A stretch of DNA of 64,000 nt. Source: a bacterium (lineage in GTDB: Bacteria; UBP6; UBA1177). The stretch lies in assembly GCA_017405875.1 (NCBI GenBank), contig JAFQZM010000038.1, positions 21,314 through 85,313 of the forward strand. Reading direction: 5' to 3'. Below the pieces are notes generated by a model. It saw only the letters and a list, made by a program, of their open reading frames with translations. It was not told the DNA's origin and searched no databases. Positions 1 through 64,000 of this stretch are shown here, piece after piece. The position numbers were made by a program, and so were the translations under genes. Position 1 is the stretch's first letter. Every line of letters starts with the position of its first letter.

Positions 1-321
1 ATAAAGGAAAAATACAACTTCGCGGTCTCTTTCGCCTGTATCGAGAAGATGGTTTCCCATCATAAAGCCGTTTGTCGATATTCTGAGCGAAATCGAAGGG
101 ATATCGGAAAGAATCTCATCCAGTTTCTTTTTAAAGTAATTCGCAAACCTCGAAAATGCAGGATTGCTGCGCGGATAAAGCCTGTAACCGCGGATGACTT
201 TGTTGAAAAGCCCGACAAGTTCTTTTGTTAATTTGACGATCTCCTGATCATCAAACAATCTGTCAGCATTATCCTTGAAAAAGTCAAAAATTTCTCTTTT
301 CTTATCGCTAGCCTTGACCAT
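1..321 (-). CDS. Hypothetical protein, N-terminal part only. The gene runs off the left edge of the window.
   Basis: Reverse-strand ATG at 319-321 is preceded by a GAGG RBS. The frame stays open to position 1 and begins MVKASDKKREIFDFFKDNADRLFDDQEIVKLTKELVGLFNKV. It is missing from the ORF track because there is no stop inside the window. Confidence 0.4.
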   Translation of the reverse strand, partial: MVKASDKKREIFDFFKDNADRLFDDQEIVKLTKELVGLFNKVIRGYRLYPRSNPAFSRFANYFKKKLDEILSDIPSISLRISTNGFMMGNHLLDTGERDREVVFFLY

Positions 322-451
322 TTTTCAAAACCTCAAAAATTTCCGCGCATTCTAGTAACTAATAAAGAAAATACAATTTTTTTCATATTGCCGCCGCTTT
401 CTTTTTGTGGTATAAACCAAAGTTTTTTGGTTGTTCAAGTTGGAGAAAACG

Positions 452-1462
452 ATGGCTGAAGGGATTTTGAGGCGTGACCCGCTCAATAAAATATGGGTGA
501 TTTTTGCTCCCGAAAAGGTGAAAACGGTGATTTCGGGAAGTTCGGAAAACGAGGCAGTATTTGATGTCGATCCTTTTGTTCCTGGCTTTGAATCGGCGAC
601 GGGTCCAGATATTATGCGGAGTTCAGATCCCGTTTATTCGGTAGGCGGCTGGTCTTCGCGCGTTTTTCCGGCTAAAAATCCGATACTCAGAGTTGAAAAC
701 GATAAAAACAGTCGCGGAATCGGGCTTTACGATTCAATGTCACGTCAGGGTGCGCACGAAGTCGTCGTCGAAACGCCGAAAAGCGGTGTCAGCATGGATC
801 AGCTTTCTGTCGAAGAAATCGCCGACGCCGTAAAAATCATATTCGACCGTATCGCAGACCTCAGAAAAGATACCCGTTTCCGCTATATTTCGGTGACTAA
901 AAGCAGGGGCGCTGCAGCCGGAGGAACGATCAACCACAACTATTCCGAAATCAAGGCTTATCCTTTTATTCCGCCGTTTGTCAGAAACAAACTCGACAAC
1001 TGTCTTGCATATTACCGCGAAAAGGAAAGATGCCTTCTCTGCGATATCATAGATCAGGAGCTTTCAGACAGAAAAAGGATAGTCTGCGAGCACGACAACT
1101 TCGTCGCATTCTGCCCTTATGCAAGCCGCTTTCCGTTTGAAATCATGGTTATTCCGAAGAAACACGGCAGGATTTTGAGTGACAATCCCGCTTCGTCGAT
1201 TGCTGATTTCGCAAAAATCCTTAAACCGGTGATGACAAAGTTGAGGTTCGGGCTCAATTCGCCGGCTTACAACATGGTTTTCCACTATCTTCCTGTAAAC
1301 AGCGGCGCGGACAGCGAGGCTGAAAGCAGGGCTTACCACTGGCATCTGGAGATAATTCCGCGCATAACGGTCATCAGCGCCGACAGTTTTGAAAACGGCA
1401 TTTTTGTAAATCCGACTCTGCCCGAAGATGCGGCTGAGTTCTTGAGAAACATAAGGGAGTAA
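452..1462 (+). CDS. galT: Galactose-1-phosphate uridylyltransferase (GalT, HIT-like family)
   Basis: Zn-binding CLLC..E.. segment, FCPYASRFPFEIMVIPKKH and HWHLEIIP His motifs. ATG at 452 follows a GGAG RBS. The track start at 431 is a TTG. Confidence 0.75.
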   Translation: MAEGILRRDPLNKIWVIFAPEKVKTVISGSSENEAVFDVDPFVPGFESATGPDIMRSSDPVYSVGGWSSRVFPAKNPILRVENDKNSRGIGLYDSMSRQGAHEVVVETPKSGVSMDQLSVEEIADAVKIIFDRIADLRKDTRFRYISVTKSRGAAAGGTINHNYSEIKAYPFIPPFVRNKLDNCLAYYREKERCLLCDIIDQELSDRKRIVCEHDNFVAFCPYASRFPFEIMVIPKKHGRILSDNPASSIADFAKILKPVMTKLRFGLNSPAYNMVFHYLPVNSGADSEAESRAYHWHLEIIPRITVISADSFENGIFVNPTLPEDAAEFLRNIRE

Positions 1463-1465
1463 AAC

Positions 1466-2326
1466 ATGAAGTATTCCGTTATTCCGGCTGCCGGGCTTGC
1501 GACCCGTTTCCTGCCGGCATCGAAGTGCATTCCGAAGGAGCTTTTTCCCGTTTTGGACAAACCTGTCATCCAGTATATCGTCGAAGAGTCGATCGAGGCT
1601 GGGGCGACGAACGTCGTTTTTGTTTCAGGAAACGGCAAAGAGGCGATCCTTGACCATTTCGACAAGATAAATCCCAAATTTTCGGTGGGAAAGCTGAAAG
1701 ATTCCGTCCGTGAAAAAGTCGAAACGCTTGATGACATGATCGAAGTCATTTCAGTCCGTCAGAAGTCTCCGCAAGGTTTGGGACACGCCGTTATGAAGGG
1801 AACTTTCGTCGTTCCTCGCGAGGAATCTTTTTCTGTCATGCTTCCGGATATGCTCATTTTTTCGGAAGGCGAACGCTCCGTTATGCAGGAAATGAGTTCC
1901 CTTCACGAAAAATACGGCTGCTCGGTTATCGCTCTTATGGAAGTTCCCGCAGAAACCCGCGGAATGTACGGTATTGCCGAAGGAAAAACGCTTGAAAACG
2001 GTGTCATCGATATTAAAAAACTTATCGAAAAACCGATTGCCGGCGAGACTGAATCGAATCTTGCGATTTTGGGAAGATACATTTTTACGCCGAGAATCGC
2101 AGAAATCTTGAGAACCGTAAAACCGGGGCGCGGAGGCGAGATCCAGCTTACCGACGCGATGCTGAGCCTTCTTGCCGAAGAGAGAATATTGGGTTACGTC
2201 ATTGATTCAAAAACTCACGTTTTCGATACCGGAAACATGGAAGGTTTTGCCCTTGCCAATGCTTATGCAGCGCTTTGCAGAGTGCCTGATTTCGACAAAA
2301 AAATCGCAGAATTGATCAAGAAATAA
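1466..2326 (+). CDS. galU: UTP--glucose-1-phosphate uridylyltransferase
   Basis: N-terminus VIPAAGLATRFLPASKCIPKELFPVLDKPVIQYIVEE is a classic GalU nucleotidyltransferase signature. An AGGGAG RBS lies 5 nt upstream. Confidence 0.85.
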   Translation: MKYSVIPAAGLATRFLPASKCIPKELFPVLDKPVIQYIVEESIEAGATNVVFVSGNGKEAILDHFDKINPKFSVGKLKDSVREKVETLDDMIEVISVRQKSPQGLGHAVMKGTFVVPREESFSVMLPDMLIFSEGERSVMQEMSSLHEKYGCSVIALMEVPAETRGMYGIAEGKTLENGVIDIKKLIEKPIAGETESNLAILGRYIFTPRIAEILRTVKPGRGGEIQLTDAMLSLLAEERILGYVIDSKTHVFDTGNMEGFALANAYAALCRVPDFDKKIAELIKK

Positions 2327-2436
2327 TTTGATTGCCGCCGCCTGATCTTGCCGAGATCCCGTGATCACGTAATCCCGGGATCCCGACGGCGCCGAATCGA
2401 GATTCCGATATCTCGAGATTCCGAGATCCCGATAAA
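2327..2436. repeat. GATC-rich palindromic intergenic repeat element (family copy A) between convergent galU and clpB
   Basis: The words CGAGATCCCG, GTGATCACG, CCCGGGATCCCG and CCGATATCTCGAG are each self-complementary or inverted pairs. It holds five GATC sites in about 110 bp. The same words recur at 6031, 7436 and 46341. Confidence 0.5.
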
Positions 2437-4572
2437 TTATTGTCGCGCCAGTTTGAATTTTCCGTTTTCGACTGTCATTACAGCCTTTGTCTTGGGCGGC
2501 AGGTTGCCTTTTAAGATCTCGGTCGCAAGCAGCGTTTCGATATTCTTTTCAAGGTAACGTCGTACCGGTCTTGCACCGTATTCGGTGTTGAAAGATTCGT
2601 CAATGACTTTCTGCATTGCCTTATCATCAAGTTCGAGATGAAGCTCTTTGTCCTCAAGGATCTTATTGATGTTCCTGAGAAGCAGAGCCGTTATCTCCTT
2701 CAGATTGTCGCCCGAAAGCGGATTGAAGACGATTATATCATCAATTCGGTTGATGAATTCAGGTTTGAAACGCCCTTTTATCGTCTGCATTATCGCTTCG
2801 TGCTCAGCTTCGGAGAGTTTTCCGTCCTTCGCTTCTATCAGGTCGCTTCCGAGGTTTGAAGTCATGATTATTATCGTGTTCTTAAACGACACAGTTCGAC
2901 CCTGGTTATCGGTAAGTCGGCCGTCTTCAAGTATCTGCAGCAGAATGTTGAAAACATCTTCATGCGCCTTTTCGATCTCATCCAAAAGAACGATGGAGTA
3001 GGGTTTTCTCCTGACCGCTTCGGTAAGCTGACCGCCTTCATCGTATCCGACATATCCTGGAGGCGCTCCGATGAGCCTTGAAACTGAGAATTTCTCCATG
3101 TATTCACTCATATCGATTCTTACCATGTTATCAGCCGTATCAAAGAGCTGCTCGGCCAGTTTTTTGGCAAGTTCGGTTTTACCGACACCTGTAGGGCCTA
3201 CGAAAATAAACGATCCGAGCGGCCTGTTCGGGTTGGTGAGACCTGCACGTGATCTCAGAATTGCCTGAGTGATGCTCTCTATCGCCTCGTTCTGACCGAT
3301 GATGTCTTCTTTCAGCCTGTTCGAAAGATTCAAAATCCTCTCTTTTTCAGTCTGCGTCATGCTTGAAACCGGAATTCCCGTCCACTTGCTGACGACTTCG
3401 GCGATCTGCTTTTCAGTCAAGACTTCGGTTACCATGACGTTTTCGTTTTTCGTAACTTCCTGAGCCTCTTTCAGTTTTGCCTCAAGTGATCTCAGTTTGC
3501 CGTACTGAAGTTCGCCGACTTTGTTGAAATCACCCTCGCTCTGTGCTCTTTCGATCATGGTTTTCACTTCATCGATCTCTTTTTTGAGCTTTTTGACTTC
3601 TTCTATTGAAGCCTTTTCCTTCTGCCAGATCTTATACTGCTTGTCGTAAGCCTCGGTCGTCTCTTTCAGTTTTTCTTCGATCGCTCTGATCTCTTCTTTG
3701 GTCGCGCCTGAATCTTTTCTGCGGAAACCTTCGAATTCGATCTGCAACTGGAGTTTTTTCCTTCTCAGATCGTCGAGTTCTGCCGGCATACTGTCGTTGT
3801 CGGTTCTCAGCATTGCGCACGCTTCATCGATCAGATCTATCGATTTATCGGGCTGAAAACGGTCGGAGATGTATCTGTTCGAAAGTTTTACAGCCGCGAC
3901 GATCGCACCTTCCGAAATGGTGATTCCGTGGTGGATCTCAAAACGCTCACGCAATCCACGCAGGATCGAGATAGTCTCATCTTCATCCGGCGGCTGGACG
4001 ATAAGGGGCTGGAACCTTCTTTCAAGCGCGGCATCCTTTTCGATGTACTTTCTGTACTCGTCGAGAGTCGTCGCGCCGATGCAGTGGAGTTCTCCTCGTG
4101 CAAGCATAGGTTTGAGCATGTTCGCCGCATCCATACTGCCGTCCGCTTTGCCCGCTCCGACGATGGTGTGCAGCTCATCGATGAAAAGAATGATCTTTCC
4201 TTCCGATTCCTTGACCGCTTTCAGAACCTCTTTGAGCCTTTCCTCGAATTCGCCCCGGTATTTTGCTCCTGAGATAAGCGCGCCCATATCGAGCTCGAAG
4301 ATTTCCTTGTTCTGAAGGCTTACCGGCACATCGCCGCGCACGATTCGGCGTGCCAGACCTTCAACGATCGCCGTCTTGCCGACACCGGGCTGACCGATGA
4401 TGACGGGGTTGTTTTTTGTTCTTCTCGAAAGAATTCTGATGATTCGCCGTATCTCGCCGTCTCGCCCGATCACAGGATCGAGTTTCCCCGCCTTTGCAAG
4501 ATCGACAATGTTTCTTCCATAGTTTTTCCACGAATCTTTGTTCGTTTCATTCTCGTTCACATTGTAATCCAT
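2437..4572 (-). CDS. clpB: ClpB-type AAA+ disaggregase lacking the N-terminal domain
   Basis: Two AAA modules ([18 protein letters not shown] and [20 protein letters not shown]) flank a long coiled-coil M-domain. ATG at 4570-4572 follows GGAGG. It aligns from about residue 135 of E. coli ClpB, and the divergent gene at 4739 leaves no room for an N-domain. Confidence 0.85.
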
Positions 4573-4621
4573 GATGACCTCCATAAAAAATCCGGACTCT
4601 GTTATAACCAACTTTTCGCGG

Positions 4622-4631
4622 TTTCAAGGGG
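4622..4631 (-). promoter_or_regulatory. Possible heat-shock (sigma-32-like) -35 element upstream of clpB
   Basis: The minus strand reads CCCCTTGAAA about 50 nt upstream of the clpB ATG, which matches the sigma-32 -35 core CCCTTGAA. There is no convincing CCCCAT -10. Confidence 0.2.
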
Positions 4632-4738
4632 TGGACTCAAAAGATTTTTTTTCGTTTCCGAAAATACTTGCTTTCCCTAAATTATAAGTCTACATTAGCC
4701 CGTTGTTTGTTTTATTAACCTATCATTTGGAGGAAACC

Positions 4739-5947
4739 ATGTATCCGAATCTTGACAATTACTTTTCAGACATGTCCAAAAGGGCAAAAAAATCTGCTAT
4801 CAGAGAGTTGCTCAAACTCACGAAGGAACCCGGAATCATTTCTTTTGCAGGCGGCCTTCCGGCTCCCGAAACTTTCCCGGTAGAGGAACTTCGCGAAGTT
4901 ACCGAAGAAGTTCTCAAGAACGAAGCTGCTTTCGCTCTTCAGTACGGCACGACCGAAGGTGACGACCTTCTGAGAGAACAGCTTGTAAAACGCTATCGCG
5001 AAATGGGTCTTGACATCACGAAGGAAAACCTTGTCATCACGACCGCAAGCCAGCAGTCACTTGACTTCCTCGGCAGAGTTTTCATCAACAAAGGCGACAA
5101 AGTCATCGTTGAGTTCCCGAGCTACTTGGGTGCACTCCAGGCTTTCAACGCTTTCGGCGCAAGCCCCATCGGCATTCCGTCGGATGAACACGGTATGGAT
5201 CCGAAACTTCTCGAAGCAAAACTTGCTGAACTTGCAGCTAAAGGCGAGCAGGTAAAATTCATGTACATCATCCCCGATTTCCAGAACCCGTCGGGTGTCA
5301 CGATGCCTGAATTCAGAAGAAAAGAGATCATCGAGATCGCTCACAAATATCATGTTCTCATCGTTGAGGACAGCCCCTACAGAGAACTTCGTTTCGAAGG
5401 CGAAGCTCAGCCCACGATCTATCAGCTCGACAAAGAGGGAACGACCATCACGCTCGGAACTTTCTCGAAGATTTTCGTTCCGGGATTCAGAATCGGCTGG
5501 GTAATCGCAGATCCGAAGATCATCGACAAGTTTGTCACAACGAAACAGTCGGTCGACCTCTGCACACCGCCTTTCGTTCAGAGAATTGCAGGCAGATACA
5601 TGGAAAAAGGCCTCTTCTCGACAAAACTCGGCGACATCATCAGACTTTACAAACACAAAAAAGACCTCATGATGGACTGCTTCGAAAAATATCTTCCGGA
5701 AGGCGTAAAATGGACGAATCCGGAAGGCGGTCTCTTCCTTTTCGTTTACCTTCCCGAGCACATGGATGCTGAGAAACTTTTCAAGATCGCGATCGCAAAC
5801 AAAGTCGCATTCGTTCTCGGAACGGTCTTCTACTGCGACGGTAGCGGAAAGAACACGCTCAGGATCAACTTCTCCTACTGCTCGGACGAACAGATCGTCG
5901 AAGGTGTAAAGAGACTCGGTCAGGCTATCAGAGAATACAAAGACTAA
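4739..5947 (+). CDS. PLP-dependent aminotransferase, class I/II (aromatic or 2-aminoadipate aminotransferase-like)
   Basis: Fold-type I aminotransferase architecture with an SKIFVPGFRIGW lysine region. ATG at 4739 follows GGAGG. It is divergent from clpB. Confidence 0.7.
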   Translation: MYPNLDNYFSDMSKRAKKSAIRELLKLTKEPGIISFAGGLPAPETFPVEELREVTEEVLKNEAAFALQYGTTEGDDLLREQLVKRYREMGLDITKENLVITTASQQSLDFLGRVFINKGDKVIVEFPSYLGALQAFNAFGASPIGIPSDEHGMDPKLLEAKLAELAAKGEQVKFMYIIPDFQNPSGVTMPEFRRKEIIEIAHKYHVLIVEDSPYRELRFEGEAQPTIYQLDKEGTTITLGTFSKIFVPGFRIGWVIADPKIIDKFVTTKQSVDLCTPPFVQRIAGRYMEKGLFSTKLGDIIRLYKHKKDLMMDCFEKYLPEGVKWTNPEGGLFLFVYLPEHMDAEKLFKIAIANKVAFVLGTVFYCDGSGKNTLRINFSYCSDEQIVEGVKRLGQAIREYKD

Positions 5948-5971
5948 TTAAATCAGCCAGTTATTCTTTTT

Positions 5972-6002
5972 AAGGGCTTCATCACGAAGCCCTTTTTTTT
6001 GC
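5972..6002 (+). terminator. Rho-independent terminator after the aminotransferase
   Basis: AAGGGCTTC-atcac-GAAGCCCTT hairpin followed by T8. Confidence 0.65.
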
Positions 6003-6030
6003 TTTTTTTCTTGATTTTGTTATTACTGAA

Positions 6031-6065
6031 TCACGAGATCACGGGATTACGAGATCCCGATATTA
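6031..6065. repeat. GATC-rich palindromic repeat element (family copy B)
   Basis: TCACGAGATCACGGGATTACGAGATCCCGATATT shares CGAGATC, GATCACG, GGGAT and CCGATAT words with copies A, C and D. Confidence 0.45.
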
Positions 6066-6087
6066 TGGTTTTTTTAGGAATAAGGTC

Positions 6088-7434
6088 ATGAAAAAAACTT
6101 TTGTGTTTCTCTTTTTTGCCGCTTTTTTCCTTTTGATCTCGTGCGAAAACCACATAGAGTCAGACTGCTCGCAGGCAAGTGTCAACAGGCAGGCTTTTGC
6201 TTATCTCAAGGACTGGTATCTCTGGTACGAGCACCTTCCGGCGATAAATCCGGCCGATTTTGAGTCGCTCGACAAGATGATTGCGGCGGTGAAATACCGC
6301 GAAGGCGACACTTTGATTGACAGATTTTCCTATGCCGTTAAAAAGACCGAGCATGACGATTACTATGCCGGAAAGCGCTACGGAATGGGAATGTCGATGC
6401 AGCGCGACGAGAACGATGACATTTTTATTACGCTGGTTTATCCCGAAAGTCCTGCGGGCATTGCCGGGCTCAGGCGCGGTCAGCAGCTTCTTGCCATGAA
6501 CGGATTTACTGTTGAAGAGCTCGACGAAAATGCTGCTTACAACAAGGAACACCGTAATGATGAGGATTTTGAAGAAAAAACAGACTGGAACAACGTTTAT
6601 GATGCTGAAAATAAGGGCGAAGCGGTTGTCTTCAAGGTTCTTGAACATGGCGATGAACTTACAACAACGGTATATCTGGACGATTACATCGGAAAATCGG
6701 TGCTTGCGGACAAAATTCTGGATTATGACGGCGTGAAGACGGGATATATTCACTTCAAGGCTTTCATAAATTCTTCGGAAGAGGAGTTGAACGAGGTTTT
6801 CGCCCGCTTCAAAGAGGAAAATGTAGAGCAGCTTGTCCTTGATCTGCGCTACAACGGCGGCGGACTAGTGAGAATCGCGCATCAGCTCGTAAACCTTATC
6901 ATCGGCGACAAAGTGAAAGGTGACGAGATAATCAAACTCATCTACAACAACAAGCATTCCGATCAGAACTATTCATATAAGGGCGATGTTCTGAAAAATT
7001 CACTTTCAAACGTCAAAAAAGTTGCGTTTATCGTCTCGTCGGGAACGGCAAGCGCTTCCGAAATGGTGATAAACTCCGTCGCTCCCTATGTCAAAGTCGC
7101 TCTTATAGGCTCTACGACTTACGGAAAACCTGTGGGGATGAATTCAAAGGATATCTGCGACCAGACGATCGTTCCCATCACTTTCAAATACGCAAATTCA
7201 CAGGATTACGGTGATTTCTTTCTGGGTATGGAACCGACATGTGCGGCAAATGACGATATCAGGCACGATTTCGGAGACGAAATGGAAGAGGAACTCGCAG
7301 CTTCTCTCTACTTGCTTTCCAACGGGAAATGCCTTGAAAACGCGGCTGTAAAGAACCTTGAAAAGAGAAAAACCATAGAAGAACTCATTCCGGTTGAGCT
7401 CAAGGGAATGGGGAGGATTGATTATTCTTTTTAA
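6088..7434 (+). CDS. S41 family C-terminal processing peptidase, lipoprotein
   Basis: Lipoprotein signal (LLISC). PDZ-like segment GIAGLRRGQQLLAMNG. S41 motifs LVLDLRYNGGG and SSGTASASE (Ser-Lys dyad region). Confidence 0.75.
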   Translation: MKKTFVFLFFAAFFLLISCENHIESDCSQASVNRQAFAYLKDWYLWYEHLPAINPADFESLDKMIAAVKYREGDTLIDRFSYAVKKTEHDDYYAGKRYGMGMSMQRDENDDIFITLVYPESPAGIAGLRRGQQLLAMNGFTVEELDENAAYNKEHRNDEDFEEKTDWNNVYDAENKGEAVVFKVLEHGDELTTTVYLDDYIGKSVLADKILDYDGVKTGYIHFKAFINSSEEELNEVFARFKEENVEQLVLDLRYNGGGLVRIAHQLVNLIIGDKVKGDEIIKLIYNNKHSDQNYSYKGDVLKNSLSNVKKVAFIVSSGTASASEMVINSVAPYVKVALIGSTTYGKPVGMNSKDICDQTIVPITFKYANSQDYGDFFLGMEPTCAANDDIRHDFGDEMEEELAASLYLLSNGKCLENAAVKNLEKRKTIEELIPVELKGMGRIDYSF

Positions 7435-7435
7435 T

Positions 7436-7480
7436 CGCGCCGTCGAGATCTCGTGATCCCGGCAAGATTCGGCGCGGCGG
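7436..7480. repeat. GATC-rich palindromic repeat element (family copy C) between convergent genes
   Basis: CGCGCCG-tCGAGATCTCGTGATCCCGGcaagattCGGCGCG. The terminal 7-bp arms are an inverted repeat, and the centre holds CGAGATCTCG and GTGATCCCGG. Confidence 0.45.
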
Positions 7481-7487
7481 TCTTAAA

Positions 7488-8999
7488 TCACTTCAAATCG
7501 GGATTTTTTTTCAAAACTTCAGGGTCAACTTCGTAGATGTTGAAGTACGGGGCTTTGTGTTTCAAGGTCATTCCTTCCGGCGGGTTGTTACGCAGTTTTC
7601 TCAGATCTTCTTTTGATATTTTGAAGCGCGATGCACTGGAATTGAATTTGTGCGTGATCAGGAAAACTCCCGGTTTGTTTATCTGTTTGAGTGAATTTAT
7701 GAATCTGTAGTTTTTGTTTTTGTAGCCTGAATAGTAGTCTATGCGGTAGTATATGTTCCTGTCGGCGAGATATATCGTGGTGTTAGGGTAGTTTGAAAGA
7801 AGTATCTTCATCGATTCTTTCTGGTTGTTTCTTGTTGTTTTGTAAAACTTGCTGTTATCCAGAGAAAAATAGATGTTACTGATAATAATGGTGAGAAAAA
7901 TTACCAAAGCAGTGATTCGGGCGGCGATTTTTTTTGTTTTGACCAAATCCAAAAGAAGGATAGCGCACATAGCGCAGACAGGAAGAACGAAAATTACGGT
8001 GTAGCGGTTGTTTCTGATAAGAGTGGTGTACGGCGAAAAACTGGTCGGTGCAAATGACATAAAGAGAAAGTAAGAAACGAACCAGATGAGAAACAAAACC
8101 TCTTTGCCGCATTTTTTCATGCACATTTTAACGATGCAGGCGAGAAGCGCTGCAGCGGTGAAGTATCCGCCGAATCCGAATGTCATCCATCGAGCGAAGT
8201 TTCCGGCTGTGAAAACGGTTCTTATGTAGAAAAAGAGGTCTTTCGGATCGACATCGGTCATTCTGTTCTGGTATTCGACCGCTTTTTTGCTGATTTCAAA
8301 AACATGTAAGAAATTGTTGTGGACTTTGAGGTAGACAAAGCCTTGAAATACCGGAGGAACAAGCGAGAAAAGTGCTGCGCAGAGAATCCAGAGAACTGTT
8401 CTTTTGTTGAACCCTTTTTTGTACCACACGTAAACCGAGACTAAAGGTGCTATGAAAAGCCCTGTCGTTCTGGCAAAGAAAATCCAGCCGATTGAAATTC
8501 CGCCGAGAATGAACCAGCCGGTTTTTTCGCTTTTTACTCCGCGCTGGAATGAATAAACTGTGAGAAGCGTGAAAAATTCGAGAGGTGCCGCTACTTGTAA
8601 AAAGTTCGTGAAGATGGCAACGATCGGGTATGTGATATAGAAAAGAGTCGTGATAAAAGCTGTAGTTTTGTCAGTTTCGGCTTCTATGATTTTGTACACC
8701 AGCCAGACGCTTGAAATGCCGTAAACCATTGTAGGAAGCAGAGATGTGAAGTCGCTTACTCCGAAGAGTTTGTAAAGAAGTGCTGCCGGAGCGAAAACGA
8801 CCCAGCGGACATCGAAAATGAATCCTGCGCTGAAGTTGCCGTGTGCGAATCTGTTGGCTAATGTGCTGTAAGGAAAGTCATCTCCCTGAGCAATTCCCAT
8901 GAAGTTGACCATTCTGAATATGAATGAGAAAATCATAAGCAGATATACCGGCTCTATCGGAAATTTTTCGAGTTTTTCACGGATTTTGTCTGAAAACAT
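7488..8999 (-). CDS. GT39/ArnT-PMT-like polytopic glycosyltransferase (GT-C fold)
   Basis: 503 aa with about 12-13 TM helices and an early periplasmic-loop acidic motif (GDD). AGGAGG RBS. Confidence 0.55.
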   Translation of the reverse strand: MFSDKIREKLEKFPIEPVYLLMIFSFIFRMVNFMGIAQGDDFPYSTLANRFAHGNFSAGFIFDVRWVVFAPAALLYKLFGVSDFTSLLPTMVYGISSVWLVYKIIEAETDKTTAFITTLFYITYPIVAIFTNFLQVAAPLEFFTLLTVYSFQRGVKSEKTGWFILGGISIGWIFFARTTGLFIAPLVSVYVWYKKGFNKRTVLWILCAALFSLVPPVFQGFVYLKVHNNFLHVFEISKKAVEYQNRMTDVDPKDLFFYIRTVFTAGNFARWMTFGFGGYFTAAALLACIVKMCMKKCGKEVLFLIWFVSYFLFMSFAPTSFSPYTTLIRNNRYTVIFVLPVCAMCAILLLDLVKTKKIAARITALVIFLTIIISNIYFSLDNSKFYKTTRNNQKESMKILLSNYPNTTIYLADRNIYYRIDYYSGYKNKNYRFINSLKQINKPGVFLITHKFNSSASRFKISKEDLRKLRNNPPEGMTLKHKAPYFNIYEVDPEVLKKNPDLK

Positions 9000-9010
9000 T
9001 CCGCCTCCTG

Positions 9011-9691
9011 TTAAGAGTTTTCAAAAAGAAATTTATCGGAAAAAAGGTCTTTGTCGAGACCTGAAAAGTTGTTGCTGAAGAAATTGAGTCCTTTTTCGAC
9101 TTGTTCAAGCTGCGACGCGCGGTGAAGGTCTGTGCCTAAATTGTCAATTATCCCTTTTTCGAGAAATCTGATCACCTGCTTTCTCTTGATGTGAAAAGAG
9201 GGTTTAGCCAGAGTTCTGACAGATGACTGAAAGAAAACTTTGTATTTTTTCTTTATTCCAAGCCAGAAATCGTCGTCTTTCAGATACCTTTCGATGTGGG
9301 CGAGAAGCGGAATGAAGCCGCCTGCGTTAAGTGAAAAAACGGAATTCTCTATTTCGCTTTTGCTGACAAGCGGGGAGTGGAATTCGACCATTATCACTTT
9401 GTAGCCCTCTTTTGTACGCGAAAATTCGCGGTGGTCGGCAAGCGACTTTATGCGCGGAATGTTGCACATGTATTCGAAGCTGAAACGCCTGACCATAGTT
9501 TTGTTTAGGGCGGAGATGCGGCCCATGACTATATTCGGATCTGGGTTGTAAAGAGCATGGAATTTGTGCGGAGTAGGTATTATCTCGATATAGCCGAAAG
9601 AAGACATTTCTTTAATTATTTCAAGTGTTTCAGAAACTTCTTCGGGGCCGTCGTCCAGCCCCGGAAGAAGATGAGAATGAAGATCGATCAT
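9011..9691 (-). CDS. PHP-family metal-dependent protein-tyrosine phosphatase (CpsB/YwqE-like)
   Basis: N-terminus MIDLHSHLLPGLDDGP matches the CpsB/YwqE signature. Confidence 0.6.
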   Translation of the reverse strand: MIDLHSHLLPGLDDGPEEVSETLEIIKEMSSFGYIEIIPTPHKFHALYNPDPNIVMGRISALNKTMVRRFSFEYMCNIPRIKSLADHREFSRTKEGYKVIMVEFHSPLVSKSEIENSVFSLNAGGFIPLLAHIERYLKDDDFWLGIKKKYKVFFQSSVRTLAKPSFHIKRKQVIRFLEKGIIDNLGTDLHRASQLEQVEKGLNFFSNNFSGLDKDLFSDKFLFENS

Positions 9692-9703
9692 TGACTTGAA
9701 GAA

Positions 9704-10294
9704 CTACTTTTTCGAATTTTTCTCGGCAAATTCCCAGCCTGCGTTGATCGCTGCGAGGTTTGCTTTGACGATCTCTTCGCCTTTGCTGCCGAAAATGACT
9801 TCGACGCCTTTTCTGATGACGTTGATGTCAAGACCGGTGAAAAGGCTCGCCGCACCTGCGATTACCATGTTCATGCCGCGTGCATTGTTGACTTCTTTTG
9901 CGATGCCGTCGCCGTCAATTGCGATGCAGCGGGGCTGCTTTTTGAGCTCAGCCATAAGCTCGTCAACATTGGGATAGTTGTCGATATTGATGAACGGATT
10001 CGTGTTGGTTACGATCCAGCCCGTTTCTGGGTTGAGCCACGGAAGGTAGCGGAGAGATTCCATCGGCTCTACGCTGATGATGATGTCAGCCTTTCCCATC
10101 GGAACGAGGTCGCTCCAAATCGGTTTGTCGGAAATTCTGAAGTGGCTCTGAACGTCGCCGCCGCGCTGGCTCATGCCGTGAACTTCGGCCTGTTTGAGGT
10201 AAAGACCGCTTTCAACTGCGGCATAACCGAAGATCTGTGCGATCGAAAGAATGCCCTGACCGCCTACGCCTGCAAGAATCATATCACATTTCAT
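9704..10294 (-). CDS. iorB: Indolepyruvate:ferredoxin oxidoreductase beta subunit
   Basis: MKCDMILAGVGGQGILSIAQIFG resembles the gamma-subunit fold of 2-oxoacid:ferredoxin oxidoreductases. AGGAGGTG RBS. It lies directly downstream of iorA. Confidence 0.8.
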   Translation of the reverse strand: MKCDMILAGVGGQGILSIAQIFGYAAVESGLYLKQAEVHGMSQRGGDVQSHFRISDKPIWSDLVPMGKADIIISVEPMESLRYLPWLNPETGWIVTNTNPFINIDNYPNVDELMAELKKQPRCIAIDGDGIAKEVNNARGMNMVIAGAASLFTGLDINVIRKGVEVIFGSKGEEIVKANLAAINAGWEFAEKNSKK

Positions 10295-10306
10295 AAGAGC
10301 ACCTCC

Positions 10307-11911
10307 TTACTTCTTTGCCGCTTTGGTTTTTCTTCTTAAAGTCTGCATGCATTCTCTCTGCGGAATGATTACAGATACGCCGTTGTATTCGATCTCTTCT
10401 GTGATGACTTTGACCATTTCCTCGTGGTTTGCCTTGGTGGGAACGACTACGCGGATGTGGTTTTCGTCAACGCCCAGACCTTTTACGATCTGGTAAAGTC
10501 TTCCTTCAGCGTGCGATTTCTGGCCGCCAGTCATACCTGTCGTCGAGTTGTCGCTTATGAAAACGACGATGTTTGCCTTGTCGATGACTGCATCGAGAAG
10601 ACCCGTCATGCCGCTGTGAGTGAAGGTCGAGTCGCCGATGACTGCGCAAGCCGGGAACATTCCTGCATCTGCAGCGCCTTTTGCCATCGTGATGCTTGCA
10701 CCCATGTCAACGCAGCTGTTTACAGCCTGGAAAGGCGGAAGTGCGCCGAGCGTGTAGCAGCCGATGTCGCCGAAAAGGTGACCGTCGCCGTATTTGTCCT
10801 TGACTGCTTCGACGTAAGCTGCGTAGAAGTCAGCGTGGCTGCAGCCGGGGCAGAGTTTCGGAGGTCTGCCTGCAACGAGTGCTGGAACATCTTTGCCGAT
10901 CGTCTCTTTGAGGCCGAGAGCAGCTGCGATGAGGTTCGGGTTGAGTTCGCCGTCACGCGGAAGTTCGCCCGACATTCTGCCGAGAACTTTGACGTCCTTG
11001 TCGAGAAGGCCGCGGAGAGCTTCTTCGACCATCGGCATACCTTCTTCGAGAACGAGAACTTTCTCGCATTCCGAAGCGAGGCGTGCGATGAGTTTTTTCG
11101 GAGCCGGATACTGGCAGACTTTGACTACCGGATAGGGGCAGACGCCGTCGAAATTTTCCATGAGGTAGTTGAACGCAAGGCCGCATGCGATGATGCCGAG
11201 CGACTTGTCTGCGCCGTCGATGTATTTGTTCCACGGAGAGTTTTCGGACTCTTCCATGAATTTTTTCTGGTTTTCGAGAGTTCTTCTGTAGCTCTTTTTC
11301 GCAAGTGCCGGAAGAAGGACGAACTGGCGTTTGTCCTCCGGAAGCTTGAGTTCGTTCGGAGCGATCGGATCTCTGAGTTCTACACCCGAGCGGGAGTGCG
11401 AAAGACGAGTCGTGACACGCATAAGGACCGGAGTTTTGTATTTTTCGGAAAGTTCGTAGCCGTGGAAAACCATGTCGTAAGCTTCCTGCTGGTTCGAAGG
11501 TTCGAATATCGGAAGAAGAGCGAACTTTGCAAGGATCCTCGAATCCTGCTCGTCCTGAGATGAGTGCATGCTCGGATCGTCAGCAACCGTTACGATACAG
11601 CCGCCGTTTGCGCCGGTAACACCTGAGTTTACGAAGGGATCCATTGCGACATTGAGGCCGACGTGCTTCATCATAGCCATGCTTCTTTTGCCTGCATAGC
11701 TCATTCCGAGAGCGCCTTCAACAGCGGTCTTTTCGTTTGCCGACCATGTTCTGTGAACGTTTCTTTCAGCTGCGGCTTTGGAAGCCTGAGCATACTCCAT
11801 GATTTCTGTCGAAGGAGTGCCGGGGTAAGCGTAAAATCCCGAAATACCGGCATCAAGAGCCGCCTGGGCGATAGCTTCATCGCCGAGAATCATCATTTTT
11901 TTCTTTGTCAC
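10307..11911 (-). CDS. iorA: Indolepyruvate:ferredoxin oxidoreductase alpha subunit (TPP and 4Fe-4S)
   Basis: MMILGDEAIAQAALDAGISGFYAYPGTPSTEI, a TPP-binding GDSTFTHSGMTG segment and a CPGCSH cluster. Start is at GTG 11911 (GGAGG 5 nt upstream) or ATG 11896. The track start at 11956 is TTG. Confidence 0.8.
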   Translation of the reverse strand: MTKKKMMILGDEAIAQAALDAGISGFYAYPGTPSTEIMEYAQASKAAAERNVHRTWSANEKTAVEGALGMSYAGKRSMAMMKHVGLNVAMDPFVNSGVTGANGGCIVTVADDPSMHSSQDEQDSRILAKFALLPIFEPSNQQEAYDMVFHGYELSEKYKTPVLMRVTTRLSHSRSGVELRDPIAPNELKLPEDKRQFVLLPALAKKSYRRTLENQKKFMEESENSPWNKYIDGADKSLGIIACGLAFNYLMENFDGVCPYPVVKVCQYPAPKKLIARLASECEKVLVLEEGMPMVEEALRGLLDKDVKVLGRMSGELPRDGELNPNLIAAALGLKETIGKDVPALVAGRPPKLCPGCSHADFYAAYVEAVKDKYGDGHLFGDIGCYTLGALPPFQAVNSCVDMGASITMAKGAADAGMFPACAVIGDSTFTHSGMTGLLDAVIDKANIVVFISDNSTTGMTGGQKSHAEGRLYQIVKGLGVDENHIRVVVPTKANHEEMVKVITEEIEYNGVSVIIPQRECMQTLRRKTKAAKK

Positions 11912-12114
11912 GATAACCTCCAGAATATCAAAAAAATAAACCGAAACTTGAATCAACTTAAAAAACGCGGGTCACTCTAACATTTTGAAATAGGAATGGT
12001 CAAATTTTTTCTGCTTTGCTGCAAAAGTCGGCTGAAAGGTCGGATTTTTCTTGTCTTTTTATTCAAAATTCCGATAATTCGGGGACTTTAAGGTCGTTAA
12101 GAATGGAGGTTTTC

Positions 12115-15100
12115 ATGAAACGTGTGTTTTGCTTGATTTTGGTTTTTGTCTCGATTTTTGCGTTGGCATCATGCAGCGCCAAAAAGAAAAAAGAGGAAAA
12201 ATCGCTTGTCGAAGAAGAAGTGACGAAAGAAATTTCGGCAGAGGAAGGCGGAAAAATCGAAAGTTCCGACGGACAGACTTCGATTGAAATTCCTGCTGAC
12301 GCTCTCGACAGCAACACGACAATTACGATGAGAATATATGATGCCAAGGATTATCCGGGAACTGAAGGCAAAACCGTGGTCAGCAAGGTTGTCGAGTTCG
12401 AACCTTCAGGCACGATTTTCAAAAAGCCTGTCATGATTTCGATGATAAGCGAGGGAACCGGCGAAGAACTCAGAGCGGCTAAGAAAAAGGTAGTTACCGC
12501 TGCGGTTTATAAAGAGGATAAAGGCCAGTGGAGTTACAGCAAAACCGGAGCTGCGGTAAAAGTCGGTAAGAACGCCGCAGGTGACCCGATTATGACAACA
12601 GCGGCCGGAGATCCGATCATGCTGAATGCTGCAGGCGATCCGATTATGCAGAGCACCGGAGCAATGCTGAGCGCGGCCGGCGATCCGATAATGGTAACGG
12701 CTGCGGGAGATCCAATTATGCATTCGGCTGCCGGAGATCCTATAATGATGACGACCGGTCACTTTACCGCTTATGCCTTTTTCTTCACTGAGTTTGAAGA
12801 TGAGGAAGTACCGGTTGAAGAACCGACAGAACCTGAAAAGGATGATGATCCGGTTGTAAAAGACGATGAAGAAAATGATGACGATGCCGACGAAATATCT
12901 GATATTGAAGAAGATGATGACGAGCCGGTAAACGATGAAGACGAAATCATAGTTGTTGATGAAGATGAAGACATCGACAGTTATGTCGCAGAATGCGGAA
13001 ACGGCATTGTTGATCCGGGTGAAGCGTGCGATAAAGGAAGTGCTAACGGTACAACGGATTGCGTTTACGGCGAAACGTCATGCACGGTCTGCACAACAGC
13101 ATGTCAGGTTGCGGAAGGCGCAGCAAGCTACTGCGGCGACGGCATAGTTCAAAGCAATGAAAAATGTGACAAGGCTGAGACCGGTGAAGGAATCGGTTCA
13201 AGCTGCTCTGACGACTGTACAAAAATGTATTCCAAAGTGCTCTGCACGGGTATGACAATATGCACTGACGGTGAAGGAAATCAGATACTCTGCCCGAAAG
13301 AAAACGAAGAACTTTACGGTCAGGATGCGCAGTATGCCGCAAGAAAAGGCTGTGTCCCGCACAGCTACACCGAAATCGAAAATCCGGAGGCAGAAGAGCC
13401 TGAGTTAAGGGCAACGGTTCAGGCTTCCCCTTTCATCAAAGATAATGTGACGGGTCTCACCTGGTGGCTTACCGGAAGAGGCGGAAGTTACGAAGAGATG
13501 AAAGACGAATGTGCAGTTTCATACGGCGGGATCGAAGACTGGAGACTTCCGACTCCGCAGGAAGCTGCAACTCTTTCCGATCTCGGAATGCTTTACGGCA
13601 ATAAGATCGATCCGGTTTATTTTTCGGGACTCTATTCAGGAGAAGCTGAAGAAGCAGTTTTAGATCGTGCTGTTTCAGAATCTTATGGCTACGATTTGAT
13701 CCTGACTTCGGTTGAAAACTATTTCTATCTGATGTCCTACGGCGTGATTGCCGAATTGGTTATGGCTGCCAGAAGCAGTTCAGCATCCGGCTACCTTATG
13801 TGTGTCAGCGGAGAAAAATACGGAGAAGTCAGTGCTGAAACCTATTCGACTGTTACTGAAAACGGTGCGGAAATGATACGCGATTTATCCACAGACCTTT
13901 TCTGGCAGAAAGAGCCGGTCAAAAAGGCGACATGGAAAGAGGCGCTTGCCTACTGCGAAAGCCTTGACTATGCGGGACATTCCGACTGGAGACTTCCGAA
14001 CAAGAACGAACTTCTTTCTCTTGTAGACTATTCCAAAATAGCGGCGGAAGCGGAAGCAGAAGAAGAGGAAGAAACTGAGGAAGAAGACGAAGTTGAGGCA
14101 GTCTCTTCATTCCCCGGCATGACAGCAGACATCTTCTGGACTTCGACTCCGGCGCCTGTCAATTATTATGTATGGGTTCTTCAGATGCAGACAGGAGAAC
14201 TTTTTCCGTATGGAGAAGTATCGGGCGAACCGGTAGTAGGACCTCAGCAGCCGCGATCAGTCAGGAGCATAAAAAGAGACGAAACCGCGGAGGAAGAAGA
14301 AGTTTACTCTGTCCTCTGCGTCAGAAGCGATCTTGATGAAAAAGAGGAAATCCCTGCGTGTGACGGAACCGGAACAGGACCGTGTATGGATTCAAACGGC
14401 ACGATCTGGTCGTCAGTGCTGTACCCCGAAATTCTTGCAGATTTCGACAAGTCTTATATTTCTTCGTATTACAACGGCCACGAATATGAAAAAAGTGTTA
14501 ATGACTTCGCCCTTGCCAGAATGTGCCGTTATTTGAATGAAAACGGTTCGAACAAGTGGAGACTTCCGACAATAGACGAAATCCGTAAAACCGTCACGAC
14601 CGAAAAACTTAAATTCGGCGGAAGCTGCGGCGTAACGAATGAGCATTTCGCATATTCTTACTTCAATGAAGAGGCTTGCAGCGGTGATGCAATGTCAAAA
14701 ACAACCTTGAATGATTACGGATTTATGCTTTCAGGCACTTTGACACGCAATGAATGGTATGAAGTAGAAGAAAGCGCAGGGGAAGACGAAGAGGAAGGAA
14801 ATAATTGGCCTATGTTCTGGAGTGTAGATGTCAGCAGCGGTGTTTTGTCGTCTGTAGAAGACTCCTATATCCCCATTGCGGGACTTGTTCAAAGGTGTGT
14901 TCTTGACAACACTCTTGATAATTATAAGGCGGCTCCATACACTGATCCGGCAACCGGGCTCACGTGGTCTGAACTTGCACCAACCGACATGATATGGTCT
15001 GAGGCTTATGATTACTGTGCTGCTCTTAATACGGAAGACGAATCGGAAAACTTCTGGAGACTTCCGACAATGGAAGAGCTTCAGACGCTTGTAAGACACT

Positions 15101-15453
15101 GCGAAGAAGGACATTGCGCGATAGCTTTGAACGGCAGATATTCGGTTTTCGGCGATATATCGTTTTCATGGTCTTCCGATATCAATGAAGACGGAACGGT
15201 TAACTCGATTGATTTTACCTCAGTCACAATTTCGAAAGAAGTGGTAAATTCAACTCGCTATGTCGCGGATGTCCGCTGCGTTTCAGGCGGTGAGAGCGCG
15301 TGTGCCGGAAATCCGTGCGCGTCTGTTGAAAATTCGACAGGAAGATGCCTGACGACCACTGATCCTGAAATCGAAACCGGATATGTATGCGAATGCGGTA
15401 AAGACTATACCTGGAACGGCACAGAGTGCCTTCAGGTTGCAGTTGTGAACTAG
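12115..15453 (+). CDS. Giant modular lipoprotein with an AAGDPIM tandem repeat, acidic linker, Myxococcus-type Cys-rich repeats and four Fib_succ_major/DUF1566-like 'WRLPT' modules
   Basis: ATG at 12115 follows GGAGG. Lipobox LASC. Six AAGDPIM repeats. A poly-D/E stretch. Two copies of CG(N/D)GIV...E.CDK. Four copies of (D)WRLPT/N..EL..L. Confidence 0.75.
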   Translation: MKRVFCLILVFVSIFALASCSAKKKKEEKSLVEEEVTKEISAEEGGKIESSDGQTSIEIPADALDSNTTITMRIYDAKDYPGTEGKTVVSKVVEFEPSGTIFKKPVMISMISEGTGEELRAAKKKVVTAAVYKEDKGQWSYSKTGAAVKVGKNAAGDPIMTTAAGDPIMLNAAGDPIMQSTGAMLSAAGDPIMVTAAGDPIMHSAAGDPIMMTTGHFTAYAFFFTEFEDEEVPVEEPTEPEKDDDPVVKDDEENDDDADEISDIEEDDDEPVNDEDEIIVVDEDEDIDSYVAECGNGIVDPGEACDKGSANGTTDCVYGETSCTVCTTACQVAEGAASYCGDGIVQSNEKCDKAETGEGIGSSCSDDCTKMYSKVLCTGMTICTDGEGNQILCPKENEELYGQDAQYAARKGCVPHSYTEIENPEAEEPELRATVQASPFIKDNVTGLTWWLTGRGGSYEEMKDECAVSYGGIEDWRLPTPQEAATLSDLGMLYGNKIDPVYFSGLYSGEAEEAVLDRAVSESYGYDLILTSVENYFYLMSYGVIAELVMAARSSSASGYLMCVSGEKYGEVSAETYSTVTENGAEMIRDLSTDLFWQKEPVKKATWKEALAYCESLDYAGHSDWRLPNKNELLSLVDYSKIAAEAEAEEEEETEEEDEVEAVSSFPGMTADIFWTSTPAPVNYYVWVLQMQTGELFPYGEVSGEPVVGPQQPRSVRSIKRDETAEEEEVYSVLCVRSDLDEKEEIPACDGTGTGPCMDSNGTIWSSVLYPEILADFDKSYISSYYNGHEYEKSVNDFALARMCRYLNENGSNKWRLPTIDEIRKTVTTEKLKFGGSCGVTNEHFAYSYFNEEACSGDAMSKTTLNDYGFMLSGTLTRNEWYEVEESAGEDEEEGNNWPMFWSVDVSSGVLSSVEDSYIPIAGLVQRCVLDNTLDNYKAAPYTDPATGLTWSELAPTDMIWSEAYDYCAALNTEDESENFWRLPTMEELQTLVRHCEEGHCAIALNGRYSVFGDISFSWSSDINEDGTVNSIDFTSVTISKEVVNSTRYVADVRCVSGGESACAGNPCASVENSTGRCLTTTDPEIETGYVCECGKDYTWNGTECLQVAVVN
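12574..12747 (+). repeat. Intragenic 27-bp tandem repeat (6 copies) encoding xxAAGDPIM
   Basis: Protein reads AAGDPIMTT AAGDPIMLN AAGDPIMQSTGAMLS AAGDPIMVT AAGDPIMHS AAGDPIMMT. The DNA units are near-identical (gccgcaggtgacccgattatg). Confidence 0.8.
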
Positions 15454-15461
15454 ATTCAGAA

Positions 15462-15486
15462 AAAAGTGGAAAAACACACTTTTTTG
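15462..15486 (+). terminator. Weak AT-rich hairpin plus T-run after the giant lipoprotein gene
   Basis: AAAAGTG-gaaaaaca-CACTTTT followed by TTGTG. The stem is weak. Confidence 0.25.
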
Positions 15487-15524
15487 TGTAATATGCACCG
15501 GCTTTTTTGTTTGAGAGACTTTTC

Positions 15525-16808
15525 GTGGAATATTTCGACATACAGGGTGGCGGAGTCGTAAGCGGCGAGATCGTTACCTCCGGCAACAAAAACGAGGCGC
15601 TTCCGGTTATTGCGGCGGCTCTTCTTTCGTCGGGAACAGTCGTCCTCGATAATGTTCCGGATATTCTCGATGTCAGGAATATGCTTGAAATTGCAAGCAA
15701 TCTTGGTACTTCAGTCACAAAAATCAACAAAAACAAAATTGAGATAAATGCGGCAAATCTTCAAAGAAAACCGCTTGACCGCGATCTGTGCGGAAAGGTG
15801 AGGACTTCGGTTCTGTTTGCCGGACCTCTTCTGGCTAGAAACGGCGAAGTCATTCTGCCGCCGCCGGGTGGAGACGTAATCGGAAGGAGAAGGCTTGACA
15901 CGCATTTCCTCGGCTTCAAACAGCTCGGTGCCGATTATACGGTCGAAGGCGAAGGTTACGAAATCCACGCCGAAAAACTTGTCGGAGCCGATATTTTCCT
16001 CGATGAAGCAAGCGTCACGGGAACCGAAAACATAGTTATGGCAGCCGTGCTGGCCGAAGGGCGCACGACAATAATGAATGCCGCGACCGAGCCTCACGTT
16101 CAGGGGCTCTGCAACTTCCTCAACAAGATGGGGGCGAAAATCAGCGGAGTAGGTTCGAGCACGCTCTGCATTGACGGCGTTTCATCACTTTCGGGCTGCA
16201 GCCACACGATCGGTTTCGACTACATCGAGGCTGGAAGCTACATCGCGTTGTCCGCGATGACCGGCGGCGAACTTCTCATTAAGGATTCCGCGCGCGATAA
16301 TACATTAAGAATGGTGCTTCACACTTTCGGAAAACTCGGAATAAAAACCGAAAAACGGGGAGACGATATTTTTGTTCCGTCGCAGAAAATGGTCGTTGTA
16401 AAAGAGATGAACAACGCGATTGCGAAAATCGACGACGGCACATGGCCTTCATTCCCGTCCGATCTGATGTCGATTGCGATAGTTGCTGCGACTCAGGCTG
16501 AAGGAACGGTGCTTTTCTTTGAAAAAATGTTCGAAAGCAGGCTCTTTTTCGTCGACAGACTCGTCGCGATGGGTGCTCAGATAATCCTGTGCGATCCTCA
16601 CCGCGTAGTCGTTTCGGGTGCGTCTCAGCTTCACGGCGCAAATCTCGATTCTCCCGACATCCGCGCCGGAATGTCGATGCTTATGGCTGCGGCTGCGGCA
16701 AAAGGGAGAAGCAAAATATACAATGTCCGCCAGATCGACCGCGGATATGAATCCATTGAGAGTAAATTGACAAAAATAGGAATATCAATAGAACGTAAAA
16801 ATGGTTAA
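15525..16808 (+). CDS. murA: UDP-N-acetylglucosamine 1-carboxyvinyltransferase
   Basis: FDIQGGGVVSGEIVTSGNKNEALPVIAAALL and overall EPSP-fold MurA signatures. GTG at 15525 aligns with the MurA N-terminus. The alternative is TTG 15507. Confidence 0.85.
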   Translation: MEYFDIQGGGVVSGEIVTSGNKNEALPVIAAALLSSGTVVLDNVPDILDVRNMLEIASNLGTSVTKINKNKIEINAANLQRKPLDRDLCGKVRTSVLFAGPLLARNGEVILPPPGGDVIGRRRLDTHFLGFKQLGADYTVEGEGYEIHAEKLVGADIFLDEASVTGTENIVMAAVLAEGRTTIMNAATEPHVQGLCNFLNKMGAKISGVGSSTLCIDGVSSLSGCSHTIGFDYIEAGSYIALSAMTGGELLIKDSARDNTLRMVLHTFGKLGIKTEKRGDDIFVPSQKMVVVKEMNNAIAKIDDGTWPSFPSDLMSIAIVAATQAEGTVLFFEKMFESRLFFVDRLVAMGAQIILCDPHRVVVSGASQLHGANLDSPDIRAGMSMLMAAAAAKGRSKIYNVRQIDRGYESIESKLTKIGISIERKNG

Positions 16809-16945
16809 AAATGCAGGGCTTTTTTAGTAATATTTTGCATAATTATATGAATATGATATATTTTTTTGCAAAATTTCTTGCTTTTTACATTTTTCTTACT
16901 ATCATTGCCTCCGGATTTGTTATTTTTATTGCGATGGAGTAAGCA

Positions 16946-17152
16946 ATGACGGAAAACAACCTTAAAAAAATGAGAGAAAGGCTTCTTATGAGCAAATCTG
17001 AACTCGCAAGAAAGGCGGGTGTTTCGGTTCTTACTATCGACAGGATCGAAAAGAACGGAAAGTGCCGCATGGAAACTAAGAGAAAGATTCTTCTTGCTCT
17101 GGGGCTTTCGCTTGATGAAAAACATAAAGTTTTTTCGGATGATGAAGAATAG
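16946..17152 (+). CDS. XRE-family helix-turn-helix transcriptional regulator (68 aa)
   Basis: MSKSELARKAGVSVLTIDRIEKNG is a canonical XRE HTH. GGAG RBS. It sits immediately upstream of pilM after an AT-rich promoter region. Confidence 0.6.
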   Translation: MTENNLKKMRERLLMSKSELARKAGVSVLTIDRIEKNGKCRMETKRKILLALGLSLDEKHKVFSDDEE

Positions 17153-17167
17153 CCAGAGGAGGCGGAG

Positions 17168-18223
17168 ATGTTTTATAACAAGCAACTGATGGGACTTGAC
17201 CTCGGGTCTTATCTGATCAAAGCTGCCCAACTCCAGAAAAAGGGGAAGGGAAAGTATCAGCTTAAGAAGTTCGGGTTCATTCCGATTCCGGTAAACACGA
17301 TGGTCGACGGCAGCATCATGAACACGTACGAGATGAACGATGCCGTAAAAACGCTTCTTGCAAAGGAGAGATTCAGAGACAAATACTGCTCGATCGCCGT
17401 TGCGGGACACGGTATCATCAACAGAGTCATCAATGTTCCGAAGGTTTCTCAGCAGGAATTTTACAATGCGCTTCAGGTCGAAGCTGAAACGCATATCCCG
17501 CACGACATCAAAGAGATTTACTTTGACGGCATTAAAACCGATATCGTTGAGGACGGTCGCGACAGAGTCATTCTCATTGCCGCAAGAAAAGACCTTATCG
17601 GCGACTTCATTCAGGTTGTAAGCGATGCCGGTGTAAAACCGATGTCGGTAGAAATCGACGCGACGGCTCTTGCAAACATTTTCGAGCTCAACTACCCGGA
17701 AGAAAAGGATAAAACGGTCGCTGTTCTCAATATCGGCGCTTCGAAAACCAACATCGTCGTTATGTCGAACGGCAACGTCAGATTCTTCAGAGACGTTCTT
17801 ACGGGCGGCAACTTCATTACCGAAGAGATAACGAGAAGGCTTAAAGTCAGTTTCCAGCAGGCTGAGAGCCTTAAATCGGGAACTCATGCAACAGGCGATT
17901 CGATTCTTCCGAACCAGGTCGAAGAGATCATCGCTGACGTTGCAAAGAACATGGTTTCCGACATAATGAGAGTTTTCGATTACTATACAAACACAAATCC
18001 GGAAGACAGTGTTGCAAAGGTCTTCGTAACTGGCGGAACGACGAAAAGTTTCACCTTCATGCAGGCTCTGCAGTCGACTCTGACGATCCCGGTCGAAAGA
18101 ATGAACCCGTTCAAAGAGATAATCGTTCCGGGACAGGTTCTTTCGAGAGAGGAAGTTGAGGATTACAGCCACGTTGCAGCGTTAAGTCTCGGATTGGCAT
18201 TACGGAGGATGGACGAACAATGA
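17168..18223 (+). CDS. pilM: Type IV pilus assembly protein PilM (actin-like ATPase fold)
   Basis: MFYNKQLMGLDLGSYLIKAAQL with an FtsA/actin-like fold. GGAGG RBS. It is first of pilMNOPQ. Confidence 0.85.
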   Translation: MFYNKQLMGLDLGSYLIKAAQLQKKGKGKYQLKKFGFIPIPVNTMVDGSIMNTYEMNDAVKTLLAKERFRDKYCSIAVAGHGIINRVINVPKVSQQEFYNALQVEAETHIPHDIKEIYFDGIKTDIVEDGRDRVILIAARKDLIGDFIQVVSDAGVKPMSVEIDATALANIFELNYPEEKDKTVAVLNIGASKTNIVVMSNGNVRFFRDVLTGGNFITEEITRRLKVSFQQAESLKSGTHATGDSILPNQVEEIIADVAKNMVSDIMRVFDYYTNTNPEDSVAKVFVTGGTTKSFTFMQALQSTLTIPVERMNPFKEIIVPGQVLSREEVEDYSHVAALSLGLALRRMDEQ

Positions 18224-18855
18224 TAAAAATCAATCTGTTACCCGTAAAGGAAGACAAACTCATAGCCGAGGCGAAAGGTTTCTTAGCTATCTGCTTAATC
18301 TCGATCGTGGTGGTTGTCGCTCTCGTCGTTTCCAACAGTTCGCTTCTCTCCGCAAGAGAACAGGAGAGCAAGGATCGCATTGCCGAGGCTGACGCTGAGA
18401 TCGCAAAACTCAAATCGATTATGGGCGAAATCAAAAACCTGAAGGATAAAAAAGCGAAACTTCAGGAAAAAATGGATATGATCATCAAGCTGCAGGAACA
18501 GAATATCGGTCCGGTTCGTGTTCTTGACGAACTTTCACTCAAGATTCCGTCGAACAAAATCTGGGCTGACAAGCTCGTTATCAAGGGCAACAAACTTGAA
18601 CTTGACGGAAAAACGCTCGAAAATCAGGAAGTTGCAAACTTCATGAAACAGCTTGAAAATTCCCTTTTCTTTTCGAACATCAACCTCAAAAAGGTTACGA
18701 AAGACAAGGCGGTCCAGGGTGTTACGGTGCTTTCCTACGGTTTGAACACGACTGTTCACTTCGCTGGAAGGCAGGAACAGCCTCAGCAGCCGGCTAAACC
18801 CGCAGAGCAGCAGCAGGCGGCAGAATCGGCAGCTCAGACAGGTGCTAATCAATAG
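18220..18855 (+). CDS. pilN: Type IV pilus assembly protein PilN
   Basis: MIKINLLPVKE followed by a TM helix and coiled coil. It overlaps pilM by 4 nt. Confidence 0.75.
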   Translation: MIKINLLPVKEDKLIAEAKGFLAICLISIVVVVALVVSNSSLLSAREQESKDRIAEADAEIAKLKSIMGEIKNLKDKKAKLQEKMDMIIKLQEQNIGPVRVLDELSLKIPSNKIWADKLVIKGNKLELDGKTLENQEVANFMKQLENSLFFSNINLKKVTKDKAVQGVTVLSYGLNTTVHFAGRQEQPQQPAKPAEQQQAAESAAQTGANQ

Positions 18856-18867
18856 GGAGGAGTGAAT

Positions 18868-19536
18868 ATGAAATCCTTGCTGGTAAATATCGGAAAATTA
18901 AAGCCGGCATACAGGTACGGAGGATTGCTTCTGGTTATTGTCGTAATCATCGCGGTTTATTATGTTACAGTCTATATGCCGCATGTCGACAGAATGGAAT
19001 CTCTTTACAGAGAGTTCAATTCCAAAAAGGCCGAGTTCTCCAAAATGGTAGTGCTGGTTCGTGACAGAGGTCAGTTCATGGAAGAAGTCGAAGCTCTTGA
19101 CAGAGACCTGAAAGTGGCCATTAGTATGCTTCCGGATAAAAAAGAGATTCCTTCGTTGCTGAAAAAACTCTCCGACGAAGCGGAAAAGTTCGGTCTTGAG
19201 GTTTATTACTTCGAGCCTCTTGCCGAGCGCAAAAAGGAGTTCTACGCCGAAGTTCCCGTTTCAATGAAGGTCAAAGGCAGCTTCCATGAAGTTCTCGGTT
19301 TCTTTGACAGCGTGAACAAACTGGCGCGTATCGTCAACGTAAGCGACCTTGAAATGAAGGTTATCGGCGACAAGGGTGCGGCTAAAAAAGACAATAATAA
19401 AAAGAGCAAAGTTACCACTTCTTTCGGTGGTTTCCAGCCGAACAAGACCGCACTTGATATAACTTTCAGGGCGACGACTTACCGTTTCCTTTCGTCTGCC
19501 GAAATGGGTGGAGGTCAGAATGCAAATAAAAAATAA
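18868..19536 (+). CDS. pilO: Type IV pilus assembly protein PilO
   Basis: Position in the operon. N-terminal TM plus coiled coil. ATG at 18868 follows GGGAGGAG. Confidence 0.65.
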   Translation: MKSLLVNIGKLKPAYRYGGLLLVIVVIIAVYYVTVYMPHVDRMESLYREFNSKKAEFSKMVVLVRDRGQFMEEVEALDRDLKVAISMLPDKKEIPSLLKKLSDEAEKFGLEVYYFEPLAERKKEFYAEVPVSMKVKGSFHEVLGFFDSVNKLARIVNVSDLEMKVIGDKGAAKKDNNKKSKVTTSFGGFQPNKTALDITFRATTYRFLSSAEMGGGQNANKK

Positions 19537-20146
19537 GATCAATATTTTTGTATGGGTATCATGTTTGATCCTCGCCTCGATCCTTGCAGGCTGTGCAAAC
19601 GAATATCAGATCGAGCCTTACGACTACAAAGCCGAATATGAAAGGGTCAGCAAGACCAAATCAAGTGAAAATAAGACTAAAAAAGAGATCGATATTACCG
19701 ATATCGCGCAGAGAAGATCGAATTACCGCTACTCCGCAGTCGGCAAGAAAGATCCTTTCAGAAACTATTTCGGCGACATGGCGAGTCTCAACAAAGAAAA
19801 GAAGATCGTCAGCGAGTTGCAGAATTTTGATGTTACTGATCTCAGACTTTCCGCTATAATTTATGGTATAACCGATCCGAAGGCTGTCGTAATCGCTCCC
19901 GACGGAAAAAGCTATATCGTTAAAAACGGCAGTTTTATCGGCAAAAACTGGGGAAAGATCAGCAGGATTCTGCCGGATAAACTCGAGATCGTCGAGACAT
20001 ACAAAGATCCGCTCGGAAGAAAGATAATCAACAAACTTTATCTTGAACTTCCGATAAAGTCGCCTCTTAAAGAGTCCGAAGAACCGGATGACGCTGCGGA
20101 ATTCAACGGCGGCGAAGAGAAAGGAAAAGAAGATTTGAATAACTAA
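19520..20146 (+). CDS. pilP: Type IV pilus assembly lipoprotein PilP
   Basis: Lipobox LAGCAN, about 200 aa, lying between pilO and the secretin. ATG at 19520 follows GGTGGAGG. Confidence 0.6.
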   Translation: MQIKNKINIFVWVSCLILASILAGCANEYQIEPYDYKAEYERVSKTKSSENKTKKEIDITDIAQRRSNYRYSAVGKKDPFRNYFGDMASLNKEKKIVSELQNFDVTDLRLSAIIYGITDPKAVVIAPDGKSYIVKNGSFIGKNWGKISRILPDKLEIVETYKDPLGRKIINKLYLELPIKSPLKESEEPDDAAEFNGGEEKGKEDLNN

Positions 20147-20162
20147 TGGAACGGAGATTGGA

Positions 20163-22574
20163 ATGAAAAGTCTCAGGTTGTCATTTGTTCTTGTTTTGGT
20201 TTTTTCAGTTGTAACGGTTTTTGCTGTTGCTCAGAACAAGAATGATTCGTTATCCGTCGAACAGAACGGGAACAATGTCGTAGTTTCCGAAAATTTTGAC
20301 GGAACTTACTTTAAACTCAATTCCGACAGCGTTGAAGTTATCGGTCTCGGAGATGCGGCAGAAGGAACTGCCGAGCAGGGAACCGTTAACGGCAGGAAGG
20401 CGGCGCATCTTAAAATCAATGCTGACGAAGGAAACGTTCTTTTTGAATCGCTTGCAACGGGCATGACTTCCGTAAAAACCGGCGATTTCGACAGTCTCGT
20501 TTCTATGTCTGAAGCGAAAGAGCTCAAGAACAGCCGCGTCACGATGAACTCAAAGTCGGGAAATATCAGCTTCGCATTCACGGAGCAGCCTGAAAAAGTC
20601 AGATTTTTCACGTTGAAAGGTCCGGACAGGCTCGTTTTCGATTTTATCGGCATCAAAGGTTCGATGAAGTCTGCAAACGGTGTCCGCAGCGCGAATCATC
20701 CGGCTGGATACCGCGTTGTCGTAGAAAGAGAGATTCCGCAGTACTTCACGATCAGCCGCTCGAAAGTCTATGCTTTCGGTGCTGAAGGCAAAAAGATGTT
20801 TGCAGCTTTCAAAAACCAGCCCGCTGAAACGGCTGTCGCTGCTGCAGAACCTGTAAAGGCTGAGGAGATTCCGGCTGTTGAAAACAGAACCGAGATCCAG
20901 GGGCTTGCTTTCATCGGCGAAGAACCCGAAATCCTTAAAGTAAAAGCTGACAGAAAACTCGAAATCAGCAAAAACGTAAACGGACAGAATATAGAGATCA
21001 CCGTTAAAAACGCTTTCATCGCGAAAGACAAAGAGCAGGTTATCGATGCAACTTCTCTTACCGGTCCTGTTGCTGAAATCGCGGTATATAACGACAAGGA
21101 AAACGTTAAGATACTTGCAAAGATGAAATCGGCAAAACACGATCTCAAGATTGAAGAGTCGGCTCACGGAAGCGATTTCGTTTTCAATTTCAAAAATGAA
21201 AAAGTTCAGGGCGTAGCAGGTTATTCAGAAGCTCAGATCGTAAGACTCCCGCAGGCTGCAGTTGCACAGGAAGAGGGCGGCGCAGATGAAAAAGGCGGTG
21301 CGATCAATATGGAAGACGAGCCTGTTCAGTACACCGGCAAAAAGATCAACCTCGATTTCAAAGAAGTCGATATTCTTGATATTCTTCGCCTTATGTCCGA
21401 TATCAGCAAGCTCAACATCATCGCAGGCGACGACGTAAAAGGCACCGTCACGGTAAGACTTGTCGATATTCCTTGGGATGAGGCTCTTGACGTTATCCTC
21501 AAGAGTAAATCGCTCGGCAAAGAGAGATTCGGCAACATCATCAGAGTTGCTACGATCAGAACGATGCAGAGAGAAAAAGAGGAAGAACTTGCAAAGAAAA
21601 ACGCGCAGAAGAAGTTGGAACCTGTAAAAGTAAGACTCGTTCCGGTAAACTACGCGATGGCTGATAAACTTGTTCCGCAGATCAAAGAGCTCCTTACCGA
21701 CAGAGGTACGGTCAGCTACGATCAGAGAACCAACGTCCTTATCGTAAAGGATGTCGAGGAAATTCTCGACAAATCGGAACAGTTGGTTGACTACTTGGAT
21801 ACGCAGACACCTCAGGTTCTTATCGAAGCAAGAATCGTCGAAGCTACTTCGACGGCTGCTTTGGGTCTCGGTATCGAGTGGGGAAGCCACCATACTTATA
21901 CTGATGCAAACGGTCATCCGACCAACGCGATATTCCCGTACAACCTGGGCGTAGGTGCTAATGTTGCAGTTCCCGGTCCTGCAGATCCGACAGGAACGCT
22001 CGGTTTCATGTTCGGCAGCGTCGGTATGATCAACGACCTCAACCTTACTTTGAACGTCATGGAATCAGATGGTAAAATCAAGATCGTAAGTTCTCCGAAA
22101 GTCGCTACCCTCGACAATAAGGAAGCTATGATCCAGCAAGGTACCAGTATTCCTATCACGACGAGAGGTACAGGCGGCGATGTTACGACGAAATACGTTG
22201 ATGCCAGCCTTATCCTCAAGACCACGCCGCACATCACGGCTGACGGTTCGATTCTTTTGAACATCGAAATCAACAAGAGCGAACCCGACTGGTCAAATTC
22301 GAACTACCTTGGCGAACCTTCGATTATAAAGAAAGAAGCTAAGACCGAAATTCTTATCAAGAGCGGCGACACGGTTGTTATCGGCGGTGTCTACACCAAC
22401 CTTACTTCACGCACTAAGAGAGGTGTTCCGCTCCTTTCGAAGATTCCGGTTCTGGGCTGGCTTTTCAAATCGGAAGAGAGCAGAGTTGAAAGAAGCGAAT
22501 TGTTGATTTTCCTTACTCCGAGAATCATGAATAAGGTAAAATCGTCGATTCCTTTGCAGCAAAGTGAAGAGTAA
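20163..22574 (+). CDS. pilQ: Type IV pilus secretin PilQ
   Basis: 803 aa with N-terminal AMIN-like repeats and a C-terminal secretin domain (VVIGGVYTNLTSRTKRGVPLLSKIPVLGWLFK). Confidence 0.85.
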   Translation: MKSLRLSFVLVLVFSVVTVFAVAQNKNDSLSVEQNGNNVVVSENFDGTYFKLNSDSVEVIGLGDAAEGTAEQGTVNGRKAAHLKINADEGNVLFESLATGMTSVKTGDFDSLVSMSEAKELKNSRVTMNSKSGNISFAFTEQPEKVRFFTLKGPDRLVFDFIGIKGSMKSANGVRSANHPAGYRVVVEREIPQYFTISRSKVYAFGAEGKKMFAAFKNQPAETAVAAAEPVKAEEIPAVENRTEIQGLAFIGEEPEILKVKADRKLEISKNVNGQNIEITVKNAFIAKDKEQVIDATSLTGPVAEIAVYNDKENVKILAKMKSAKHDLKIEESAHGSDFVFNFKNEKVQGVAGYSEAQIVRLPQAAVAQEEGGADEKGGAINMEDEPVQYTGKKINLDFKEVDILDILRLMSDISKLNIIAGDDVKGTVTVRLVDIPWDEALDVILKSKSLGKERFGNIIRVATIRTMQREKEEELAKKNAQKKLEPVKVRLVPVNYAMADKLVPQIKELLTDRGTVSYDQRTNVLIVKDVEEILDKSEQLVDYLDTQTPQVLIEARIVEATSTAALGLGIEWGSHHTYTDANGHPTNAIFPYNLGVGANVAVPGPADPTGTLGFMFGSVGMINDLNLTLNVMESDGKIKIVSSPKVATLDNKEAMIQQGTSIPITTRGTGGDVTTKYVDASLILKTTPHITADGSILLNIEINKSEPDWSNSNYLGEPSIIKKEAKTEILIKSGDTVVIGGVYTNLTSRTKRGVPLLSKIPVLGWLFKSEESRVERSELLIFLTPRIMNKVKSSIPLQQSEE

Positions 22575-23605
22575 TGCAGTTTGTTTCTGCCGGAGAGTCC
22601 CACGGTTCGGAGCTTGTTGCCGTTCTCAGCGGATTTCCGGCGGGTGTCAGGTTTGACAGTGTTCTTTTTGAGGAAGATTTAAGGAGACGCCGCTTAGGGT
22701 TAGGTCACTCGGCAAGGCTCGATATCGAAAAAGATGATGTCCGGGTCGTTTCGGGTATCTCAGCCCGCGTGACTACAGGCGCTCCGATAGCTTTCCTGCT
22801 GAAAAACTCAGCGGAAAGCACGCTCTTTGAAAACGGAGTAATTGATAAAGGGTTTCCGAGACCGGGACATGCGGATTACAGCACGTTCAGGAAATTCGGG
22901 TACGACAACATTTCGACAGGCGCTGAACGCTCGAGTGCACGGGAAACGGCTTTAAGAGTCGCAGCGGGTGCTTTATGCAGGATGTTCCTTAACGAAATGA
23001 ATGTTACGGTAATTTCCGAAGTTCTTGAGATCGGCGGAGTTCCTTACAGCGGATTTGACGCTGAAAAGGCGCTTGCCGACAAAGCGAACGGTACCTACGG
23101 CGGAGTTCTGAAAGTTGTTGTTTCAGGCATTCCGGCAGGGTTGGGTTCGAATGTCCAGTGGTCTGATCACTTGGATTCACGGCTCGCGGCGGCATTGATT
23201 TCAATTCCGTCGGTGAAAGGAGTCTATTTCGGGGATACGGAACTTCATAAGTTGAGAGGAAACAATGCTGCCGATGCTTTCTGCGGAATGCGCGGCGAGC
23301 GGGCGACAAACAGATGCGGCGGGATCGAAGGCGGCATTTCAAACGGCATGCCTCTGGTTGCAACGCTTTATTTTAAGCCGATCCCGACTCAGCCTTTTGA
23401 AGTCGAATCAGTTTCGCCGCTTACAGGCAAAGCTGGAAAGTGTCTTCCCGGAATGAACGATCTCTGGTGTGTTGAACGAGCCGGAGTGATTGCCGAAAGC
23501 ATGGCGGCTTTGATCGTTGCTGACGCTTTCTGCGAGAAGTTCGGGTCTGACAATCTGAGTGATATCAAGTCGGCTTATGCGGCTTATCTGGAGAATATGA
23601 GATGA
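22574..23605 (+). CDS. aroC: Chorismate synthase
   Basis: MQFVSAGESHGSELVAVLSGFPAG is the AroC N-terminal signature. The start overlaps the pilQ stop (TAATG). Confidence 0.85.
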   Translation: MQFVSAGESHGSELVAVLSGFPAGVRFDSVLFEEDLRRRRLGLGHSARLDIEKDDVRVVSGISARVTTGAPIAFLLKNSAESTLFENGVIDKGFPRPGHADYSTFRKFGYDNISTGAERSSARETALRVAAGALCRMFLNEMNVTVISEVLEIGGVPYSGFDAEKALADKANGTYGGVLKVVVSGIPAGLGSNVQWSDHLDSRLAAALISIPSVKGVYFGDTELHKLRGNNAADAFCGMRGERATNRCGGIEGGISNGMPLVATLYFKPIPTQPFEVESVSPLTGKAGKCLPGMNDLWCVERAGVIAESMAALIVADAFCEKFGSDNLSDIKSAYAAYLENMR

Positions 23606-24102
23606 GGCGGCTCGGTTTGATAGGGTTTTCGGGAAGCGGAAAAAGTTCGCTTGCGGCTTTTGCAGCGAAGAAAGGTTTCAAGTCGGTCGATTCGGATGCT
23701 TTGATTGAAGCAAAAAATCCGAATGCGGCAGAGTTGCTTGAAAACGGTGCGGAGAATGATTTCAGAACGCTTGAAACTTCGGTGATAAGCGGAATTCTGA
23801 ATTCTGATTTCGATTTTGCGGCTTTCGGCGGCGGCGTTCATTTTGCTCATCCTGCATGGAAAGAGATTTACCAAAGCGGTCTCAAGCTGGTTTATCTGAG
23901 GAGTTCGTTCGAAAATCTCGTCGGGAGATTTGAGGAGAGACCTCTCTGTAAAAAGCTGGGGCGCGAGGGTTACGAAAAGCTCTTTTCGGCAAGAAGACCG
24001 CTTTACGAAAAGGCGGCGGCGTTTGTCGTCGATACTGACGGACGCGGTTTGAGTGAAATTTGGTCGGAGATTGAGGAGATATGGAACTCACTTTTTCGGT
24101 AA
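23602..24102 (+). CDS. aroK: Shikimate kinase
   Basis: P-loop GFSGSGKSS, about 166 aa, in the conserved pilQ-aroK-aroB synteny. Confidence 0.7.
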   Translation: MRRLGLIGFSGSGKSSLAAFAAKKGFKSVDSDALIEAKNPNAAELLENGAENDFRTLETSVISGILNSDFDFAAFGGGVHFAHPAWKEIYQSGLKLVYLRSSFENLVGRFEERPLCKKLGREGYEKLFSARRPLYEKAAAFVVDTDGRGLSEIWSEIEEIWNSLFR

Positions 24103-25079
24103 CACACACGACGAAAGTCGGATTCGCGAAGTCTTTTGCAGATTTTACGGACTCTCTCGGGTGCGACTGCTGTTTCGTGATCGACAGATCGCTTGAAAGT
24201 TTTGCGGAATCGCTTCCGGAGGTTCGTGTTTTCTACATTGACGGCGAAAAGGAAAAGGATATGAACCACGTTGAAAGCTGCCTTGAATGGCTGATCGACC
24301 TCAATGCCGGGCGCAAAACGACGCTTGTTGCAATGGGCGGCGGCGCTACGACCGATTTTGCCGCTTTCACGGCTTCAATCTACAACCGTGGAATGAGACT
24401 TGTGCTTGTTCCGACGACGCTTCTTTCGGCTGTCGACAGTTCGATAGGCGGGAAAACGGCTGTGAATTTCGTTGCGAAAAACACGATCGGCACCTTCTAT
24501 CCGGCGCATGAAGTTGTGATCATAGAGGATTTTTTCAAAACTCTCTCTCTGCAGCAGATTGCTTCAGGAAAAGCCGAAATTATCAAGCTTGCTTTGATAA
24601 AAGGCGGAAGACTTGCGGACATGGTTTTTGCGGCGGAAGACCTGCTTTCGGAAGAAGCTGTAACGCTTGCGATACTCGGCAAGTACGAGATCGTGAGCAC
24701 CGATTTTACGGATACCCTTGAAAAAAGAATTGTTTTGAACTGGGGGCATACATTCGGTCATGCGATAGAGATTTATTACGCTCTGCCGCACGGCCTGGCT
24801 GTTGCCGCCGGTATGGTTCTTGCACAGGAATGGGCTGAGATCGCAGGAGCGGACGAGGTCTTTCCGGCTAAAGAACTTGAAAAATTACTGCAAAAACACG
24901 GAGTAAAAAACGATTTGCAGAAATATAGAGACGAAAGTAAATGGCGTAAATTTATAATGTTGGATAAAAAGAGAAAGTTGGACAGAATTTCGATGGTTTA
25001 CCTGAAAAAAACGGGGGTTCCCGAAATAATTTACAGGAATTCTAATGACATATTGAGAGATTTGGAGGAATTAAGATGA
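24081..25079 (+). CDS. aroB: 3-dehydroquinate synthase
   Basis: GGGATTDFAAF and SAVDSSIGGKTAVN, with a NAD/metal-binding DHQS fold. Confidence 0.8.
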   Translation: MELTFSVTHTTKVGFAKSFADFTDSLGCDCCFVIDRSLESFAESLPEVRVFYIDGEKEKDMNHVESCLEWLIDLNAGRKTTLVAMGGGATTDFAAFTASIYNRGMRLVLVPTTLLSAVDSSIGGKTAVNFVAKNTIGTFYPAHEVVIIEDFFKTLSLQQIASGKAEIIKLALIKGGRLADMVFAAEDLLSEEAVTLAILGKYEIVSTDFTDTLEKRIVLNWGHTFGHAIEIYYALPHGLAVAAGMVLAQEWAEIAGADEVFPAKELEKLLQKHGVKNDLQKYRDESKWRKFIMLDKKRKLDRISMVYLKKTGVPEIIYRNSNDILRDLEELR

Positions 25080-26086
25080 GAAAGTTTTTCATTCTTACCC
25101 TGATGGTTGCTTCTTTAATGATGGTTTCATGCGTCGAAAGGCGTAATCGTGTCATCATTGACAAATTTATTCCGCTTATGGCGAGCAGCAACTGCGAGTT
25201 TAGACCCGGCGGTGATTATTATCAAACTGAAGGTTATATTGATCTGGCCTTTACGTTTGACTATCTGCTCGGTTTCCAGGTTACGAACTACATTCCGTCA
25301 AGTGACGGCGGAAATTCAGAACTGACTACTGCGGAAGCCAACTATTTCTATTTCGATGAAGTTGAAATAGAATACGAGTGGGATCCGAGACCTCAGGCTG
25401 ACGGAAGAAAGCTTGTCCTCGATCAGAAACTTTGGAACAAAAAGATAAGAAAAACCGAACACGCGAGAGTTGCAAAACCCGGTGATCAGGTCGCAGGCGC
25501 GGTTCATATTTTTGAAGAGGCTCAGGCAAAGAATCTTCTTGAGCATGTCAACGATATCGACTGGATTGCAAGTCCGCTTATCGTAAAAATAAGAGCTATC
25601 GGTGAACTTACGGACGGAACGACTGTTAAGACGAACAAGATGAATTTCAACGTTATTCCTACTTTTGGAACGACGATCCAGATGGGTTCGACATATTATA
25701 TTCCTGAAGGCGGTTTTCAGGCTGAGACTGATGAAAACGGCAAAGAGACAAAGTCGGCTGAAAAAGTTGAGTACGATACGATAATGTCTATGTGTGCTTT
25801 CAATGAAGCTCTGGCAGGCGGATGTGCAATCGGTCGTGATAATGCACAGGTCAACTGCTATGCAGGTGATACAGATTGGGAAAGGTTCATAGTCGAGAAA
25901 GAGGAAGGGACTTACATCCCCGGATATGCTGCTTTCGGTGTAGTTGAGACGATTTACAATAAATACAAAAAAACTGCCGGTGACAACGGTTATTACGCAT
26001 GCTGTCCTGGACAGGCTCCGGCAGAACCAGAGGAAGAAGAGGATGATGCTGCCAACGCAGCTAATGGTGCTGCAGGCGGAGAATAG
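25076..26086 (+). CDS. Hypothetical lipoprotein co-transcribed with pilMNOPQ-aroCKB
   Basis: Signal plus lipobox (MMVSC). The start overlaps the aroB stop (ATGA). Acidic Ala/Gly-rich tail. No recognisable domain. Confidence 0.55.
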   Translation: MRKFFILTLMVASLMMVSCVERRNRVIIDKFIPLMASSNCEFRPGGDYYQTEGYIDLAFTFDYLLGFQVTNYIPSSDGGNSELTTAEANYFYFDEVEIEYEWDPRPQADGRKLVLDQKLWNKKIRKTEHARVAKPGDQVAGAVHIFEEAQAKNLLEHVNDIDWIASPLIVKIRAIGELTDGTTVKTNKMNFNVIPTFGTTIQMGSTYYIPEGGFQAETDENGKETKSAEKVEYDTIMSMCAFNEALAGGCAIGRDNAQVNCYAGDTDWERFIVEKEEGTYIPGYAAFGVVETIYNKYKKTAGDNGYYACCPGQAPAEPEEEEDDAANAANGAAGGE

Positions 26087-26219
26087 CACTCTTTCAATCC
26101 GTTTTTTCTAAAAGTTTCTATCTGTTTTTTTCTGAAAAATTCCTTATAAAAAGTGATTTTTAAATATTTTTCCTTATTATGTACCGTTTTTTTGTTTCGT
26201 TTTTTATTTTGGAGGAAAA

Positions 26220-27020
26220 ATGAGACTTGTCCATCTGAAAGATGTAGTAACTTTGGGAAATGTCGCTATCGGTTTTCTTTCTGCTGTTTTGGCGATAGAG
26301 GGTGATGTCCAGCAGGCATGCTATTTGATAATGGTTGCTTTCGTGCTTGATTTTTGTGACGGTATCGTTGCGAGACTTACGAAAATGAGCAACGAATTCG
26401 GAAAAGAACTCGATCTTATCGCAGATCATGTGACTTACGCCGTATGTCCGGCATTTGTGCTCTACGCTTTTTTCAGGGTCGAAAACGGCGGATTTGTCAA
26501 TGCCCTGGTTGCTTACTGCATGGGTATGGTTCCTCTTGTTTTCGGCTGCATCAGACATGCGAGAAACGAGGTCTACGACATTGATTTTCCGCGTTTCTTT
26601 CTCGGTACTCCGCGCCCGGTATCAGCGTTTTATCTGGTAAGCCTTATCGGTGCAGGAACGCACCTCAGCGAATTTGTTCCTGCTGAGTATCTTCCGTACT
26701 ACAAATATTTCCTGATTCCGGTTTTCATCTGGATAGGCTGGAACAATCTTTCTTTCAGACCTTTCCTCAGCCATCATGGCCGCAAGTTCAATAAAAAGCT
26801 CAAATTCTTTATGAGTGCTGCAGTTGTTCTGCTTGTCATTAGCGGCATTGCTACGGCTGCCACCAGCAAACCGTGGCTTCTCGACTGTCTCCTTTTTGAA
26901 ATGCTCGTTTACACCTTCTTCACGCCGGTCTGCTTCGACAAAGGTGATCTTGACGGTTACAAAGAGTATGTCGCAGCTAAAAAGGCTGAAATCGCTGAAG
27001 ATATGAAACCCAAAGGTTAG
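26220..27020 (+). CDS. CDP-alcohol phosphatidyltransferase family protein (PssA/Pcs/PIPS-like)
   Basis: DFCDGIVARLTKMSNEFGKELDLIAD matches D-x2-DG-x2-AR-x8-G-x3-D-x3-D. Polytopic membrane protein. GGAGG RBS. Confidence 0.75.
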   Translation: MRLVHLKDVVTLGNVAIGFLSAVLAIEGDVQQACYLIMVAFVLDFCDGIVARLTKMSNEFGKELDLIADHVTYAVCPAFVLYAFFRVENGGFVNALVAYCMGMVPLVFGCIRHARNEVYDIDFPRFFLGTPRPVSAFYLVSLIGAGTHLSEFVPAEYLPYYKYFLIPVFIWIGWNNLSFRPFLSHHGRKFNKKLKFFMSAAVVLLVISGIATAATSKPWLLDCLLFEMLVYTFFTPVCFDKGDLDGYKEYVAAKKAEIAEDMKPKG

Positions 27021-27028
27021 AGGAAAAT

Positions 27029-28345
27029 ATGATAAGACAAGGCGTTATCCTTGCAAGCGGGCTTGGCAGCAGGCTCAACAGTGAAGGAAGAAATGAACCT
27101 AAACCGCTTATGCCTGTAGGCGGTATGGCTTTGATAGAGCGCGTTATAACGCTCATGCAGTCTGTCGGCATAGAAAAGATCGTTGTCGTCGTCGGTTACC
27201 GCGGCGATCAGATAAAAGAATATATAGCAAAAAACAATATTCATGGCGTCGTTTTTGCCGAGAATACCGAATACAACAAGAAAAACGGCATTTCTCTGCT
27301 TCGTGCTCATGAATTCCTGGATGAAGCTCCGTTCATGCTTTCAATGTCGGATCACATTTTTTCAAACGATTTTTTCGGAGATTTTCTGGAAAAAGCCGAG
27401 CCGAAACTGGAAAAATACGATGTCGTTCTTTCGGTAGACAGGAATATCGAAGGTGTTTTTGACCTTGATGATGCGACGAAAGTTGTTACCGAAGACGGTG
27501 AAATCACGACGATAGGCAAGGAACTTCCTTCGTACGACGCAGTTGATACGGGTCTTTTCCTCTGCAAACCGGCTGTATTTCCTAAACTGCAGGATATTTA
27601 TGACACGAAAGGCGATGTTTCCATTTCGGATGTCATGGGAACGGAGGCGCTTGAGAGAAAGTTCGCATGTGCAGAAATGACGGGACATCTCTGGCAGGAT
27701 GTCGATACTCCTTCGATGAAAAACGAAGCCGAGGAACGCCTTGTTGACAACTATCTTGAAAAGGATGAGTCATTCGGCTTTTTTTCGAATAAACTGTTTG
27801 CCAAAAGCGCGAAAGAACTTGCTCTTATGATTTTCGGGCATGAGCATTTCGACTGGAATCTGCTTAGTACCGTCGTTTTTATAGTTGTTCTTCTGTTTAC
27901 TGCAGTCGCTCTTTTTGCCGGTGTTCCGCAGCTTTCCGCTGTTCCGCTTCTGCTTGTGACATTCATTTTTTATCTCAGCAGAATCAGAAACAACGTCAGA
28001 ACTGTTCCGCTGAAAAACGAAAATTTCATTTTTTCATGGAAATTCAACTTCATACTTGCAACTCTGCCGGCTGTTCTGGAGACATGCGGAACGCTTTTAG
28101 TCGGTCTGCCGCTTGTTGTTGTGATGTTTGCCGTTTCGCTGGCCGAAGCTCTTAAACTCGGAAATGTCCTGCAGCGTCTCGAACTGCCGCAGATTTCCGA
28201 CAGTGTGGCTGACACTTACCTTTCGCCCTCTCTTTTCTGGATCGTTTATGTCGTCTGCATGCTGATTCTGCCTGAATGGTTCATCGGATTTGTTCCTTTT
28301 GCATACTTTATATTTCTGCCTTTTTCCGGTGAGAAGAGGGGTTGA
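27029..28345 (+). CDS. LicC-like sugar or phospho-alcohol nucleotidyltransferase fused to a C-terminal polytopic membrane domain
   Basis: N-terminus GVILASGLGSRL...PKPLMPV...IVVVVGY is collinear with LicC/MobA-like cytidylyltransferases. The last ~175 aa contain about 4 TM helices of unknown family. Confidence 0.65.
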   Translation: MIRQGVILASGLGSRLNSEGRNEPKPLMPVGGMALIERVITLMQSVGIEKIVVVVGYRGDQIKEYIAKNNIHGVVFAENTEYNKKNGISLLRAHEFLDEAPFMLSMSDHIFSNDFFGDFLEKAEPKLEKYDVVLSVDRNIEGVFDLDDATKVVTEDGEITTIGKELPSYDAVDTGLFLCKPAVFPKLQDIYDTKGDVSISDVMGTEALERKFACAEMTGHLWQDVDTPSMKNEAEERLVDNYLEKDESFGFFSNKLFAKSAKELALMIFGHEHFDWNLLSTVVFIVVLLFTAVALFAGVPQLSAVPLLLVTFIFYLSRIRNNVRTVPLKNENFIFSWKFNFILATLPAVLETCGTLLVGLPLVVVMFAVSLAEALKLGNVLQRLELPQISDSVADTYLSPSLFWIVYVVCMLILPEWFIGFVPFAYFIFLPFSGEKRG

Positions 28346-28755
28346 TGGAACTTAAAAAACGTGTCGGTAAAGATTTTTCGATCGATATAAGTTCGCTTGT
28401 CGATGTTCTTTTCACGCTTCTCATTTTCTTTTCTCTCACGAGCACTTTCGTAAAGGAATCAGGTCTTAAAGTCGATCTTCCGAAAGCAAGTTCCGATACG
28501 CCGCTCATTTCGGCTGAAAAGTTTGAAATAGCGATAAGTGCCGACGGCAGGGTCGCTTTGGGCGGAACAGAGGTTTCATCGGCTGAAGAGATCAAAGAGT
28601 TCCTTTCAAAATTTGACACGGATATGCGTTTAAAATATGTTATGGTCATCAAAGCCGACGTTACGACTCAGCACGGCAGGGTAACGGAAGTTCTTGATAT
28701 ACTGAAGTCTTTGAAATTTGAAAATATAGCAGTGGCGACGAGGTCAAAGGAATGA
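28345..28755 (+). CDS. ExbD/TolR-family protein (orphan; no exbB, tolQ or tonB adjacent)
   Basis: Single N-terminal TM with DISSLVDVLFTLLIFF. ATG overlaps the upstream TGA (ATGA). Confidence 0.65.
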   Translation: MELKKRVGKDFSIDISSLVDVLFTLLIFFSLTSTFVKESGLKVDLPKASSDTPLISAEKFEIAISADGRVALGGTEVSSAEEIKEFLSKFDTDMRLKYVMVIKADVTTQHGRVTEVLDILKSLKFENIAVATRSKE

Positions 28756-29036
28756 AAAAAAACCAGAAATTTCTCATTATCGGTTTTTTATTTTTGGTAT
28801 TTTCAGCTGTCTGCATCTACGACATCCTTTCTTCTTACGGCGAATTCAACCGCAACAGGGACAAAATCAAGGTGATAGAAGAAAAGCAGTATGTCATAAG
28901 CCGTGAAAAAGATATCTTGAATTGGAAAATAGAGCGTTTTTCCAAAAATCCGAAGGCTGCCGAGGAAATTCTCAGGCAGAAATACAAAATGATTCGCTCA
29001 GATCAATACAAATACAGATATACACCCGAAAAATGA
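28752..29036 (+). CDS. FtsB/DivIC-like septum formation initiator family protein
   Basis: 94 aa with a TM, a coiled coil and a C-terminal NPKAAEEILRQKYKMIRSDQYKYRY that resembles FtsB DP.YIEE.AR..LGM..PGE. 4-nt overlaps on both sides. Confidence 0.5.
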   Translation: MKKNQKFLIIGFLFLVFSAVCIYDILSSYGEFNRNRDKIKVIEEKQYVISREKDILNWKIERFSKNPKAAEEILRQKYKMIRSDQYKYRYTPEK

Positions 29037-31051
29037 CAGCTTTACTTGAATTCCGCTTTTTCGGTCACATTGTGACCCTTTTGTTTTCTATCCTTTCAAT
29101 TTATTTCAAAGAAAGTATTCCGATTCTCATCATACTTTGGAGTGTTTTCGTTTTTTTGGTCATTTATCTCCGTCTCGTTGAAAAGAAGAGAATCCCCGTG
29201 CAGCTTTTTCTGCTTCCGGTATTCATCGTTTCCGGCGGAGTCGCGGGAAGTCCGGTCCTTCCGCTCCTTTTTCTTGCTCTGCCTCTGACTTTGCAGAAAA
29301 GTGACGACAGTTCATATATCGGATTTGCTGTGACTACGTTCATTCTGATGCTTTGCAGCGGCAATATTTCCGATTATTCCGATTTTATCATTTATGTTTT
29401 ATTCGTTTTTTCAGCGATAGGTGTCTGGTTTTTCATGAGAAAGGGCTTCTCGTTTCTGCTGGCTCAAGCGCCTGCCGCTCCGATCGCGATGAAATCCAAA
29501 GTGAGTATTCCGCTTGTCAAGGATCCTTTCAGACCGCTGAAAAAGTATCTTGTCCGCACCAGGAATTTTAACAACAGACCAGTGTACCTGCGCCTGGTCG
29601 TACTTTTGCCCGGCGGGACTGCGAAAATATACGAATCCGATACCGAGTTTGCGCTGAAAGGTCTTCTGTTCAGGGCTGTTCACGATAAAACCGAGGTCGC
29701 GACCAACGTTCTTCTGGATGACGACAGGGAAAACATTCCGATGATGCCTGAATACAACTTCAGAATATACTATCCGATTTCACTGGTCGATTCCGACGAT
29801 GTAACCCTTTTTGAGCCGGAATATGTCGTCGTTGTCGATACAAGCATTAAAGGAAAAATCGACAAGGAAGAACTTATTCAGAAGTTCTCCGAGATAAAGG
29901 ACGACGTTCTCGAACAGCTCAGACAGTCCGAAACTTTCAGTCATATTTCTGTTGAAAAACAGAGAAATGCCACGCTTTATCAGGAGACTTCGAATATTGT
30001 CGATGCTTTCGACCATGACGAACTTCTCAAAGCCGCGGCGCTTGCGATATTCAATCTCGCTCCGGAAGCGAGCTGTGTATTTGTTACGACAAAAGGTGAG
30101 GAAAACACTTTCTCGGGTTACTCTTTTACAGTCAGAGAGTTTTCCAAAGGTAAACCGAAACTTGAGATGTCCGATATAAACGATCCGGTTACTGCAGAAA
30201 TGAAGGATTCCCAGTCGATTCACGCGATGATGGTGAACGGAAAAATCGACGATTACTACGAAGCGGCAGACGTGAACAAACGTAAGTCGAAACCTATTTT
30301 CCCTGCAGAATTCGATGATCTGAACAAAAAAAGCTGCATTATGATCCGCTGCATGACCTTTAAAAACGACGTCAAAGGAACGATTTCGGTTCTCACCGAC
30401 ACGACGAATGATTTTGAAGAACTCAAAAAGCATTCCGCATCGGTCAGGATGATTTCAAAAGTCGTTACGTCGGCGCTCAACAATATCGAAATGTTCCAGA
30501 AGATGGAGGAACTTTCAAATGTTGACGGTTTGACAGGGCTTTACAACAGGCGCTGTTTCAACAATATGATCGAACAGAAAATCAGCGAAGCGGGCAGGAC
30601 TAAAGTTCAGCTTTCTATGATCATGCTTGACATCGACTTCTTCAAGAAAGTCAACGATACTTACGGTCACAAAGCGGGCGACGACGTTATCCGCTTTATT
30701 TCGGCAACGATAAAGAAATCGATCAGAAAAGTCGATTTTGCCGCGCGTTACGGCGGAGAAGAATTCGTAATCCTGCTTTACAACACATCTATTGCGGCAG
30801 CGGCTAATATTGCGGACAAAATCAGGAATATAGTCCGTGATTCAACGGTCAATGCCGACGGATCTCCGCTGAACATAACGATTTCGCTCGGTGTTTCATC
30901 TTTCCCGATGCCTTCGATGAATGCGGAAAGCCTTGTCAAAAACGCAGATACCGCTCTTTACTATTCAAAAGAACACGGCCGCGATCAGGCTTCTGTTTTC
31001 AACAGCAGCATGGATGAAAGGGACGACGAGGAAGAGGAAGCTGAGGAATAA
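29033..31051 (+). CDS. Membrane-bound diguanylate cyclase (multi-TM N-terminus, middle sensor-like region, GGDEF)
   Basis: RYGGEEFVILL active site with an intact RxxD-like I-site context. About 6 N-terminal TM helices. ATG at 29033 overlaps the FtsB-like stop. Confidence 0.8.
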   Translation: MTALLEFRFFGHIVTLLFSILSIYFKESIPILIILWSVFVFLVIYLRLVEKKRIPVQLFLLPVFIVSGGVAGSPVLPLLFLALPLTLQKSDDSSYIGFAVTTFILMLCSGNISDYSDFIIYVLFVFSAIGVWFFMRKGFSFLLAQAPAAPIAMKSKVSIPLVKDPFRPLKKYLVRTRNFNNRPVYLRLVVLLPGGTAKIYESDTEFALKGLLFRAVHDKTEVATNVLLDDDRENIPMMPEYNFRIYYPISLVDSDDVTLFEPEYVVVVDTSIKGKIDKEELIQKFSEIKDDVLEQLRQSETFSHISVEKQRNATLYQETSNIVDAFDHDELLKAAALAIFNLAPEASCVFVTTKGEENTFSGYSFTVREFSKGKPKLEMSDINDPVTAEMKDSQSIHAMMVNGKIDDYYEAADVNKRKSKPIFPAEFDDLNKKSCIMIRCMTFKNDVKGTISVLTDTTNDFEELKKHSASVRMISKVVTSALNNIEMFQKMEELSNVDGLTGLYNRRCFNNMIEQKISEAGRTKVQLSMIMLDIDFFKKVNDTYGHKAGDDVIRFISATIKKSIRKVDFAARYGGEEFVILLYNTSIAAAANIADKIRNIVRDSTVNADGSPLNITISLGVSSFPMPSMNAESLVKNADTALYYSKEHGRDQASVFNSSMDERDDEEEEAEE

Positions 31052-31061
31052 ATTTCCCCGA

Positions 31062-32591
31062 TTATTTCCCGTCAACAGTGAATGATTCTCTGTGAAGTGA
31101 ATTGTCCGATTCGGTGTTTACAGAGATTCTGAGTTCTTTTTTGAGCTTGTCGAGCTCGTCTGAATATTTCTGCTCAAGCGCGAAAATTGTTTCTGGATGC
31201 GCTTTTACGGTGAGAACTCTGCTGCCGTAAAGTTTTACGTATTTCTTGATTTCGCGGAAAATCTGGAAAGTTACGGTTTCTCTTGAGCGGATTATGCCGT
31301 TTCCGCTGCAGTACGGGCACGGTTCGGTGAGAGACGAGATGTTGCTTTCAGTCGTTCTTTTGCGCGTTATCTGGATTAGTCCGAGGCGCGTGAAGTAGAA
31401 AACGGTGCACTTCGCCGGATCTTTTTCGAGTTCATGCTCGAGTTTTGCGATGACTTTTTTCTTGTTCGCCTGATTGCGCATGTCGATGAAGTCGACTACG
31501 ATGATGCCCGCTAAATTCCTGAGTCTCAGGTGGTATGCGATCTCTTCGGCAGCTTCGCAGTTCGTTTTGACGACGGTGCTTTCAAGGTCGCCTTTTCCGA
31601 CGAATTTACCGGTGTTGACGTCAATGACTGTCAGTGCTTCGGTCTGTTCGATGATAAGAAAGCCGCCGCTTTTGAGCCAGATTTTTTTCTTTACCAGTTT
31701 GGTGACTTCAGGTTCGATCGAATAGTAGTCGAAAATCGGGTAGGGCAGATCGTAGAATTTCACTTTGTCGTCTGGATTTTCGCCGTAGAAAGCAAAGTAG
31801 TCGCGCACAGCCTTTTCGTCGTTTTTATTGTCAACGACGATTTCGGAAAGTTCGCTCATACCTGTGTTCTGAACGAAATCGAGCATCGGGTCGAGCGCCG
31901 CTTCAATAAGCGCCGTTCCTTTGCCTTTCTGAAAAGTATTCTGAATCGAAATCCATTTTTTTATGAGGAAAACGACCTCTTTTTCGATGGTTTTGAGGTC
32001 TGTTTCAGCCGCCAGAGTCCTGAGAATTATTCCGTAACCTTTTTTCAGCACCTTCTGACCGAACTCTTTGAGCTCATCGCGCTTTTCGCGGTCGCTGATT
32101 TTGCGGCTTACACCGATGTGGTTGATTGTCGGTAGCAGAACGCAGTATCTTCCGGCAAGCGAAATGTGCGTCGTAAGTTTTGCACCTTTCTGTCCGATCG
32201 GCTCTTTTACGACCTGAACGAGGATTCTGTTTCCCTCTTTCGCGTATTCGGTGATGTCTGTGAATCTGCGCGGTTCGTTCTGCGTTTCCTGTGCCTGATC
32301 CTCGCTGCCGGCCTCGTCATCGTCATCGCTTTCGAGATTTTTCTGATACTCTTCATAAGTTATGTTGAGTTTCAGGTCGTTTGCGTGGATGAACCCGGTT
32401 CTTGTACCGCCGAATTCGACGAATGCCGACTGCATTCCCGGCAGTACGCGGCGGATTATGCCTGAATATATGTTTGACAGGCAGCTCCCTTCCTCCGAGT
32501 GCATGACGTGGAGTTCGACGAGTTTTCTGTCTTCAAGTATGGCTATTCGTTTTTCGCCGTAGGTGTTGTTTACGATTATCTGTCTGTTCAT
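31062..32591 (-). CDS. rng: Ribonuclease G/E family endoribonuclease
   Basis: S1 domain N-terminus and the RNase E/G catalytic core (DVNTGKFVG, DFIDM). Confidence 0.8.
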   Translation of the reverse strand: MNRQIIVNNTYGEKRIAILEDRKLVELHVMHSEEGSCLSNIYSGIIRRVLPGMQSAFVEFGGTRTGFIHANDLKLNITYEEYQKNLESDDDDEAGSEDQAQETQNEPRRFTDITEYAKEGNRILVQVVKEPIGQKGAKLTTHISLAGRYCVLLPTINHIGVSRKISDREKRDELKEFGQKVLKKGYGIILRTLAAETDLKTIEKEVVFLIKKWISIQNTFQKGKGTALIEAALDPMLDFVQNTGMSELSEIVVDNKNDEKAVRDYFAFYGENPDDKVKFYDLPYPIFDYYSIEPEVTKLVKKKIWLKSGGFLIIEQTEALTVIDVNTGKFVGKGDLESTVVKTNCEAAEEIAYHLRLRNLAGIIVVDFIDMRNQANKKKVIAKLEHELEKDPAKCTVFYFTRLGLIQITRKRTTESNISSLTEPCPYCSGNGIIRSRETVTFQIFREIKKYVKLYGSRVLTVKAHPETIFALEQKYSDELDKLKKELRISVNTESDNSLHRESFTVDGK

Positions 32592-32597
32592 TGTTTT

Positions 32598-33368
32598 TTA
32601 AGATACTGTTATCGGACGTTTCTGCTTCATCGGGATGATTTTCATCGGGCTTTTGATGCTCTTTATGTCTGCGATGATCTCGTCTTCCAGATTGGGTTTC
32701 AGGTGGAAAGTATGGATTTCGCAGTGTCTGTTGATTTTTTCAAGTTCACCTGCAAGCTGTGAAGGCGTCAGGTGTTTCGACGCAGTTGCCAGCTTTTCGA
32801 GCCTGTTCGGGAAAGAAGTCTCCCAGCATATTGTTTTTATTGATGGATCGTTGTTTATATGATCAACGAAATTTTGGCATATCCCTGTGTCTCCGGAATA
32901 AGCGATAGTTTCTCCGTCCTTTTTGATGATGAAGCCGAGTGATTCAACGACATGGTTCACTTCGATCGGCAGAAACTCGATCCCTTCGATCGAAAAAGGC
33001 TCATCGAATTTTATAGGCTGAAACTTTATCGTCGGGTTTTTTCTAGTCGGCAGCTTCGTGAAATCAGGCCAGACAAGGTCGTTGAAGATGTTGTCCATTA
33101 TCTGTGCCATGATGTTTTCGGTCGTATAAACCGTGAACGAATGGTTTCCGAGAGAAAGCATGAAATCGGCGAAAATCGGCAGATTTTTGATGTGGTCGAA
33201 GTGGCAGTGCGTGATTATGACGTGTTTTATCGCAAGCAGCTGGTTCGTATCAAGCGATGACATGATCGAACCTGTGTCGATAACGGTCGTAGGTGTAACG
33301 AGCATGGAAATACACTTTTTATTTTCAAGATCGCTGCCGTAGCAACCAAGCGGAACTATGGAAAGCAT
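32598..33368 (-). CDS. MBL-fold hydrolase, class-II 3',5'-cyclic-nucleotide phosphodiesterase-like
   Basis: THCHFDHIKNL matches the H-x-H-x-D-H class-II PDE/MBL signature. Confidence 0.55.
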   Translation of the reverse strand: MLSIVPLGCYGSDLENKKCISMLVTPTTVIDTGSIMSSLDTNQLLAIKHVIITHCHFDHIKNLPIFADFMLSLGNHSFTVYTTENIMAQIMDNIFNDLVWPDFTKLPTRKNPTIKFQPIKFDEPFSIEGIEFLPIEVNHVVESLGFIIKKDGETIAYSGDTGICQNFVDHINNDPSIKTICWETSFPNRLEKLATASKHLTPSQLAGELEKINRHCEIHTFHLKPNLEDEIIADIKSIKSPMKIIPMKQKRPITVS

Positions 33369-33422
33369 TTCATCCTCCGAATATCGAAGCCTGACTCATG
33401 AGAGCCGGTTTTTAGAAGAATT

Positions 33423-33659
33423 TTAGACGTTTACAACTTCTTTTACTTCCGGAACGAGTCTCTTGAGGTGCTGTTCGATTCCCATTTTGAGAGTCATCTG
33501 ACTCATCGGGCAGCCTGCGCAGTGACCCTGGAGAGCAACTTTTACGATACCGTCATCGCCGATTTCTATAATCTGAACATCGCCGCCGTCTCTCTGGAGC
33601 GCGGGACGTACATCTTCAAGAACTTCTTTAACCTTTTCTTTCCAATCGTTTGCAGCCAT
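33423..33659 (-). CDS. NifU-like Fe-S cluster scaffold/carrier (Nfu domain)
   Basis: GHCAGCPMSQMTL is the CxxC Nfu motif. ATG at 33659 follows GGGAG. Confidence 0.7.
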   Translation of the reverse strand: MAANDWKEKVKEVLEDVRPALQRDGGDVQIIEIGDDGIVKVALQGHCAGCPMSQMTLKMGIEQHLKRLVPEVKEVVNV

Positions 33660-33753
33660 TGTAATCTCCCTAAAATTAAGTAAAAAAACATAAAAACGGC
33701 GAATTATAGGGACTAAAGTGTGCAAGTCAAGTCAAAAGAATGAGGATTTTGCA

Positions 33754-34683
33754 TTAAATCATTTTGAAGGCGAGAAGAGCGGAGTAGGCAATGTAGATAG
33801 CGACAAGGAGAACTCCTGAAACTCGGTCTATCTTTTTTCTGATACCGAAAATGAAAAGGAATAGTGTTACAATCGCGACTGCGGGAAGGTCTCTTGTCAG
33901 TATTTTCGGATTGACTGATACCGGCGTGATAGCACCTGCGATGCCGACAACGCACATTGTGTTGAAAAGGTTCGAGCCGACGACGTTTCCGAATGCGACG
34001 CCGTGTTCGTTCTTCCGTGCGGCAGAGACTGAAGCTGCAAGTTCCGGAAGCGATGTTCCGAGCGCAACTATCGTAAGCCCGATTATGAGTTCGCTGACTC
34101 CGAGCGCAATGGCGATATCCTTTGCCGCCCAGACGAGCGCGCGCGAACTGCCGACGAGAAGAGCCAGACCGAAAATAATCCAGAAAATTGATTTCGGCAG
34201 AGACTCTTTTTTACCTGAATCTTCTTCACTCACTTCCTCTTTTTTGCCGAGAGAGGAGATAACCATTATCGGAATGAATAGAACAAGCATCGTTATCGCG
34301 TTGAGGCGTGAAATAAAGCCGTCGAGAATGAGGAAAACCGTAAGAATTATCGTGCCTGCGAGAAATGGAAGCTCTTTTTTTACGACTGAAAAATCGACTT
34401 TTATAGGATTAACGATTGCTGCAACACCGAGGATAAGAAGGACGTTCGTAATGTTAGAGCCGTATGCGTTGCCGAGTGCGATATCGGGGCTTCCTTCGAA
34501 TGCGGAAACCGCCGAAACGAGCATTTCGGGAGCCGACGTGCCGAAACCGACTATCACCATGCCGATTAAAAACGGAGAAACGCCCAGAACACGCGCCAGA
34601 CCGCACGATCCGTCAACGAATTTATCGGCGCTCCACGCCAGAACTAAAAGTGAAACTATCAGAACTATGCCTTGAAGCCACAT
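33754..34683 (-). CDS. CaCA-family sodium/calcium exchanger (YrbG-like)
   Basis: Two alpha-repeats (GTSAPE and GTSLPE). ATG at 34683 follows GAGGT. The upstream ORF-track extension is repeat read-through. Confidence 0.8.
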   Translation of the reverse strand: MWLQGIVLIVSLLVLAWSADKFVDGSCGLARVLGVSPFLIGMVIVGFGTSAPEMLVSAVSAFEGSPDIALGNAYGSNITNVLLILGVAAIVNPIKVDFSVVKKELPFLAGTIILTVFLILDGFISRLNAITMLVLFIPIMVISSLGKKEEVSEEDSGKKESLPKSIFWIIFGLALLVGSSRALVWAAKDIAIALGVSELIIGLTIVALGTSLPELAASVSAARKNEHGVAFGNVVGSNLFNTMCVVGIAGAITPVSVNPKILTRDLPAVAIVTLFLFIFGIRKKIDRVSGVLLVAIYIAYSALLAFKMI

Positions 34684-34750
34684 TTTTACCTCGCAAAAAA
34701 GAAAAAATCTGTGAATTATGATGAAAACTCTGATTATTGCAAGTTGTTTG

Positions 34751-34812
34751 CCGCCGCTCACTAAGGTCCTTAGGGTCCTTAAGGTCCTTAAAGTCCTTAA
34801 GGTTGGCGGCGG
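34751..34812. repeat. 4.5 tandem copies of the palindromic 9-mer AAGG(T)CCTT, flanked by a GC inverted repeat (GCCGCCG / CGGCGGC)
   Basis: aaggtcctt agggtcctt aaggtcctt aaagtcctt aaggttggc at 34763-34807. Each unit is near self-complementary (CCTTAAGG cores). It lies between the divergent CaCA gene and gspC. Confidence 0.8.
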
Positions 34813-34847
34813 CAAAGATTTTACTCGCGGTGGCGGTCAGACCCTGA

Positions 34848-34878
34848 CAAAATGTCAATTTGCCGAATTGACATTTTG
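34848..34878. promoter_or_regulatory. Perfect 13-bp inverted repeat (5-bp spacer) with TTGACA on both strands; candidate operator and divergent -35 elements
   Basis: CAAAATGTCAATT-tgccg-AATTGACATTTTG. It lies about 90 bp upstream of gspC and about 165 bp upstream of the divergent exchanger gene. Confidence 0.45.
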
Positions 34879-34969
34879 GGTTGTTTTGCAACTTATTGAT
34901 TTTATTGGTAATTTTTTTTGGCACTTGAGTTGCTTAAATAATCGGTTTTTGTTTTTTGCGAGGTGTGCT

Positions 34970-35944
34970 TTGAAAAGCAGAACGGTTTTAAATATAGCTT
35001 TGTTCATCGCGATTGCGGCAGCGGTGCTTTCGTTTATAGGTTTTCTGCTCGCTTTCGTCGTTAAAGGTGAACAGGTTTATGTACCGGTAGGCAAAAATTA
35101 TTATAAAACGCTTGAAGGAACTACGACGGAAGAAAAAAAAGAGAATTTTTATTTCGGCAAAAATCCCAATAATATGAGTTCGGCGAATATTTTTGATTCT
35201 TCGTCGCGTATGATAGCTCTAACCGAGCAGCATAGCACTGAAACGGTTGAAGAGGGCGACATTGTTCCAGAGATGAGTAAGGAAGATATTTATTTTTATC
35301 TTGAAAATCCTGACAAATGCGTGCTTCTGCCGGGTTACGAACTTACCGGAACCATCGTTGCGAAGGACAATGACTTCTCGTTCGCAATTCTCAAAGGCGG
35401 CAAAGGAAGTACTGGCGGAGCGGTCACGAGAACCGGTGCGGAAGTTCAGGATGGCGTAATTCTCGCTTTTGTCTGGAGAAATATCGCGATTTTCAGAACG
35501 ACAAGCGGCATAAAATGCATCGGTGAAGGTGTAGGAGAAGGAAAACCTGTACCTGTTCCGGAAGCGCCTAAAGTTGCAGGCGAACCTCAGCAGCCGAAAG
35601 GTGACGACGACTTCGACATCAGAAATGTCGGACCTAACCAGTATGTCGTAAAACGTGCCGATCTCAACAAGGCAACGGGAAATCTGGGCGCGCTGGCGTC
35701 TCAGGCCCGTATCGTTCCTTCCGCAAAAGACAACGGATTCAAGATTTTTTCGATAGCAAAAGACAGTCTTTACACAAAGATAGGAATACAGAACGGCGAT
35801 GTTCTCAAGTCGATAAACGGCATCGAACTTTCAAGCCCGGACAAGGCGCTCGAGGCTTATTCGAGGCTGCAGAGTGCGTCCAAACTCTCGCTTGACATCG
35901 TAAGAAAAGGGCAGAATGAAACATTGGAATATACGATAGAATAG
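34970..35944 (+). CDS. gspC: Type II secretion system protein GspC-like (N-terminal TM, C-terminal PDZ)
   Basis: TTG at 34970 follows GAGGTG. TM helix IALFIAIAAAVLSFIGFLLAF. C-terminal PDZ GIQNGDVLKSINGIEL. It is immediately upstream of the secretin. Confidence 0.5.
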   Translation: MKSRTVLNIALFIAIAAAVLSFIGFLLAFVVKGEQVYVPVGKNYYKTLEGTTTEEKKENFYFGKNPNNMSSANIFDSSSRMIALTEQHSTETVEEGDIVPEMSKEDIYFYLENPDKCVLLPGYELTGTIVAKDNDFSFAILKGGKGSTGGAVTRTGAEVQDGVILAFVWRNIAIFRTTSGIKCIGEGVGEGKPVPVPEAPKVAGEPQQPKGDDDFDIRNVGPNQYVVKRADLNKATGNLGALASQARIVPSAKDNGFKIFSIAKDSLYTKIGIQNGDVLKSINGIELSSPDKALEAYSRLQSASKLSLDIVRKGQNETLEYTIE

Positions 35945-35953
35945 GAGGCATAA

Positions 35954-38560
35954 ATGCTGAATCTGAAAAAGATAATTTTTCTGACAGCTCTGATCGCTTT
36001 TTCGTTTGTTTATCTTCCGGCTGAGGAAGTGGCGGAAGCTGACAATGTGAAAGTTCCGATCAATCTCAACAGCAAATTTAAACCGATAAATTCAGGCAAA
36101 AAGTTTAACAACAATTTGAAGCTCGGCAGGCCTGTTGCAGCGGAAAAGAAAGCTGATGAAGAGAATAAGGATGAAAAAAAGGACGAAAAGCAGGAAGAGA
36201 ACAAACTGGCAGAAAATGCGGCTCAGCCGAAAAACAACAGTAATAACAGCGATGTAAGAACGGTAACGCCTCCGCAGCCGAAAACGATTCTCAACAAAGA
36301 ACAGCCGAAAACTCCGGAAGACAACAAACTTCTGGATGCCGTAAAAGTCGAAATCAACGAACCGAAAGCGGCAAATATGGATCTCAAAATCAGGCTCGAC
36401 TTCAAAGACGAAGAGCTTATGAATGTCGTTAAACTCTTTTCCGATCTGCTCCAGAAAAATTTCATAATTCCGGAAAATCTGGGCAAGGCGAAAATCAATC
36501 TTCTCTCTCCGCAGAAAGTTACGGTCAGAGAGGCTTATAAAACGTTCCTCACCCTTCTTGCAGTCAACGATTTCAGTGTTTCTGAGGACGGTTCCTACAC
36601 GATAATCACGAAGGAAAAGAATATTCCGGAGATGAAAATCCCTTTTTACAAGGGAACTGACGTGCCCGATCTTTTCAAGATGGTTGCGACCATTATGAAG
36701 TTTGAATACGTCACGGCAGGCGACATTGACAAGGTTTTGAAGCTTTTCAGAGACAAAGGTGCGACTTCGGTCGTTTTCGACGACAAGACTTTGATCGTTG
36801 TCGATTACGCGGCTAATATCAGAAAAATCATGACTCTGGTCAAAGAGCTCGACCAGCCTTCCGAATCGGATAAGGCAGAGCTTTACTTCATCAAACTCAA
36901 CCACGTTCTTGCAGCAGATGCCCGCAAAATCATTGAAGATATTTTTAAGGATTTCTCCAAAAAGGGAACCAAGAAAGGGAAAAACAACGACAATACTCCT
37001 TCTCTCGGCGGTGTAGGAAAACAGGCTGAAGGAAACAACAATAACAACAACAGGTTTCCGCCGCGTCCTCCGTTTCCTCCTAACTGGGGCAGTCAGGATG
37101 ACGGCGAAGGTTTGAGTGAAACTTACATCCATATCGTTGCCGACGAAAGAAGCCAGCAGATAATCGTTCTGTGCAACAAGGCGACTTACAATCTGATTCT
37201 TCAGGTCGTTCAGAATATTGACCGCGAAGTCGAAGGCGAGGGCGAAATCCATGTCGTAAAGCTTCAGAACGCAAAAGCTGAAGATATGCTTAAGACATTG
37301 AATTCACTGTCGAAAAACAAAAAAGCGTCAGGTTCTTCCAAAAGCGGAAACAAAGGAACAGACGTTTTTGAAGGCGACGTTCAGATTTCTGCAAACGAAT
37401 CGACGAACTCCCTCGTTGTCGTTTCTTCGCTGCAGGATTTCAGGAACCTCAAAAAAGTTGTTGAAAAACTCGATGTAAAGCGCAAACAGGTTTTTGTCGA
37501 AGCGGCTATTCTCGAAGTCAGCATAGACAACGGTCTGGAATACGGCAACGCATACAGTGCGATGGGTTATGAAGTTACGATCGCCGGCGAAAAGGTTCCT
37601 CTTTTCTTCGGAAAGGCTCTCTCTTCGCCGACTCCCGGACTCGTTGCCGGCATGGTTGGTGCTTCGGTTGACGGAACAGCCGGACTTCCCGGTCTTTCCC
37701 TTGTAGACGGAATTCCTTCGATCGGACTCATTTTGAACGCGGCGCAGAACGATTCGACGGTAAACGTAGTTTCGACACCGCACCTTCTCACGACCGATAA
37801 CGAAGAGGCCGAGATCACAGTCGGTGAAACGGTTCCGTTCCCGTCGGGAAACATTCTTACCAGCACGACAGGAAGTACGATAACCTACACCCGTGAAGAC
37901 GTTGCGCTCAAACTCAAAATAAAACCGCAGATCAACGAATCGGGCTACATGACTCTTGAAATCAATCAGGAGATGACGGAACTCGGCGCGCAGACTGACT
38001 ACGGTTATAAAACGACCAAAAGACAGGCGAAGACCAAGATCAATGCTGAAAACGAACAGACGATAGTCATCGGCGGACTTATGAAGGATACGGTCACTGA
38101 AGGCGAGAACAAGATCCCGATCCTTGGTGACATTCCGGTTATCGGAAATCTTTTCAAGTATAAAAAAATCAATAAAACCAAAGTAAACCTTCTTCTTATC
38201 CTCACTCCTCACGTAGTTGACAGCAAAGAGGATTTTGAGCGCATTCTCCGTAAGAAAATGGAGGAACGTGATGAGTTCGCGAGAAAGTATTACGGCGGTG
38301 ACACCACGTTCGAAGAAACGGTTTACCTCGACAAAAGACGCGGAGCGCTTCTTTCGGTCGTAAATGCTGTCAACACTCAGCAGGCTTTCGAAAAAGAGGA
38401 ACTGAAAAGGATCGAAGCGGCTAACAAGAAGGAAAATTCGATAATGGTCACTCCGGACGGCGAAGAAAAACTCATCGAAAATTCTGATGAATCTTCCAAA
38501 AAAGGGAAGTCAAAAGATGCCGAAGACGAACTTGTTCCCGATATTGACGAAGAGGATTAG
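35954..38560 (+). CDS. gspD: Type II secretion system secretin GspD
   Basis: 868 aa with N0-N3-like domains, a secretin core (GETVPFPSG...VIGGLMKD...IPILGDIPVIGNLFK) and a C-terminal acidic tail. AGGAGG RBS. Confidence 0.8.
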   Translation: MLNLKKIIFLTALIAFSFVYLPAEEVAEADNVKVPINLNSKFKPINSGKKFNNNLKLGRPVAAEKKADEENKDEKKDEKQEENKLAENAAQPKNNSNNSDVRTVTPPQPKTILNKEQPKTPEDNKLLDAVKVEINEPKAANMDLKIRLDFKDEELMNVVKLFSDLLQKNFIIPENLGKAKINLLSPQKVTVREAYKTFLTLLAVNDFSVSEDGSYTIITKEKNIPEMKIPFYKGTDVPDLFKMVATIMKFEYVTAGDIDKVLKLFRDKGATSVVFDDKTLIVVDYAANIRKIMTLVKELDQPSESDKAELYFIKLNHVLAADARKIIEDIFKDFSKKGTKKGKNNDNTPSLGGVGKQAEGNNNNNNRFPPRPPFPPNWGSQDDGEGLSETYIHIVADERSQQIIVLCNKATYNLILQVVQNIDREVEGEGEIHVVKLQNAKAEDMLKTLNSLSKNKKASGSSKSGNKGTDVFEGDVQISANESTNSLVVVSSLQDFRNLKKVVEKLDVKRKQVFVEAAILEVSIDNGLEYGNAYSAMGYEVTIAGEKVPLFFGKALSSPTPGLVAGMVGASVDGTAGLPGLSLVDGIPSIGLILNAAQNDSTVNVVSTPHLLTTDNEEAEITVGETVPFPSGNILTSTTGSTITYTREDVALKLKIKPQINESGYMTLEINQEMTELGAQTDYGYKTTKRQAKTKINAENEQTIVIGGLMKDTVTEGENKIPILGDIPVIGNLFKYKKINKTKVNLLLILTPHVVDSKEDFERILRKKMEERDEFARKYYGGDTTFEETVYLDKRRGALLSVVNAVNTQQAFEKEELKRIEAANKKENSIMVTPDGEEKLIENSDESSKKGKSKDAEDELVPDIDEED

Positions 38561-38562
38561 TC

Positions 38563-40257
38563 ATGGCAGCAAGGCGCAAAATAGGTGAACTTCTCGTCGA
38601 AAAAGGCTATATCGACGAGGCTGCGCTTTCCGAAGCCCTTGCAGCGCAGCACGCAGATAGAATGGGAACCGGCAAAATCGGTCAGCTTCTCGTTTCGGAA
38701 GGCAAAGTTACCGCTGAGCAGGTGACGGAAGTCTTTTCTGAGCAGAGCGGGATAAAACTCGTTACAGATGAAGACTTGAAAAAGCTTGATCCGGCAGTAC
38801 TCGGCGAATTTCCGATAGCTCTGGCGAAAAAATTCAAAGCGCTTCCTCTTTATGCCGATACTGACCTTCATGTCGTCATCACCGACATAGATATGCTGCT
38901 TTTCAACCAGCTTTTCATGATTTACCGCAAAAACGTCGTTTCGCTTCTTGTAACTCCGACCAAAATCAACGACATGATAAATCAGGCTTACAGCAGCGTT
39001 GACAACAAGGAGGAGGCTCTTAACGCCGAGGAGTTCGGCAAAATGGCGGACGAGGACGATACGATCCCCGACCTTATCGACTCCAACGACGACGCGCCTA
39101 TTATCAAGTTCGTGAACAACACGATCGCAAAGGCTGTAAAGGAAAAAGCGAGTGATATTCACTTTGAATCCTACGAAGACGAAGTTATCGTCCGTTTCAG
39201 AAAAGACGGCAAACTTTCAGTTGTTCAGCGCGTTCCGAAGGCTGCTCAGGCCGGTCTCATCACGAGAATCAAGATTATGAGCCGGCTCAACATTTCTGAA
39301 AAAAGGCTGCCGCAGGACGGAAACATCAAGGTCAAAATCGCCGGAAACGACATCGACTTCCGTGTTTCGACTCTTCCGAGCGTCCACGGCGAATCGATAG
39401 TTCTCCGTATTCTGGATAAAAGATCACAGAAACTTTCTCTTGACGAAAGCGGTTTCACGAAACGCGACCTTGAGATGATGAGAAAGATAATCCACATGAA
39501 ACACGGAATTTTTCTCGTCACCGGACCTACCGGAAGCGGTAAAACGACGACGCTTTATTCTGCTTTAACCGAGATAAATTCGCCTGATGTCAAGATAATC
39601 ACGGTCGAAGACCCGGTCGAGTATCAGATCAAAGGTGTTAACCAGATTCACATCAATTCCAAGATCGGTCTTACTTTCGCAAGCGGTCTCCGTTCGATTC
39701 TCCGTCAGGACCCGGATATCATCATGGTCGGTGAGATCCGTGATAAAGAGACGGCTGATATTGCTATCAACGCGTCGTTAACCGGTCACCTTGTTTTCTC
39801 GACGCTCCACACGAACGATGCTCCGACGGCATTCACCCGACTTATCGATATGGGAATCGAACCTTTCCTTATTTCTTCAACTGTCGTCGGCGTTCTTGCC
39901 CAGAGACTTGTAAGAAAGCTCTGCCCCGCCTGCAAAGAGGCTTACTATCCGCCGGCGGCTATTCTTGAAGAACTCGGACTTGATCCGAAAGAATACGCAA
40001 ATCATCCGTTCTACAAGGCTGTAGGATGCCCTGAATGCGGATATTCGGGATATAAGGGAAGAAGCGGTATTTTCGAACTTCTGATGATCGACGAAGAGCT
40101 GCGTCGTGCAGTTGTTGCACGTCAGGACGCAAGCGATATCCGCAAAATAGCCGCTTCAAACGGAATGCTCAATCTCCGTGAAGACGGTGCACTCAAGGCG
40201 ATAAAGGGAATAACCTCGCCCGAAGAAGTCCTTCTCAGAACGCAGGAGGATAAGTAA
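38563..40257 (+). CDS. gspE: Type II secretion/MSHA-type ATPase GspE with an N-terminal tandem MshEN (c-di-GMP-binding) domain
   Basis: Walker A GPTGSGKTTT, Asp/His boxes and a CPAC...CPEC tetracysteine. N-terminus has KIGELLVEKGYIDEAALSEALAAQ and KIGQLLVSEGKVTAEQVTEVFSEQ. Confidence 0.85.
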   Translation: MAARRKIGELLVEKGYIDEAALSEALAAQHADRMGTGKIGQLLVSEGKVTAEQVTEVFSEQSGIKLVTDEDLKKLDPAVLGEFPIALAKKFKALPLYADTDLHVVITDIDMLLFNQLFMIYRKNVVSLLVTPTKINDMINQAYSSVDNKEEALNAEEFGKMADEDDTIPDLIDSNDDAPIIKFVNNTIAKAVKEKASDIHFESYEDEVIVRFRKDGKLSVVQRVPKAAQAGLITRIKIMSRLNISEKRLPQDGNIKVKIAGNDIDFRVSTLPSVHGESIVLRILDKRSQKLSLDESGFTKRDLEMMRKIIHMKHGIFLVTGPTGSGKTTTLYSALTEINSPDVKIITVEDPVEYQIKGVNQIHINSKIGLTFASGLRSILRQDPDIIMVGEIRDKETADIAINASLTGHLVFSTLHTNDAPTAFTRLIDMGIEPFLISSTVVGVLAQRLVRKLCPACKEAYYPPAAILEELGLDPKEYANHPFYKAVGCPECGYSGYKGRSGIFELLMIDEELRRAVVARQDASDIRKIAASNGMLNLREDGALKAIKGITSPEEVLLRTQEDK

Positions 40258-41486
40258 TGCCGCTTTTTGCCTACAAAATAGTCGATGCAAACGGCAAAGA
40301 GAAGAAGGGAACGATCGAAAGTCCGAACAAAGCGGCAGTAAAAACGAAATTCCTTTCGGAAGGCTACTACATCACCGAAATCAGCGAAAAATCGGGTGCA
40401 CAGGGTTTCAGTCTCGATTTTTTGCGGAAAATGTTCTCTTTCGGCGCAAAAAAAGTGCCGCTTGACGAAGTTGCCTCGATGACAAGGCTTTTAGCTACGC
40501 TCCAGAAGGCGAAGATTCCGCTTGTCGAAGCGATCGACGCGGTCGCGCAGCAGCAGGAAAATCCTATAATGAAGGACGCCCTCATCATCATCAAGGGAAA
40601 GATGAACGAAGGTTACAGCTTCAGTAAAAGCGCGCGTGAATTCCCCAATATTTTTGATGACTTGTTCTGTAACATGATTGCGGCAGGAGAGGAATCGGGT
40701 GCGACTGACAAAGTTCTTATGAGACTTGCCGGATTCATGGAATCACAGGTCGATCTCAAAAACAAAGTCAAAAGTGCGATGACTTACCCGATAGTCCTCA
40801 TGATTGTCGCTATTCTGGTTGTCGGTGTTCTTTTCACGGTCGTAATCCCGAAACTTTCCAAAATGTTCGAAGATGTCAAAATGTCTCTGCCGATTCAGAC
40901 GAAAATCCTTCTCTGGCTTTCTGGTTTCATCGGAAGCTGGTGGTGGCTCATAGCGCTCATGATTTTCGGCGGTATCGTCGCTTTCAACAAATATGTCAAA
41001 ACTCCGAAAGGGGAAATATGGTGGAGCAGAGTCAAGATCAATGCTCCTGTTCTGGGCAGAGTCAACAGACAGGTTGCTATCAGCCGTTTCGCACAGACTC
41101 TTTCGACTCTTCTTCACTCCGGTGTTCCGATTCTGAACGCACTTGATATCGTCAAAAAGATCATTGACAACAAAATTCTTGAAAACGCTGTCGGAGTTGC
41201 CCGCGAAAACATCAAGGAAGGTGAATCGATCGCTCTTCCTCTCAAAAGAAGCGGCGAATTTCCGCCCATCGTAATCCAGATGATAGCGATCGGCGAGCAG
41301 AGCGGCGAACTTGAAGAAATGCTTGAAACTCTGGCTAATTCATACGAAAAGGAAGTCACATACACGATGGAAAAACTCACTTCGATGCTCGAACCGATGA
41401 TGATCGTTGCTCTTGCAGGAGTCATCGGCTTCATCGTTTTCTCGGTCGTCATGCCGATCCTCCAGCTCAACGACGCAGTCGGATAA
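40257..41486 (+). CDS. gspF: Type II secretion inner-membrane platform protein GspF
   Basis: 409 aa with two GspF/PilC repeats and 3 TM helices. ATG overlaps the gspE stop. Confidence 0.85.
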   Translation: MPLFAYKIVDANGKEKKGTIESPNKAAVKTKFLSEGYYITEISEKSGAQGFSLDFLRKMFSFGAKKVPLDEVASMTRLLATLQKAKIPLVEAIDAVAQQQENPIMKDALIIIKGKMNEGYSFSKSAREFPNIFDDLFCNMIAAGEESGATDKVLMRLAGFMESQVDLKNKVKSAMTYPIVLMIVAILVVGVLFTVVIPKLSKMFEDVKMSLPIQTKILLWLSGFIGSWWWLIALMIFGGIVAFNKYVKTPKGEIWWSRVKINAPVLGRVNRQVAISRFAQTLSTLLHSGVPILNALDIVKKIIDNKILENAVGVARENIKEGESIALPLKRSGEFPPIVIQMIAIGEQSGELEEMLETLANSYEKEVTYTMEKLTSMLEPMMIVALAGVIGFIVFSVVMPILQLNDAVG

Positions 41487-41568
41487 AAAGTTCTTCCGGC
41501 ACGGTAAACACTTGCCTTTTTCCGGTTTTTCCCTAAAATAATGCGTTTTTGATTTTTTGGTATTTGTA

Positions 41569-42024
41569 ATGGACAGAATAAAATCGGTTGCAAAAAACAA
41601 AAAGGCTTTCAGAGCTTACGAAATTCTTGATAAACTCGAAGCGGGAATCGTTCTTCAGGGAACGGAAATAAAGTCGATCAGAGAGGGCAATGTTTCGTTC
41701 AGAGACAGCTTCATCGACATCATAAACGGTGAAATGTGGCTTGTCGGTTTCTACATCGCGCCCTACAATGCCGGAAGCATCTGGAATCACGCCGCAGACA
41801 GGCGCAGAAAACTGCTTCTCAACAAGCGTGAGATCAGAAAATGGGATGCCAAAGTGCGCGAAAAAGGCTTCACGGTCGTGCCGATAGAGATCTATTTCAA
41901 AAACGGCAGGGCGAAAATGGAGATCGGACTTGCACGCGGAAAGACTTCGTTTGACAGAAAGGACGACCTGAAAGAAAAAGATATTAAGAAGGATAGCGAA
42001 AGATTTACCGAGAAATACAGATGA
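41569..42024 (+). CDS. smpB: SsrA-binding protein
   Basis: MDRIKSVAKNKKAFRAYEILDKLEAGIVLQGTEIKSIR is the SmpB signature. ATG at 41569. The track start is TTG. Confidence 0.85.
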   Translation: MDRIKSVAKNKKAFRAYEILDKLEAGIVLQGTEIKSIREGNVSFRDSFIDIINGEMWLVGFYIAPYNAGSIWNHAADRRRKLLLNKREIRKWDAKVREKGFTVVPIEIYFKNGRAKMEIGLARGKTSFDRKDDLKEKDIKKDSERFTEKYR

Positions 42025-42401
42025 ACACTCGCGAATCAGGAGCTGAAGCCGAATCTTTTACGGCAGACTGGCTTATGAAACAAGGATGGGAAATTCTCGA
42101 CAGGAACTTCTTCATGAAAGGAGGAGAACTCGATATCGTCGCAAAAAAGGATGACACGCTCGCTTTCGTCGAAGTCAGGAGCTGGGATCATCAGTTCTGG
42201 GACGGCGGCACTCCGCTTGAAACGATTCATCCGGCGAAAATAAAACACATAATAAAAACAGCTCTTTACTATATGAAAATCAAAAGAATCAAAATGCAGG
42301 ATTTCAACATCCGCTTTGATGTCGCTGGGCTCATAAAAAAGGACGACGGCGCTTTCGATATCGACTATATCGAAGCGGCTTTTGATGCAACGGGGTATTA
42401 G
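42021..42401 (+). CDS. yraN: YraN-family (UPF0102) putative endonuclease
   Basis: LMKQGWEILDRNF...GELDIVAKK...LAFVEVRS. It is in the conserved yraN-rsmI neighbourhood. Confidence 0.7.
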   Translation: MNTRESGAEAESFTADWLMKQGWEILDRNFFMKGGELDIVAKKDDTLAFVEVRSWDHQFWDGGTPLETIHPAKIKHIIKTALYYMKIKRIKMQDFNIRFDVAGLIKKDDGAFDIDYIEAAFDATGY

Positions 42402-42402
42402 C

Positions 42403-43197
42403 ATGGCGGGAACTCTTTTCGTAACTGCAACACCGATCGGAAACATGGGAGATATTACGGCGAGAGCCGTGTCAGTTCTTGAAAGCTGCGACATCGTTCT
42501 TGCAGAGGACAGCCGCGTTTCGGGAAACATGCTGAGCCGCCTCGGAATAAAAAAACCTGTTTTTTCATATCACAAATTTACAGAAAAAAAGTTCTTGGAG
42601 CAGCATCTCGTTGAGCTTAAAAGCGGCAAAAACATAGCTTTAATCAGCGATGCCGGAACTCCTGCAGTGAGCGACCCGGGGAAATTTTTAGTTAGAGCCG
42701 CGCTTGATGAAAACATTCCGGTCGTGCCTGTTCCCGGTGCAAGTGCCGCTGTTTCGGCTTTTTCATGCTGCGGCTCACTTGAAAATTCATTTGTTTTTGC
42801 AGGCTTTCTGCCGTCAAAAGGGGCTGAAAGAGTTGCAGAATGTGAAAAATTCCTCTCTTTCGGGCTTCCGGTAGTTTTTTACGAAGCTCCGACAAGAATA
42901 AAAGAACTGCTTGAAATGATTAAAGAAAAATGCGGCAGAATCGTTGTTGCGCGTGAACTTACGAAGCAGTTTGAGGAGATTTTCGTCTATACCGGCGGCG
43001 AAGTTAAGGAGAAAGGGGAGTTCACGGTCGTTGCCGAGCCTTTGAAAAAAGAAGAAAAAGTTGCAGAAATTGATGAAGATTTTCTTAATTTGATTGCAAA
43101 ATCGGGAATTTCGGCTAAAACTGCCTGTGAAATTGTTTCCCGGGTTTATCCCGGATTGAAAAAAAACGATTTGAAAAAGTTTTTTATGAATAACTAA
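42403..43197 (+). CDS. rsmI: 16S rRNA (cytidine1402-2'-O)-methyltransferase
   Basis: MAGTLFVTATPIGNMGDITARAVSVLESCDIVLAEDSR is the RsmI tetrapyrrole-methylase-like N-terminus. Confidence 0.8.
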   Translation: MAGTLFVTATPIGNMGDITARAVSVLESCDIVLAEDSRVSGNMLSRLGIKKPVFSYHKFTEKKFLEQHLVELKSGKNIALISDAGTPAVSDPGKFLVRAALDENIPVVPVPGASAAVSAFSCCGSLENSFVFAGFLPSKGAERVAECEKFLSFGLPVVFYEAPTRIKELLEMIKEKCGRIVVARELTKQFEEIFVYTGGEVKEKGEFTVVAEPLKKEEKVAEIDEDFLNLIAKSGISAKTACEIVSRVYPGLKKNDLKKFFMNN

Positions 43198-43222
43198 CTT
43201 ATTAATTTGATTGGAGATTGTT

Positions 43223-44254
43223 TTGGAAGTTGTCCGCAGATTCAGAAATCACTACTTTCTTTACTGTTACCTGCTTTTCCTTTGCATTATAGGTTCGTGT
43301 AACCTCAAAAATTCACATCAGGATCCGGAAGAAAGGGAAGGGGTCGAGGATATTGACGAAGATCTTGGCGAAGACGATGACGGTGTTGCCGGTTTCGATG
43401 CGGCAAATACCGGAAACGATACCGCTTTTGATGAAAGAGACGATATTGAAGTTGAAGATGAGGCAATTTTGACTGATGATGACGCCGTTTATGATGATGA
43501 AGTTGTGAATAACGACGATACCGGAAAGGATTTTCCCGATATGACCGGAACATGGGCAAATCTCACGATTTTCAAAGGTTCGGCAAAGGTCCCTCTTCTT
43601 GAAACCCTTCCTGCCTGGGCGGTAATGGTTTCAAAAGTTGACATACATTCTCAGGAAAACGGCATTCTGAGTGCTCACACCGAAATGTGCCGCCTCAAAA
43701 CAGGCGTAGGTACTTCTTTGATTTCAGCGGTGGTTCCTGACAGTTTCGCCGAAAGTCTCGGCAATGTAGATAAAACTTTTTATCTTTCTTACGGGGAAAA
43801 CGGTGAAATAAGATTTCATCAGGACAAGCTCTGGGAAGTGCGCTCATGCACTCTTGATGACCCCGAAAACGAAGATCTTCCGGCAGAAATTGATGATCCG
43901 AGGGTTTTCGATGCAGACGGAACAGGAATCAACGGTCTTAAAATAATGACGAAAAAAGCCATAGAGGGTGAGGCGGAGATACTCCAGAAAGTGAGCACGA
44001 TTCTGAACGGCGAACTTGACGAGAACGGCGAAGTTCACGGTATCGTGACATGGTTCGAGGCTCAGAGTGTCATGTGGTACAGCAATGCGCTTCTGAAAGA
44101 CGGTGCACCGACTTCTCCGGCAGGTGCCGATCCGAATGAAAGTGTTTTTATTTTCAAGAGAATAGACTCATCATGGGACTGCACGGCTGTAAAAGAAAAC
44201 AGTGCCGCGCTTTTTCCCGAGCAGGCTGCACTTTATCCTAAAGAATTTCAATAG
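43223..44254 (+). CDS. Hypothetical secreted or lipoprotein with a poly-acidic N-terminal linker
   Basis: TTG at 43223 follows GGAG. The signal-like RRFRNHYFLYCYLLFLCIIGSC is followed by a D/E-rich stretch. No known domain. Confidence 0.45.
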   Translation: MEVVRRFRNHYFLYCYLLFLCIIGSCNLKNSHQDPEEREGVEDIDEDLGEDDDGVAGFDAANTGNDTAFDERDDIEVEDEAILTDDDAVYDDEVVNNDDTGKDFPDMTGTWANLTIFKGSAKVPLLETLPAWAVMVSKVDIHSQENGILSAHTEMCRLKTGVGTSLISAVVPDSFAESLGNVDKTFYLSYGENGEIRFHQDKLWEVRSCTLDDPENEDLPAEIDDPRVFDADGTGINGLKIMTKKAIEGEAEILQKVSTILNGELDENGEVHGIVTWFEAQSVMWYSNALLKDGAPTSPAGADPNESVFIFKRIDSSWDCTAVKENSAALFPEQAALYPKEFQ

Positions 44255-44266
44255 TTGGAGGAAAAA

Positions 44267-45304
44267 ATGAGAGTTCTTATCACCGGCGGCGCAGGTTTTT
44301 TCGCGCTTCACATGACAAAAAAATGTGTTGAAATGGGTTGTGACGTTACGCTTCTCGACATTGCCGAATACCATGCGGAAGATTACGACAAATCGGTAAA
44401 ACTTGTAAACGGAGATGTCCGCGACGAAAAGAAAATGGACGAGCTCATCTCCCAGACCGACTGGGTTATCCACGCGGCGGCAGCTCTTCCGCTTGCAACG
44501 AGGGAAGAAATCTTTTCGACAAACGTTGACGGCAGCAGAAACGTTCTTTCTCTCTGCTACAAACATAAAGTGAAAAGAGTTGCTGTCATCTCTTCAACCG
44601 CGGTTTACGGTGTTCCCGACCATCATCCGCTTTTCGAAACAGACAAACTTGAAGGTGTCGGCAATTACGGCGAAAGCAAGGTCGCACTTGAGGGAATCTG
44701 CAACGAATACCGCGAAAAAGGGCTCTACATTTCGACGATCAGACCGAAGACCTTCATCGGAACATACCGCCTCGGCGTTTTCCAGATCCTTTACAACTGG
44801 GTCGAGGAAGGACACAAGATCCCGCTTATCGGAAACGGCAAAAACAGATACCAGCTTCTTGAAGTCGACGATCTCTGCGATGCGGTTTATCTTGCTCTTT
44901 CACACGAAGGCGATGACGCGAACGACATTTTCAACATCGGCGCAGTCAGCACGCTCACCGAAAACGAGTATGTCGGTGCTCTCTGCGAATACGCGAAAAG
45001 CGGTTCGAGAGTAATGCACACACCGGTATGGCTTGTAATTCCGGCACTTACGATTTTTGAAAAACTTCACCTTTCGCCGCTTTACAAGTGGGTTTACGGT
45101 ACGGCTCACACAGACAGTTTCGTTTCTGTCGACAAGGCAAGAAAAGTTTTGGGCTGGGAACCGAAATATGACGAATCCCAGGCTTTGATCAGAAGCTATC
45201 AGTGGTATATCGACAACAAAGGTTCGATCGCAAAAGGAACCGGAACGACCCACAGAATCGCATGGGCGCAGGGTATTCTCGCACTTTTCAAAAAATTCCT
45301 TTAA
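44267..45304 (+). CDS. NAD-dependent epimerase/dehydratase (extended SDR)
   Basis: MRVLITGGAGFFALH Rossmann motif and a YGESK catalytic motif. GGAGG RBS. Confidence 0.75.
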   Translation: MRVLITGGAGFFALHMTKKCVEMGCDVTLLDIAEYHAEDYDKSVKLVNGDVRDEKKMDELISQTDWVIHAAAALPLATREEIFSTNVDGSRNVLSLCYKHKVKRVAVISSTAVYGVPDHHPLFETDKLEGVGNYGESKVALEGICNEYREKGLYISTIRPKTFIGTYRLGVFQILYNWVEEGHKIPLIGNGKNRYQLLEVDDLCDAVYLALSHEGDDANDIFNIGAVSTLTENEYVGALCEYAKSGSRVMHTPVWLVIPALTIFEKLHLSPLYKWVYGTAHTDSFVSVDKARKVLGWEPKYDESQALIRSYQWYIDNKGSIAKGTGTTHRIAWAQGILALFKKFL

Positions 45305-45316
45305 TTCCGGCTTGAA

Positions 45317-46333
45317 ATGAGCGAAAACTATATTCTCGGCATAGAAAGCAGCTGCGACGATACTTCCGTCGCGGTCGTTTCGTCGGATTTTCACGTCCTC
45401 TCGGTAAAAACCGTTTCTCAGACGAGTGTTCACAGGCTTTTCGGCGGTGTCATTCCCGAAATCGCATCACGAAACCACTTGGCTTGGGTAATTCCGGCGG
45501 TCAATGCGGCTTTGCAGGATTCCGGCAAAACGAAAGACGACATTTCTGCGATCGCAGTCACGAACTATCCAGGACTCACAGGCAGCCTTCTCATCGGTGT
45601 CAGTGCGGCAAAAGGACTTGCTCTCGGCTGGAAAAAGCCGATAATCGCCGTAAACCATTTGAACGCACACATCGCTTCTGCCTTTTTAGAAAGGGAAAAG
45701 AGACCTGAATTTCCGTATCTCGCACTCGTAGTTTCGGGTGGTCACACATCTCTTATCGACATTTCTGAAAACGAAAGAACGGTTCTCGGTGAGACGATGG
45801 ACGATGCGGCGGGAGAGGCTTTCGACAAAATCGCGAAGATGGCTGATCTCGGATATCCGGGCGGACCTATAATCGACAAAATGGCGGCTACGGGCGATGC
45901 AAAGAAATATAACCTGCCGTATTTGCTTAAAAATAACAATAAATATGCCGATGACATCGTTTTTTCGTTCAGCGGAATAAAATCGGCAGTAAAGCGCTTT
46001 CTCGACGAAGGAGAAGTCGATATGCCGTCTCTAATGGCTTCGTTCCAAAGCAGGATAGTCGAACTTATCGAAAGAAAGGTTAAACTCGCTTTAAGCAGAA
46101 AAAAATATACCGCTTTCGTTGTTTCAGGCGGCGTCAGCGCAAACAGCGCAGTCAGAAAAATGGCTGAAAACATCGCTTCAAAATACGGGCTTGCACTCTA
46201 TATGCCCGAACTCAAATACTGTCAGGACAACGGTGCAATGGTCGCAGCAGCGGCAATGCCCGACTTCTTCAAAGGAAATTTCTCAGATCTCGATTTTGAC
46301 GTTTCTCCGACCGTAAGACCGAAGATTCACTGA
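45317..46333 (+). CDS. tsaD: tRNA N6-adenosine threonylcarbamoyltransferase
   Basis: ILGIESSCDDTSVAVV and HLNAHIAS motifs of Kae1/TsaD. Confidence 0.85.
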   Translation: MSENYILGIESSCDDTSVAVVSSDFHVLSVKTVSQTSVHRLFGGVIPEIASRNHLAWVIPAVNAALQDSGKTKDDISAIAVTNYPGLTGSLLIGVSAAKGLALGWKKPIIAVNHLNAHIASAFLEREKRPEFPYLALVVSGGHTSLIDISENERTVLGETMDDAAGEAFDKIAKMADLGYPGGPIIDKMAATGDAKKYNLPYLLKNNNKYADDIVFSFSGIKSAVKRFLDEGEVDMPSLMASFQSRIVELIERKVKLALSRKKYTAFVVSGGVSANSAVRKMAENIASKYGLALYMPELKYCQDNGAMVAAAAMPDFFKGNFSDLDFDVSPTVRPKIH

Positions 46334-46340
46334 ATTTTTG

Positions 46341-46370
46341 TCGTTATCTCGATATCTCGATATTTCGAGA
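46341..46370. repeat. Short palindromic repeat element (family copy D) between convergent tsaD and pilR
   Basis: TCGTTATCTCGATATCTCGATATTTCGAGAT shares the CTCGATAT and CGAGAT words with copies A-C. This copy has no GATC. Confidence 0.4.
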
Positions 46371-47801
46371 TTAGTCTTTCTCGTCTTTAATGCCGAGTTT
46401 GCTCATGCGGTATCTGAGCATTCTTTCAGTCAAATTAAGCAGAACGCAAGTGTCGTGACGGTTGTAATTTGTCTTTTTAAGTGCTTTAATTATATAGCGT
46501 TTTTCAATATCTGCCAAAATTTCGTCAAGATCTACGTTGTGAGAGAGGTCAACTTCGAAAGGATTGGATTTTGCGGTTTGCGGTTGAGCCATTGAAGGCA
46601 TCGTCTTTTCAAAGTGGGTCTCGGTAATAAGCCCGTCTTTCGCGAAAATTGTGCCGCGCTCGACGATGTTTTTGAGTTCCCTGACGTTACCTGGGAATGT
46701 GTAGTGATTCAAAAAGTTGAGAGTTTCTTCGGAAAATCTGAAATTTGTCCCCGTTTTCTTTGAAAACTGATCCAGAAACATGTTGGCAAGCGGCATTATG
46801 TCGGCGCGTCTTTCGGCAAGCGGCGGGATGTAAAGCTCGATTACATTCAGGCGGAAATATAAGTCTTCACGGAACTTTCCTTTTTTGATCTGCTCCTGAA
46901 GATTTTTGTTTGTTGCCGCGATAAGGCGTACTCCGGTCGGTATTTTTTCGGTGCCGCCGACTCTTGTGAAAACGCGCTCTTGAAGTACGCGGAGCAGTTT
47001 TACCTGCATGTTTTCACCGAGTTCGCCGATTTCATCCAGGAAAAGTGTGCCGTTTCCGGCTACTTCGAAGTAACCTTTTTTTGTCTGGTATGCACCGGTG
47101 AAAGAGCCTTTTTCATGACCGAAAAGTTCGCTTTCAAGAAGGTTTTCTGGGATCGCGCCGCAGTTTATCGGATACCACGGAAGTTCGCCGCGGCCGCTGT
47201 GTTTGTGGATGAAGTTGGCGAGAACTTCCTTTCCCGTTCCGCTGTCGCCGGTGATGAGAACCGTGCTGTCGGTCGGAGCGATGCGGAGTGCGAGTTCGAG
47301 GATTTTTTTCATCTGCGGGCTCTGCGCCACGATTCCGGTCTCTTCTGAAATATTCTGAAAATCGGTGTCAATCCGCTTTGTTTGCTGCACGGTTTTTGCG
47401 GGTTCGCTGTTTTTCTGCGTCTGTGCCGCCGCAACGCACTTTTTAACGATGTCGCGGATTTCTGCGACGTTGAAAGGTTTGCTGACATAGTCGACTGCAC
47501 CGAGTTCGATCGCCTTTATCGCCTGCTCGGTCGAAGCGTATGCGGTGATGACGATGACCTGTGATTTCGGGCTTGTGTGGAGAAGTTCGTTCAGAAGATC
47601 GATTCCGTCAATTGCCTCAGGCATATTGTAATCCATTAGAATTACTGTGAATTTTTCTTCTTTCAGTTTGTTTAGAGCGATTTCTCCGTTTTCTGCCGTC
47701 GTAACGTCATAGCCGTCTTTTTTCAGCAGAATCTGCAGAAACTGACGCATGCTGAGTTCGTCGTCAATAACTAAGATTTTAACTTTTTCGGATATCTCCA
47801 T
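46371..47801 (-). CDS. pilR: Sigma-54-dependent response regulator (NtrC family), PilR-like
   Basis: REC domain (ILVIDDE...D), an AAA+ sigma-54 activator with GSFTGA (GAFTGA variant) and a C-terminal Fis-type HTH. It overlaps the upstream sensor kinase by ATGA. Confidence 0.8.
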   Translation of the reverse strand: MEISEKVKILVIDDELSMRQFLQILLKKDGYDVTTAENGEIALNKLKEEKFTVILMDYNMPEAIDGIDLLNELLHTSPKSQVIVITAYASTEQAIKAIELGAVDYVSKPFNVAEIRDIVKKCVAAAQTQKNSEPAKTVQQTKRIDTDFQNISEETGIVAQSPQMKKILELALRIAPTDSTVLITGDSGTGKEVLANFIHKHSGRGELPWYPINCGAIPENLLESELFGHEKGSFTGAYQTKKGYFEVAGNGTLFLDEIGELGENMQVKLLRVLQERVFTRVGGTEKIPTGVRLIAATNKNLQEQIKKGKFREDLYFRLNVIELYIPPLAERRADIMPLANMFLDQFSKKTGTNFRFSEETLNFLNHYTFPGNVRELKNIVERGTIFAKDGLITETHFEKTMPSMAQPQTAKSNPFEVDLSHNVDLDEILADIEKRYIIKALKKTNYNRHDTCVLLNLTERMLRYRMSKLGIKDEKD

Positions 47802-49372
47802 TATTTTGCCTTGGGTTTAAAATCAATAATAATTCTGGCACCTTTTTCGGTATTTGTCGCTTTTATCGAGCCGCCGTGCTTTGTGACTATTCTGTAAACG
47901 AGAGCGAGCCCCAAACCGGTTCCGCGCTTTTTTGTAGAAAAAAACGGATCAAAAATTTTGTCGATATTTTTTTCATTGAAACCAGAGCCTGTGTCATCGA
48001 AGTAAAGTTTGAAAGAATTGTCGGTCACTTCGGAAAATATGTCGATTTCACCTTCGTCATTCATCTCCTCAGCGCTGTTCGTCATGATGTTCCAGAACAC
48101 CTGTTTCAACTTTTCTGCGTCTCCGAGAACCGAAAACTCATCAACTTTGCAGGTGATTTTGACTTTCGGATGACCTAATTTGAAAAGAGTGACAACGTCG
48201 CTCAGGATCGAGCTCGGAACGCATTCCATCAGGGTATAGGAAGTTTCTTCAGTGTACCTGAAAAGAGAGTCAAGCAGGGTTTTGACGCGTGTTCCTTCAC
48301 GCCGGATGATGTCAATGAGCTCGGTCGTGTCAGATTCTGGCTGGATTTCCTGAATCTCGGAAAACATGAGTTCGCTCGCTCCGATGAGGCTCGTGAGGGG
48401 ATTTTTTATCTCGTGGGCGATAGTTGCCGTGAGTCTTCCGATCGTAGCCAGTTTTTCCTGAAGCTCGAAACTTTCCTCCTGCTTCCTGATGGCGGTAAGG
48501 TCTGAAAATATAACGACTTTCTGGTTTTCTATGTACGGCATTACCGTGTAGGAAAGCCAGATACCGTCAAATTTTTTCTCCGACCACGCGCCGTTTGAAG
48601 CAGTGTCTTTAGTTGCTTCGGCTAAGAATTTATCGAGAATGTTTTCGAACTGTTCCGCGTATCTGTTCACGTAAAATTTCGTATTTTCGTCAAAAATTAC
48701 GATACCGATGTTTATCTGCGAAAATATTGCGAAAAAGTGTTTTTCCATCTCTTTGTTTCTGCGCGTTGATTCGATCAGGGAGCTGTTAGCCTGACGGAAA
48801 CTTTTCGTGATCCTGCTTGCTACGAAACCTGTGAAAGAAAAGAAGAGAAGGTAAGTGAAAAGACGCGAAAAGTACGATTCCCACGAAGCAGAGTAGGTTT
48901 TCACAAGTTCTGAAGTTATGAGCGGAAGGAAGGAAAACTTTACGGAAACGCCTTGCAGAAGCAGCAGAAAGAAAGCGTAAAGCGTCGTGATTATTGCACC
49001 TTTTTCACGCATCAGAATGCCGGCATAGATGATGTTTATGATTATTACGTAAAGGTATGGCGAGCTTATACCGCCGCTTATGTACGAAACCAGAACCCAG
49101 AACGTGATTTCTACGACAAACTGCAAGTGTGCGAAAAGAGTTAGATATTTTTCACGAATGAATCGGTTGACAGTCAGTGAAACTATGTTGAAAACAAGCA
49201 GAAAAAATGCTGAAATGAGAAAAAGTTTGTTTGCAAATGAAAAAATATCGTTGTTTTCGCTTATGAAAGGAAAAACGAAAAACGAAAATATGACGGTGAA
49301 AATGAAGAAAAATCGTATTATGAGATAGTAACTTAGGTGATTGCGGAATTCGTCCGCCGAGAGAAGGTTCAT
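47801..49372 (-). CDS. pilS: Membrane sensor histidine kinase, PilS-like
   Basis: About 6 N-terminal TM helices. H-box ATIAHEIKNPLTSL. ATP-lid DDTGSGF and GTGLGLALV. Confidence 0.7.
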   Translation of the reverse strand: MNLLSADEFRNHLSYYLIIRFFFIFTVIFSFFVFPFISENNDIFSFANKLFLISAFFLLVFNIVSLTVNRFIREKYLTLFAHLQFVVEITFWVLVSYISGGISSPYLYVIIINIIYAGILMREKGAIITTLYAFFLLLLQGVSVKFSFLPLITSELVKTYSASWESYFSRLFTYLLFFSFTGFVASRITKSFRQANSSLIESTRRNKEMEKHFFAIFSQINIGIVIFDENTKFYVNRYAEQFENILDKFLAEATKDTASNGAWSEKKFDGIWLSYTVMPYIENQKVVIFSDLTAIRKQEESFELQEKLATIGRLTATIAHEIKNPLTSLIGASELMFSEIQEIQPESDTTELIDIIRREGTRVKTLLDSLFRYTEETSYTLMECVPSSILSDVVTLFKLGHPKVKITCKVDEFSVLGDAEKLKQVFWNIMTNSAEEMNDEGEIDIFSEVTDNSFKLYFDDTGSGFNEKNIDKIFDPFFSTKKRGTGLGLALVYRIVTKHGGSIKATNTEKGARIIIDFKPKAK

Positions 49373-50562
49373 CCGACAGCTTTACCCATGCTGAACATCG
49401 GCAGATACATAGCGACCATCATTGTTCCGACGATGCCGCCGATTACGACCATGAGGATAGGCTCAATCATGCTGGTAAGGCCGTCGACCGCGACATCTAC
49501 TTCCTCTTCATAGAAGTCTGCGATCTTGTTGAGCATCGTATCCATAGCACCGGTTGCTTCTCCGACGCCGATCATCTGAACGACCATTGACGGGAAAACT
49601 TTGGCTTCGGTAAGCGGGGTCGTCATGTCGCTTCCTTCGATAACTTTCTGTCTGACGAACATAATAGCCTTTTCAATCATCATGTTTCCTGAAGTTCTGG
49701 AAACAACTTCGAGACCGTCAACAAGCGGAACACCGGAACTTACGAGGGTTCCCAGGGTTCTCGTGAATCTTGCAACGGCAGATTTTCTGATGAGGTCGCC
49801 GACTATCGGAGCGTTGAGGGCGTATCTGTGGACACCGAAACGGAATTTCGGGTTTTTCATCGCCGTTCTGAATGCGATAACGATGCCGACAAGACCTGCG
49901 ATTATGAAAAGAATGTTCGACTGCACCCATTCACTCATATCGACAATAACCTGAGTAAGTCCGGGAAGTTGCTGGCCGTTACTCATGAAGAGCTGAGCAA
50001 ACGTAGGAACAACGTAGTAAAGCAGGACGATCGTGATTGCGATTGTAGCCGTGAGGACGATTGCAGGATATTTCATTGCGCTCTTGATTTTTGCCGTTGT
50101 TGCAGCGTTTTTTTCAAGGAATATCGCAAGACGGTCAAGAATCGTATCCAAGATACCGCCGACTTCGCCTGCCGCAACGAGGTTTACGTAAAGGTCGGTA
50201 AAAACTTTGTGGTCTTTAAGTGCATCACTAAGAGATTTACCTTCTTCGACCGAATTCTTGACCTTTCTCAAAATGCTTCTGAAGTAAGGTGTTTCAGACT
50301 GAGCGGCAAGAATCTCCAGACCCTGAATGATCGAAAGACCGGCGTTGATCATTGTGGCGAACTGACGTGTGAAGATAACAAGCTCTTTCGGCTTCATTCC
50401 GCCGCCGCCGAGCTCTATCTTTGTCCAGTCTTTTTTCAGGGAATCGACTCTGACACCCTGTGCCAGTAAGGCTTGTCTTGCTCCCTTTTCGTCATCGGCA
50501 TCGACTGAACCTTTGACGGTTTCGCCCTTTTTGTTGACACCGGCATACTTGTAAAAAGGCAT
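49369..50562 (-). CDS. pilC: Type IV pilus inner-membrane platform protein PilC
   Basis: MPFYKYAGVNKKGETVKGSVDADDEKGARQALLAQG with two GspF-type repeats, lying downstream of pilB-pilT. Confidence 0.85.
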   Translation of the reverse strand: MPFYKYAGVNKKGETVKGSVDADDEKGARQALLAQGVRVDSLKKDWTKIELGGGGMKPKELVIFTRQFATMINAGLSIIQGLEILAAQSETPYFRSILRKVKNSVEEGKSLSDALKDHKVFTDLYVNLVAAGEVGGILDTILDRLAIFLEKNAATTAKIKSAMKYPAIVLTATIAITIVLLYYVVPTFAQLFMSNGQQLPGLTQVIVDMSEWVQSNILFIIAGLVGIVIAFRTAMKNPKFRFGVHRYALNAPIVGDLIRKSAVARFTRTLGTLVSSGVPLVDGLEVVSRTSGNMMIEKAIMFVRQKVIEGSDMTTPLTEAKVFPSMVVQMIGVGEATGAMDTMLNKIADFYEEEVDVAVDGLTSMIEPILMVVIGGIVGTMMVAMYLPMFSMGKAVG

Positions 50563-50565
50563 TTT

Positions 50566-51663
50566 TTACCTCCTCGTTTGGTTTGTTCTTGCGAGAATAG
50601 CCTGAAATTCATCCAGATGCGGAACCAGCGACAAAGCGTCTTCCATGCTGATGACGTCGTTTCTTACCAGTCTGGCGAGATCCTGCGTCATAGTCTGCAT
50701 TCCGCTGTCGTTCTGACCCGACTGCATACTGGAATATATCTGCTGAAGCTTTTCTTCACGTATAAGGTTTCTGATAGCTGCGTTCGGAACCATGACTTCG
50801 CAGGCGATGACACGACCGCCGCCGTATTTTTTCGGGATAAGCGTCTGTGCGACGATGCCCTGAAGAACGAAGCTGAGCTGTGCTCTGACCTGATTCTGCT
50901 GGTTTACAGGGAACATATCGATGATACGGTTGATTGTTTCGATCGTGCTGTTCGTGTGGAGCGTTGCAAGTGCCAAGTGGCCTGTTTCAGAAACGCTGAG
51001 CGCAGTCGACATGGTCTCGATATCACGGATCTCACCGATGAGAACGATATCGGGGTCCTGCCTCAGAACAACGCGGAGAGCCGATGCGAAAGATCCCGTG
51101 TCGGCGCCGACTTCACGCTGGTTGACGATGCAGTTTTTATGCGAGTGGATGAACTCGATAGGATCTTCGATCGTGACGATGTGACCGTGACGGTTGCGGT
51201 TGATGTAGTCAACCATTGAAGCAAGTGTCGTCGATTTTCCGCTTCCTGTAGGTCCGGTGACGAGAATAAGTCCTTTCGGTTTCTTTGCGAGCTCTTCGAC
51301 TATCGGCGGAAGACCGAGTTGTCTGAAATCAAGGATTTTGTAGGGAATTACACGGATTGCGGCACTGACTGCGCCTCTCTGCATGAATACGTTCGCTCTG
51401 AAACGGCTCAGATTTTTGACACCGAAGCTGAGGTCGAGTTCATTCTTTTCCTCAAAAACCTTTTTCTGCTTTTCTGTCAGAATGCTGTATGCCAGCTTTT
51501 TCGTATCTACCGGAGTGAGCGGCGGCACGTTTACTGGACGCAGATTTCCGTCGATTCTGAGCTGGGGCGGCGAACCGCTGGTAATGTGAAGATCGGATGC
51601 TCCCTGTTCAATCATCAGAGAGAGCAGATCCTGCAGAGAAACTGTAGCATTTGGATTTTCCAT
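50566..51663 (-). CDS. pilT: Type IV pilus retraction ATPase PilT
   Basis: 365 aa. GASDLHITSGSPPQLRIDG N-terminus, Walker A GPTGSGKSTT and AIRNLIRE. Confidence 0.85.
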   Translation of the reverse strand: MENPNATVSLQDLLSLMIEQGASDLHITSGSPPQLRIDGNLRPVNVPPLTPVDTKKLAYSILTEKQKKVFEEKNELDLSFGVKNLSRFRANVFMQRGAVSAAIRVIPYKILDFRQLGLPPIVEELAKKPKGLILVTGPTGSGKSTTLASMVDYINRNRHGHIVTIEDPIEFIHSHKNCIVNQREVGADTGSFASALRVVLRQDPDIVLIGEIRDIETMSTALSVSETGHLALATLHTNSTIETINRIIDMFPVNQQNQVRAQLSFVLQGIVAQTLIPKKYGGGRVIACEVMVPNAAIRNLIREEKLQQIYSSMQSGQNDSGMQTMTQDLARLVRNDVISMEDALSLVPHLDEFQAILARTNQTRR

Positions 51664-51672
51664 TTTTTACCT

Positions 51673-53430
51673 CTATGCGTTTTCGTCAGGTGCCGTGTTT
51701 CTTAAAACTTCGGCTATACTTGTCGTTCCTTCGAGAAGCCTCAGGTTCGCGCTCATTCTCATGGTCTTCATGCCGAGCTTTATTGCGAGCTCTTTGAGTT
51801 CCATGGAGCTTGCGCCGTTGAGTATTGCGTCTTTCAAAGGATCGGTCATTTTCATAACTTCATAAAAAGCGATACGGCCTTTGTAACCCGTACCGTTGCA
51901 GACTTCGCAGCCTTTACCCTGATAGATCTGGTAGCCGTCGGCGATCTGTTCTTCCTTGATTCCGAGCTTAAGAAGTTCAGATTTCGGCACGTCTATCGGC
52001 TCTTTGCAGTTGTAGCATATCTTTCTGCCGAGACGCTGAGCCATGATGCAGTTTACTGAAGACGTAACAAGGAAACTTTCAACACCCATGTTGATAAGAC
52101 GGGTGATGGTCGAAGGCGCATCGTTCGTGTGGAGCGTACTCAGAACCATGTGACCCGTAATAGCAGCTTTTACCGCGATGTCGGCAGTTTCGAAGTCACG
52201 GATCTCACCGACCATCATGATATCGGGGTCCTGACGGAGGAATGAACGGAGCGCCGAAGCGAAGGTAAGACCTACCTGCTCACGGATCGCAACCTGGTTG
52301 ATTCCTTCGAGGTTGAACTCGACCGGGTCTTCAGCCGTCGAAATGTTGACGTCTTCTTTGTTGAGGTCGGAAAGGGCAGAGTAAAGCGTCGTCGTTTTTC
52401 CCGAACCGGTAGGACCCGTAACGAGCATCATTCCGTAAGGTTTGTATATCGCCTCTTTGAAAATTTCGAGCTGATCGGGAAAGAAACCGAGCTTGGTCAT
52501 ATCGAGCTGAAGGTTGCTCTTATCGAGAAGTCGGAGAACGACTTTTTCGCCGAAAATTACGGGGCAGACCGAAACACGGAAGTCCATGTCCTCGCCCTGA
52601 CCGATCTTGATTTTGATACGACCGTCCTGCGGGATACGTTTTTCAGCGATATCGAGGTTAGCCATGACTTTGAGTCTGGCTACGATCGCATCCATCGTGT
52701 TTCTCGGCGGATGAACGACGTCGTACAGGACACCATCCATTCTGAGACGGATTCTGAAACTTTTTTCGTAAGGTTCTACGTGAATATCGGACGCTTTCTT
52801 CTTGATTGCGTCAAGCAGGACCATATTGACGAAACGGATGACCGGCGCCTCTTCCGAGTTTCTGATCATGTCTTCGAGAGAAGTGCTTTCGTCGAAATTC
52901 GTTTCGCTCAGTTTGACATCGTCGGCCTCGCTGAGAAGGGTTTCCATGTCAAAACTGATGTCGCCGTATTTTCTGTCTTCTTTCTTTGCCTGGTCACCGT
53001 AGTATTTTGTGATCGCCGCTTCGATATCGGTTGCCGAAGCGATGACTACTTCGACGTTGTAGTCAGTCAGGAACTTGATGTCGTCCTGCGCATTCATGTT
53101 CGAAGGATCGGCCATTGCTACAGTGAGGGTGTTGCCGATTCTCGAAATCGGAATGACGTTGTAGCGCGTTACTATCTGTTCGTTCAAAAGCGCGATGACT
53201 TCAGGCTGGATCTCAAGTTCGGAAAGGTCTATCTTAGGAACATTGTACTGTTCGCTGAGAATGTCGACAAGCTGATTTTCATTGAGTCGGTTTTCTTTGA
53301 AAAGAATGTCTTTTATGCTTTCTCCCGATTCGATCGAGAGTTCTTCGAGGGATTTCAGTTCCGGCAGGGAAATGATTCCTCTCTTTATCAGCATTCCTGT
53401 TAATTGTCTGTTGTTCAAAAGCAACTCCAC
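51673..53430 (-). CDS. pilB: Type IV pilus extension ATPase PilB
   Basis: 585 aa. T2SSE_N-like N-terminus, Walker A GPTGSGKTTT and a CYNC...CEVC tetracysteine. Confidence 0.85.
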   Translation of the reverse strand: MELLLNNRQLTGMLIKRGIISLPELKSLEELSIESGESIKDILFKENRLNENQLVDILSEQYNVPKIDLSELEIQPEVIALLNEQIVTRYNVIPISRIGNTLTVAMADPSNMNAQDDIKFLTDYNVEVVIASATDIEAAITKYYGDQAKKEDRKYGDISFDMETLLSEADDVKLSETNFDESTSLEDMIRNSEEAPVIRFVNMVLLDAIKKKASDIHVEPYEKSFRIRLRMDGVLYDVVHPPRNTMDAIVARLKVMANLDIAEKRIPQDGRIKIKIGQGEDMDFRVSVCPVIFGEKVVLRLLDKSNLQLDMTKLGFFPDQLEIFKEAIYKPYGMMLVTGPTGSGKTTTLYSALSDLNKEDVNISTAEDPVEFNLEGINQVAIREQVGLTFASALRSFLRQDPDIMMVGEIRDFETADIAVKAAITGHMVLSTLHTNDAPSTITRLINMGVESFLVTSSVNCIMAQRLGRKICYNCKEPIDVPKSELLKLGIKEEQIADGYQIYQGKGCEVCNGTGYKGRIAFYEVMKMTDPLKDAILNGASSMELKELAIKLGMKTMRMSANLRLLEGTTSIAEVLRNTAPDENA

Positions 53431-53580
53431 AAACGGTTGTCATTCACCCGCGGCATTATATTTTTATAATTTATAACGTCAAGAAATGGCATGTATTTAA
53501 TGAAAAAATCTTTTTAATTGATTCCTGTTTCCAAAAACTTTAAAGTATTCCGTTTTTTTCTTTGAACTACGGAGGATGCT

Positions 53581-56500
53581 ATGAAAAAGTTTTTATTTCT
53601 TTTGTTTTTTCTGTTTCCCGTATTCCTTTTTGCCGTGATCGGTCAGAACGGTATTTCCATCGCTCCCGACGGCACTCTCCTGAAATGGGAGGAAGGTGCG
53701 TGGGACTTCTTCATCATGCACAAATCGGTTCTTGAAAGAAGTGCTGAACATATTGCCGAAATATCTGATGACGGAAGCGGAGCCGTAATCAACGATACCG
53801 CCAATCCGCAGGCAGACACTCTGGTTGACCCGGCGGTCGGCACAACTTACACGCTCACCTCAAAACACATTCCGCCTGATGCCGATGTTTCCAGAGCTTT
53901 TCTCATCTGGCTTGCCGATGTCGATCCCTACAAACTTGACGAGCAGACAAAAAATTCGGTAACGCTCACTTTCACGAATGCGGCTGATCCCAGTCTCACA
54001 TATTCGCAGGAAGTCAAGGCCGGATTTCAGGGAAACCTTGCCAAGGACAACAAGGGAATGTTCGAATACGAAGCTGTGCGCGACAGTGTTGCCACTCAGC
54101 TCAACAAGGAACCTTACTGTCCTGGAGAAACCGCAGGATACACAGGCTATTACACTTACAGAGTCGAAGTTTCAGACTTCATGAAAAAAATCATCGCTAT
54201 GGGTGAAGAAAAAGGCATGCAGCCAGGTGAAGCCCTTTACGGCGATTACAATGTCAAAGGAATCGAATCCTCAAACCACTGCCTGTATATGAAGCAAAGT
54301 TCGATGGCCGGCGGCTGGGCACTTCCTTTCGTCTATACTTCGGCACATATCCGCGCTAAAAAAATCTATTTTTACCACGGTCTTGAAGTATATCAGGCAA
54401 AAAATGCCTTCATAACGGTCAATGGTTTCGAACTGCCGGAAGACGCTGTCATCAGACTCGGTCTCGTCGTTTTTGAAGGAGACCCCGGCAGAGCAAGGGT
54501 CGGCAACGGTATCACCACTTTCCCTCCCGAAGGTCTTTCCATCAGCGGTTTTGCTGCTCCCAATGACTACAAGATTCTTTTCAACAATTGCAACCCGCCT
54601 AAAACCGATCCGATCAACTACACCGAAATTTACAACTCTATATCGTCAATATTCGGCTGGCAGGATGAAACGGAAACCTGCATCGGCAACCCCGATAACC
54701 CGCTTGATCCCGAAAATCCGATAGAATACGCAATTGATGCCGATACTTTCCTTGTAGATTCAAGGTTTTCTCCTTTCGATACGATGTTCAACAAAGGCGA
54801 TATGCAGTTCGGTCTTAAGATAGGCGCCAATCAGGATCAGATACTTACCAACTTTCTCGTTGTCAGCGTTGATACGAGACCGCCTCAGTTTGATATCCCC
54901 GAAAACAGGTTTACGCCGAACGGAAGAGAAAAAGACTCCTGCTCATGTGCGAAGGAAGCCGACGCGGTATGCATGGACAGACCGTTCTACTACACGATCA
55001 AAGTTCAGAACTGGGGTGAAGATACGGCTAGCGGTGTAATGCTTCAGGACAAACTTCCTCCGCAAGTCGACTATGTTCCGGGAAGCACCGAAATCGCTAC
55101 GAAAATCAACGAAGAAGGGCTCGGTACCGACTGGGAAACCGTTCCTGATGTCAACGGAAAATTCCCGTTTGAAGAGCCGAGAGTCGTCGCAGACATGCTT
55201 GAACACTGCAGACAAAGCGACTCGGTATGCGAACAGAGCGCATGGATAAGATTTGTCGTCAAACCGAAAGAAAACCTTGCGAAAAACGAAGTTATTAAAA
55301 ATATGGCTTTTATCTCTTCAAATGAAACTGCCGGAGCTGTTTTCAACACGAACAGCAGTATTCCGCTCAGACTCAAAGGCGGCACGTGTCCGGCGATTTC
55401 CGAGTGCGAACTTCCGCCGAAAGCTCAGTGCGGCGGCGTAAAAGTTGAAGGTAACGACAACTACTGCACAAAAGATGAGGAGTGCGGAAACGGCAAAAAA
55501 TGTATCGACAACGAATGTAAAGACGACGCCTCGGCAAGCCTTTCTAAAGGAACTGAAGTAACTTTCGGCGAAGGGGTAAACTCTCCTTCCAACGACGGTT
55601 CGGCGATACTTATTGATTCTCCGAGCGAAGGAGTGGTTTTGGGTCAGTTCTACCTTGCAGCGGACGGCAGCGAAGGCAAATTCTACAAATTCAACAAACT
55701 TATGGTCAAATTCAAAGCCGACAGCGACATCAAAGCTGAAAATTTCAAACTTTACAAGGATAACAACAGCGACGGTAAGGTCAACGACGGCGACACGGAG
55801 ATTGCTTCGGCTGATTCGATATCAAGTTCTTATGTAACCTTCAATGTCGGCGAAGCGAACAGACTTCTTTCTGCAAAAGGCAAAGTCAACTTCATCGTAA
55901 CAGCCGATGCATCAACGAATTCGGATTCACGTCCCGGTAAATTCAGCATGACCATCGAAGGATCCGAGTCATTCGAACTTGCAGATTCCGAAAAAATCGA
56001 AGCAAAAGGAAACCAGATACTCTTTGTTGAATATATGTTTGAACCGAAAGAAGGTTTCATAATCACGAAAGGTTCCAACACTCCTGAAGTTCCAGCATAC
56101 AAGGATTTCAACGGCGAGCACGAAATGCTTCAGGTCAGAACCAAGTCGAAAGGAGTTGCAGACGCTGTAAATTCGATAACGCTCAAAACTCCGAACAACT
56201 ATGTGAAATTCGGTGAGGGAATCAAATCGGTTTCAGTCATTATCGACAAAGACAAAAACGGACGTCACTCGAACGGCGACGAAGTCATCGCGCAAATCAG
56301 CGATTTTGACGGCTCGTCAACAGTTGTTATCGACAACCTCGGCGATCTTCTCAAATACGAAAAGGATGAAGAAAAATTCCTCGTTTTCAAAGTCGAGTTC
56401 AAAATGTCGGTAGGCGAGAAGGCGAAAATTCAGGTTTCAGGCGTAAAAGTAAAGAGCGGCAATCCTGTAGTCGAACTTCCCGTATCGTCCAACGAATTTG

Positions 56501-56670
56501 CTTATGAGTGTGACAGTTCAGACCCGAATATGTGTGATGACGACGACAGTGACGGCTGCGCGATCTCTGAACTTCCCGAAGACAACAGCCCGGCACTTTA
56601 CGTCATTCTTGCACTTCTTGCATCAATCCTCGCATTTGCTTTCGTAAAAGTTTACGGCCTCAAAAAGTAA
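53581..56670 (+). CDS. Giant surface protein, paralog A. Sec signal, DUF11-like module, Cys-rich linkers, Ca-binding-like D-x-D-x-DG loops and a C-terminal GC(A/S)IS + TM + KK anchor
   Basis: Signal MKKFLFLLFFLFPVFLFA. YYTIKVQNWGEDTASGVMLQDKLPPQVDYVPGS is DUF11-like. DNNSDGKVNDGD loop. C-terminus DGCAISELPEDNSPALYVILALLASILAFAFVKVYGLKK. Confidence 0.7.
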   Translation: MKKFLFLLFFLFPVFLFAVIGQNGISIAPDGTLLKWEEGAWDFFIMHKSVLERSAEHIAEISDDGSGAVINDTANPQADTLVDPAVGTTYTLTSKHIPPDADVSRAFLIWLADVDPYKLDEQTKNSVTLTFTNAADPSLTYSQEVKAGFQGNLAKDNKGMFEYEAVRDSVATQLNKEPYCPGETAGYTGYYTYRVEVSDFMKKIIAMGEEKGMQPGEALYGDYNVKGIESSNHCLYMKQSSMAGGWALPFVYTSAHIRAKKIYFYHGLEVYQAKNAFITVNGFELPEDAVIRLGLVVFEGDPGRARVGNGITTFPPEGLSISGFAAPNDYKILFNNCNPPKTDPINYTEIYNSISSIFGWQDETETCIGNPDNPLDPENPIEYAIDADTFLVDSRFSPFDTMFNKGDMQFGLKIGANQDQILTNFLVVSVDTRPPQFDIPENRFTPNGREKDSCSCAKEADAVCMDRPFYYTIKVQNWGEDTASGVMLQDKLPPQVDYVPGSTEIATKINEEGLGTDWETVPDVNGKFPFEEPRVVADMLEHCRQSDSVCEQSAWIRFVVKPKENLAKNEVIKNMAFISSNETAGAVFNTNSSIPLRLKGGTCPAISECELPPKAQCGGVKVEGNDNYCTKDEECGNGKKCIDNECKDDASASLSKGTEVTFGEGVNSPSNDGSAILIDSPSEGVVLGQFYLAADGSEGKFYKFNKLMVKFKADSDIKAENFKLYKDNNSDGKVNDGDTEIASADSISSSYVTFNVGEANRLLSAKGKVNFIVTADASTNSDSRPGKFSMTIEGSESFELADSEKIEAKGNQILFVEYMFEPKEGFIITKGSNTPEVPAYKDFNGEHEMLQVRTKSKGVADAVNSITLKTPNNYVKFGEGIKSVSVIIDKDKNGRHSNGDEVIAQISDFDGSSTVVIDNLGDLLKYEKDEEKFLVFKVEFKMSVGEKAKIQVSGVKVKSGNPVVELPVSSNEFAYECDSSDPNMCDDDDSDGCAISELPEDNSPALYVILALLASILAFAFVKVYGLKK

Positions 56671-56706
56671 TCACGAAATAATTTTCAAATCTTGATATCT
56701 AACAAT

Positions 56707-56758
56707 CACTAAATCTCTAAACTCCCTAAATTCCCTAAATTCCTTAAGCTCCCTAATA
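56707..56758. repeat. About 6 degenerate tandem 8-9-bp units (TCCCTAAAT) between the convergent giant paralogs
   Basis: cactaaat ctctaaac tccctaaat tccctaaat tccttaagc tccctaata. It shares the TCCTTAAG word with the array at 34763. Confidence 0.6.
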
Positions 56759-56907
56759 GCTGCAAGGGGAGAGAGCCTCTTTAAAAAGCCTGCCTGCTGA
56801 AATCGCCGGATCTGCGGATCAAGGATTGGGCAGGTTAAATCGGATTGATTGAATGGTGATGATTTTGATTTAGCTGGAAGATTTATGATCGGAAAAGAAT
56901 AGGGGAA

Positions 56908-59900
56908 TTATTTTTTGGAAGCAAAAAGTTTGACGCCCGCAAGAGCAAGAAGAGCCGCAAATGCTGCGAAAACGAGGTAGAGCATATTGTTGCTTTCTTC
57001 AACTGCTGAAATTGAGCAGCCGCTGCCGTCATCATCGCCGGAACCGCATGAATTCGGATCGGTCGGATCGCATTCATAAGTGAATTCCTTCGAAGCAACA
57101 GGCGTTCCGACAGCCTTTCCGGAACCTACTTTTACATCGCTGACCGTGATTTTCGCTTTTTCGCCGTCTTTCATTTTGAATTCGACCTTGAAGATGAGGA
57201 ATTTTTCTTCGTTTTCGCCGTACTGAAGAAGATCTTCAAGATTTTCGAAGGTCATCGAAGTCGTACTGTCGAAAGTATCAACCTTCTGAAGTACAGTGTC
57301 TCCTGCCGACTGGATACCGTCGCCGTCTCTGTCGAGAATGAGGGAGATGGATTTGATGCCTTCGCCGAATTTTGCGTAGCTGCTGGATATCTTGACTTTG
57401 ATTGTTTTGATCTTGTCAGCAGCACCTTTCGATTTCGTTCTGGCCTGAAGCATTTCGTGTTCGCCGTTGAAATTTTTGTATGACGGAACCGGAGGATCCA
57501 TCTGTCCTTTTGTGAAAATAAAGCCCTCTATAGGTTCGAATCTGAATGTCGCGAAGTCGATTCTCTTGCCGTTTACGGTGATGTTTCCGCCGGCTTTGAG
57601 CGTGAATGCTTCGGGGCTCTCTATAATCAGGTTAAATTTTCCTGGCTGACCGGTTGTCGTTGTCGTTTCGACATTGGCTGTTACGATGAAGTAGTTTTTG
57701 TCAGCGGTCGTGATGGCTCTGTTAGCCGCATCCATAGTGGAGAACTCGATGAAAGATGAGTTCTGGAGAGAGTCGGCGGAAGATACTACTGCGTCGCCTT
57801 CATCGACTTTGCCGTTTCCGTTGTTGTCTCTGTAAAGTTTGAAGTTTGCCGCTTTGACATCATTGTCTTTGTAAAGTTTGAACTGAGCTTTGAGCAATTC
57901 GTAGGTCTTGCCTTTATCTCCGTCGGAAAGAAGGTAGAACTGACCGAGAACAAGATCGTTTTTCGGAGACTCGATAAGTATTTCGTTCGAGTCGCCGCTT
58001 CCAGGGCTGTCTTTGCCCATATCGTAAGAAACGTTCAAATCCTGAGTCGTCTGATTGTTGCCGCCTTCAGAAACGCACTCGTTGTTTACGCATTTTTCGC
58101 CGTCTTTGCAGTCTTTGTCTTCTGCGCAGTAGCTGTCGTTTCCGTCGATTTTTACACCGCCGCACTGAGCTTTCGGAGGAAGTTCGCACTCAGCGATAGT
58201 CGGGCATTTTCCGAGTTTGAGTCTGAGCGGAATGTTGCTGTTCGAGTTGTAGGGCATGCTGTCGCCGGTAATTACGGCTGTATTTCTGATGACTTCGTTC
58301 TTCGAAAGGTTTGCTTTCGGTCTGACTTGGAATCTTACCCATGCACCCTGGCTGCAGTAATCAGGCTCGTTGAGTTTGTCGCAGTGCTGCGTCATAACAT
58401 CGGCAATCATCTGAGCGTTGGCGTAGGGGAATCCGCCGTTTACGTCGGGAACCGTCGTCCAGTCTGTTCCGTTTCCGTTTTCATCGAATTTCGTTGCGAT
58501 TTCGGTTGTTCCAGCAACATAGTCGACCTGAGCCGGAAGTGTATCCTGAAGCATTACGTTGCCGGCCTGGTTTTCACCCCAGTTCTGGATTTTGATCGTG
58601 TAGTAGAAAGGTCTGTCAGCACATACTGCATCTTCGTCAGTCGAGCATGAGCAGTAATCTTTCTCTCTGCCGTTCGGGGTTTTCGGGTTTGCCGGAATAT
58701 CGAATTTCGGTGCTTTCGTATCGACGCTGACGATAAGAAGGTTTGTGTAAACCTGATCCTGGTTTGCGCCGATCTGAAGGTTGATCATCGTGTCGCCTTT
58801 TTGGAACTGTCCGTAGAAAGGACCGGTAGGACCTGAGTCTACCATAAGAATGTCGGCATCGATTGCGTATTCAAGAGGATTGGTCATATCCATAGGCCAC
58901 AACTGGTTTGGATTGCCGACGCACCAGTAGTTTTCACTGTCTTCCCAGCCGAAAACCGATGAAATCGAGTTGTACATTTCGGTGTAAGAACCCATATTCG
59001 GATTGCAGTTGTTGAAAAGAGGTGCGAAATTGTTGGGATTAAGCTGGCTGCTTATTGCAAGACCTTCCATGTGAGAGAAAAGCGGCGAATACAATCCCGG
59101 GTCACCTTCAAAAACAACGAGACCGAGTTTAATGACTGCTTCAGCCGGAAGTTCGAAACCTGAAACCGTGATAAGCTGAGAAGCGTCTCTGTATGCAGCA
59201 AGACCGTTGTAGAAGTAGATTTTCTTCGGGTTGATGTGGGCCGAAGTGTAGACGAAAGGCATAAACCAGCCGCCGACCAGACCGCTTGTCGTAAGGTAAT
59301 TCTGGTCATTCGAGCCGTCCATTCCTTTTACATTGTAGTCACCGTAAAGGGCTTCACCGGAGTTCATACCTTTTTTTTCACCCATAGCGATGATTTCTTT
59401 CATGAAGTCGGAAACTTCGACTCTGTAGGTGTAAACGCCTGTTGCTCCGCTGTTCGCATCGGCAGGCATGTTCAGTGCTTCGTATTCAAAGTCACCGATT
59501 GTCGTTGTTGCAAGATTACCCTGTTTTGAAGCAGTAACTTCCTGAGTAAGGGTAATTGACGGATCAGCCGCATTCGTGAATGTGAGTGTTACCGAGTTGT
59601 CAGTCGGACCGCTGAGATTATTGGGATCCTGAGTCGAAAGCCATACGAGGAAAGCTCTGTCGACATCAGCATCCGGCGGAATGTGTTTTGATGTCAAAGT
59701 GTAGGTCGATCCTACATTCGGATCTATGAAAGTATCAGCCTGCGGGTTCTGCGCAGTGTTATCCTGACCGTTGCTTGTGTTGGCTGCGCCGGTTACACGG
59801 TCGATAAGAGTTTTGTGCATGATGAAGAAGTCCCATGCACCTTCTTCCCATTTGAGTTCGGTGCCGTCAGGAGCGTGTGAGATACCGTTCTGACCGATTG

Positions 59901-59961
59901 CTGCGAAAAGCATTACCGGAACAAAAACCATAAGAACAAATAAGAATTTTTTCATTGTCAC
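56908..59961 (-). CDS. Giant surface protein, paralog B, inverted relative to paralog A with the same architecture and C-terminal anchor
   Basis: N-terminus MKKFLFVLMVFVPVMLFAAIGQNGISHAPDGTELKWEEGAWDFFIMHK is near-identical to paralog A. C-terminus GSGCSISAVEESNNMLYLVFAAFAALLALAGVKLFASKK. GGAGGTG RBS. Confidence 0.7.
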   Translation of the reverse strand: MTMKKFLFVLMVFVPVMLFAAIGQNGISHAPDGTELKWEEGAWDFFIMHKTLIDRVTGAANTSNGQDNTAQNPQADTFIDPNVGSTYTLTSKHIPPDADVDRAFLVWLSTQDPNNLSGPTDNSVTLTFTNAADPSITLTQEVTASKQGNLATTTIGDFEYEALNMPADANSGATGVYTYRVEVSDFMKEIIAMGEKKGMNSGEALYGDYNVKGMDGSNDQNYLTTSGLVGGWFMPFVYTSAHINPKKIYFYNGLAAYRDASQLITVSGFELPAEAVIKLGLVVFEGDPGLYSPLFSHMEGLAISSQLNPNNFAPLFNNCNPNMGSYTEMYNSISSVFGWEDSENYWCVGNPNQLWPMDMTNPLEYAIDADILMVDSGPTGPFYGQFQKGDTMINLQIGANQDQVYTNLLIVSVDTKAPKFDIPANPKTPNGREKDYCSCSTDEDAVCADRPFYYTIKIQNWGENQAGNVMLQDTLPAQVDYVAGTTEIATKFDENGNGTDWTTVPDVNGGFPYANAQMIADVMTQHCDKLNEPDYCSQGAWVRFQVRPKANLSKNEVIRNTAVITGDSMPYNSNSNIPLRLKLGKCPTIAECELPPKAQCGGVKIDGNDSYCAEDKDCKDGEKCVNNECVSEGGNNQTTQDLNVSYDMGKDSPGSGDSNEILIESPKNDLVLGQFYLLSDGDKGKTYELLKAQFKLYKDNDVKAANFKLYRDNNGNGKVDEGDAVVSSADSLQNSSFIEFSTMDAANRAITTADKNYFIVTANVETTTTTGQPGKFNLIIESPEAFTLKAGGNITVNGKRIDFATFRFEPIEGFIFTKGQMDPPVPSYKNFNGEHEMLQARTKSKGAADKIKTIKVKISSSYAKFGEGIKSISLILDRDGDGIQSAGDTVLQKVDTFDSTTSMTFENLEDLLQYGENEEKFLIFKVEFKMKDGEKAKITVSDVKVGSGKAVGTPVASKEFTYECDPTDPNSCGSGDDDGSGCSISAVEESNNMLYLVFAAFAALLALAGVKLFASKK

Positions 59962-59989
59962 CTCCGAAGTTTAACAAAAAAAACGTCGG

Positions 59990-60017
59990 ATTATAAGACT
60001 TTTTAAAATTGAGTCAA
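59990..60017 (-). promoter_or_regulatory. Sigma-70-like promoter for paralog B (TTGACT-N16-TATAAT on the minus strand)
   Basis: Minus-strand TTGACT at 60017-60012 and TATAAT at 59995-59990, about 30 nt upstream of the ATG at 59961. Confidence 0.4.
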
Positions 60018-60043
60018 CTGTTAATGGAAAATATGGAAATAAG

Positions 60044-62590
60044 TTAATCGACAGTCAGAAGCGAGCAGCCGCTGCCGTCTTTTTTTAATGGTTTTATGCA
60101 AGTGTTTTCCGTGCCGCATATCAGTCCGTCATTGCATGTGCGGTCGGGATAGCATTCGCCGTTGTATTCACCTTGATTTTTTTCTGGACCGTTGTTGTTT
60201 TCGTTGGAAGAATCATCATTGTCGCCGCCGGTCTGTTCATCTTCGTCGGCATCGCTGTTTTCGGAATCTTCACCGCTCTCCTGCGGATCTTCGTCGTCAG
60301 CCGGATCGGAATCGTCATCGTTACTGCCGCCGCCTGCGCATGTGCTTGTGTCGTAGCCGGTGCATTCATAGTTGCAGAAGGCTGTTCCGTCCGTGAAGCT
60401 GCTGTCGATTTCGGTGCACGGTTTGTAGTCGCCGTCGCACTCTTCGCCTTCTTCCTTTACATTGTTTCCGCAGTTCGGTTCAGGATCGGCTTCTTTCGGA
60501 AGTATTTTGTCGTCAATGCAGCCGTAGCCTGTGCGGATTTCGTTGTAGGAACATTTCGCGATGCATAATCCTTCGTAGCATTCGACTTTGCTGTTTCCGT
60601 TGTAGCAGTCTTTGTTTTTCGAGCATTCCGCCGTGCAGTAGCCTCCTTTCCAATCTTCGTCGTTGATACATATCGGATTTCCCGCAGTGTTTATGCACTC
60701 GGAATCAGTTGAACATGCGTCTCCCGCTTTTCCGGTTCCGCCGTTTTCGCAGTTGTTGTCGATAACGCCGTCGCAGTCGTCATCTCTGTCGTAGTAGTTT
60801 CCGTAGCAGCCGTCAACCGGAGCCGAGGCTATACATTCCGGGCAGGTTCCGTCTTTTGCAGCACGGACCATTGCGTTTGCGTCGACGATACCGAATCCGA
60901 AGCAGGGCGAGTGTTCTTTCGATCCGCTGGAGAGCCATTCATCGCTCTGGGTCGCCCATGAACCTTCGGAACAGTCTGCCGACGGTTTGCGGGCTTTGGA
61001 TTTTACGCAGTTCATCGCTCCTGAAAATACGAAATCCGGATTTGCCGCAAGCATGAGTGCTACTGCTCCGGCTGCAACAGGTGTCGCCGCGCTGGTTCCG
61101 CTCATTCCGCTTGTGTAGTCGCCTTTGCTGTCAAGGCTGCCGATAAGGTTGTTTCCGTAACTGCTTTTGTAGGCGTATCCGTACTGGGTTCCCTGAATGT
61201 CGGTCGTGTTGTTCCCCGCACCGGCAGAAATATCGATTTCGGCGCCGTAGTTCGAGTAACCTTCCATAGTGTCGGACTCTCCGAGTGCGCTCACCGTGAG
61301 AAAATCGTTGTCTTTGAGAAAGCCGTTTAAATTTGTGTCGCAGTGAGAGTTTCCGGCAGCCCAGAGGAAAATCGTTCCTTTGCCGTTTCTGCCGCTTTTT
61401 CTGCCGAAATCGACAGCTTGTGAAGTGCTGTTGTCGGCAGGAATTTGAATGCAGTTGTAGTTGTCGTCCACGTCTTCGGCTCCCCAGCTGTTGCTTACGA
61501 CCCAAGCACCGTTGTCAACAGCATATTTGATTGCGTTATATGTGGAATTGACGTTCAGCATCTGACTTTCATCTTCGTAGTCATCCGGAATAACTCTTAT
61601 CGGAATAATCGGGCATCCCCAGCATGTCGCCGCAACGCCGGCACTGTTGTTTGTCTTTGCCGCCGCAAGCCCTGCACATGCCGTTCCGTGCGGAACTCCG
61701 TAACGGTCGTTACCGTTTTTCTCGGTGTTCGGTGCACCGCCCAGATTACCACCGAGAAAGTCTTCGCCGAGATCAGTCAGAATATTGAGATCGGGGTGGG
61801 TAAGATCGACACCTGAATCAACGATTGCGATTCTGACGTCTTTGCCGCTGGCGGTTTCGATATCCCACGCTTCAGGTGCGTTGATCTGAGTCAAATGCCA
61901 CTGCTCTTCAAAATAAGGGTCGTTCGGAGTCGTTGAAAGAAGTTTCATTTTCCAGAGCCAGTTCGGCTGTGCCCAGCGGACGTACTGCCTTTCAAAAAGT
62001 GAATTGGCTATTGCGAAAGGATCAGAACCTGCGGGAAGCGAAACTGTGTAAAAATTATTTTCTTCGTCAACGATTTCAACAACTTTAAGTCCGTAAATAT
62101 TCAGAATTCTTTCCTGCTCGTCTTTGTCTGTGTGTTTCGAAAAAACAAGGTTTATCGTTCCGTCCAGGACTACGGGCGAATTTTTCGCGTAGTAGGTGAG
62201 TACCGGCCAGGCTCCTATGCCGTTTTTCGCGAGAATGTTGCGCACCTGAATCCAGTTTTTGCGGTCGGATTTATCAAGATTGATTTTGAAAGCCCTGAAA
62301 TTCTGAGCATCGAAGGTAACATGCGAAATCATATCGGAAAATTTGATTCCGTTGAACCTGATGTCCCGCAGACTATTCAGATTCGCCGAATGCGGAATCG
62401 CGATTTCATCGTATTTCTGCAGGAGATACTGCGGTTCACCGTCCATGTGATAGTAAAAAGTGTCGTAAAGCCGGCCGTTTCTTTCGATGAGTTTGCCGAG
62501 TAGCGGTTTTTGAAGATCAGATTCCTCCGCAAATAAGACACATGAAAAACATAGCAGAAAAGTAATCAGAACTTTTTTCAACAAAGGCAT
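60044..62590 (-). CDS. Secreted subtilisin-like serine protease (S8) with a long Cys-rich, acidic C-terminal extension ending DGSGCSLLTVD
   Basis: Signal peptide. Catalytic triad contexts AIVDSGVD, HGTACAG and GMSGTSAATP. The C-terminal ~330 aa have many Cys modules, including NCGNNVKEEGEECDGDY (Myxococcus-type Cys repeat). ATG at 62590 follows GGAGG. Confidence 0.8.
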   Translation of the reverse strand: MPLLKKVLITFLLCFSCVLFAEESDLQKPLLGKLIERNGRLYDTFYYHMDGEPQYLLQKYDEIAIPHSANLNSLRDIRFNGIKFSDMISHVTFDAQNFRAFKINLDKSDRKNWIQVRNILAKNGIGAWPVLTYYAKNSPVVLDGTINLVFSKHTDKDEQERILNIYGLKVVEIVDEENNFYTVSLPAGSDPFAIANSLFERQYVRWAQPNWLWKMKLLSTTPNDPYFEEQWHLTQINAPEAWDIETASGKDVRIAIVDSGVDLTHPDLNILTDLGEDFLGGNLGGAPNTEKNGNDRYGVPHGTACAGLAAAKTNNSAGVAATCWGCPIIPIRVIPDDYEDESQMLNVNSTYNAIKYAVDNGAWVVSNSWGAEDVDDNYNCIQIPADNSTSQAVDFGRKSGRNGKGTIFLWAAGNSHCDTNLNGFLKDNDFLTVSALGESDTMEGYSNYGAEIDISAGAGNNTTDIQGTQYGYAYKSSYGNNLIGSLDSKGDYTSGMSGTSAATPVAAGAVALMLAANPDFVFSGAMNCVKSKARKPSADCSEGSWATQSDEWLSSGSKEHSPCFGFGIVDANAMVRAAKDGTCPECIASAPVDGCYGNYYDRDDDCDGVIDNNCENGGTGKAGDACSTDSECINTAGNPICINDEDWKGGYCTAECSKNKDCYNGNSKVECYEGLCIAKCSYNEIRTGYGCIDDKILPKEADPEPNCGNNVKEEGEECDGDYKPCTEIDSSFTDGTAFCNYECTGYDTSTCAGGGSNDDDSDPADDEDPQESGEDSENSDADEDEQTGGDNDDSSNENNNGPEKNQGEYNGECYPDRTCNDGLICGTENTCIKPLKKDGSGCSLLTVD

Positions 62591-62771
62591 TTTAATCCTC
62601 CTTAAAATCAACCGAAAACAATAAAGATTAGAGATTCTTTAAATTAATTCAATTTTATCCTGAATTTTGCGAGTTGTTTTCCTTGCTAAAACAAATTCAT
62701 GTCTTATACTCGCGCAAAAATTGCTCTTTAATTGTTTTGAACTTTTAATAACTTTTTTGAAGGAGAAAAAA

Positions 62772-63767
62772 ATGAATTTTATCGAATCTTTGCGTGAAAA
62801 GGCAATCAAGGTCCAGAAAACGATAGTTCTTCCGGAAGGAACCGAACCGAGAACCCTCAAGGCAACACAGATCATTCTTGAGCAGAAGATCGCGAAACCG
62901 ATCCTCATCGGAAATCCCGAAAAGATCAACGCTGCGGCAAAAGAACTCGGCGTAAAGATCGACGGCGCAAGAATAGTTGATCCGGTCAACAGCGAATACT
63001 ACGAAGATTTCGTCAACACTTTCTATGAAATGAGAAAGGCTAAAGGCGTCGATATGGACAAGGCGCGCAAAATGATGGCTGACGAAGTTTACTTCGCAAC
63101 GATGATGGTCAAGAAAGACGTCGCTGACGGTCTCGTAAGCGGCGCGATCCATTCGACCGGCGACACGATCCGTCCGGCACTCCAGATCATCAAGACGAAA
63201 CCCGGAATCAAATCGGTTTCCAGCACGTTCGTTATGATAGTTCCGAACTGCGAGCTCGGCAGCAACGGAATGTTCCTTTTCGGCGACTGCGCAGTCAACC
63301 CGAATCCGACTTCGGCAGAACTTGCAGAGAGCGCTATCCTTACCGCTCAGACTGCAAAATCCTTCTGCGACATGGATCCGAAAGTCGCTCTTCTTAGCTT
63401 CTCGACCTACGGCAGCGCAAAACACGAATTCGTAGACAAAGTTGTCGAAGCAGTAAAAATCGTTCACGAAACAGCTCCCGACCTTGCAGCTGACGGCGAG
63501 ATCCAGGCTGATGCAGCTATGGTCGCAAGCGTAGGTAAGACAAAATGCCCCAACAGTCCTATCGCAGGACAGGCAAACGTCATGATCTTCCCCGACCTTC
63601 AGAGCGGAAACATCGGCTACAAACTCGTTCAGAGACTTGCAAAAGCAGAAGCAGTCGGTCCTTTCCTTCAGGGCATAGCGAAACCGGTCAACGACCTTTC
63701 GAGAGGCTGCTCGGTTGACGATATCGTAAACGTAGTTGCTGCAACTGCGATCCAGGCTGCAAACTAA
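62772..63767 (+). CDS. pta: Phosphate acetyltransferase
   Basis: MNFIESLREKAIKVQKTIVLPEGTEPRTLKA and the C-terminal PTA_PTB fold. AGGAG RBS. ATG at 62772. Confidence 0.85.
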   Translation: MNFIESLREKAIKVQKTIVLPEGTEPRTLKATQIILEQKIAKPILIGNPEKINAAAKELGVKIDGARIVDPVNSEYYEDFVNTFYEMRKAKGVDMDKARKMMADEVYFATMMVKKDVADGLVSGAIHSTGDTIRPALQIIKTKPGIKSVSSTFVMIVPNCELGSNGMFLFGDCAVNPNPTSAELAESAILTAQTAKSFCDMDPKVALLSFSTYGSAKHEFVDKVVEAVKIVHETAPDLAADGEIQADAAMVASVGKTKCPNSPIAGQANVMIFPDLQSGNIGYKLVQRLAKAEAVGPFLQGIAKPVNDLSRGCSVDDIVNVVAATAIQAAN

Positions 63768-64000
63768 AATGTCGGAGCGCGGGCGGTGAGCCCGCAGACT
63801 TTCCACAAAATCTACCGGTTTAACTACCTGAATTATCCAACAAAATTGAGTTTTACAGTTTGACTCGAATTATTTTTGCGGATTCCGTATTTTTTGTTCA
63901 AGTTAAAATTTTTCTGCCGAAACGAAAAAATCACTTGCTTTCAGTTCTGATTTGTCTAAAATCCCTCGTTTTTGATTGTTTTATTGGGAAGACAAAATGA

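Follow-up and report, generated by a model that had tools for sequence, protein, structure and literature searches.

A cassette of five genes lies on the forward strand at positions 26220-31051 of the window, the whole 64,000-nucleotide stretch of DNA that was analyzed, with the open reading frames at the positions given in the original prediction. The first gene, g1 (26220-27020), has as its predicted product a polytopic CDP-alcohol phosphatidyltransferase of the PSS type (266 aa), while g2 (27029-28345) would encode an IPCT-type cytidylyltransferase joined to a six-transmembrane (6-TM) transferase-fold domain (438 aa). These are followed by g3 (28345-28755; 136 aa from its ATG, with an alternative TTG start at 28342) for an ExbD/TolR family protein with one TM helix, g4 (28752-29036; 94 aa) for an FtsB/DivIC-like bitopic coiled-coil protein, and g5 (29033-31051; 672 aa) for a membrane diguanylate cyclase. 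The ATG at 29033 aligns with the starts of g5 relatives and was used here, although the open reading frame listing extends to a TTG at 28922.

Reading of the junction sequences gave a gap of 8 nt between g1 and g2 (TAG..AGGAAAATATG), an overlap of 1 nt between g2 and g3 (TGATG; 4 nt with the TTG start), and 4-nt overlaps (ATGA) at both g3/g4 and g4/g5, the same spacing as first claimed (8, -1, -4, and -4 nt). The tight overlaps suggest translational coupling of the cassette genes. Upstream of g1 is a 133-nt AT-rich intergenic region (26087..26219, + strand) that ends in an RBS-like GGAGGAAAA. We infer that this is probably the promoter region and, from the gene spacing, that g1 to g5 are likely carried on one transcript. 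No sigma-70 consensus above chance was found in the region upstream of g1, promoter and terminator consensus scans across the cassette region scored at chance level, and the region had no Rfam family matches.

Conservation of the cassette in relatives

About 24 species-level genomes, all from uncultured bacteria, share the order and overlaps of g1 to g5; the gene order is thus conserved in relatives. The record names are those of UBP6, Candidatus Sumerlaeota ("Sumerlaeota"), and rumen MAGs, with none from Fibrobacter, so by these names the lineage is not the proposed Fibrobacteres, and the record titles describe rumen and sediment organisms. Across these genomes, whose g2 proteins are between 97% and about 40% identical to that of the window, the g3/g4 junction is always -4, g2/g3 lies between -4 and +1, and g4/g5 is -4, -8, or -17. 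The flanking genes vary and form at least five distinct contexts. This arrangement exceeds chance.

In most of the genomes g1 sits 3 to 10 nt 5' of g2, with an extra open reading frame between the two in two lineages. The g2-g3-g4-g5 core, with overlapping stop and start codons, is present in every cassette genome, including one without g1. As that genome (L077, a complete chromosome) carries g2 to g5 without an adjacent g1, the tightest link is among g2 to g5 and not between g1 and g2.

A cytidylyltransferase fused to a dead transferase domain

The N-terminal domain of g2 (residues 1-245; 27029..27763, + strand) matches NTP_transf_3/NTP_transferase in Pfam, and its catalytic residues are conserved. 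Within NCBIfam, the best match was the IPCT/DIPPS family NF041135 (1.9e-47), at 162 bits against an equivalog cut-off of 580, with the next family at 74 bits. PDB entries 4mnd, 2xme, and 4jd0 align to residues 3-235, and the IPCT structures cover all of the catalytic domain, while the LicC match is confined to the N-terminal ~120 residues; the enzyme originally described as LicC-like is thus better classed as IPCT type. Among 31 homologues, 66 positions within residues 1-237 are invariant, and all except one of the invariant positions of g2 fall there. The invariant motifs (GLGSRL...PK, DH, DDATK, DTG, and WQDVDTP) align to the IPCT of Archaeoglobus fulgidus and are also present in active fused relatives. 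As judged from these alignments, the cytidylyltransferase half is intact, with fully conserved motifs. The substrate assignment is homology based, and the product is probably CDP-inositol.

The C-terminal domain (residues 246-438 and the stop codon; 27764..28345, + strand), which had been regarded as a membrane domain of unknown family, consists of a juxtamembrane helix and six TM helices with the DIPPS/CDP-alcohol-transferase fold. With the AF2 model (pLDDT 88) as query, Foldseek ranked 4MND first, in an alignment spanning all of g2 (E 4.6e-21; TM 0.67/0.71). A clade profile aligned g2 residues 4-420 with residues 42-442 of 4mnd_A (E 3e-40), and the phmmer match of g2 itself to 4mnd_A (3.3e-28) runs through the juxtamembrane helix into TM1. 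The bifunctional archaeal IPCT/DIPPS, suggested earlier as a precedent, is therefore a full-length homologue. The A. fulgidus enzyme (4MND; NF041135) shares with g2 its two-domain architecture and cytidylyltransferase motifs; however, its signature D1xxD2G1xxAR..G2xxxD3xxxD4 is absent from g2, which belongs to mesophilic bacteria and to a cassette with ExbD, FtsB-like, and GGDEF genes.

The remnant of this signature was located at about residues 310-345 (27956..28063, + strand) in a MAFFT alignment with fused relatives (14 dead and 12 active). There is a 3-residue deletion at D1, D2, G1, and A are replaced by I, F, and S, respectively, R is kept, and the D3 and D4 positions are non-acidic. A regular expression for the CDP-alcohol signature matched none of 67 clade members but 56 of the 66 nearest long fused relatives outside the clade, which retain it intact (e.g., DGCDGEIARL..G.W.D...D). 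The eight signature residues are reported to be absolutely conserved, and D4 to N abolishes activity (PMC4634129). On this comparison the transferase domain has kept its fold but not the aspartates for metal binding and catalysis, and it is catalytically dead. With the signature lost, g2 cannot be bifunctional. The LPAVLETCGTLLVGL stretch corresponds to TM3-TM4 of the fold, just C-terminal to the GxxxDxxxD position of the active relatives. P347 is the sole invariant residue of the domain among the 31 homologues, E272 and P387 are nearly so, and there are no conserved polar TM residues.

The closest proteins outside the clade are uncharacterized bacterial fusions of an IPCT and an active transferase (P0223-P0363; 33 to 43% identical) with the same domain order and cytidylyltransferase motifs as g2, and some of about 800 aa have an additional LPG_synthase_TM/HpnL-like domain. 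By sequence, g2 descends from this fused family. Stand-alone relatives of the g2 cytidylyltransferase, with 45% identity, adjoin active DIPPS/PIP-synthase-like transferases that are fused to LPG_synthase_TM/HpnL or Exo_endo_phos, with a CarboxypepD_reg outer-membrane protein near, and this is the neighborhood reported around Bacteroides inositol-lipid clusters (PMC9246714).

Neighboring genes of the cassette

The g1 product matched CDP-OH_P_transf (PF01066) in Pfam at 52 bits, its top NCBIfam match was pssA at 88 bits (under the cut-off of 107), and its sole PDB matches were the Methanocaldococcus jannaschii PSS structures 7pow and 7b1k (5.6e-10). Its translation reads as an intact catalytic signature, D44xxD47G48xxA51R52-x8-G61xxxD65xxxD69 (26349..26426, + strand), as defined for CDP-alcohol transferases (PMC4634129). 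The Asp and Gly residues of the signature are kept in all cassette orthologues, with R52 changed to K in three, and TM1 has a KDxxT motif. Identity is 64 to 88% over most of the clade and about 44 to 51% in the farthest lineages. The closest family is PSS subclass II (Bacillus subtilis PssA type; M. jannaschii PSS, PDB 7B1K/7POW), with which g1 shares the intact signature and polytopic architecture; in contrast to this subclass, g1 has about 120 additional, highly conserved C-terminal residues and adjoins a cytidylyltransferase gene rather than psd. These matches place g1 among transferases of the phosphatidylserine-synthase type, its signature being perfect, and the anticipated pairing of a cytidylyltransferase with a CDP-alcohol transferase holds for g2 and g1. 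Upstream of g1, non-rumen lineages carry genes for a MiaB-like radical SAM protein, a BFN domain protein, and VanZ. A 39%-identical g1 relative was found with VanZ and no IPCT gene.

The g3 product matched ExbD in Pfam at 90 bits and fell under the TolR and ExbD equivalog cut-offs of NCBIfam. Across 17 orthologues its TM segment (IDISSLVDVLFTLLIFFSLTSTF) is nearly invariant, and the TM aspartate D20 (28402-28404, + strand) is invariant, identifying g3 by sequence as a canonical ExbD/TolR protein with the proton-relay Asp. As previously noted for the window, it has no local partner: none of the 48 long ORFs in the 64-kb window matched the MotA/ExbB/TolQ family, and no ExbB-family gene lies within ±10 kb of the cassette in seven relatives. 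The g3 protein shares the domain and TM aspartate of the ExbB-ExbD-TonB and TolQ-TolR-TolA motors, but in the genomes inspected there is no adjacent ExbB/TolQ or TonB/TolA gene; it is instead followed by g4, in the sequence of which no TM histidine was read.

The presence of FtsB-like and GGDEF genes was borne out. DivIC matched g4 over model positions 2-76 of 80 at 22.6 bits, which falls short of its gathering score (28.9), and it matched 10 of 15 orthologues (best 7.5e-7); with an N-terminal TM helix at residues 4-30, g4 is weakly FtsB/DivIC-like. For g5, GGDEF scored 159 bits in Pfam. Five to six TM helices (residues 10-140) precede two GAF/PAS-like domains (residues 167-284 and 328-465; 29531-30427, + strand), a signaling helix, and the GGDEF domain (residues 496-652; 30518-30988, + strand), which looks active, with GGEEF at 574-578 and the inhibitory I-site RKVD at 565-568 both intact. 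The top Foldseek matches of its AF2 model (pLDDT 73) were the phytochrome-DGC structures 6et7 and 5llw and the GAF-GGDEF protein 4zmu, and the N-terminal 490 residues are found in this clade only (61 proteins). In enterobacteria, the ftsB-ispD-ispF operon also joins an FtsB-family gene to one for a cytidylyltransferase broadly alike in fold, IspD being a soluble MEP-pathway enzyme. This parallel stays as loose as it was first drawn, as gene order and partners differ and NCBIfam ispD was absent among the best 25 families for g2; a stand-alone 45%-identical g2 relative scored 21 bits against ispD.

Possible roles of the cassette

As the transferase of g2 is dead, some other CDP-alcohol transferase must take over the head group that g2 activates, and g1, as the co-translated neighbor, is the obvious candidate to accept CDP-inositol. 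We propose that g2, anchored in the membrane by its dead domain and probably homodimeric as in 4MND, works on the cytoplasmic side of the membrane, where it would form CDP-inositol from CTP and L-myo-inositol-1-phosphate. Another CDP-alcohol transferase, probably g1, would then use it to form an inositol-phosphate lipid via a Kennedy-type or BEPIS-type route. The ExbD/TolR protein g3 may partner an ExbB/TolQ pentamer from another locus of the genome, and g3, g4, and g5 may be co-expressed because of a common envelope-growth and division context.

An IPCT with a separate CDP-inositol-using lipid synthase is known from the Rhodothermus marinus MIPS-IPCT-BEPIS operon (Jorge et al. 2015, summarized in PMC4587543). 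This operon and a putative alternative cluster for inositol lipids in Bacteroides vulgatus/Prevotella were compared with the cassette. All have a putative CDP-inositol-making cytidylyltransferase and a separate CDP-alcohol transferase, which in the R. marinus and Bacteroides clusters puts phosphoinositol on lipid (PMC4587543, PMC9246714). However, the cassette has no adjacent MIPS or HAD gene, its partner transferase is of the PSS type rather than the DIPPS/PIPS type, and its cytidylyltransferase carries a dead transferase domain. Neither the 64-kb window nor the ±10 kb around the cassettes of seven relatives gave a match to the myo-inositol-phosphate synthase family, which counts against the proposed route where its supply of inositol-1-phosphate is concerned.

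Several observations run against a transfer from g2 to g1. Characterized g1 relatives are all CDP-DAG-dependent serine transferases and not CDP-alcohol-donor enzymes. The 39%-identical relative without IPCT, L077, and the extra ORF of two lineages likewise weigh against a g1-g2 pathway. The PSS dimer interface differs from that of the 6-TM DIPPS class (PMC8633023), and a g1/g2 heterodimer is thus no obvious fit. The proposed route also offers no mechanism for the coupling of the ExbD, FtsB-like, and cyclase genes to g2.

A conserved neighborhood without a shared pathway is unlikely yet deserves serious weight: g1 would be a housekeeping PSS using CDP-DAG and serine, an unlinked transferase would use the g2 product, and g3, g4, and g5 would act independently in an inherited operon. 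All five proteins belong to families with well-known stand-alone roles, g1 is PSS-like in every sequence test and has an upstream synteny of its own, including in the relative without IPCT, and g1 is not adjacent to g2-g5 in L077. However, retention of the g2/g3, g3/g4, and g4/g5 overlaps from 97% to about 40% g2 identity amid reshuffled flanks is unusual for unrelated genes, the g1-g2 spacing is 3 to 10 nt in most genomes, and g2, having lost its own transferase, needs some partner.

More doubtful still is a physical membrane complex, in which the dead domain would be a scaffold or ligand-sensing pseudoenzyme that assembles cotranslationally with the ExbD, FtsB-like, and cyclase proteins. Through such a complex, the use of the proton motive force, septation, and c-di-GMP output would be tied to head-group activation or lipid status. 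The overlapping g2-g5 core is invariant even without g1, all four proteins are membrane proteins, the dead domain is full length across the clade and has a confidently predicted fold, and the g5 sensory part is confined to the clade. A specific interface, however, should conserve more than one invariant and two near-invariant residues, and the TM helix of g3 is of the ordinary ExbD type that inserts into an ExbB/TolQ pentamer.

The original idea that the membrane domain of g2 stands in for ExbB/TolQ/MotA as stator partner of g3, prompted by the coupling of g3 to g2 and the missing ExbB-family gene, is refuted by fold and ancestry and is very improbable: the domain shares its 6-TM CDP-alcohol-transferase fold with 4MND and not with ExbB, derives from active transferases, lacks a Pfam MotA_ExbB match and conserved polar TM residues, and belongs to a fold that dimerizes via TM3-TM4 without pentameric pores (PMC8633023). 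Production of di-myo-inositol phosphate as a compatible solute, as by the homologous full-length IPCT/DIPPS of hyperthermophiles, is scarcely credible, as no clade member retains the DIPPS signature, g1 is PSS-like and not DIPPS-like, and the organisms concerned come from rumen and sediment and are not hyperthermophiles.

We therefore tentatively favor, at somewhat less than an even chance, a lineage-wide inner-membrane cassette of UBP6/Sumerlaeota-type bacteria in which g2 would supply CDP-inositol to a separate transferase and would be expressed alongside proteins for the envelope, division, and c-di-GMP. Each part is of a known kind, and the combination itself has not been described previously.

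Gene order and surroundings of the cassette

ORF calling placed five genes on the plus strand at the positions of the original prediction: g1, for a CDP-alcohol phosphatidyltransferase (26220-27020); g2, for an IPCT-type cytidylyltransferase with a membrane domain (27029-28345); g3, for an ExbD/TolR protein (28345-28755); g4, for an FtsB/DivIC-like protein (28752-29036); and g5, for a GGDEF cyclase (29033-31051). The start of g5 was taken as the ATG at 29033, which aligns with relatives, while ORF calling extends the gene to a TTG at 28922. Read from the sequence, the g1/g2 junction is TAG, 8 nt, ATG; g2 and g3 overlap by 1 nt (TGATG), or by 4 nt with the alternative TTG start at 28342; and the g3/g4 and g4/g5 junctions are both ATGA. 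A 133-nt AT-rich spacer precedes g1, and upstream of it lies a long series of abutting plus-strand genes (pilMNOPQ, aroC, aroK, aroB and an orphan lipoprotein gene). The RNase G gene (rng, minus strand) is convergent with g5, with 10 nt between the stop codons; the space at 31051-31062 is too short for separate terminators. The spacing of g1 to g5 suggests that they lie on a single transcript. Consensus scans for promoters and terminators gave chance-level results only, and a search of Rfam returned zero matches at E ≤ 1 upstream of or inside the cassette, so a riboswitch or other RNA was dropped from consideration. An anti-phage defense island was also rejected, as PADLOC gave no match for any of six proteins.

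Relatives were sought using two g2 peptide patterns in a GTDB set with one genome per species, giving 74 loci. Using tblastn with the window proteins, it was found that about 24 species-level genomes keep the order g1-g2-g3-g4-g5, with g2 identities ranging from 97% to about 40%, an outcome that favors the original prediction in the gene-order check it had proposed. Its assignment to the Fibrobacteres did not hold by record name, as none of the cassette genomes is labeled Fibrobacter. The records are rumen and gut MAGs (water buffalo, yak, reindeer and red deer), genomes called "bacterium UBP6_UBA1177/1196/1209", a few "uncultured Spirochaetales" and, from sediment, two MAGs labeled "Candidatus Sumerlaeota". 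The neighbors of the cassette in the window, aroB and the lipoprotein gene on the upstream side and rng on the downstream side, recur only in the dozen genomes most similar to it. Elsewhere, the genes upstream encode a MiaB-like radical-SAM protein and a BFN-domain protein, with VanZ in some cases, and the gene downstream an epimerase, or the surroundings are altogether different. Junctions within the cassette are preserved (g3/g4 always -4 nt, g2/g3 -4 to +1, g4/g5 -4, -8 or -17), and variation occurs only at g1. On a complete 2.95-Mb chromosome (loci L026/L077), g2 to g5 stand behind a divergent ruvCAB-yebC block without an adjacent g1, while in two lineages a small ORF separates g1 from g2 (L081, 9477-10001, 174 aa; L085, 9747-10004, 85 aa; coordinates are those of each locus). 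From the preserved junctions and the restriction of variation to g1, it follows that g2-g3-g4-g5 is the invariant core and g1 a near-constant upstream neighbor. Neither inserted ORF has a precomputed Pfam match, and that of L081 has zero NCBIfam matches.

An NAD-dependent epimerase/dehydratase gene lies 7 to 220 nt after g5 in three non-rumen lineages (L075, 14034-15053; L081, 14168-15244; L082, 14039-15091). It was rejected as a sixth cassette member because the epimerase of the window (44255-45304) is only about 25% identical and is thus not the same gene.

Several other features of the window were recorded. From 15507 to 25079, aroA is followed by pilM-pilN-pilO-pilP-pilQ running directly into aroC-aroK-aroB, the genes overlapping or abutting; the pilMNOPQ-aroK-aroB synteny of proteobacteria occurs here in a UBP6-type genome, with aroC added. 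The gene at 25076-26086 overlaps the aroB stop codon and encodes a predicted lipoprotein of 336 aa, with a signal peptide ending in MVSC and an acidic Glu/Asp-rich C-terminal tail; it has zero Pfam or NCBIfam matches, and its conservation extends no further than the nearest rumen relatives (L001-L012, 52 to 81% identity). At 35954-41486 and 46371-53430, a second secretin and T2SS E/F genes (plus strand) and a PilR/PilS-like two-component pair with pilC/pilT/pilB-like genes (minus strand) make the window unusually well supplied with machinery for type IV pili and type II secretion. Two facing paralogs of ~1,020 aa (53581-56670, plus; 56908-59961, minus) have weak DUF7619/DUF11 matches only and adjoin an 855-aa subtilase (60044-62611, minus), and a 1,145-aa protein (12016-15453) combines three Lcl C-terminal domains with a ZU5 domain, an unusual mix for a bacterium.

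A cytidylyltransferase fused to a transferase remnant

The original prediction had described g2 as a LicC-like cytidylyltransferase with a membrane domain of uncertain family. Instead, g2 is a full-length homolog of the archaeal bifunctional enzyme IPCT/DIPPS (Archaeoglobus fulgidus structure PDB 4MND), in which DIPPS is the CDP-alcohol-transferase half. It scores 162 bits against the NCBIfam model of this enzyme (NF041135; E 1.9e-47, residues 4-297), below the equivalog cut-off of 580, and the next family reaches 74 bits. In a phmmer search of the PDB, 4mnd_A was matched at 3.3e-28 with an alignment that covers the juxtamembrane helix and reaches into TM1, and a profile of 31 members of the clade of cassette-bearing relatives aligned with 4mnd_A over residues 4-420 (E 3e-40). 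The entire catalytic domain, phospho-alcohol-binding half included, aligns with two structurally characterized isolated IPCTs (2xme and 4jd0; residues 3-235 with 2xme, 4mnd and 4jd0), whereas the alignments of LicC (1jyk) and PntC (6pd1) are limited to the N-terminal ~120 residues (LicC, residues 4-120, E 2.4e-9 with the single sequence and 2e-17 with the profile). LicC, PntC and IspD were rejected as identities for g2, since their alignments are confined to the N-terminal, nucleotide-binding half or their scores are much lower.

The AlphaFold2 model of g2 (pLDDT 88) consists of a nucleotidyltransferase fold followed by a juxtamembrane helix and six TM helices. Foldseek ranks 4MND first among PDB entries, with full-length coverage (E 4.6e-21, TM-score 0.67/0.71), and the membrane domain thus has a CDP-alcohol transferase fold, not that of ExbB/TolQ/MotA, which answers the fold check proposed in the original prediction. 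A MotA/ExbB/TolQ stator was rejected for this domain on the lack of a Pfam match, the DIPPS-like fold and descent from active transferases; fold and ancestry likewise disposed of the earlier suggestion that it substitutes for ExbB.

The CDP-alcohol transferases are defined by a (D/N)xx(T/S) motif in TM1 and the signature D1xxD2G1xxAR-x8-G2xxxD3xxxD4, in which metal is bound by D1 to D3 and catalysis depends on D4 as the base, a D4 change to N abolishing activity (PMC4634129). Opposite the 4MND motif DGCDGEIAR...G..D...D, the clade has non-acidic residues in the profile alignment. Relatives of g2 outside the clade were sought exhaustively with HMMER among 1.84 billion representatives. The nearest (33 to 43% identity) have the same cytidylyltransferase fused to a membrane domain and are 440 to 500 aa long, some ~800 aa. 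The signature is present in 56 of the 66 long proteins among these nearest relatives and in none of the 67 long proteins of the cassette clade. A joint alignment of the two groups revealed a three-residue deletion at D1 and replacement of D2, G1, A, G2, D3 and D4; the Arg alone tends to persist. Across 31 homologs, all but one of the invariant positions fall within residues 1-237, beyond which only P347 is invariant and E272 and P387 are nearly so. The cytidylyltransferase motifs GLGSRL...PK, DH, DDATK, DTG and WQDVDTP are invariant in the clade and common to the active fusions and the A. fulgidus IPCT. Conservation of these motifs together with loss of the transferase signature identifies g2, on sequence grounds, as an active-looking IPCT-type enzyme whose former partner domain survives as a pseudoenzyme remnant that appears to hold it at the membrane. 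DIP synthesis by the cassette was rejected on account of the dead CDP-alcohol motif.

Among the g2-related database proteins, P0235, P0284, P0292, P0293, P0312, P0331 and P0332 are ~800-aa triple fusions of an IPCT, a CDP-alcohol transferase with the active signature and a large C-terminal membrane domain, which, by analogy with the locus L078, may be LPG-synthase/HpnL-like.

The predicted product of g2 and a candidate recipient

MAGs of Acidobacteriota and the like contain stand-alone relatives of g2 (~253 aa, about 45% identical), encoded directly upstream of proteins having a CDP-alcohol domain that keeps its motif intact and scores best with DIPPS, archaetidylinositol-phosphate synthase and PIP synthase. 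In these partner proteins the transferase is joined to a domain of the LPG_synthase_TM/HpnL-like or Exo_endo_phos kind, and the neighborhood also encodes a CarboxypepD_reg outer-membrane protein. In three such loci (L078, 8001-12020; L079, 8001-12022; L080, 8001-12041) the IPCT-like gene is followed by that for a ~800-aa fusion, with genes for a CarboxypepD_reg outer-membrane protein and a DUF5686 protein upstream, an arrangement that looks like a CDP-inositol lipid cluster outside the Bacteroidota. The neighbors match those of the Bacteroides inositol-lipid clusters, both of which are flanked by LPG-synthase-like and carboxypeptidase-regulatory-like genes according to Heaver et al. (PMC9246714), and the "alternative" Bacteroides cluster has an NTP-transferase and a CDP-alcohol transferase for which a CDP-inositol route was proposed (PMC9246714). 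An established route is known in Rhodothermus marinus, where the genes for myo-inositol-phosphate synthase (MIPS), an IPCT and BEPIS, a distinct lipid synthase that uses CDP-inositol, form one cluster (summarized in PMC4587543). On homology grounds (the IPCT alignment, the neighborhoods of the relatives and the R. marinus precedent), the likeliest product of g2 is CDP-inositol. The cassette differs from the R. marinus MIPS-IPCT-BEPIS cluster and the B. vulgatus alternative cluster in that scans of the 64-kb window and, for seven other genomes, of ±10 kb around the cassette gave no MIPS hit (Inos-1-P_synth/NAD_binding_5) alongside the IPCT.

Since g2 lacks a transferase of its own and g1 lies 3 to 10 nt upstream of it in most genomes, g1 is the obvious candidate recipient of the g2 product. 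The g1 protein matches Pfam PF01066 at 52.3 bits (gathering threshold 22) and has both defining motifs, namely, K7-D8-V-V-T11 in TM1 (KDxxT) and the signature D44, D47, G48, A51, R52, G61, D65 and D69; the signature aspartates and glycines are kept in all orthologs, and R52 is replaced by K in three. It is more conserved than g2, at 64 to 71% identity where g2 is at about 50%. In the account we tentatively prefer, to which we give slightly less than an even chance, CDP-inositol produced by g2 at the membrane surface would be handed over to another transferase, most likely g1, for synthesis of an inositol-phosphate lipid.

The main competing explanation, which we regard as somewhat less likely, is that g1 is a housekeeping phosphatidylserine synthase (PSS) and that the cassette reflects inherited synteny without a common pathway. 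It draws on the affinities of g1 itself. The best-scoring family is pssA (TIGR00473), at 88.2 bits, below the equivalog cut-off of 107 and about 58 bits above any non-serine synthase; archaetidylserine synthase scores 80 bits, and the PIP, PC and PGP synthases score 30 bits or less. The sole PDB matches are Methanocaldococcus jannaschii PSS structures; among named database proteins g1 comes closest to PssA of Bacteroidota, and its similarity to the DIPPS-like transferase that accompanies stand-alone IPCTs is only distant. The donor of PSS enzymes is CDP-DAG, and their dimers form via helices 1, 3 and 4, unlike those of the 6-TM class, which have a TM3-TM4 interface (PMC8633023). In addition, a 39%-identical relative of g1 is encoded behind VanZ with no IPCT gene adjoining. 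By these sequence affinities g1 may be the PS synthase of the lineage; what counts against this is the loss of the transferase that g2 once had, together with the close and recurrent placement of g1. The gene (489 aa) that follows the outgroup g1-like protein in L086 was rejected as an IPCT fusion, as it has no similarity to g2; from the look of its translation, the product may be a urocanate hydratase.

The coupled genes g3 to g5 and their significance

The g3 protein matches ExbD/TolR (PF02472) at 90.3 bits (gathering threshold 25.4) and falls under both equivalog cut-offs. Its TM segment, IDISSLVDVLFTLLIFFSLTSTF, is nearly invariant in the clade, Asp included, and this Asp (D20) is invariant in 17 orthologs. 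In known systems, the corresponding ExbD/TolR helix lies inside the ExbB/TolQ pentamer. Scans of the 64-kb window and of ±10 kb around the cassette in L075, L077, L081, L082, L083 and L085 found no MotA/ExbB/TolQ gene, and the simplest inference is that an ExbB/TolQ partner is encoded elsewhere in the genome. The g4 protein has an N-terminal TM helix at 4-30 followed by a coiled coil, the layout of FtsB/DivIC proteins (TM helix and periplasmic coiled coil, about 90 to 100 aa). It scores 22.6 bits against Pfam DivIC (PF04977), under the gathering threshold of 28.9, over positions 2-76 of the 80-position model, and the family is matched by 10 of 15 orthologs (best E 7.5e-7). Against the PDB there was no FtsB match, the profile finding coiled-coil chains only. 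A TonB/TolA-like transducer, suggested by the position after ExbD, was rejected given the end-to-end DivIC match in the C-terminal half and a TM helix without His. The g5 protein comprises five to six TM helices, two GAF/PAS-like domains, a signaling helix and a GGDEF domain (158.7 bits with Pfam), in which G574-G575-E576-E577-F578 and the I-site residues R565 and D568 (RxxD) are invariant. Its structural neighbors are phytochrome-linked and GAF-linked cyclases, and the N-terminal 490 residues are found in this clade only. The TM domain of g5 likewise gained no support as the missing ExbB, since the model has five to six short helices and no large cytoplasmic domain and the structural matches are sensory cyclases.

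In our preferred account, g3 would borrow a distal ExbB/TolQ, and g3, g4 and g5 would be co-expressed envelope, division and signaling proteins. An improbable alternative is that the g2-g5 core forms one inner-membrane assembly around the pseudoenzyme, its dead transferase domain tethering an active IPCT and organizing a proton-coupled element of the ExbD/TolR type, an FtsB-like coiled-coil protein and a GAF-GGDEF cyclase. Retention of the stop-start overlaps across deep divergence favors some physical or stoichiometric link, but the dead domain is poorly conserved in sequence, which argues against a specific interface. If true, such an assembly would connect the activation of lipid head groups with proton-motive force, septation and c-di-GMP in a way not known before and might also be a new non-ExbB setting for an ExbD protein.

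All five protein families are already known, as are precedents for an IPCT with a separate transferase. What is new is the clade-wide inactivation of a fused transferase domain with retention of its fold, a partner transferase of the PSS type, and an unvarying association with genes for ExbD, an FtsB-like protein and a cyclase, a robust linkage for which no description was found in the literature searched. As the cassette hosts are uncultured, tests must be heterologous or computational. The coupling provides a concrete case for asking whether ExbD/TolR works outside classical ExbB/TolQ operons and for examining the coordination of lipid synthesis, division and c-di-GMP in deep-branching diderms. 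The g2 protein is a clear natural case of a membrane pseudoenzyme domain, a dead transferase keeping an IPCT on the membrane. If the transfer of CDP-inositol from g2 to g1 is the right reading, a whole candidate lineage, its rumen members included, would make inositol-type lipids via CDP-inositol, a route for which Rhodothermus is the one demonstrated case to date and Prevotella/Bacteroides are proposed cases.

What the first reader, a model, noticed from the sequence alone, without database searches (positions are those of the whole stretch)
34684..34969. Divergent regulatory region with a tandem array of 9-bp palindromes and a perfect 13-bp inverted repeat carrying TTGACA on both strands
Between the Na+/Ca2+ exchanger and gspC sit four and a half head-to-tail copies of AAGG(T/A)CCTT. 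Each copy is itself a palindrome with a CCTTAAGG core. The array is bracketed by GCCGCCG and CGGCGGC. About 40 bp further on is CAAAATGTCAATT-N5-AATTGACATTTTG, which places a consensus -35 hexamer (TTGACA) on each strand, facing the two divergent genes. This looks like a multi-site operator or architectural element controlling both promoters. The 9-bp phasing means successive sites rotate around the helix. A related 8-9-bp array (TCCCTAAAT x6, sharing TCCTTAAG) lies between the convergent giant paralogs at 56707-56758.
Basis: seen in the sequence. Interest (0 to 1): 0.55.

Follow-up and report, generated by a model that had tools for sequence, protein, structure and literature searches.

The report
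Sigma-54 enhancer-promoter plus a hypervariable hairpin repeat
The gap holds an ordinary sigma-54 promoter with its upstream activator site driving a type II secretion operon in an uncultured rumen bacterium, while the eye-catching 9-base repeat array is a dispensable, fast-changing hairpin repeat rather than an operator.

Summary
The sequence features are real. There is a 4.7-copy 9-nt array (34762-34803) between perfect 11-nt GC-rich clamps, and a perfect 13-nt inverted repeat (34848-34878). The interpretation mostly fails.

The window comes from the rumen candidate phylum UBP6. Across about 20 relatives, the conserved parts are:
- an exact sigma-54 promoter (TGGCAC-N5-TTGC, 34919-34933) facing gspC;
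- the inverted repeat, always 66 nt upstream of that promoter;
- an IHF-like block between them.

The same repeat-plus-promoter module recurs in front of the gspG pseudopilin operon, and next to gspC even where the exchanger is not the neighbour. I read the repeat as an enhancer (UAS) for a sigma-54 activator protein, not as two -35 boxes. An NtrC-type activator gene lies in the window.

The exchanger has its own conserved sigma-70-type promoter (TTGCAA-16-CATAAT, 34742-34715).

The 9-nt array exists only in one strain cluster. At the same position other species carry unrelated 8-nt arrays between similar clamps, inverted versions, or nothing. Look-alike clamped arrays occur at other intergenic sites. 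It behaves like a REP/BIME-type dispersed palindromic repeat whose function, if any, is unknown.

The 408-aa ORF through the gap is a chance open frame.

The parts
33754..34683 (-). Ca2+/Na+ antiporter (CaCA family) gene, ATG at 34683
   Evidence: Pfam Na_Ca_ex E=7e-65. NCBIfam TIGR00367 scores 247.6, above its cutoff of 179.65.
34688..34706 (-). Exchanger leader with Shine-Dalgarno sequence (GAGGT). Left arm of the outer 19-nt inverted repeat.
   Evidence: repeat I1, 18/19 complementary; sequence.
34715..34742 (-). Sigma-70-type promoter of the exchanger, TTGCAA-16-CATAAT
   Evidence: Promoter scan. There is one equivalent hit at the same place in all 11 orthologous gaps that have the exchanger.
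34747..34757 (.). Left GC-rich clamp TTTGCCGCCGC
   Evidence: Perfect 11-nt inverted repeat with 34806-34816.
34762..34803 (.). 9-nt tandem array, 4.7 units of AAGGTCCTT type. With the clamps it folds into a hairpin (-22.8 kcal/mol, z = -7.4).
   Evidence: Found only in this strain cluster. Replaced, inverted or absent in relatives.
34806..34816 (.). Right GC-rich clamp GCGGCGGCAAA
34845..34878 (+). Candidate upstream activating sequence (enhancer) for a sigma-54 activator. The conserved core is TGACAAAATGTCAATTTGCCGAATTGACAT (34845-34874); the feature runs to 34878 to take in both arms of the 13-nt inverted repeat. The dyad centre is about 82 nt upstream of the predicted start site.
   Evidence: Conserved in 25 distinct modules at a fixed 66 nt from the promoter. 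Paralogous gspG copies match at 27-31 of 32 positions.
34889..34901 (-). IHF-consensus match AATCAATAAGTTG (WATCAANNNNTTR) between the enhancer and the promoter
   Evidence: Exact in 7 of 12 orthologous gaps and one mismatch in the others. Binding is inferred only.
34918..34934 (+). Sigma-54 promoter TTGGCACTTGAGTTGCT (-24 GG, -12 GC)
   Evidence: Only exact TGGCAC-N5-TTGC in the window, with 0.05 expected. Nearly invariant in all 25 distinct modules. Matches the Geobacter RpoN consensus TTGGCACGGTTTTTGCT (PMC2725144).
34946..34969 (+). gspC leader with Shine-Dalgarno sequence GAGG (34960-34963). Right arm of the outer inverted repeat.
34970..41486 (+). gspC (TTG start at 34970, ends 35944), gspD (35954-38560), gspE (38563-40257), gspF (40257-41486)
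   Evidence: Pfam. NCBIfam GspC_delta scores 188.8, above its cutoff of 150, aligned from residue 13. tblastn to orthologues starts at residue 1.
46371..49372 (-). Two-component pair: an NtrC-type sigma-54 activator (receiver, Sigma54_activat and HTH_8 domains; 46371-47801) and a PilS-like histidine kinase (47801-49372). Candidate, unproven, regulator of the module.
   Evidence: Pfam. GSFTGA and ESELFGH motifs. NCBIfam gives only generic matches below the equivalog cutoffs.
2334..2432 (+). Second member of the clamped-array family: GCCGCCGCC-TGATCTTG followed by an 8-nt array (CCGNGATC, 10.5 units). Lies between convergent genes.
   Evidence: Very similar to the gspC-upstream arrays of L014 and L047.
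56704..56756 (.). 9-nt array (CTAAAYTCC) between convergent giant genes. One-unit copy-number polymorphism between strains.

Best explanation
The gap (34684-34969) contains two independent promoters and one unrelated insertion-like repeat.

1. gspCDEF promoter. The operon is transcribed from a sigma-54 (-24/-12) promoter at 34918-34934. The 13-nt inverted repeat is the core of an enhancer. A sigma-54 activator (bEBP) would bind there, about 82 nt upstream of the start site. The AT-rich, IHF-like stretch between them would let the DNA loop, so the activator's ATPase can open the promoter complex.
- Shown here: the motifs, their invariant 66-nt spacing, their conservation, and their reuse at gspG.
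- Inferred: the binding, the looping, and the identity of the activator. The candidate is the NtrC-type regulator at 46371-47801.

2. Exchanger promoter. The exchanger is transcribed from its own sigma-70-type promoter (TTGCAA-16-CATAAT) on the other strand.

3. The array. Between the two promoters, and probably untranscribed, lies a GC-clamped quasi-palindromic 9-nt array. It is one member of a lineage-specific family of short-period (8-9 nt) intergenic arrays with a GCCGCC-(N)RATYTT head. At this position the family member turns over rapidly by replacement, inversion between the clamps, and deletion. It is not needed by either promoter. I regard it as a REP/BIME-like repeat that is structural or selfish, not a gene-specific operator.
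For: Promoter:
- TGGCAC-N5-TTGC occurs exactly once in the window, against 0.05 expected. It lies 36 nt before the gspC start.
- In 25 distinct modules from about 20 species or strains, the most conserved blocks are the UAS and TGGCA..GAGTTGCTT.

Spacing and reuse:
- The distance from the inverted repeat to the promoter is 66 nt in every copy.
- Two genomes (L017, L019) carry a second module in front of gspG. Five more gspG-type modules came from the metagenome scan.
- Within a genome the paralogous modules match at 27-31 of 32 positions in the UAS and 19-20 of 21 in the promoter block. Their flanks match at only 4-8 of 22.
- The gspG operon encodes gspG, gspJ, gspK, gspM and related genes.
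- A metagenome scan for the repeat found sigma-54-linked copies only at gspC and gspG.
- The repeat stays with gspC where the neighbour is not the exchanger (L020, L026).

Activator: an NtrC-type gene with a Sigma54_activat domain (E=6e-69) is in the window.

Exchanger promoter: it is conserved in 11 of 11 orthologues.

Array:
- It is absent from all other species.
- Orthologous positions hold GATYCCGN, TCGAAATN, CGTTACGN or CGTTATAA arrays, or nothing in L011 and L013.
- Inversions are shown by alignment: 40/46 reverse-complement against 29/46 forward, and 56/57 against 32/47.
- The same head and the same unit types occur at non-orthologous loci.

ORF: the open frame through the gap is not conserved.
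Against: - No rpoN gene was seen in the sequence held. That sequence is only a small part of any genome.
- No transcription start sites or binding data exist for this uncultured lineage.
- The IHF match is exact in only 7 of 12 gaps, and the pattern carries little information.
- The cognate activator is unknown. The one in the window sits beside type IV pilus-like genes and matches no NCBIfam equivalog.
- The dispersed-family claim rests on three non-orthologous clamped loci plus several unclamped arrays in about 156 kb. No mobilising enzyme was found.
- GC clamps persist in most species. Unit types recur across loci. The conserved UAS has the same period-8 design as the variable arrays. Together these leave room for some function of the arrays.
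Confidence: 0.78

Rival explanations
1. The 9-nt array is a multi-site operator or architectural element. The inverted repeat supplies a TTGACA -35 box to each of the two divergent sigma-70 promoters, so one element controls both genes.
For: - Both features are statistically real.
- In one relative (L011) the array region is deleted, and the repeat's TTGACA lies exactly 17 nt from the exchanger's CATAAT box. The hexamer can therefore act as a -35 box in that arrangement.
Against: - In the window no -10 box lies 16-18 nt from either TTGACA.
- The exchanger's conserved promoter is about 115 nt away.
- gspC has a conserved sigma-54 promoter.
- The repeat occurs without the exchanger and in front of gspG.
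- The array is not conserved in any other species.
Confidence: 0.04
2. The clamped array has a function of its own that does not depend on its exact sequence. It could be a cruciform that absorbs or blocks the negative supercoiling generated between divergent promoters. Or it could be a platform of tetramer boxes at 8-9 nt spacing for an oligomerising DNA-binding protein.
For: - The GC clamps and the hairpin potential are kept in most species although the inner sequence changes.
- The same unit types recur at different loci.
- The conserved UAS itself reads as four period-8 units (TGACAAAA TGTCAATT TGCCGAAT TGACATTT).
Against: - The array is absent in L011, L013, L020, L026 and at all gspG modules, while the promoters are unchanged.
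- The hairpin is weak in several species (z = -1 to -2).
- Family members also lie between convergent genes, where there is no promoter to insulate.
Confidence: 0.13
3. The array is a phase-variation device. It would work either through slippage that changes copy number or through a programmed invertible segment between the clamps.
For: - A second allele exists among contigs whose exchanger protein is identical. It has about 2 units, probably inverted, plus a mosaic allele.
- Inversions occurred between species.
- Another array in the window (56704) shows a one-unit copy-number polymorphism.
Against: - Eight full-length contigs carrying the window allele all have the same copy number and orientation.
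- The units are imperfect, which hinders slippage.
- The invertible piece is only 48-70 nt, too short for recombinase synapsis, and it contains no promoter.
- No recombinase gene is adjacent.
- The array lies upstream of both promoters' core elements.
Confidence: 0.04
4. The 13-nt inverted repeat is not an activator site. It would instead be a hairpin terminator, or the operator of a conventional repressor.
For: - The terminator scan flags it: 14-pair stem followed by GGTTGTTTTG.
- In L017, L019 and L049 the gspG copy lies directly after the gspF stop codon.
Against: - At gspC no gene reads into it.
- The stem is AT-rich with only 3 GC pairs.
- The fixed 66-nt phasing to a sigma-54 promoter in all 25 distinct modules is what an enhancer predicts, not a terminator.
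- gspG copies in L041, L051 and L062 are not preceded by gspF.
Confidence: 0.07
5. The gap is coding. GspC would start at ATG 34718 (408 aa), and the array would encode a KVLRVLKVLKVLKV repeat.
For: - The frame is open for 85 codons upstream of the TTG.
- Public gene calls report products of 407-408 aa.
Against: - In 8 of 12 orthologous gaps an in-frame stop lies 10-26 codons upstream of the TTG.
- L004 carries 1-nt indels.
- There is no Shine-Dalgarno sequence before 34718, whereas GAGG lies 6 nt before the TTG at 34970.
- Orthologue alignments and the NCBIfam GspC_delta model begin at the TTG-start protein.
Confidence: 0.02

Closest known systems
Enhancer-dependent sigma-54 promoters of the NtrC/NifA/PilR type (glnAp2, nifH, pilA)
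   Same: - -24 GG / -12 GC promoter with the canonical TGGCAC-N5-TTGC.
- A dyad-symmetric upstream site about 80 nt from the start site at fixed phasing.
- An AT-rich, IHF-like stretch in between.
- An NtrC-type response-regulator activator encoded nearby.
- PilR/RpoN control of filament-machinery genes is documented (PMC8657755, PMC2725144). RpoN affects T2SS-2 gene expression in Plesiomonas (PMC9743648).
   Different: - The target is a complete type II secretion system split into two modules (gspCDEF and gspGHIJKLM) in an uncultured phylum.
- The site sequence (TGACAAA-TGTCAA-N9-TTGACA, readable as four 8-nt units) matches no activator site I can name.
- The activator is unidentified.
- Desulfobacterales relatives of the secretin show no such promoter.
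REP / BIME / REPIN-type dispersed intergenic palindromic repeats
   Same: - Short imperfect palindromes in intergenic DNA.
- Several copies at unrelated loci, including between convergent genes.
- Presence or absence, and orientation, differ between close relatives.
- Mosaic composition.
   Different: - The body is a tandem array of 8-9 nt units whose sequence differs between copies. Only the GC clamps and a short head (GCCGCC-(N)RATYTT) are shared.
- No GTAG/CTAC-type head.
- No RAYT transposase was seen, though it was not searched genome-wide.
- Copy number per genome is unknown.
Arrays of short repeats bound by ribbon-helix-helix proteins (ParG tetramer boxes with 4-bp AT-rich spacers; omega-protein heptads). 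Recalled from my own knowledge, not tested.
   Same: Contiguous short units (7-8 bp) in direct or inverted orientation, each a 4-nt core plus an AT-rich spacer.
   Different: No such protein is linked to these arrays. The unit sequence is not conserved at orthologous promoters. This is a resemblance in design only.
Contingency loci (simple-sequence repeats in promoters that vary by slippage)
   Same: A tandem short-period repeat located between promoter elements. A sister array (56704) does vary by one unit between strains.
   Different: The units are imperfect. No unit-number variation was seen within the allele. The array lies outside both core promoters.

Membership tests
Sigma-54 (-24/-12) promoter | GG and GC dinucleotides separated by exactly 10 nt within TGGCAC-N5-TTGC, oriented toward and close to a gene start | tested here: met
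   Exact match at 34919-34933, 36 nt before the TTG start. It is the only one in 64 kb, with 0.05 expected.
Sigma-54 (-24/-12) promoter | Conservation of the element in orthologous and paralogous upstream regions | tested here: met
   Present in all 25 distinct modules. It matches at 19-20 of 21 positions between gspC and gspG copies within a genome.
Sigma-54 (-24/-12) promoter | The genome encodes sigma-54 (rpoN) | tested here: inconclusive
   No RpoN-box peptide was found in the window or in any held locus. Only a small fraction of any genome is held.
Sigma-54 (-24/-12) promoter | The genome encodes at least one enhancer-binding AAA+ activator with a GAFTGA-type loop | tested here: met
   The gene at 46371-47801 has a Sigma54_activat domain (E=5.6e-69), with GSFTGA and ESELFGH motifs.
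Sigma-54 (-24/-12) promoter | Transcript 5' end about 12 nt downstream of the GC, dependent on rpoN | not testable with these tools
   No expression data are available here.
Activator (bEBP) upstream activating sequence | Repeat-symmetric site roughly 70-150 nt upstream of the start of a sigma-54 promoter, at fixed helical phasing | tested here: met
   The dyad centre (34863) is about 82 nt upstream of the predicted start. The 66-nt offset to TGGCAC is invariant in every copy.
Activator (bEBP) upstream activating sequence | The same site is reused at other sigma-54 promoters of functionally linked operons | tested here: met
   A second module lies before gspG in L017 and L019, and five more came from metagenomes.
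Activator (bEBP) upstream activating sequence | Bound by a specific activator protein | not testable with these tools
   This needs EMSA, footprinting or a reporter assay.
   The promoter scan finds none for either TTGACA in the window. The feature is met only in L011, after deletion of the array.
Operator or iteron array controlling the flanking genes | The repeat unit is conserved at the orthologous promoter in related species | tested here: not met
   AAGGTCCTT units occur only in the window's strain cluster. Other species have different units or none.
Phase-variable simple-sequence repeat | Unit-number polymorphism among otherwise identical strains | tested here: not met
   Eight full-length contigs carrying this allele are identical in the array. 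By contrast, the 56704 array differs by one unit.
Site-specific invertible promoter switch | An inverted-repeat-bounded segment of at least about 100 bp that carries a promoter, a recombinase nearby, and both orientations within a population | tested here: not met
   The segment is 48-70 nt and has no promoter. No recombinase is among the neighbours. Inversions were seen only between species. Read-level heterogeneity could not be tested.
REP/BIME-like dispersed palindromic repeat | Multiple copies at non-orthologous intergenic sites sharing sequence features | tested here: met
   The head GCCGCC-(N)RATYTT followed by an 8-nt array occurs at window 2334, at L031:2110 and at the gspC-upstream site. 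Unit types are shared between loci. The sample is small (about 156 kb).
REP/BIME-like dispersed palindromic repeat | Associated RAYT (Y1) transposase and a conserved tetranucleotide head | not tested
   No genome-wide protein survey was possible.
GspC N-terminal coding extension | The open frame and the protein similarity extend upstream of the TTG in orthologues | tested here: not met
   In-frame stops lie 10-26 codons upstream in 8 of 12 gaps. Alignments start at residue 1 of the TTG-start protein.

The most novel reading that the evidence does not exclude
The GC-clamped 8-9 nt arrays could be an undescribed class of dispersed, cassette-like DNA elements in candidate phylum UBP6.
- Conserved GC-rich inverted clamps and a short head would frame an inner array of tetramer-box units.
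- That inner array could be exchanged among a small set of unit types, inverted, or lost.
- The arrays share the period-8 design of the conserved secretion-system enhancer.
- They might therefore be swappable protein-binding or cruciform modules that rewire or insulate neighbouring promoters, rather than inert repeats.
Probability: 0.12. Interest if true: 0.7.

Novelty: new member of a known kind. Interest (0 to 1): 0.33.

Why it matters
- Regulation: this gives the first concrete regulatory prediction for a secretion machine in an uncultured rumen phylum. Two operons of a type II secretion system would share one sigma-54 enhancer-promoter module, so secretion would be switched by a signal-dependent activator.
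- Annotation: public gene calls extend GspC by 34-84 residues through non-coding DNA, and the analysis shows where gspC really starts.
- Method: a conspicuous palindromic repeat next to a promoter turned out to be the least conserved part of the region.
- The array family: it is a small curiosity. It could be useful as a strain marker and would be worth a genome-wide census.

Tried and rejected
- Rfam: a permissive scan of 33500-36000 and a scan of the whole window at gathering threshold found nothing, and there are no tRNAs. No known RNA explains the hairpins.
- Coding reading of the gap: rejected.
- The outer 19-nt inverted repeat as the ends of an invertible or mobile element: rejected. The right half of the gap has the same orientation in all relatives, and the arms are simply the two genes' similar leaders.
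- Searches for more copies in the window: none found for the 13-nt repeat, the leader motif or the sigma-54 promoter.
- Viral-contig scan for the AAGGWCCTT array: no hit.
- Sigma-54 promoters near the distant Desulfobacterales secretin relatives: none.
- Upstream of the pilB-like operon: there is a sigma-70-like promoter and no module.
- Second locus comparison (L019, L050, L078): an attempt to compare a filled and an empty site failed because synteny breaks there.
- A loose GG-N10-GC scan was uninformative.
- NCBIfam could not name the activator.
Full report
**1. The observation**

The described sequences are all present.
- TRF reports a period-9 array of 4.7 copies at 34762-34803. A two-unit pattern matches three overlapping times against 0.04 expected.
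- The array is bracketed by a perfect 11-nt inverted repeat, TTTGCCGCCGC / GCGGCGGCAAA (34747-57 / 34806-16).
- The 13-nt inverted repeat CAAAATGTCAATT-N5-AATTGACATTTTG is perfect at 34848-60 / 34866-78. It is unique in the window, with 0.02 expected.
- The units are AAGGTCCTT, AGGGTCCTT, AAGGTCCTT, AAAGTCCTT and AAGG. The centre base is always T.
- The clamped array folds as a DNA hairpin of -22.8 kcal/mol (z = -7.4). The whole gap folds with z = -8.3.

**2. Genes and organism**

- On the minus strand is a CaCA-type Ca2+/Na+ antiporter gene (33754-34683).
- On the plus strand are gspC (PDZ domain), gspD (secretin), gspE and gspF.
- GspC from the TTG at 34970 passes the NCBIfam GspC_delta cutoff (188.8 against 150) and aligns from residue 13.
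- A scan of one genome per species with GspD returned ten relatives at 83-96% identity (plus a partial contig, L021). All are rumen MAGs, including "bacterium UBP6_UBA1177" and "UBA1196". The window therefore belongs to the uncultured candidate phylum UBP6.

**3. What is conserved in the gap**

I aligned the gap from 12 orthologous loci. I then extended the set with strain-level contigs and metagenome hits.

The right half is conserved almost base for base:
- the inverted repeat;
- an AT-rich spacer;
- TTTTTTGGCACTTGAGTTGCTTAAATAATCGG;
- the leader down to the TTG start.

TGGCAC-N5-TTGC is the canonical sigma-54 -24/-12 element. The Geobacter RpoN consensus is TTGGCACGGTTTTTGCT (PMC2725144). 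In the window the exact pattern occurs once, at 34919-33, against 0.05 expected.

The offset from the TGTCAA of the repeat to TGGCAC is 66 nt in every copy examined.

Between the two lies CAACTTATTGATT. On the minus strand this reads AATCAATAAGTTG, an exact match to the IHF consensus WATCAANNNNTTR. It is exact in 7 of 12 gaps.

**4. The module is reused**

- In L017 and L019 a second copy of the repeat plus promoter lies directly after gspF. It sits in front of a gene whose product begins MFRNFVKAL...KGFSLLEIMV and matches the Pfam T2SSG and N_methyl families.
- The operon behind it encodes GspG-, J-, K-, PilN-like and M-type proteins.
- A metagenome scan with TGTCAAWTTGNCGAWTTGRCA gave 61 loci. 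Thirteen have the sigma-54 promoter at +66. All thirteen are either gspC-type (8) or gspG-type (5).
- Within one genome the two modules match at 27-31 of 32 positions in the repeat region and 19-20 of 21 in the promoter block. They match at only 4-8 of 22 in the upstream flank and about half in the spacer.
- In L020 and L026 the gene upstream of gspC is not the exchanger, yet the repeat and promoter are intact.

The repeat therefore belongs to the gsp promoters. Its position, with the dyad centre about 82 nt upstream of the predicted start, together with its fixed phasing and its reuse, is what an enhancer (UAS) for a sigma-54 activator looks like.

An NtrC-type activator lies at 46371-47801, next to a PilS-like kinase and pilB/T/C-like genes. 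It has receiver, Sigma54_activat (E=6e-69) and HTH_8 domains, and a GSFTGA loop. It is a candidate regulator, nothing more, because NCBIfam gives only generic matches. PilR-RpoN control of type IV pilus genes and an RpoN effect on T2SS expression are precedents (PMC8657755, PMC9743648). No rpoN gene is in the sequence held.

**5. The TTGACA hexamers**

- Neither hexamer has a -10 box at 16-18 nt.
- The exchanger has its own promoter on the minus strand, TTGCAA-16-CATAAT (34742-34715). Exactly one equivalent hit (mostly TTGAAA-16-CATAAT) occurs at the same place in all 11 orthologues that have the exchanger.
- In L011 the array and the usual -35 box are deleted, and the repeat's TTGACA ends up 17 nt from CATAAT.

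**6. The array**

The AAGGTCCTT array is found only in contigs of the window's own strain cluster. It is absent from viral contigs.

*Strain level.* Among contigs encoding an identical exchanger protein there is a second allele (L002, L004).
- It has about two units, probably inverted, and a longer perfect hairpin (-27.1 kcal/mol).
- It has a duplicated 21-nt unit and a strongly diverged left flank.
- There is also a mosaic of the two alleles (L005).

*Species level.* The same position, between similar clamps (CGCCGCC ... GGCGGCG), holds different things:
- 8-nt arrays of GATYCCGN in L014 and L047;
- TCGAAATN in L012, L016, L018, L056 and L069;
- CGTTACGN in L017, L019 and L050;
- CGTTATAA-like units in L015 and L031;
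- nothing in L011 and L013, where one clamp remnant is left.

*Inversions.* The clamp-bounded segment is inverted between close relatives.
- L019 against L017 aligns at 40/46 as the reverse complement and 29/46 forward.
- L018 against L056 aligns at 56/57 as the reverse complement and 32/47 forward.

*Position.* The array lies upstream of both predicted start sites, so it is probably not transcribed.

An element that is replaced, flipped or lost while both promoters stay unchanged is not their operator.

**7. A family of arrays**

Short-period arrays are a feature of intergenic DNA in this lineage.
- The window has period-8 arrays at 2351-2432, 6030-6065 and 46341-46368, and a period-9 array at 56704-56756. 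All are intergenic.
- The element at 2334 starts with GCCGCCGCC-TGATCTTG-CCGAGATC... It closely resembles the gspC-upstream elements of L014 and L047.
- L031 has CGTTACGN and clamped TCGAAATN arrays at a locus 11 kb from gspC.
- L050 has a TCCCTAAAY array, the 56704 unit type, between GGCGGCG and CGCCGCC.
- The 56704 array differs by exactly one 9-nt unit between strains with identical flanks. The 2351 array is invariant in seven strain contigs.

The picture is a REP/BIME-like dispersed repeat with conserved GC clamps, a short head and a variable tandem body. How the body is exchanged is unexplained. Candidates are gene conversion between copies, hairpin template switching, or a mobilising enzyme. 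Some structural role, such as a cruciform or a protein platform, is not excluded.

The conserved enhancer itself can be read as four period-8 units (TGACAAAA TGTCAATT TGCCGAAT TGACATTT).

**8. The open frame**

ORF 34718-35944 (408 aa) runs through the gap, and public assemblies call it. It is a chance open frame for four reasons.
- In 8 of 12 orthologous gaps an in-frame stop lies 10-26 codons upstream of the TTG.
- L004 has 1-nt indels.
- GAGG lies 6 nt before the TTG at 34970.
- Homology starts at the TTG-start protein.

**9. Verdict**

- The main finding is a textbook-style sigma-54 enhancer-promoter module, newly recognised in front of both operons of a type II secretion system in an uncultured rumen phylum.
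- The array is a hypervariable member of a lineage-specific repeat family.
- Interest is modest. The unresolved biology of the clamped arrays is the only part that could turn out to be new.

Noticed in passing
window 56704-56756: The 9-nt array (CTAAAYTCC) between the convergent giant genes is a true VNTR. Contigs L093 and L097 carry exactly one extra unit, with identical flanks. An array of the same unit type, flanked by GGCGGCG and CGCCGCC, occurs at another locus in a relative (L050:716-749).
   Followed up: partly
window 34688-34706 and 34946-34964: The two divergent genes have nearly identical U-rich leaders, TTTTT(C/G)TTTTTTGCGAGGT. These form an 18/19 inverted repeat that spans the whole gap. 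The similarity is also seen in other species. It could be a shared translational element or a result of gene conversion.
   Followed up: partly
window 34718-35944; loci L001-L009: Public gene calls give GspC as 408, 407, 397 or 358 aa in different strains. The non-coding gap happens to be an open frame, so these are mis-annotated starts.
   Followed up: yes
window 2334-2432, 6030-6065, 46341-46368; L031:2014-2110: Further period-8 intergenic arrays use the units CCGNGATC, TCGATATC and CGTTACGN. These are the same unit types that replace the 9-nt array upstream of gspC in other species. The 2351 array is identical in seven strain-level contigs.
   Followed up: partly
L011:2842-3014: In this relative the array and the usual -35 box are deleted. 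The enhancer's TTGACA sits 17 nt from the exchanger's CATAAT box, so the enhancer half-site doubles as a -35 box there.
   Followed up: partly
L028, L029, L052, L053, L060, L072, L075, L083 and L032-L038 etc. (metagenome hits): In unrelated organisms the enhancer pattern turns up inside long period-8 tandem arrays (AATTTGTC GATTTGTC AATTTGCC GATTTGGC ...). It also turns up inside a repeated element, GAAACTTGAGAGTGTCAATTTGTCGATTTGACAAATTGAAAAGTTTCAATTTCACAAATTGAAAG, sometimes twice at 86-nt spacing. Their nature is unknown.
   Followed up: no
window 46371-53430 (-): A pilB-pilT-pilC-pilS-pilR-like cluster has a sigma-70-like TTGACG-17-TATAAT promoter upstream. No pilin gene follows the pilR-like activator. 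Its sigma-54 target must lie elsewhere, and the gsp modules are the only sigma-54 promoters seen.
   Followed up: partly
L002:4860-5000 (minus strand of the locus), L004, L005: Within one species the left half of the gap exists as two strongly diverged alleles plus a mosaic. A 21-nt unit, GGCGGC(A/C)AAGA(TTTT/CCTC)A(A/C)TCGC, is present once or twice, although the flanking exchanger protein is identical. This points to recombination or template switching at the hairpin.
   Followed up: partly
window 5993-6030: A canonical intrinsic terminator (GGGCTTCatcacGAAGCCC followed by T8) precedes the 6030 array. The lineage therefore uses ordinary terminators, and the arrays are not needed for that role.
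   Followed up: no

What the first reader, a model, noticed from the sequence alone, without database searches (positions are those of the whole stretch)
34970..41486. T2SS-like gspCDEF core without pseudopilin genes, with an ATPase carrying a textbook tandem MshEN c-di-GMP receptor domain
The GspE N-terminus contains two copies of the 24-residue MshEN motif R-L-G-x2-L-L-x2-G-x-I-x4-L-x3-L-x2-Q. They read KIGELLVEKGYIDEAALSEALAAQ and KIGQLLVSEGKVTAEQVTEVFSEQ, separated by an 8-aa linker. Only the conservative R-to-K and L-to-I substitutions differ from the consensus. This predicts high-affinity c-di-GMP binding, so secretion or pilus-like fibre assembly is probably gated by the second messenger. 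A membrane GGDEF cyclase lies 7 kb upstream. The cluster has GspC with a PDZ, the secretin, the ATPase and the platform protein. No gspG-K pseudopilins or prepilin peptidase follow, because smpB comes next. Its identity as T2SS, MSHA-like or a hybrid is open. The separate PilB at 51673-53430 has only a degenerate version of the motif.
Basis: partly seen in the sequence, partly recalled or inferred. Interest (0 to 1): 0.6.

Follow-up and report, generated by a model that had tools for sequence, protein, structure and literature searches.

The report
Split type II secretion operon, c-di-GMP-sensing ATPase
This is the first half (gspC-D-E-F) of an ordinary type II protein-secretion system in an uncultured rumen bacterium; the pseudopilin half appears to have been moved elsewhere in the genome, and the motor ATPase carries the known c-di-GMP-binding MshEN domain that most ATPases of its subfamily carry.

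Summary
The genes gspC (34970-35944), gspD, gspE and gspF are contiguous and smpB follows. No pseudopilin gene lies anywhere in the 64 kb. The GspE N-terminus has two 24-residue MshEN motifs, and a curated HMM (NF053729, residues 6-61, 48.6 bits against a cut-off of 38) recognises them.

The open questions mostly close in an ordinary way. This is a T2SS, not an MSHA or hybrid system. Relatives whose GspE is 66-87% identical have complete gspC-to-N operons. Within this genus (rumen MAGs labelled candidate phylum UBP6) the operon has been cut after gspF in many species. There gspG-N sits as a separate unit next to unrelated genes.

A roughly 115-bp cassette precedes gspC here. It holds a palindrome, then 66 bp downstream a perfect sigma-54 promoter. 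The same cassette precedes gspG in every genus member, so the two halves probably stay co-regulated.

The tandem motif is a trait of the subfamily: 78 of 84 homologues match the HMM. Lysine at motif position 1 is experimentally compatible with nanomolar binding. An AlphaFold model matches c-di-GMP-bound MshEN (TM 0.78-0.81).

c-di-GMP binding is likely but untested, and its effect on secretion is unknown. This is a new member of a known kind, of low to moderate interest.

The parts
34853..34873 (+). Palindrome TGTCAATTTGCCGAATTGACA, with an overlapping TGACAAAATGTCA just upstream. Putative enhancer (UAS) for a sigma-54 activator.
   Evidence: Only match in the window, 0.01 expected by chance. 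The same element, at the same 66-bp distance from a sigma-54 promoter, lies upstream of gspG in all same-genus loci.
34919..34934 (+). Sigma-54 promoter TGGCAC-N5-TTGCT, 36 bp upstream of the gspC start.
   Evidence: Perfect match to the consensus. Allowing one mismatch it is the only match in the 64 kb, but about 1.4 such matches are expected by chance, so the support comes from conservation. It is conserved upstream of gspC in all six assemblies returned and upstream of gspG in relatives.
34970..35944 (+). gspC (324 aa, TTG start). Inner-membrane T2SS component with a C-terminal PDZ-like domain.
   Evidence: NF041515 GspC_delta, 187.6 bits against a cut-off of 150. PDZ_2 E 3.5e-5. The start was set by alignment to the 324-aa GspC of relatives.
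35954..38560 (+). gspD, outer-membrane secretin (868 aa) with low-complexity N- and C-terminal extensions.
   Evidence: TIGR02517, 447 bits against a cut-off of 351. N0, three Secretin_N domains and a Secretin domain.
38563..40257 (+). gspE, T2SS assembly ATPase (564 aa).
   Evidence: T2SSE 1.9e-142. TIGR02533 627 bits (cut-off 630.25) is the best family, above PilB at 590 bits against 675.65. Walker A, the tetracysteine motif and other catalytic columns are invariant in an alignment of 109 sequences.
38578..38649 (+). MshEN motif I, residues 6-29: KIGELLVEKGYIDEAALSEALAAQ.
   Evidence: G8, L11 and Q29 are at least 90% conserved.
38650..38673 (+). 8-residue linker HADRMGTG between the motifs (the canonical spacer is 5 residues).
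   Evidence: The 8-residue linker occurs only in relatives at least 94% identical; the 80% group has 5 residues. This loop has lower pLDDT, about 71-73.
38674..38745 (+). MshEN motif II, residues 38-61: KIGQLLVSEGKVTAEQVTEVFSEQ.
   Evidence: G40, L43 and Q61 are at least 90% conserved.
38746..39003 (+). MshEN C-terminal alpha/beta subdomain, residues about 62-147, equivalent to the GspE N1 domain that docks on GspL.
   Evidence: Pfam PF05157 matches residues 68-146. The AlphaFold model has three strands plus helices. Foldseek matches 5HTL, 8PDK and, for this part only, EpsE-N1 (2bh1, 4pht).
40257..41486 (+). gspF, inner-membrane platform protein (409 aa). Last gsp gene of this half-operon.
   Evidence: T2SSF 1.2e-64. 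TIGR02120 422.2 bits against a cut-off of 424.
41569..42024 (+). smpB. This marks the break point where gspG follows in sister species.
   Evidence: PF01668 9.5e-56. Same neighbour in the six assemblies returned.
29033..31051 (+). Membrane diguanylate cyclase (GGEEF motif, RxxD I-site). Context only: it shows the cell can synthesise c-di-GMP.
   Evidence: PF00990 1.5e-46. Motifs read from the translation. It is not next to the gsp operon in the two relatives examined upstream.

Best explanation
The region is the promoter-proximal half (gspC-D-E-F) of a conventional 'delta-type' type II secretion system. The host is an uncultured rumen bacterium whose relatives carry record titles naming candidate phylum UBP6.

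In this genus a copy of the gspC regulatory cassette (palindromic enhancer plus sigma-54 promoter) was inserted between gspF and gspG. That made gspG-N a transcription unit of its own. In many species, this one included, rearrangements then separated the two units. The pseudopilin, GspL/M/N-like and remaining genes therefore lie elsewhere in the genome, and both halves keep the same cassette.

GspE has the standard architecture of this GspE subfamily:
- an N-terminal four-helix MshEN_N bundle built from two 24-residue motifs, which binds one c-di-GMP;
- an N1-like alpha/beta subdomain;
- a flexible linker;
- the hexameric ATPase.

Most likely mechanism: the machine is made when a sigma-54 activator fires both cassettes. 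Whether the ATPase engages productively with the GspL/F platform is then tuned by c-di-GMP binding at the N-terminus, with high c-di-GMP favouring pseudopilus assembly and secretion.

Shown here: gene identities, the split, the shared cassette, motif conservation and the predicted fold.
Inferred: c-di-GMP binding, from homology to proteins with measured binding.
Speculative: the direction of the effect, the identity of the activator, and the presence of gspG-N in this very genome.
For: T2SS identity: GspC_delta and GspD pass their equivalog cut-offs. GspE and GspF score within 3 bits of theirs, and those are their best-scoring families.

Ancestral full operon: gspC-D-E-F-G-H-I-J-K-L-M-N in relatives with GspE 80% identical (L009, L010) and 66% identical (L007), and gspE-F-G contiguous in nine more distant species representatives (L031-L039).

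Split: among the 10 complete species-representative loci whose GspG is at least 95% identical to P0141, 8 have no gspF within 6 kb upstream of gspG (L021, cut 1.2 kb upstream, also shows the HD neighbour) and 2 have gspE-F-G contiguous. The upstream neighbours differ: an HD gene, an MmeI-family enzyme, a CDP-alcohol phosphatidyltransferase, purC. The downstream neighbour of gspF also differs: smpB here, an epimerase in L099. The window's order is reproduced in the six assemblies returned.

Shared cassette: UAS, 66 bp, then TGGCAC-N5-TTGC upstream of gspC in the window and upstream of gspG in every same-genus locus that holds the upstream region. The alignment is about 80% identical over about 115 bp. 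The cassette is absent between gspF and gspG in more distant genera.

c-di-GMP site:
- NF053729 match above cut-off.
- phmmer alignment to c-di-GMP-bound MshE 5HTL and PilF GSPII-B.
- G3, L6 and Q24 of both motifs are at least 90% conserved in 109 homologues, while the x positions vary.
- 78 of 84 homologues match NF053729.
- AlphaFold model of residues 1-149: pLDDT 91.6, four helices plus an alpha/beta subdomain. Foldseek TM 0.78-0.81 to 5HTL and 0.72-0.78 to 8PDK.

Literature:
- The motif and the 53-residue domain are defined, and affinities of 14 nM to 0.5 uM measured, in PMC5013675.
- A T2SS ATPase (PA14_29490) binds c-di-GMP through this domain (PMC4624772).
- K or L at motif position 1 gives higher affinity, KD 6 nM, and the consensus was extended to (R/K/L)LG (PMC11731258).

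c-di-GMP synthesis capacity: an intact GGEEF cyclase lies in the window.
Against: - No binding experiment exists for this protein.
- The inter-motif linker is 8 residues instead of 5.
- Motif II has V54 and F58 where MshE has the two leucines that pack against the second guanine, and K at position 11. Affinity could therefore be lower than 'high'.
- The fold alone is not diagnostic. The non-binders XpsE-N (2d28) and X. citri PilB-N (7lkm) also match.
- I could not place a gspG-N operon in the same MAG (GCA_045130895.1) as the window. Look-ups of five GspG variants returned other MAGs and samples, so its presence in this genome is inferred from genus-wide presence.
- For MshE, c-di-GMP changed ATPase activity by less than 10% in vitro (PMC5013675), so the regulatory step is unknown.
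- The sigma-54 promoter and the UAS are sequence predictions only.
Confidence: 0.8

Rival explanations
1. The MshEN_N bundle of this GspE is a structural remnant that no longer binds c-di-GMP, as in Xanthomonas XpsE. The T2SS would then be controlled only at the level of transcription.
For: The 8-residue linker and the V54, F58 and K48 deviations in motif II. Non-binding XpsE-N has the same fold. Some members of the same lineage (P0036-P0040) have clearly lost the motifs, so loss does happen.
Against: XpsE lost binding through radical changes (G11V, L29R, R38G, G40L, L54H, Q61V; PMC5013675). None of these occurs here: every glycine and glutamine and all hydrophobic positions are kept or conservatively replaced. 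The NF053729 score is above its cut-off. The key positions are under purifying selection across 109 homologues.
Confidence: 0.15
2. gspCDEF is a reduced, self-standing module that has lost its own pseudopilins. It works with the type IV pilins and prepilin peptidase of the neighbouring Pil system as a hybrid secretion/pilus machine, roughly the first reader's open reading.
For: No pseudopilin gene in 64 kb. pilMNOPQ and pilBTC-pilSR lie in the same window. I did not find gspG-N in the same MAG.
Against: Every genus-level species representative returned by the GspG scan has a gspG-N operon, mostly relocated. That operon carries a duplicate of the very cassette that precedes gspC here, which argues for joint use. 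No pilin gene lies in the window either. No precedent is known to me.
Confidence: 0.04
3. The apparent split is a mis-assembly or mis-binning, and gspG really follows gspF in this organism.
For: Very close relatives (L101-L103; the last 206 residues of GspE are 99-100% identical) do have gspF-gspG contiguous.
Against: The six assemblies returned, from different samples and assemblers, give gspF-smpB on contigs of 50-157 kb. The reciprocal junctions (another gene followed by gspG) are also assembled many times on contigs up to 296 kb. GspF of L101-L103 is only 93% identical to the window's, so they are different species.
Confidence: 0.01

Closest known systems
Pseudomonas aeruginosa PA14_29490, a T2SS-operon ATPase with a c-di-GMP-binding T2SSE_N/MshEN domain (PMC4624772, PMC5013675)
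   Same: A GspE-branch ATPase encoded in a T2SS gene cluster. It has an N-terminal MshEN domain with tandem motifs, and binding was localised to the N-terminal fragment (KD about 0.5 uM).
   Different: Different phylum. I did not compare the two sequences directly. Here the operon is split, motif position 1 is K/K, and the linker is 8 residues. No binding data exist for the window protein.
Vibrio cholerae MshE / MshEN (PDB 5HTL)
   Same: Same 53-residue-type binding module and two-subdomain fold (Foldseek TM 0.78-0.81; phmmer E 2e-5). Motif II starts at residue 38 in both.
   Different: MshE drives an MSHA type IV pilus, not a T2SS. The window's secretin fails the MshL model. MshE has R at position 1, a 5-residue spacer, and L54/L58 where the window has V54/F58.
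Thermus thermophilus PilF GSPII-B domain (PDB 8PDK, 8PKZ; PMC11731258)
   Same: Lysine at position 1 of motif I, and no arginine needed for recognition. It was the best phmmer domain match and the top Foldseek hits.
   Different: PilF is a T4P/DNA-uptake ATPase with three tandem GSPII domains. GSPII-B has L at position 1 of motif II, and that motif is one residue shorter.
Leptospira interrogans GspE LIC_11571 (PMC12943098)
   Same: A GspE inside a T2SS cluster, identified in silico as that genome's single MshEN-domain c-di-GMP receptor candidate.
   Different: Bioinformatic prediction only. Spirochaete. The cluster is not reported as split.
Xanthomonas campestris XpsE (PDB 2D27, 2D28)
   Same: A T2SS GspE with the same N-terminal fold.
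   Different: XpsE has lost the key residues and does not bind c-di-GMP (PMC5013675). The window protein keeps them.

Membership tests
Type II secretion system (Gsp) | Outer-membrane secretin of the GspD type | tested here: met
   TIGR02517 equivalog, 447 bits against a cut-off of 351.35. N0, three Secretin_N domains and a Secretin domain.
Type II secretion system (Gsp) | GspC (inner-membrane, HR region plus PDZ or coiled coil) linking platform and secretin | tested here: met
   NF041515 GspC_delta equivalog, 187.6 bits against a cut-off of 150. The Pfam PDZ match is weak.
Type II secretion system (Gsp) | GspE ATPase and GspF platform protein | tested here: inconclusive
   TIGR02533 627 bits against 630.25, and TIGR02120 422.2 against 424. 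Both are the best-scoring families but fall 2-3 bits under the curated cut-offs. All 84 homologues scanned match TIGR02533 at E 0.001 or better.
Type II secretion system (Gsp) | Major and minor pseudopilins GspG-K (and GspL/M) encoded with the system | tested here: not met
   Absent from the window. Present directly after gspF in sister species and genera, and as a relocated gspG-N operon in most species of the genus. Presence in this exact genome could not be checked. This concerns gene location, not the nature of the machine.
Type II secretion system (Gsp) | Prepilin peptidase (GspO/PilD) | not tested
   None seen among the annotated genes of the window. The rest of the genome was not available.
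MshEN c-di-GMP receptor domain | Two tandem 24-residue motifs (R/K/L)LGxx(LVI)(LVI)xxG(LVI)(LVI)xxxxLxxxLxxQ | tested here: met
   Residues 6-29 and 38-61. NF053729 matches over its full length (1-53 of 53), 48.6 bits against a cut-off of 38. Deviations: K1 and I2 in both motifs, Y11 in motif I, K11/V17/F21 in motif II.
MshEN c-di-GMP receptor domain | 5-residue spacer giving a 53-residue module | tested here: not met
   The spacer is 8 residues (HADRMGTG), giving a 56-residue module. Relatives at 80% identity have 5. The model keeps the four-helix bundle with a lower-confidence loop.
MshEN c-di-GMP receptor domain | Four-helix MshEN_N bundle followed by an alpha/beta MshEN_C subdomain | tested here: met
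   AlphaFold2 model, pLDDT 91.6: helices at 7-13, 19-31, 39-45 and 51-62, then three strands plus helices. TM 0.78-0.81 to 5HTL. This is a prediction, not a structure.
MshEN c-di-GMP receptor domain | Specific binding of c-di-GMP | not testable with these tools
   Needs ITC or DRaCALA with the purified N-terminal domain.
MSHA type IV pilus system | MshL-type secretin and msh gene context | tested here: not met
   TIGR02519 MshL 99.6 bits against a cut-off of 250.2. The neighbours are gspC and gspF, and gspG-N in relatives.
Type IVa pilus assembly ATPase PilB | Equivalog-level match and pil gene context | tested here: not met
   TIGR02538 590 bits against a cut-off of 675.65 for GspE. A separate true PilB (780.7 bits) with pilT and pilC lies at 49369-53430.

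The most novel reading that the evidence does not exclude
In this rumen genus the T2SS would be under a two-tier switch. A duplicated enhancer/sigma-54 cassette lets one activator drive two physically separated half-operons. The same second messenger, c-di-GMP, would gate the machine at the ATPase and perhaps also control the activator (FleQ/VpsR-like). That would form a feed-forward loop tying secretion of fibre-attachment or degradative proteins (for example the many Lcl_C-domain proteins encoded nearby) to surface colonisation.
Probability: 0.12. Interest if true: 0.5.

Novelty: new member of a known kind. Interest (0 to 1): 0.25.

Why it matters
The practical value is modest.
- It gives a clean, testable candidate c-di-GMP receptor, and a T2SS, in an uncultured rumen lineage whose relatives are labelled candidate phylum UBP6.
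- It shows that MshEN-type GspE is the rule, not the exception, in the 'delta-type' T2SS subfamily (78 of 84 homologues).
- It offers a tidy natural example of how an operon can be split without losing co-regulation, by first duplicating its sigma-54/enhancer cassette.

It does not reveal a new kind of secretion machine or a new kind of receptor.

Tried and rejected
- Looked for pseudopilins in the window with a six-frame prepilin-motif regex and with tblastn of GspG-N from two relatives. Nothing found.
- Tried to place gspG-N in the same MAG or sample as the window. I looked up five GspG variants (P0141, P0163, P0170, P0146, P0133) and one close GspE variant (P0010). All were in other MAGs or samples, so the link to the same genome was not achieved. 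The single genome-contig scan did not return GCA_045130895.1, which is presumably not a species representative.
- Checked whether flanking genes of the relocated gspG loci occur in the window. Only an unrelated paralogous CDP-alcohol transferase matched.
- Searched Rfam for a c-di-GMP riboswitch or any other RNA family in the 64 kb. None found.
- The generic sigma-70 promoter and terminator scan of the cluster was no better than shuffles.
- Pfam's MshEN model turned out not to cover the binding motifs, so it is not the right test. NCBIfam NF053729 is.
- MSHA and PilB identities were considered and rejected on equivalog scores and context.
- A functional link to the nearby GGDEF gene was considered and not adopted, because the adjacency is absent in the two relatives examined upstream.

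Full report
**What is there.** Between 34970 and 41486 the + strand carries four tightly packed genes, with gaps of 9 bp and 2 bp and then a 1-bp overlap.
- gspC is 324 aa with a TTG start. It matches NCBIfam GspC_delta NF041515 at 187.6 bits against a cut-off of 150, and has a weak C-terminal PDZ.
- gspD is 868 aa and matches TIGR02517 at 447 bits against 351.
- gspE is 564 aa, with T2SSE at E 1.9e-142.
- gspF is 409 aa, with T2SSF at E 1.2e-64.
- smpB follows after about 80 bp.

GspE and GspF score 2-3 bits under the curated equivalog cut-offs, but GspE and GspF are clearly their best families. The secretin fails the MshL model (99.6 against 250). A separate true PilB (780.7 bits), pilT, pilC, pilS and pilR lie at 46371-53430, and pilMNOPQ at 17168-22574. 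The cluster is therefore a T2SS, not an MSHA or type IV pilus system.

**The motif.** The GspE N-terminus reads MAARR-KIGELLVEKGYIDEAALSEALAAQ-HADRMGTG-KIGQLLVSEGKVTAEQVTEVFSEQ.
- NCBIfam's dedicated model for the MshE-type binding module (NF053729, 53 positions) matches residues 6-61 end to end, E 5e-13, 48.6 bits against a cut-off of 38.
- Pfam's 'MshEN' model covers only residues 68-146, the C-terminal subdomain. It says nothing about the binding site.
- phmmer aligns the N-terminus with c-di-GMP-bound MshE (5HTL) and PilF GSPII-B (8PDK).
- An AlphaFold2 model of residues 1-149 (pLDDT 91.6) has four helices at 7-13, 19-31, 39-45 and 51-62, followed by a three-stranded alpha/beta subdomain. 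It superposes on 5HTL with TM 0.78-0.81 and on 8PDK with TM 0.72-0.78.
- The fold is shared by the non-binder XpsE-N and by X. citri PilB-N. The sequence motif, not the fold, is therefore the informative part.

**How 'textbook' it is.** Against RLGxx(LVI)(LVI)xxG(LVI)(LVI)xxxxLxxxLxxQ (PMC5013675), both motifs have K at position 1 and I at position 2.
- Motif I also has Y at position 11.
- Motif II has K at position 11, V at 17 and F at 21.
- The spacer is 8 residues, not 5.
- The K is not a concern. In PilF GSPII-B, K167 at this position contributes to a KD of 6 nM, the K167R mutant binds about 15-fold worse, and the consensus was extended to (R/K/L)LG (PMC11731258).
- V54 and F58 replace the two leucines that pack against the second guanine in MshE (PMC5013675). 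They are hydrophobic and typical of the lineage: F in 16 and L in 15 of 34 sequences; V in 17 and L in 11 of 34.
- None of the radical changes that inactivated XpsE is present.
- I consider binding likely (about 0.8) but its affinity unknown.

**Not a peculiarity of this protein.** In an alignment of 109 homologues, G8, L11, Q29, G40, L43 and Q61 are at least 90% conserved while the 'x' positions vary freely. Those homologues are 48-98% identical and their source names include Deltaproteobacteria, Myxococcales and Nitrospirales. 78 of 84 homologues scanned match NF053729. A small sub-lineage (P0036-P0040) has lost the motifs. MshEN-bearing T2SS ATPases are already described: PA14_29490 binds c-di-GMP through this domain (PMC4624772), and Leptospira GspE was flagged in silico (PMC12943098).

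**Where the pseudopilins are.** None is in the 64 kb, and the gene order gspF-smpB is reproduced in the six assemblies returned.
- Relatives with GspE 80% and 66% identical have full operons gspC-D-E-F-G-H-I-J-K-L-M-N plus one further gene.
- A GspG-based scan of species-representative genomes found the lineage in rumen MAGs of buffalo, yak, reindeer and deer. Their titles read 'bacterium UBP6_UBA1177', 'uncultured Spirochaetales' and similar.
- Among the 10 complete representative loci with GspG at least 95% identical to P0141, 8 have gspG-N without gspF upstream and 2 have gspE-F-G contiguous. An eleventh, L021, is cut 1.2 kb upstream but shows the same HD neighbour.
- All nine more distant representatives (L031-L039) have gspE-F-G contiguous.
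- The relocated gspG-N units have at least four different upstream neighbours: an HD gene, an MmeI-family enzyme, a CDP-alcohol phosphatidyltransferase and purC.
- gspF also has different downstream neighbours: smpB here and an epimerase in L099.

The window therefore shows one half of a split operon. I could not retrieve the other half from the same MAG, so its presence in this genome is inferred from its presence in every genus member found.

**A shared regulatory cassette (new observation).**
- 36 bp upstream of gspC lies a perfect sigma-54 promoter, TGGCACTTGAGTTGCT (34919-34934). Allowing one mismatch it is the only match in the window, although about 1.4 are expected by chance.
- 66 bp upstream of that lies the palindrome TGTCAATTTGCCGAATTGACA (34853-34873; 0.01 expected by chance).
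- The same two elements at the same 66-bp spacing lie directly upstream of gspG in every same-genus locus that holds the upstream region. This is true whether gspG still follows gspF (a 150-bp spacer) or has moved.
- The alignment is about 80% identical over about 115 bp.
- More distant genera have about 16-30 bp between gspF and gspG and no internal cassette. L007 has a sigma-54 promoter upstream of gspC only.

The simplest history is as follows. The operon was sigma-54 dependent. In this genus its enhancer-promoter cassette was duplicated in front of gspG, which made gspG-N autonomous. Later rearrangements could then separate the halves without uncoupling their expression. The activator is unknown. 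A PilR-type sigma-54 activator is encoded at 46371-47801, but I have no evidence that it is the one.

**Mechanism proposed.** Transcription of both halves is switched on by a sigma-54 activator binding the palindrome (inferred from sequence). The assembled machine is then tuned by c-di-GMP binding to the GspE four-helix bundle. That bundle sits next to the N1-like subdomain, which in Vibrio EpsE docks on GspL; Foldseek matches 2bh1 and 4pht for this part. By analogy with MshE, where c-di-GMP binding is required for MshA pilin export and pilus function (PMC4624772), and with a report that c-di-GMP directly controls MSHA pilus extension and retraction (abstract of PMC7096442, seen), I expect c-di-GMP to favour pseudopilus assembly and secretion. 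This direction is a guess. In vitro, c-di-GMP barely changes MshE ATPase activity (PMC5013675). The window's GGEEF cyclase shows that the messenger is made, but its proximity is not seen in the two relatives examined upstream. There is no c-di-GMP riboswitch or any other Rfam family in the window.

**Verdict.** The machine is an ordinary T2SS whose operon is split. Its ATPase is a new, untested member of the known MshEN-type c-di-GMP receptor class, which is the norm for this GspE subfamily. Novelty: new member of a known kind. Interest is about 0.25, helped a little by the duplicated sigma-54 cassette.

Noticed in passing
window 34853-34934; also L011 9868-9949, L101 1874-1955, L105 2371-2453, L111 2376-2457: A roughly 115-bp cassette (palindrome TGTCAATTTGCCGAATTGACA, then 66 bp downstream a sigma-54 promoter TGGCAC-N5-TTGCT) precedes gspC in the window. 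A copy about 80% identical precedes gspG in all same-genus loci, split or not. It is a duplicated enhancer/promoter that probably allowed the operon to be split.
   Followed up: yes
window 34762-34803: 9-bp tandem repeat TAAGGTCCT x 4.7 in the intergenic region between the Na/Ca exchanger gene and gspC. Gene-caller lengths for 'GspC' differ among assemblies (404, 407, 408 and 324 aa), which suggests copy-number variation. The true GspC start is the TTG at 34970.
   Followed up: partly
window 12016-15453 (+); L011-L017, L123 and L126 flanks: A 1145-aa protein with ZU5 and three Lcl_C domains. Several Lcl_C-domain proteins also cluster next to the relocated gspG-N operons in relatives. Legionella Lcl is a T2SS-dependent adhesin (from memory), so these are candidate cargo.
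   Followed up: no
window 17168-22574 (+): pilM-N-O-P-Q embedded among shikimate-pathway genes (aroA at 15507-16808; aroC, aroK and aroB at 22574-25079). No pilin gene is present anywhere in the window, and none follows pilSR.
   Followed up: partly
window 46371-53430 (-): pilB-pilT-pilC-pilS-pilR block. PilB's MshEN_N motifs are degenerate (G3 replaced by T and K; no NF053729 match). In this organism the T2SS ATPase, not the pilus ATPase, looks like the MshEN-type c-di-GMP receptor.
   Followed up: partly
window 32598-33368 (-): Metallo-beta-lactamase-fold protein matching class-II cAMP phosphodiesterase (PF02112). In the precomputed annotations of the same gene it also matches Anti-Pycsar Apyc1. 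It is a possible cyclic-nucleotide phosphodiesterase lying between the GGDEF gene and the gsp cluster.
   Followed up: no
window 53581-56670 (+), 56908-59961 (-), 60044-62611 (-): Two convergent proteins of about 1020 aa with DUF11/DUF7619 repeats, and an 855-aa subtilase (Peptidase_S8). They are probably surface or secreted proteins.
   Followed up: no
window 35954-38560: GspD has a long K/E/N-rich low-complexity N-terminal region (about residues 40-140), an internal N/P-rich stretch (about 345-380) and an acidic C-terminal tail of about 100 residues beyond the secretin domain. Function unknown.
   Followed up: no
window 25076-26086 (+), 43211-44254 (+), 16805-18172 (-): ORFs of 336, 347 and 455 aa with no Pfam match. 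The last overlaps pilM on the opposite strand and is probably not a gene.
   Followed up: no
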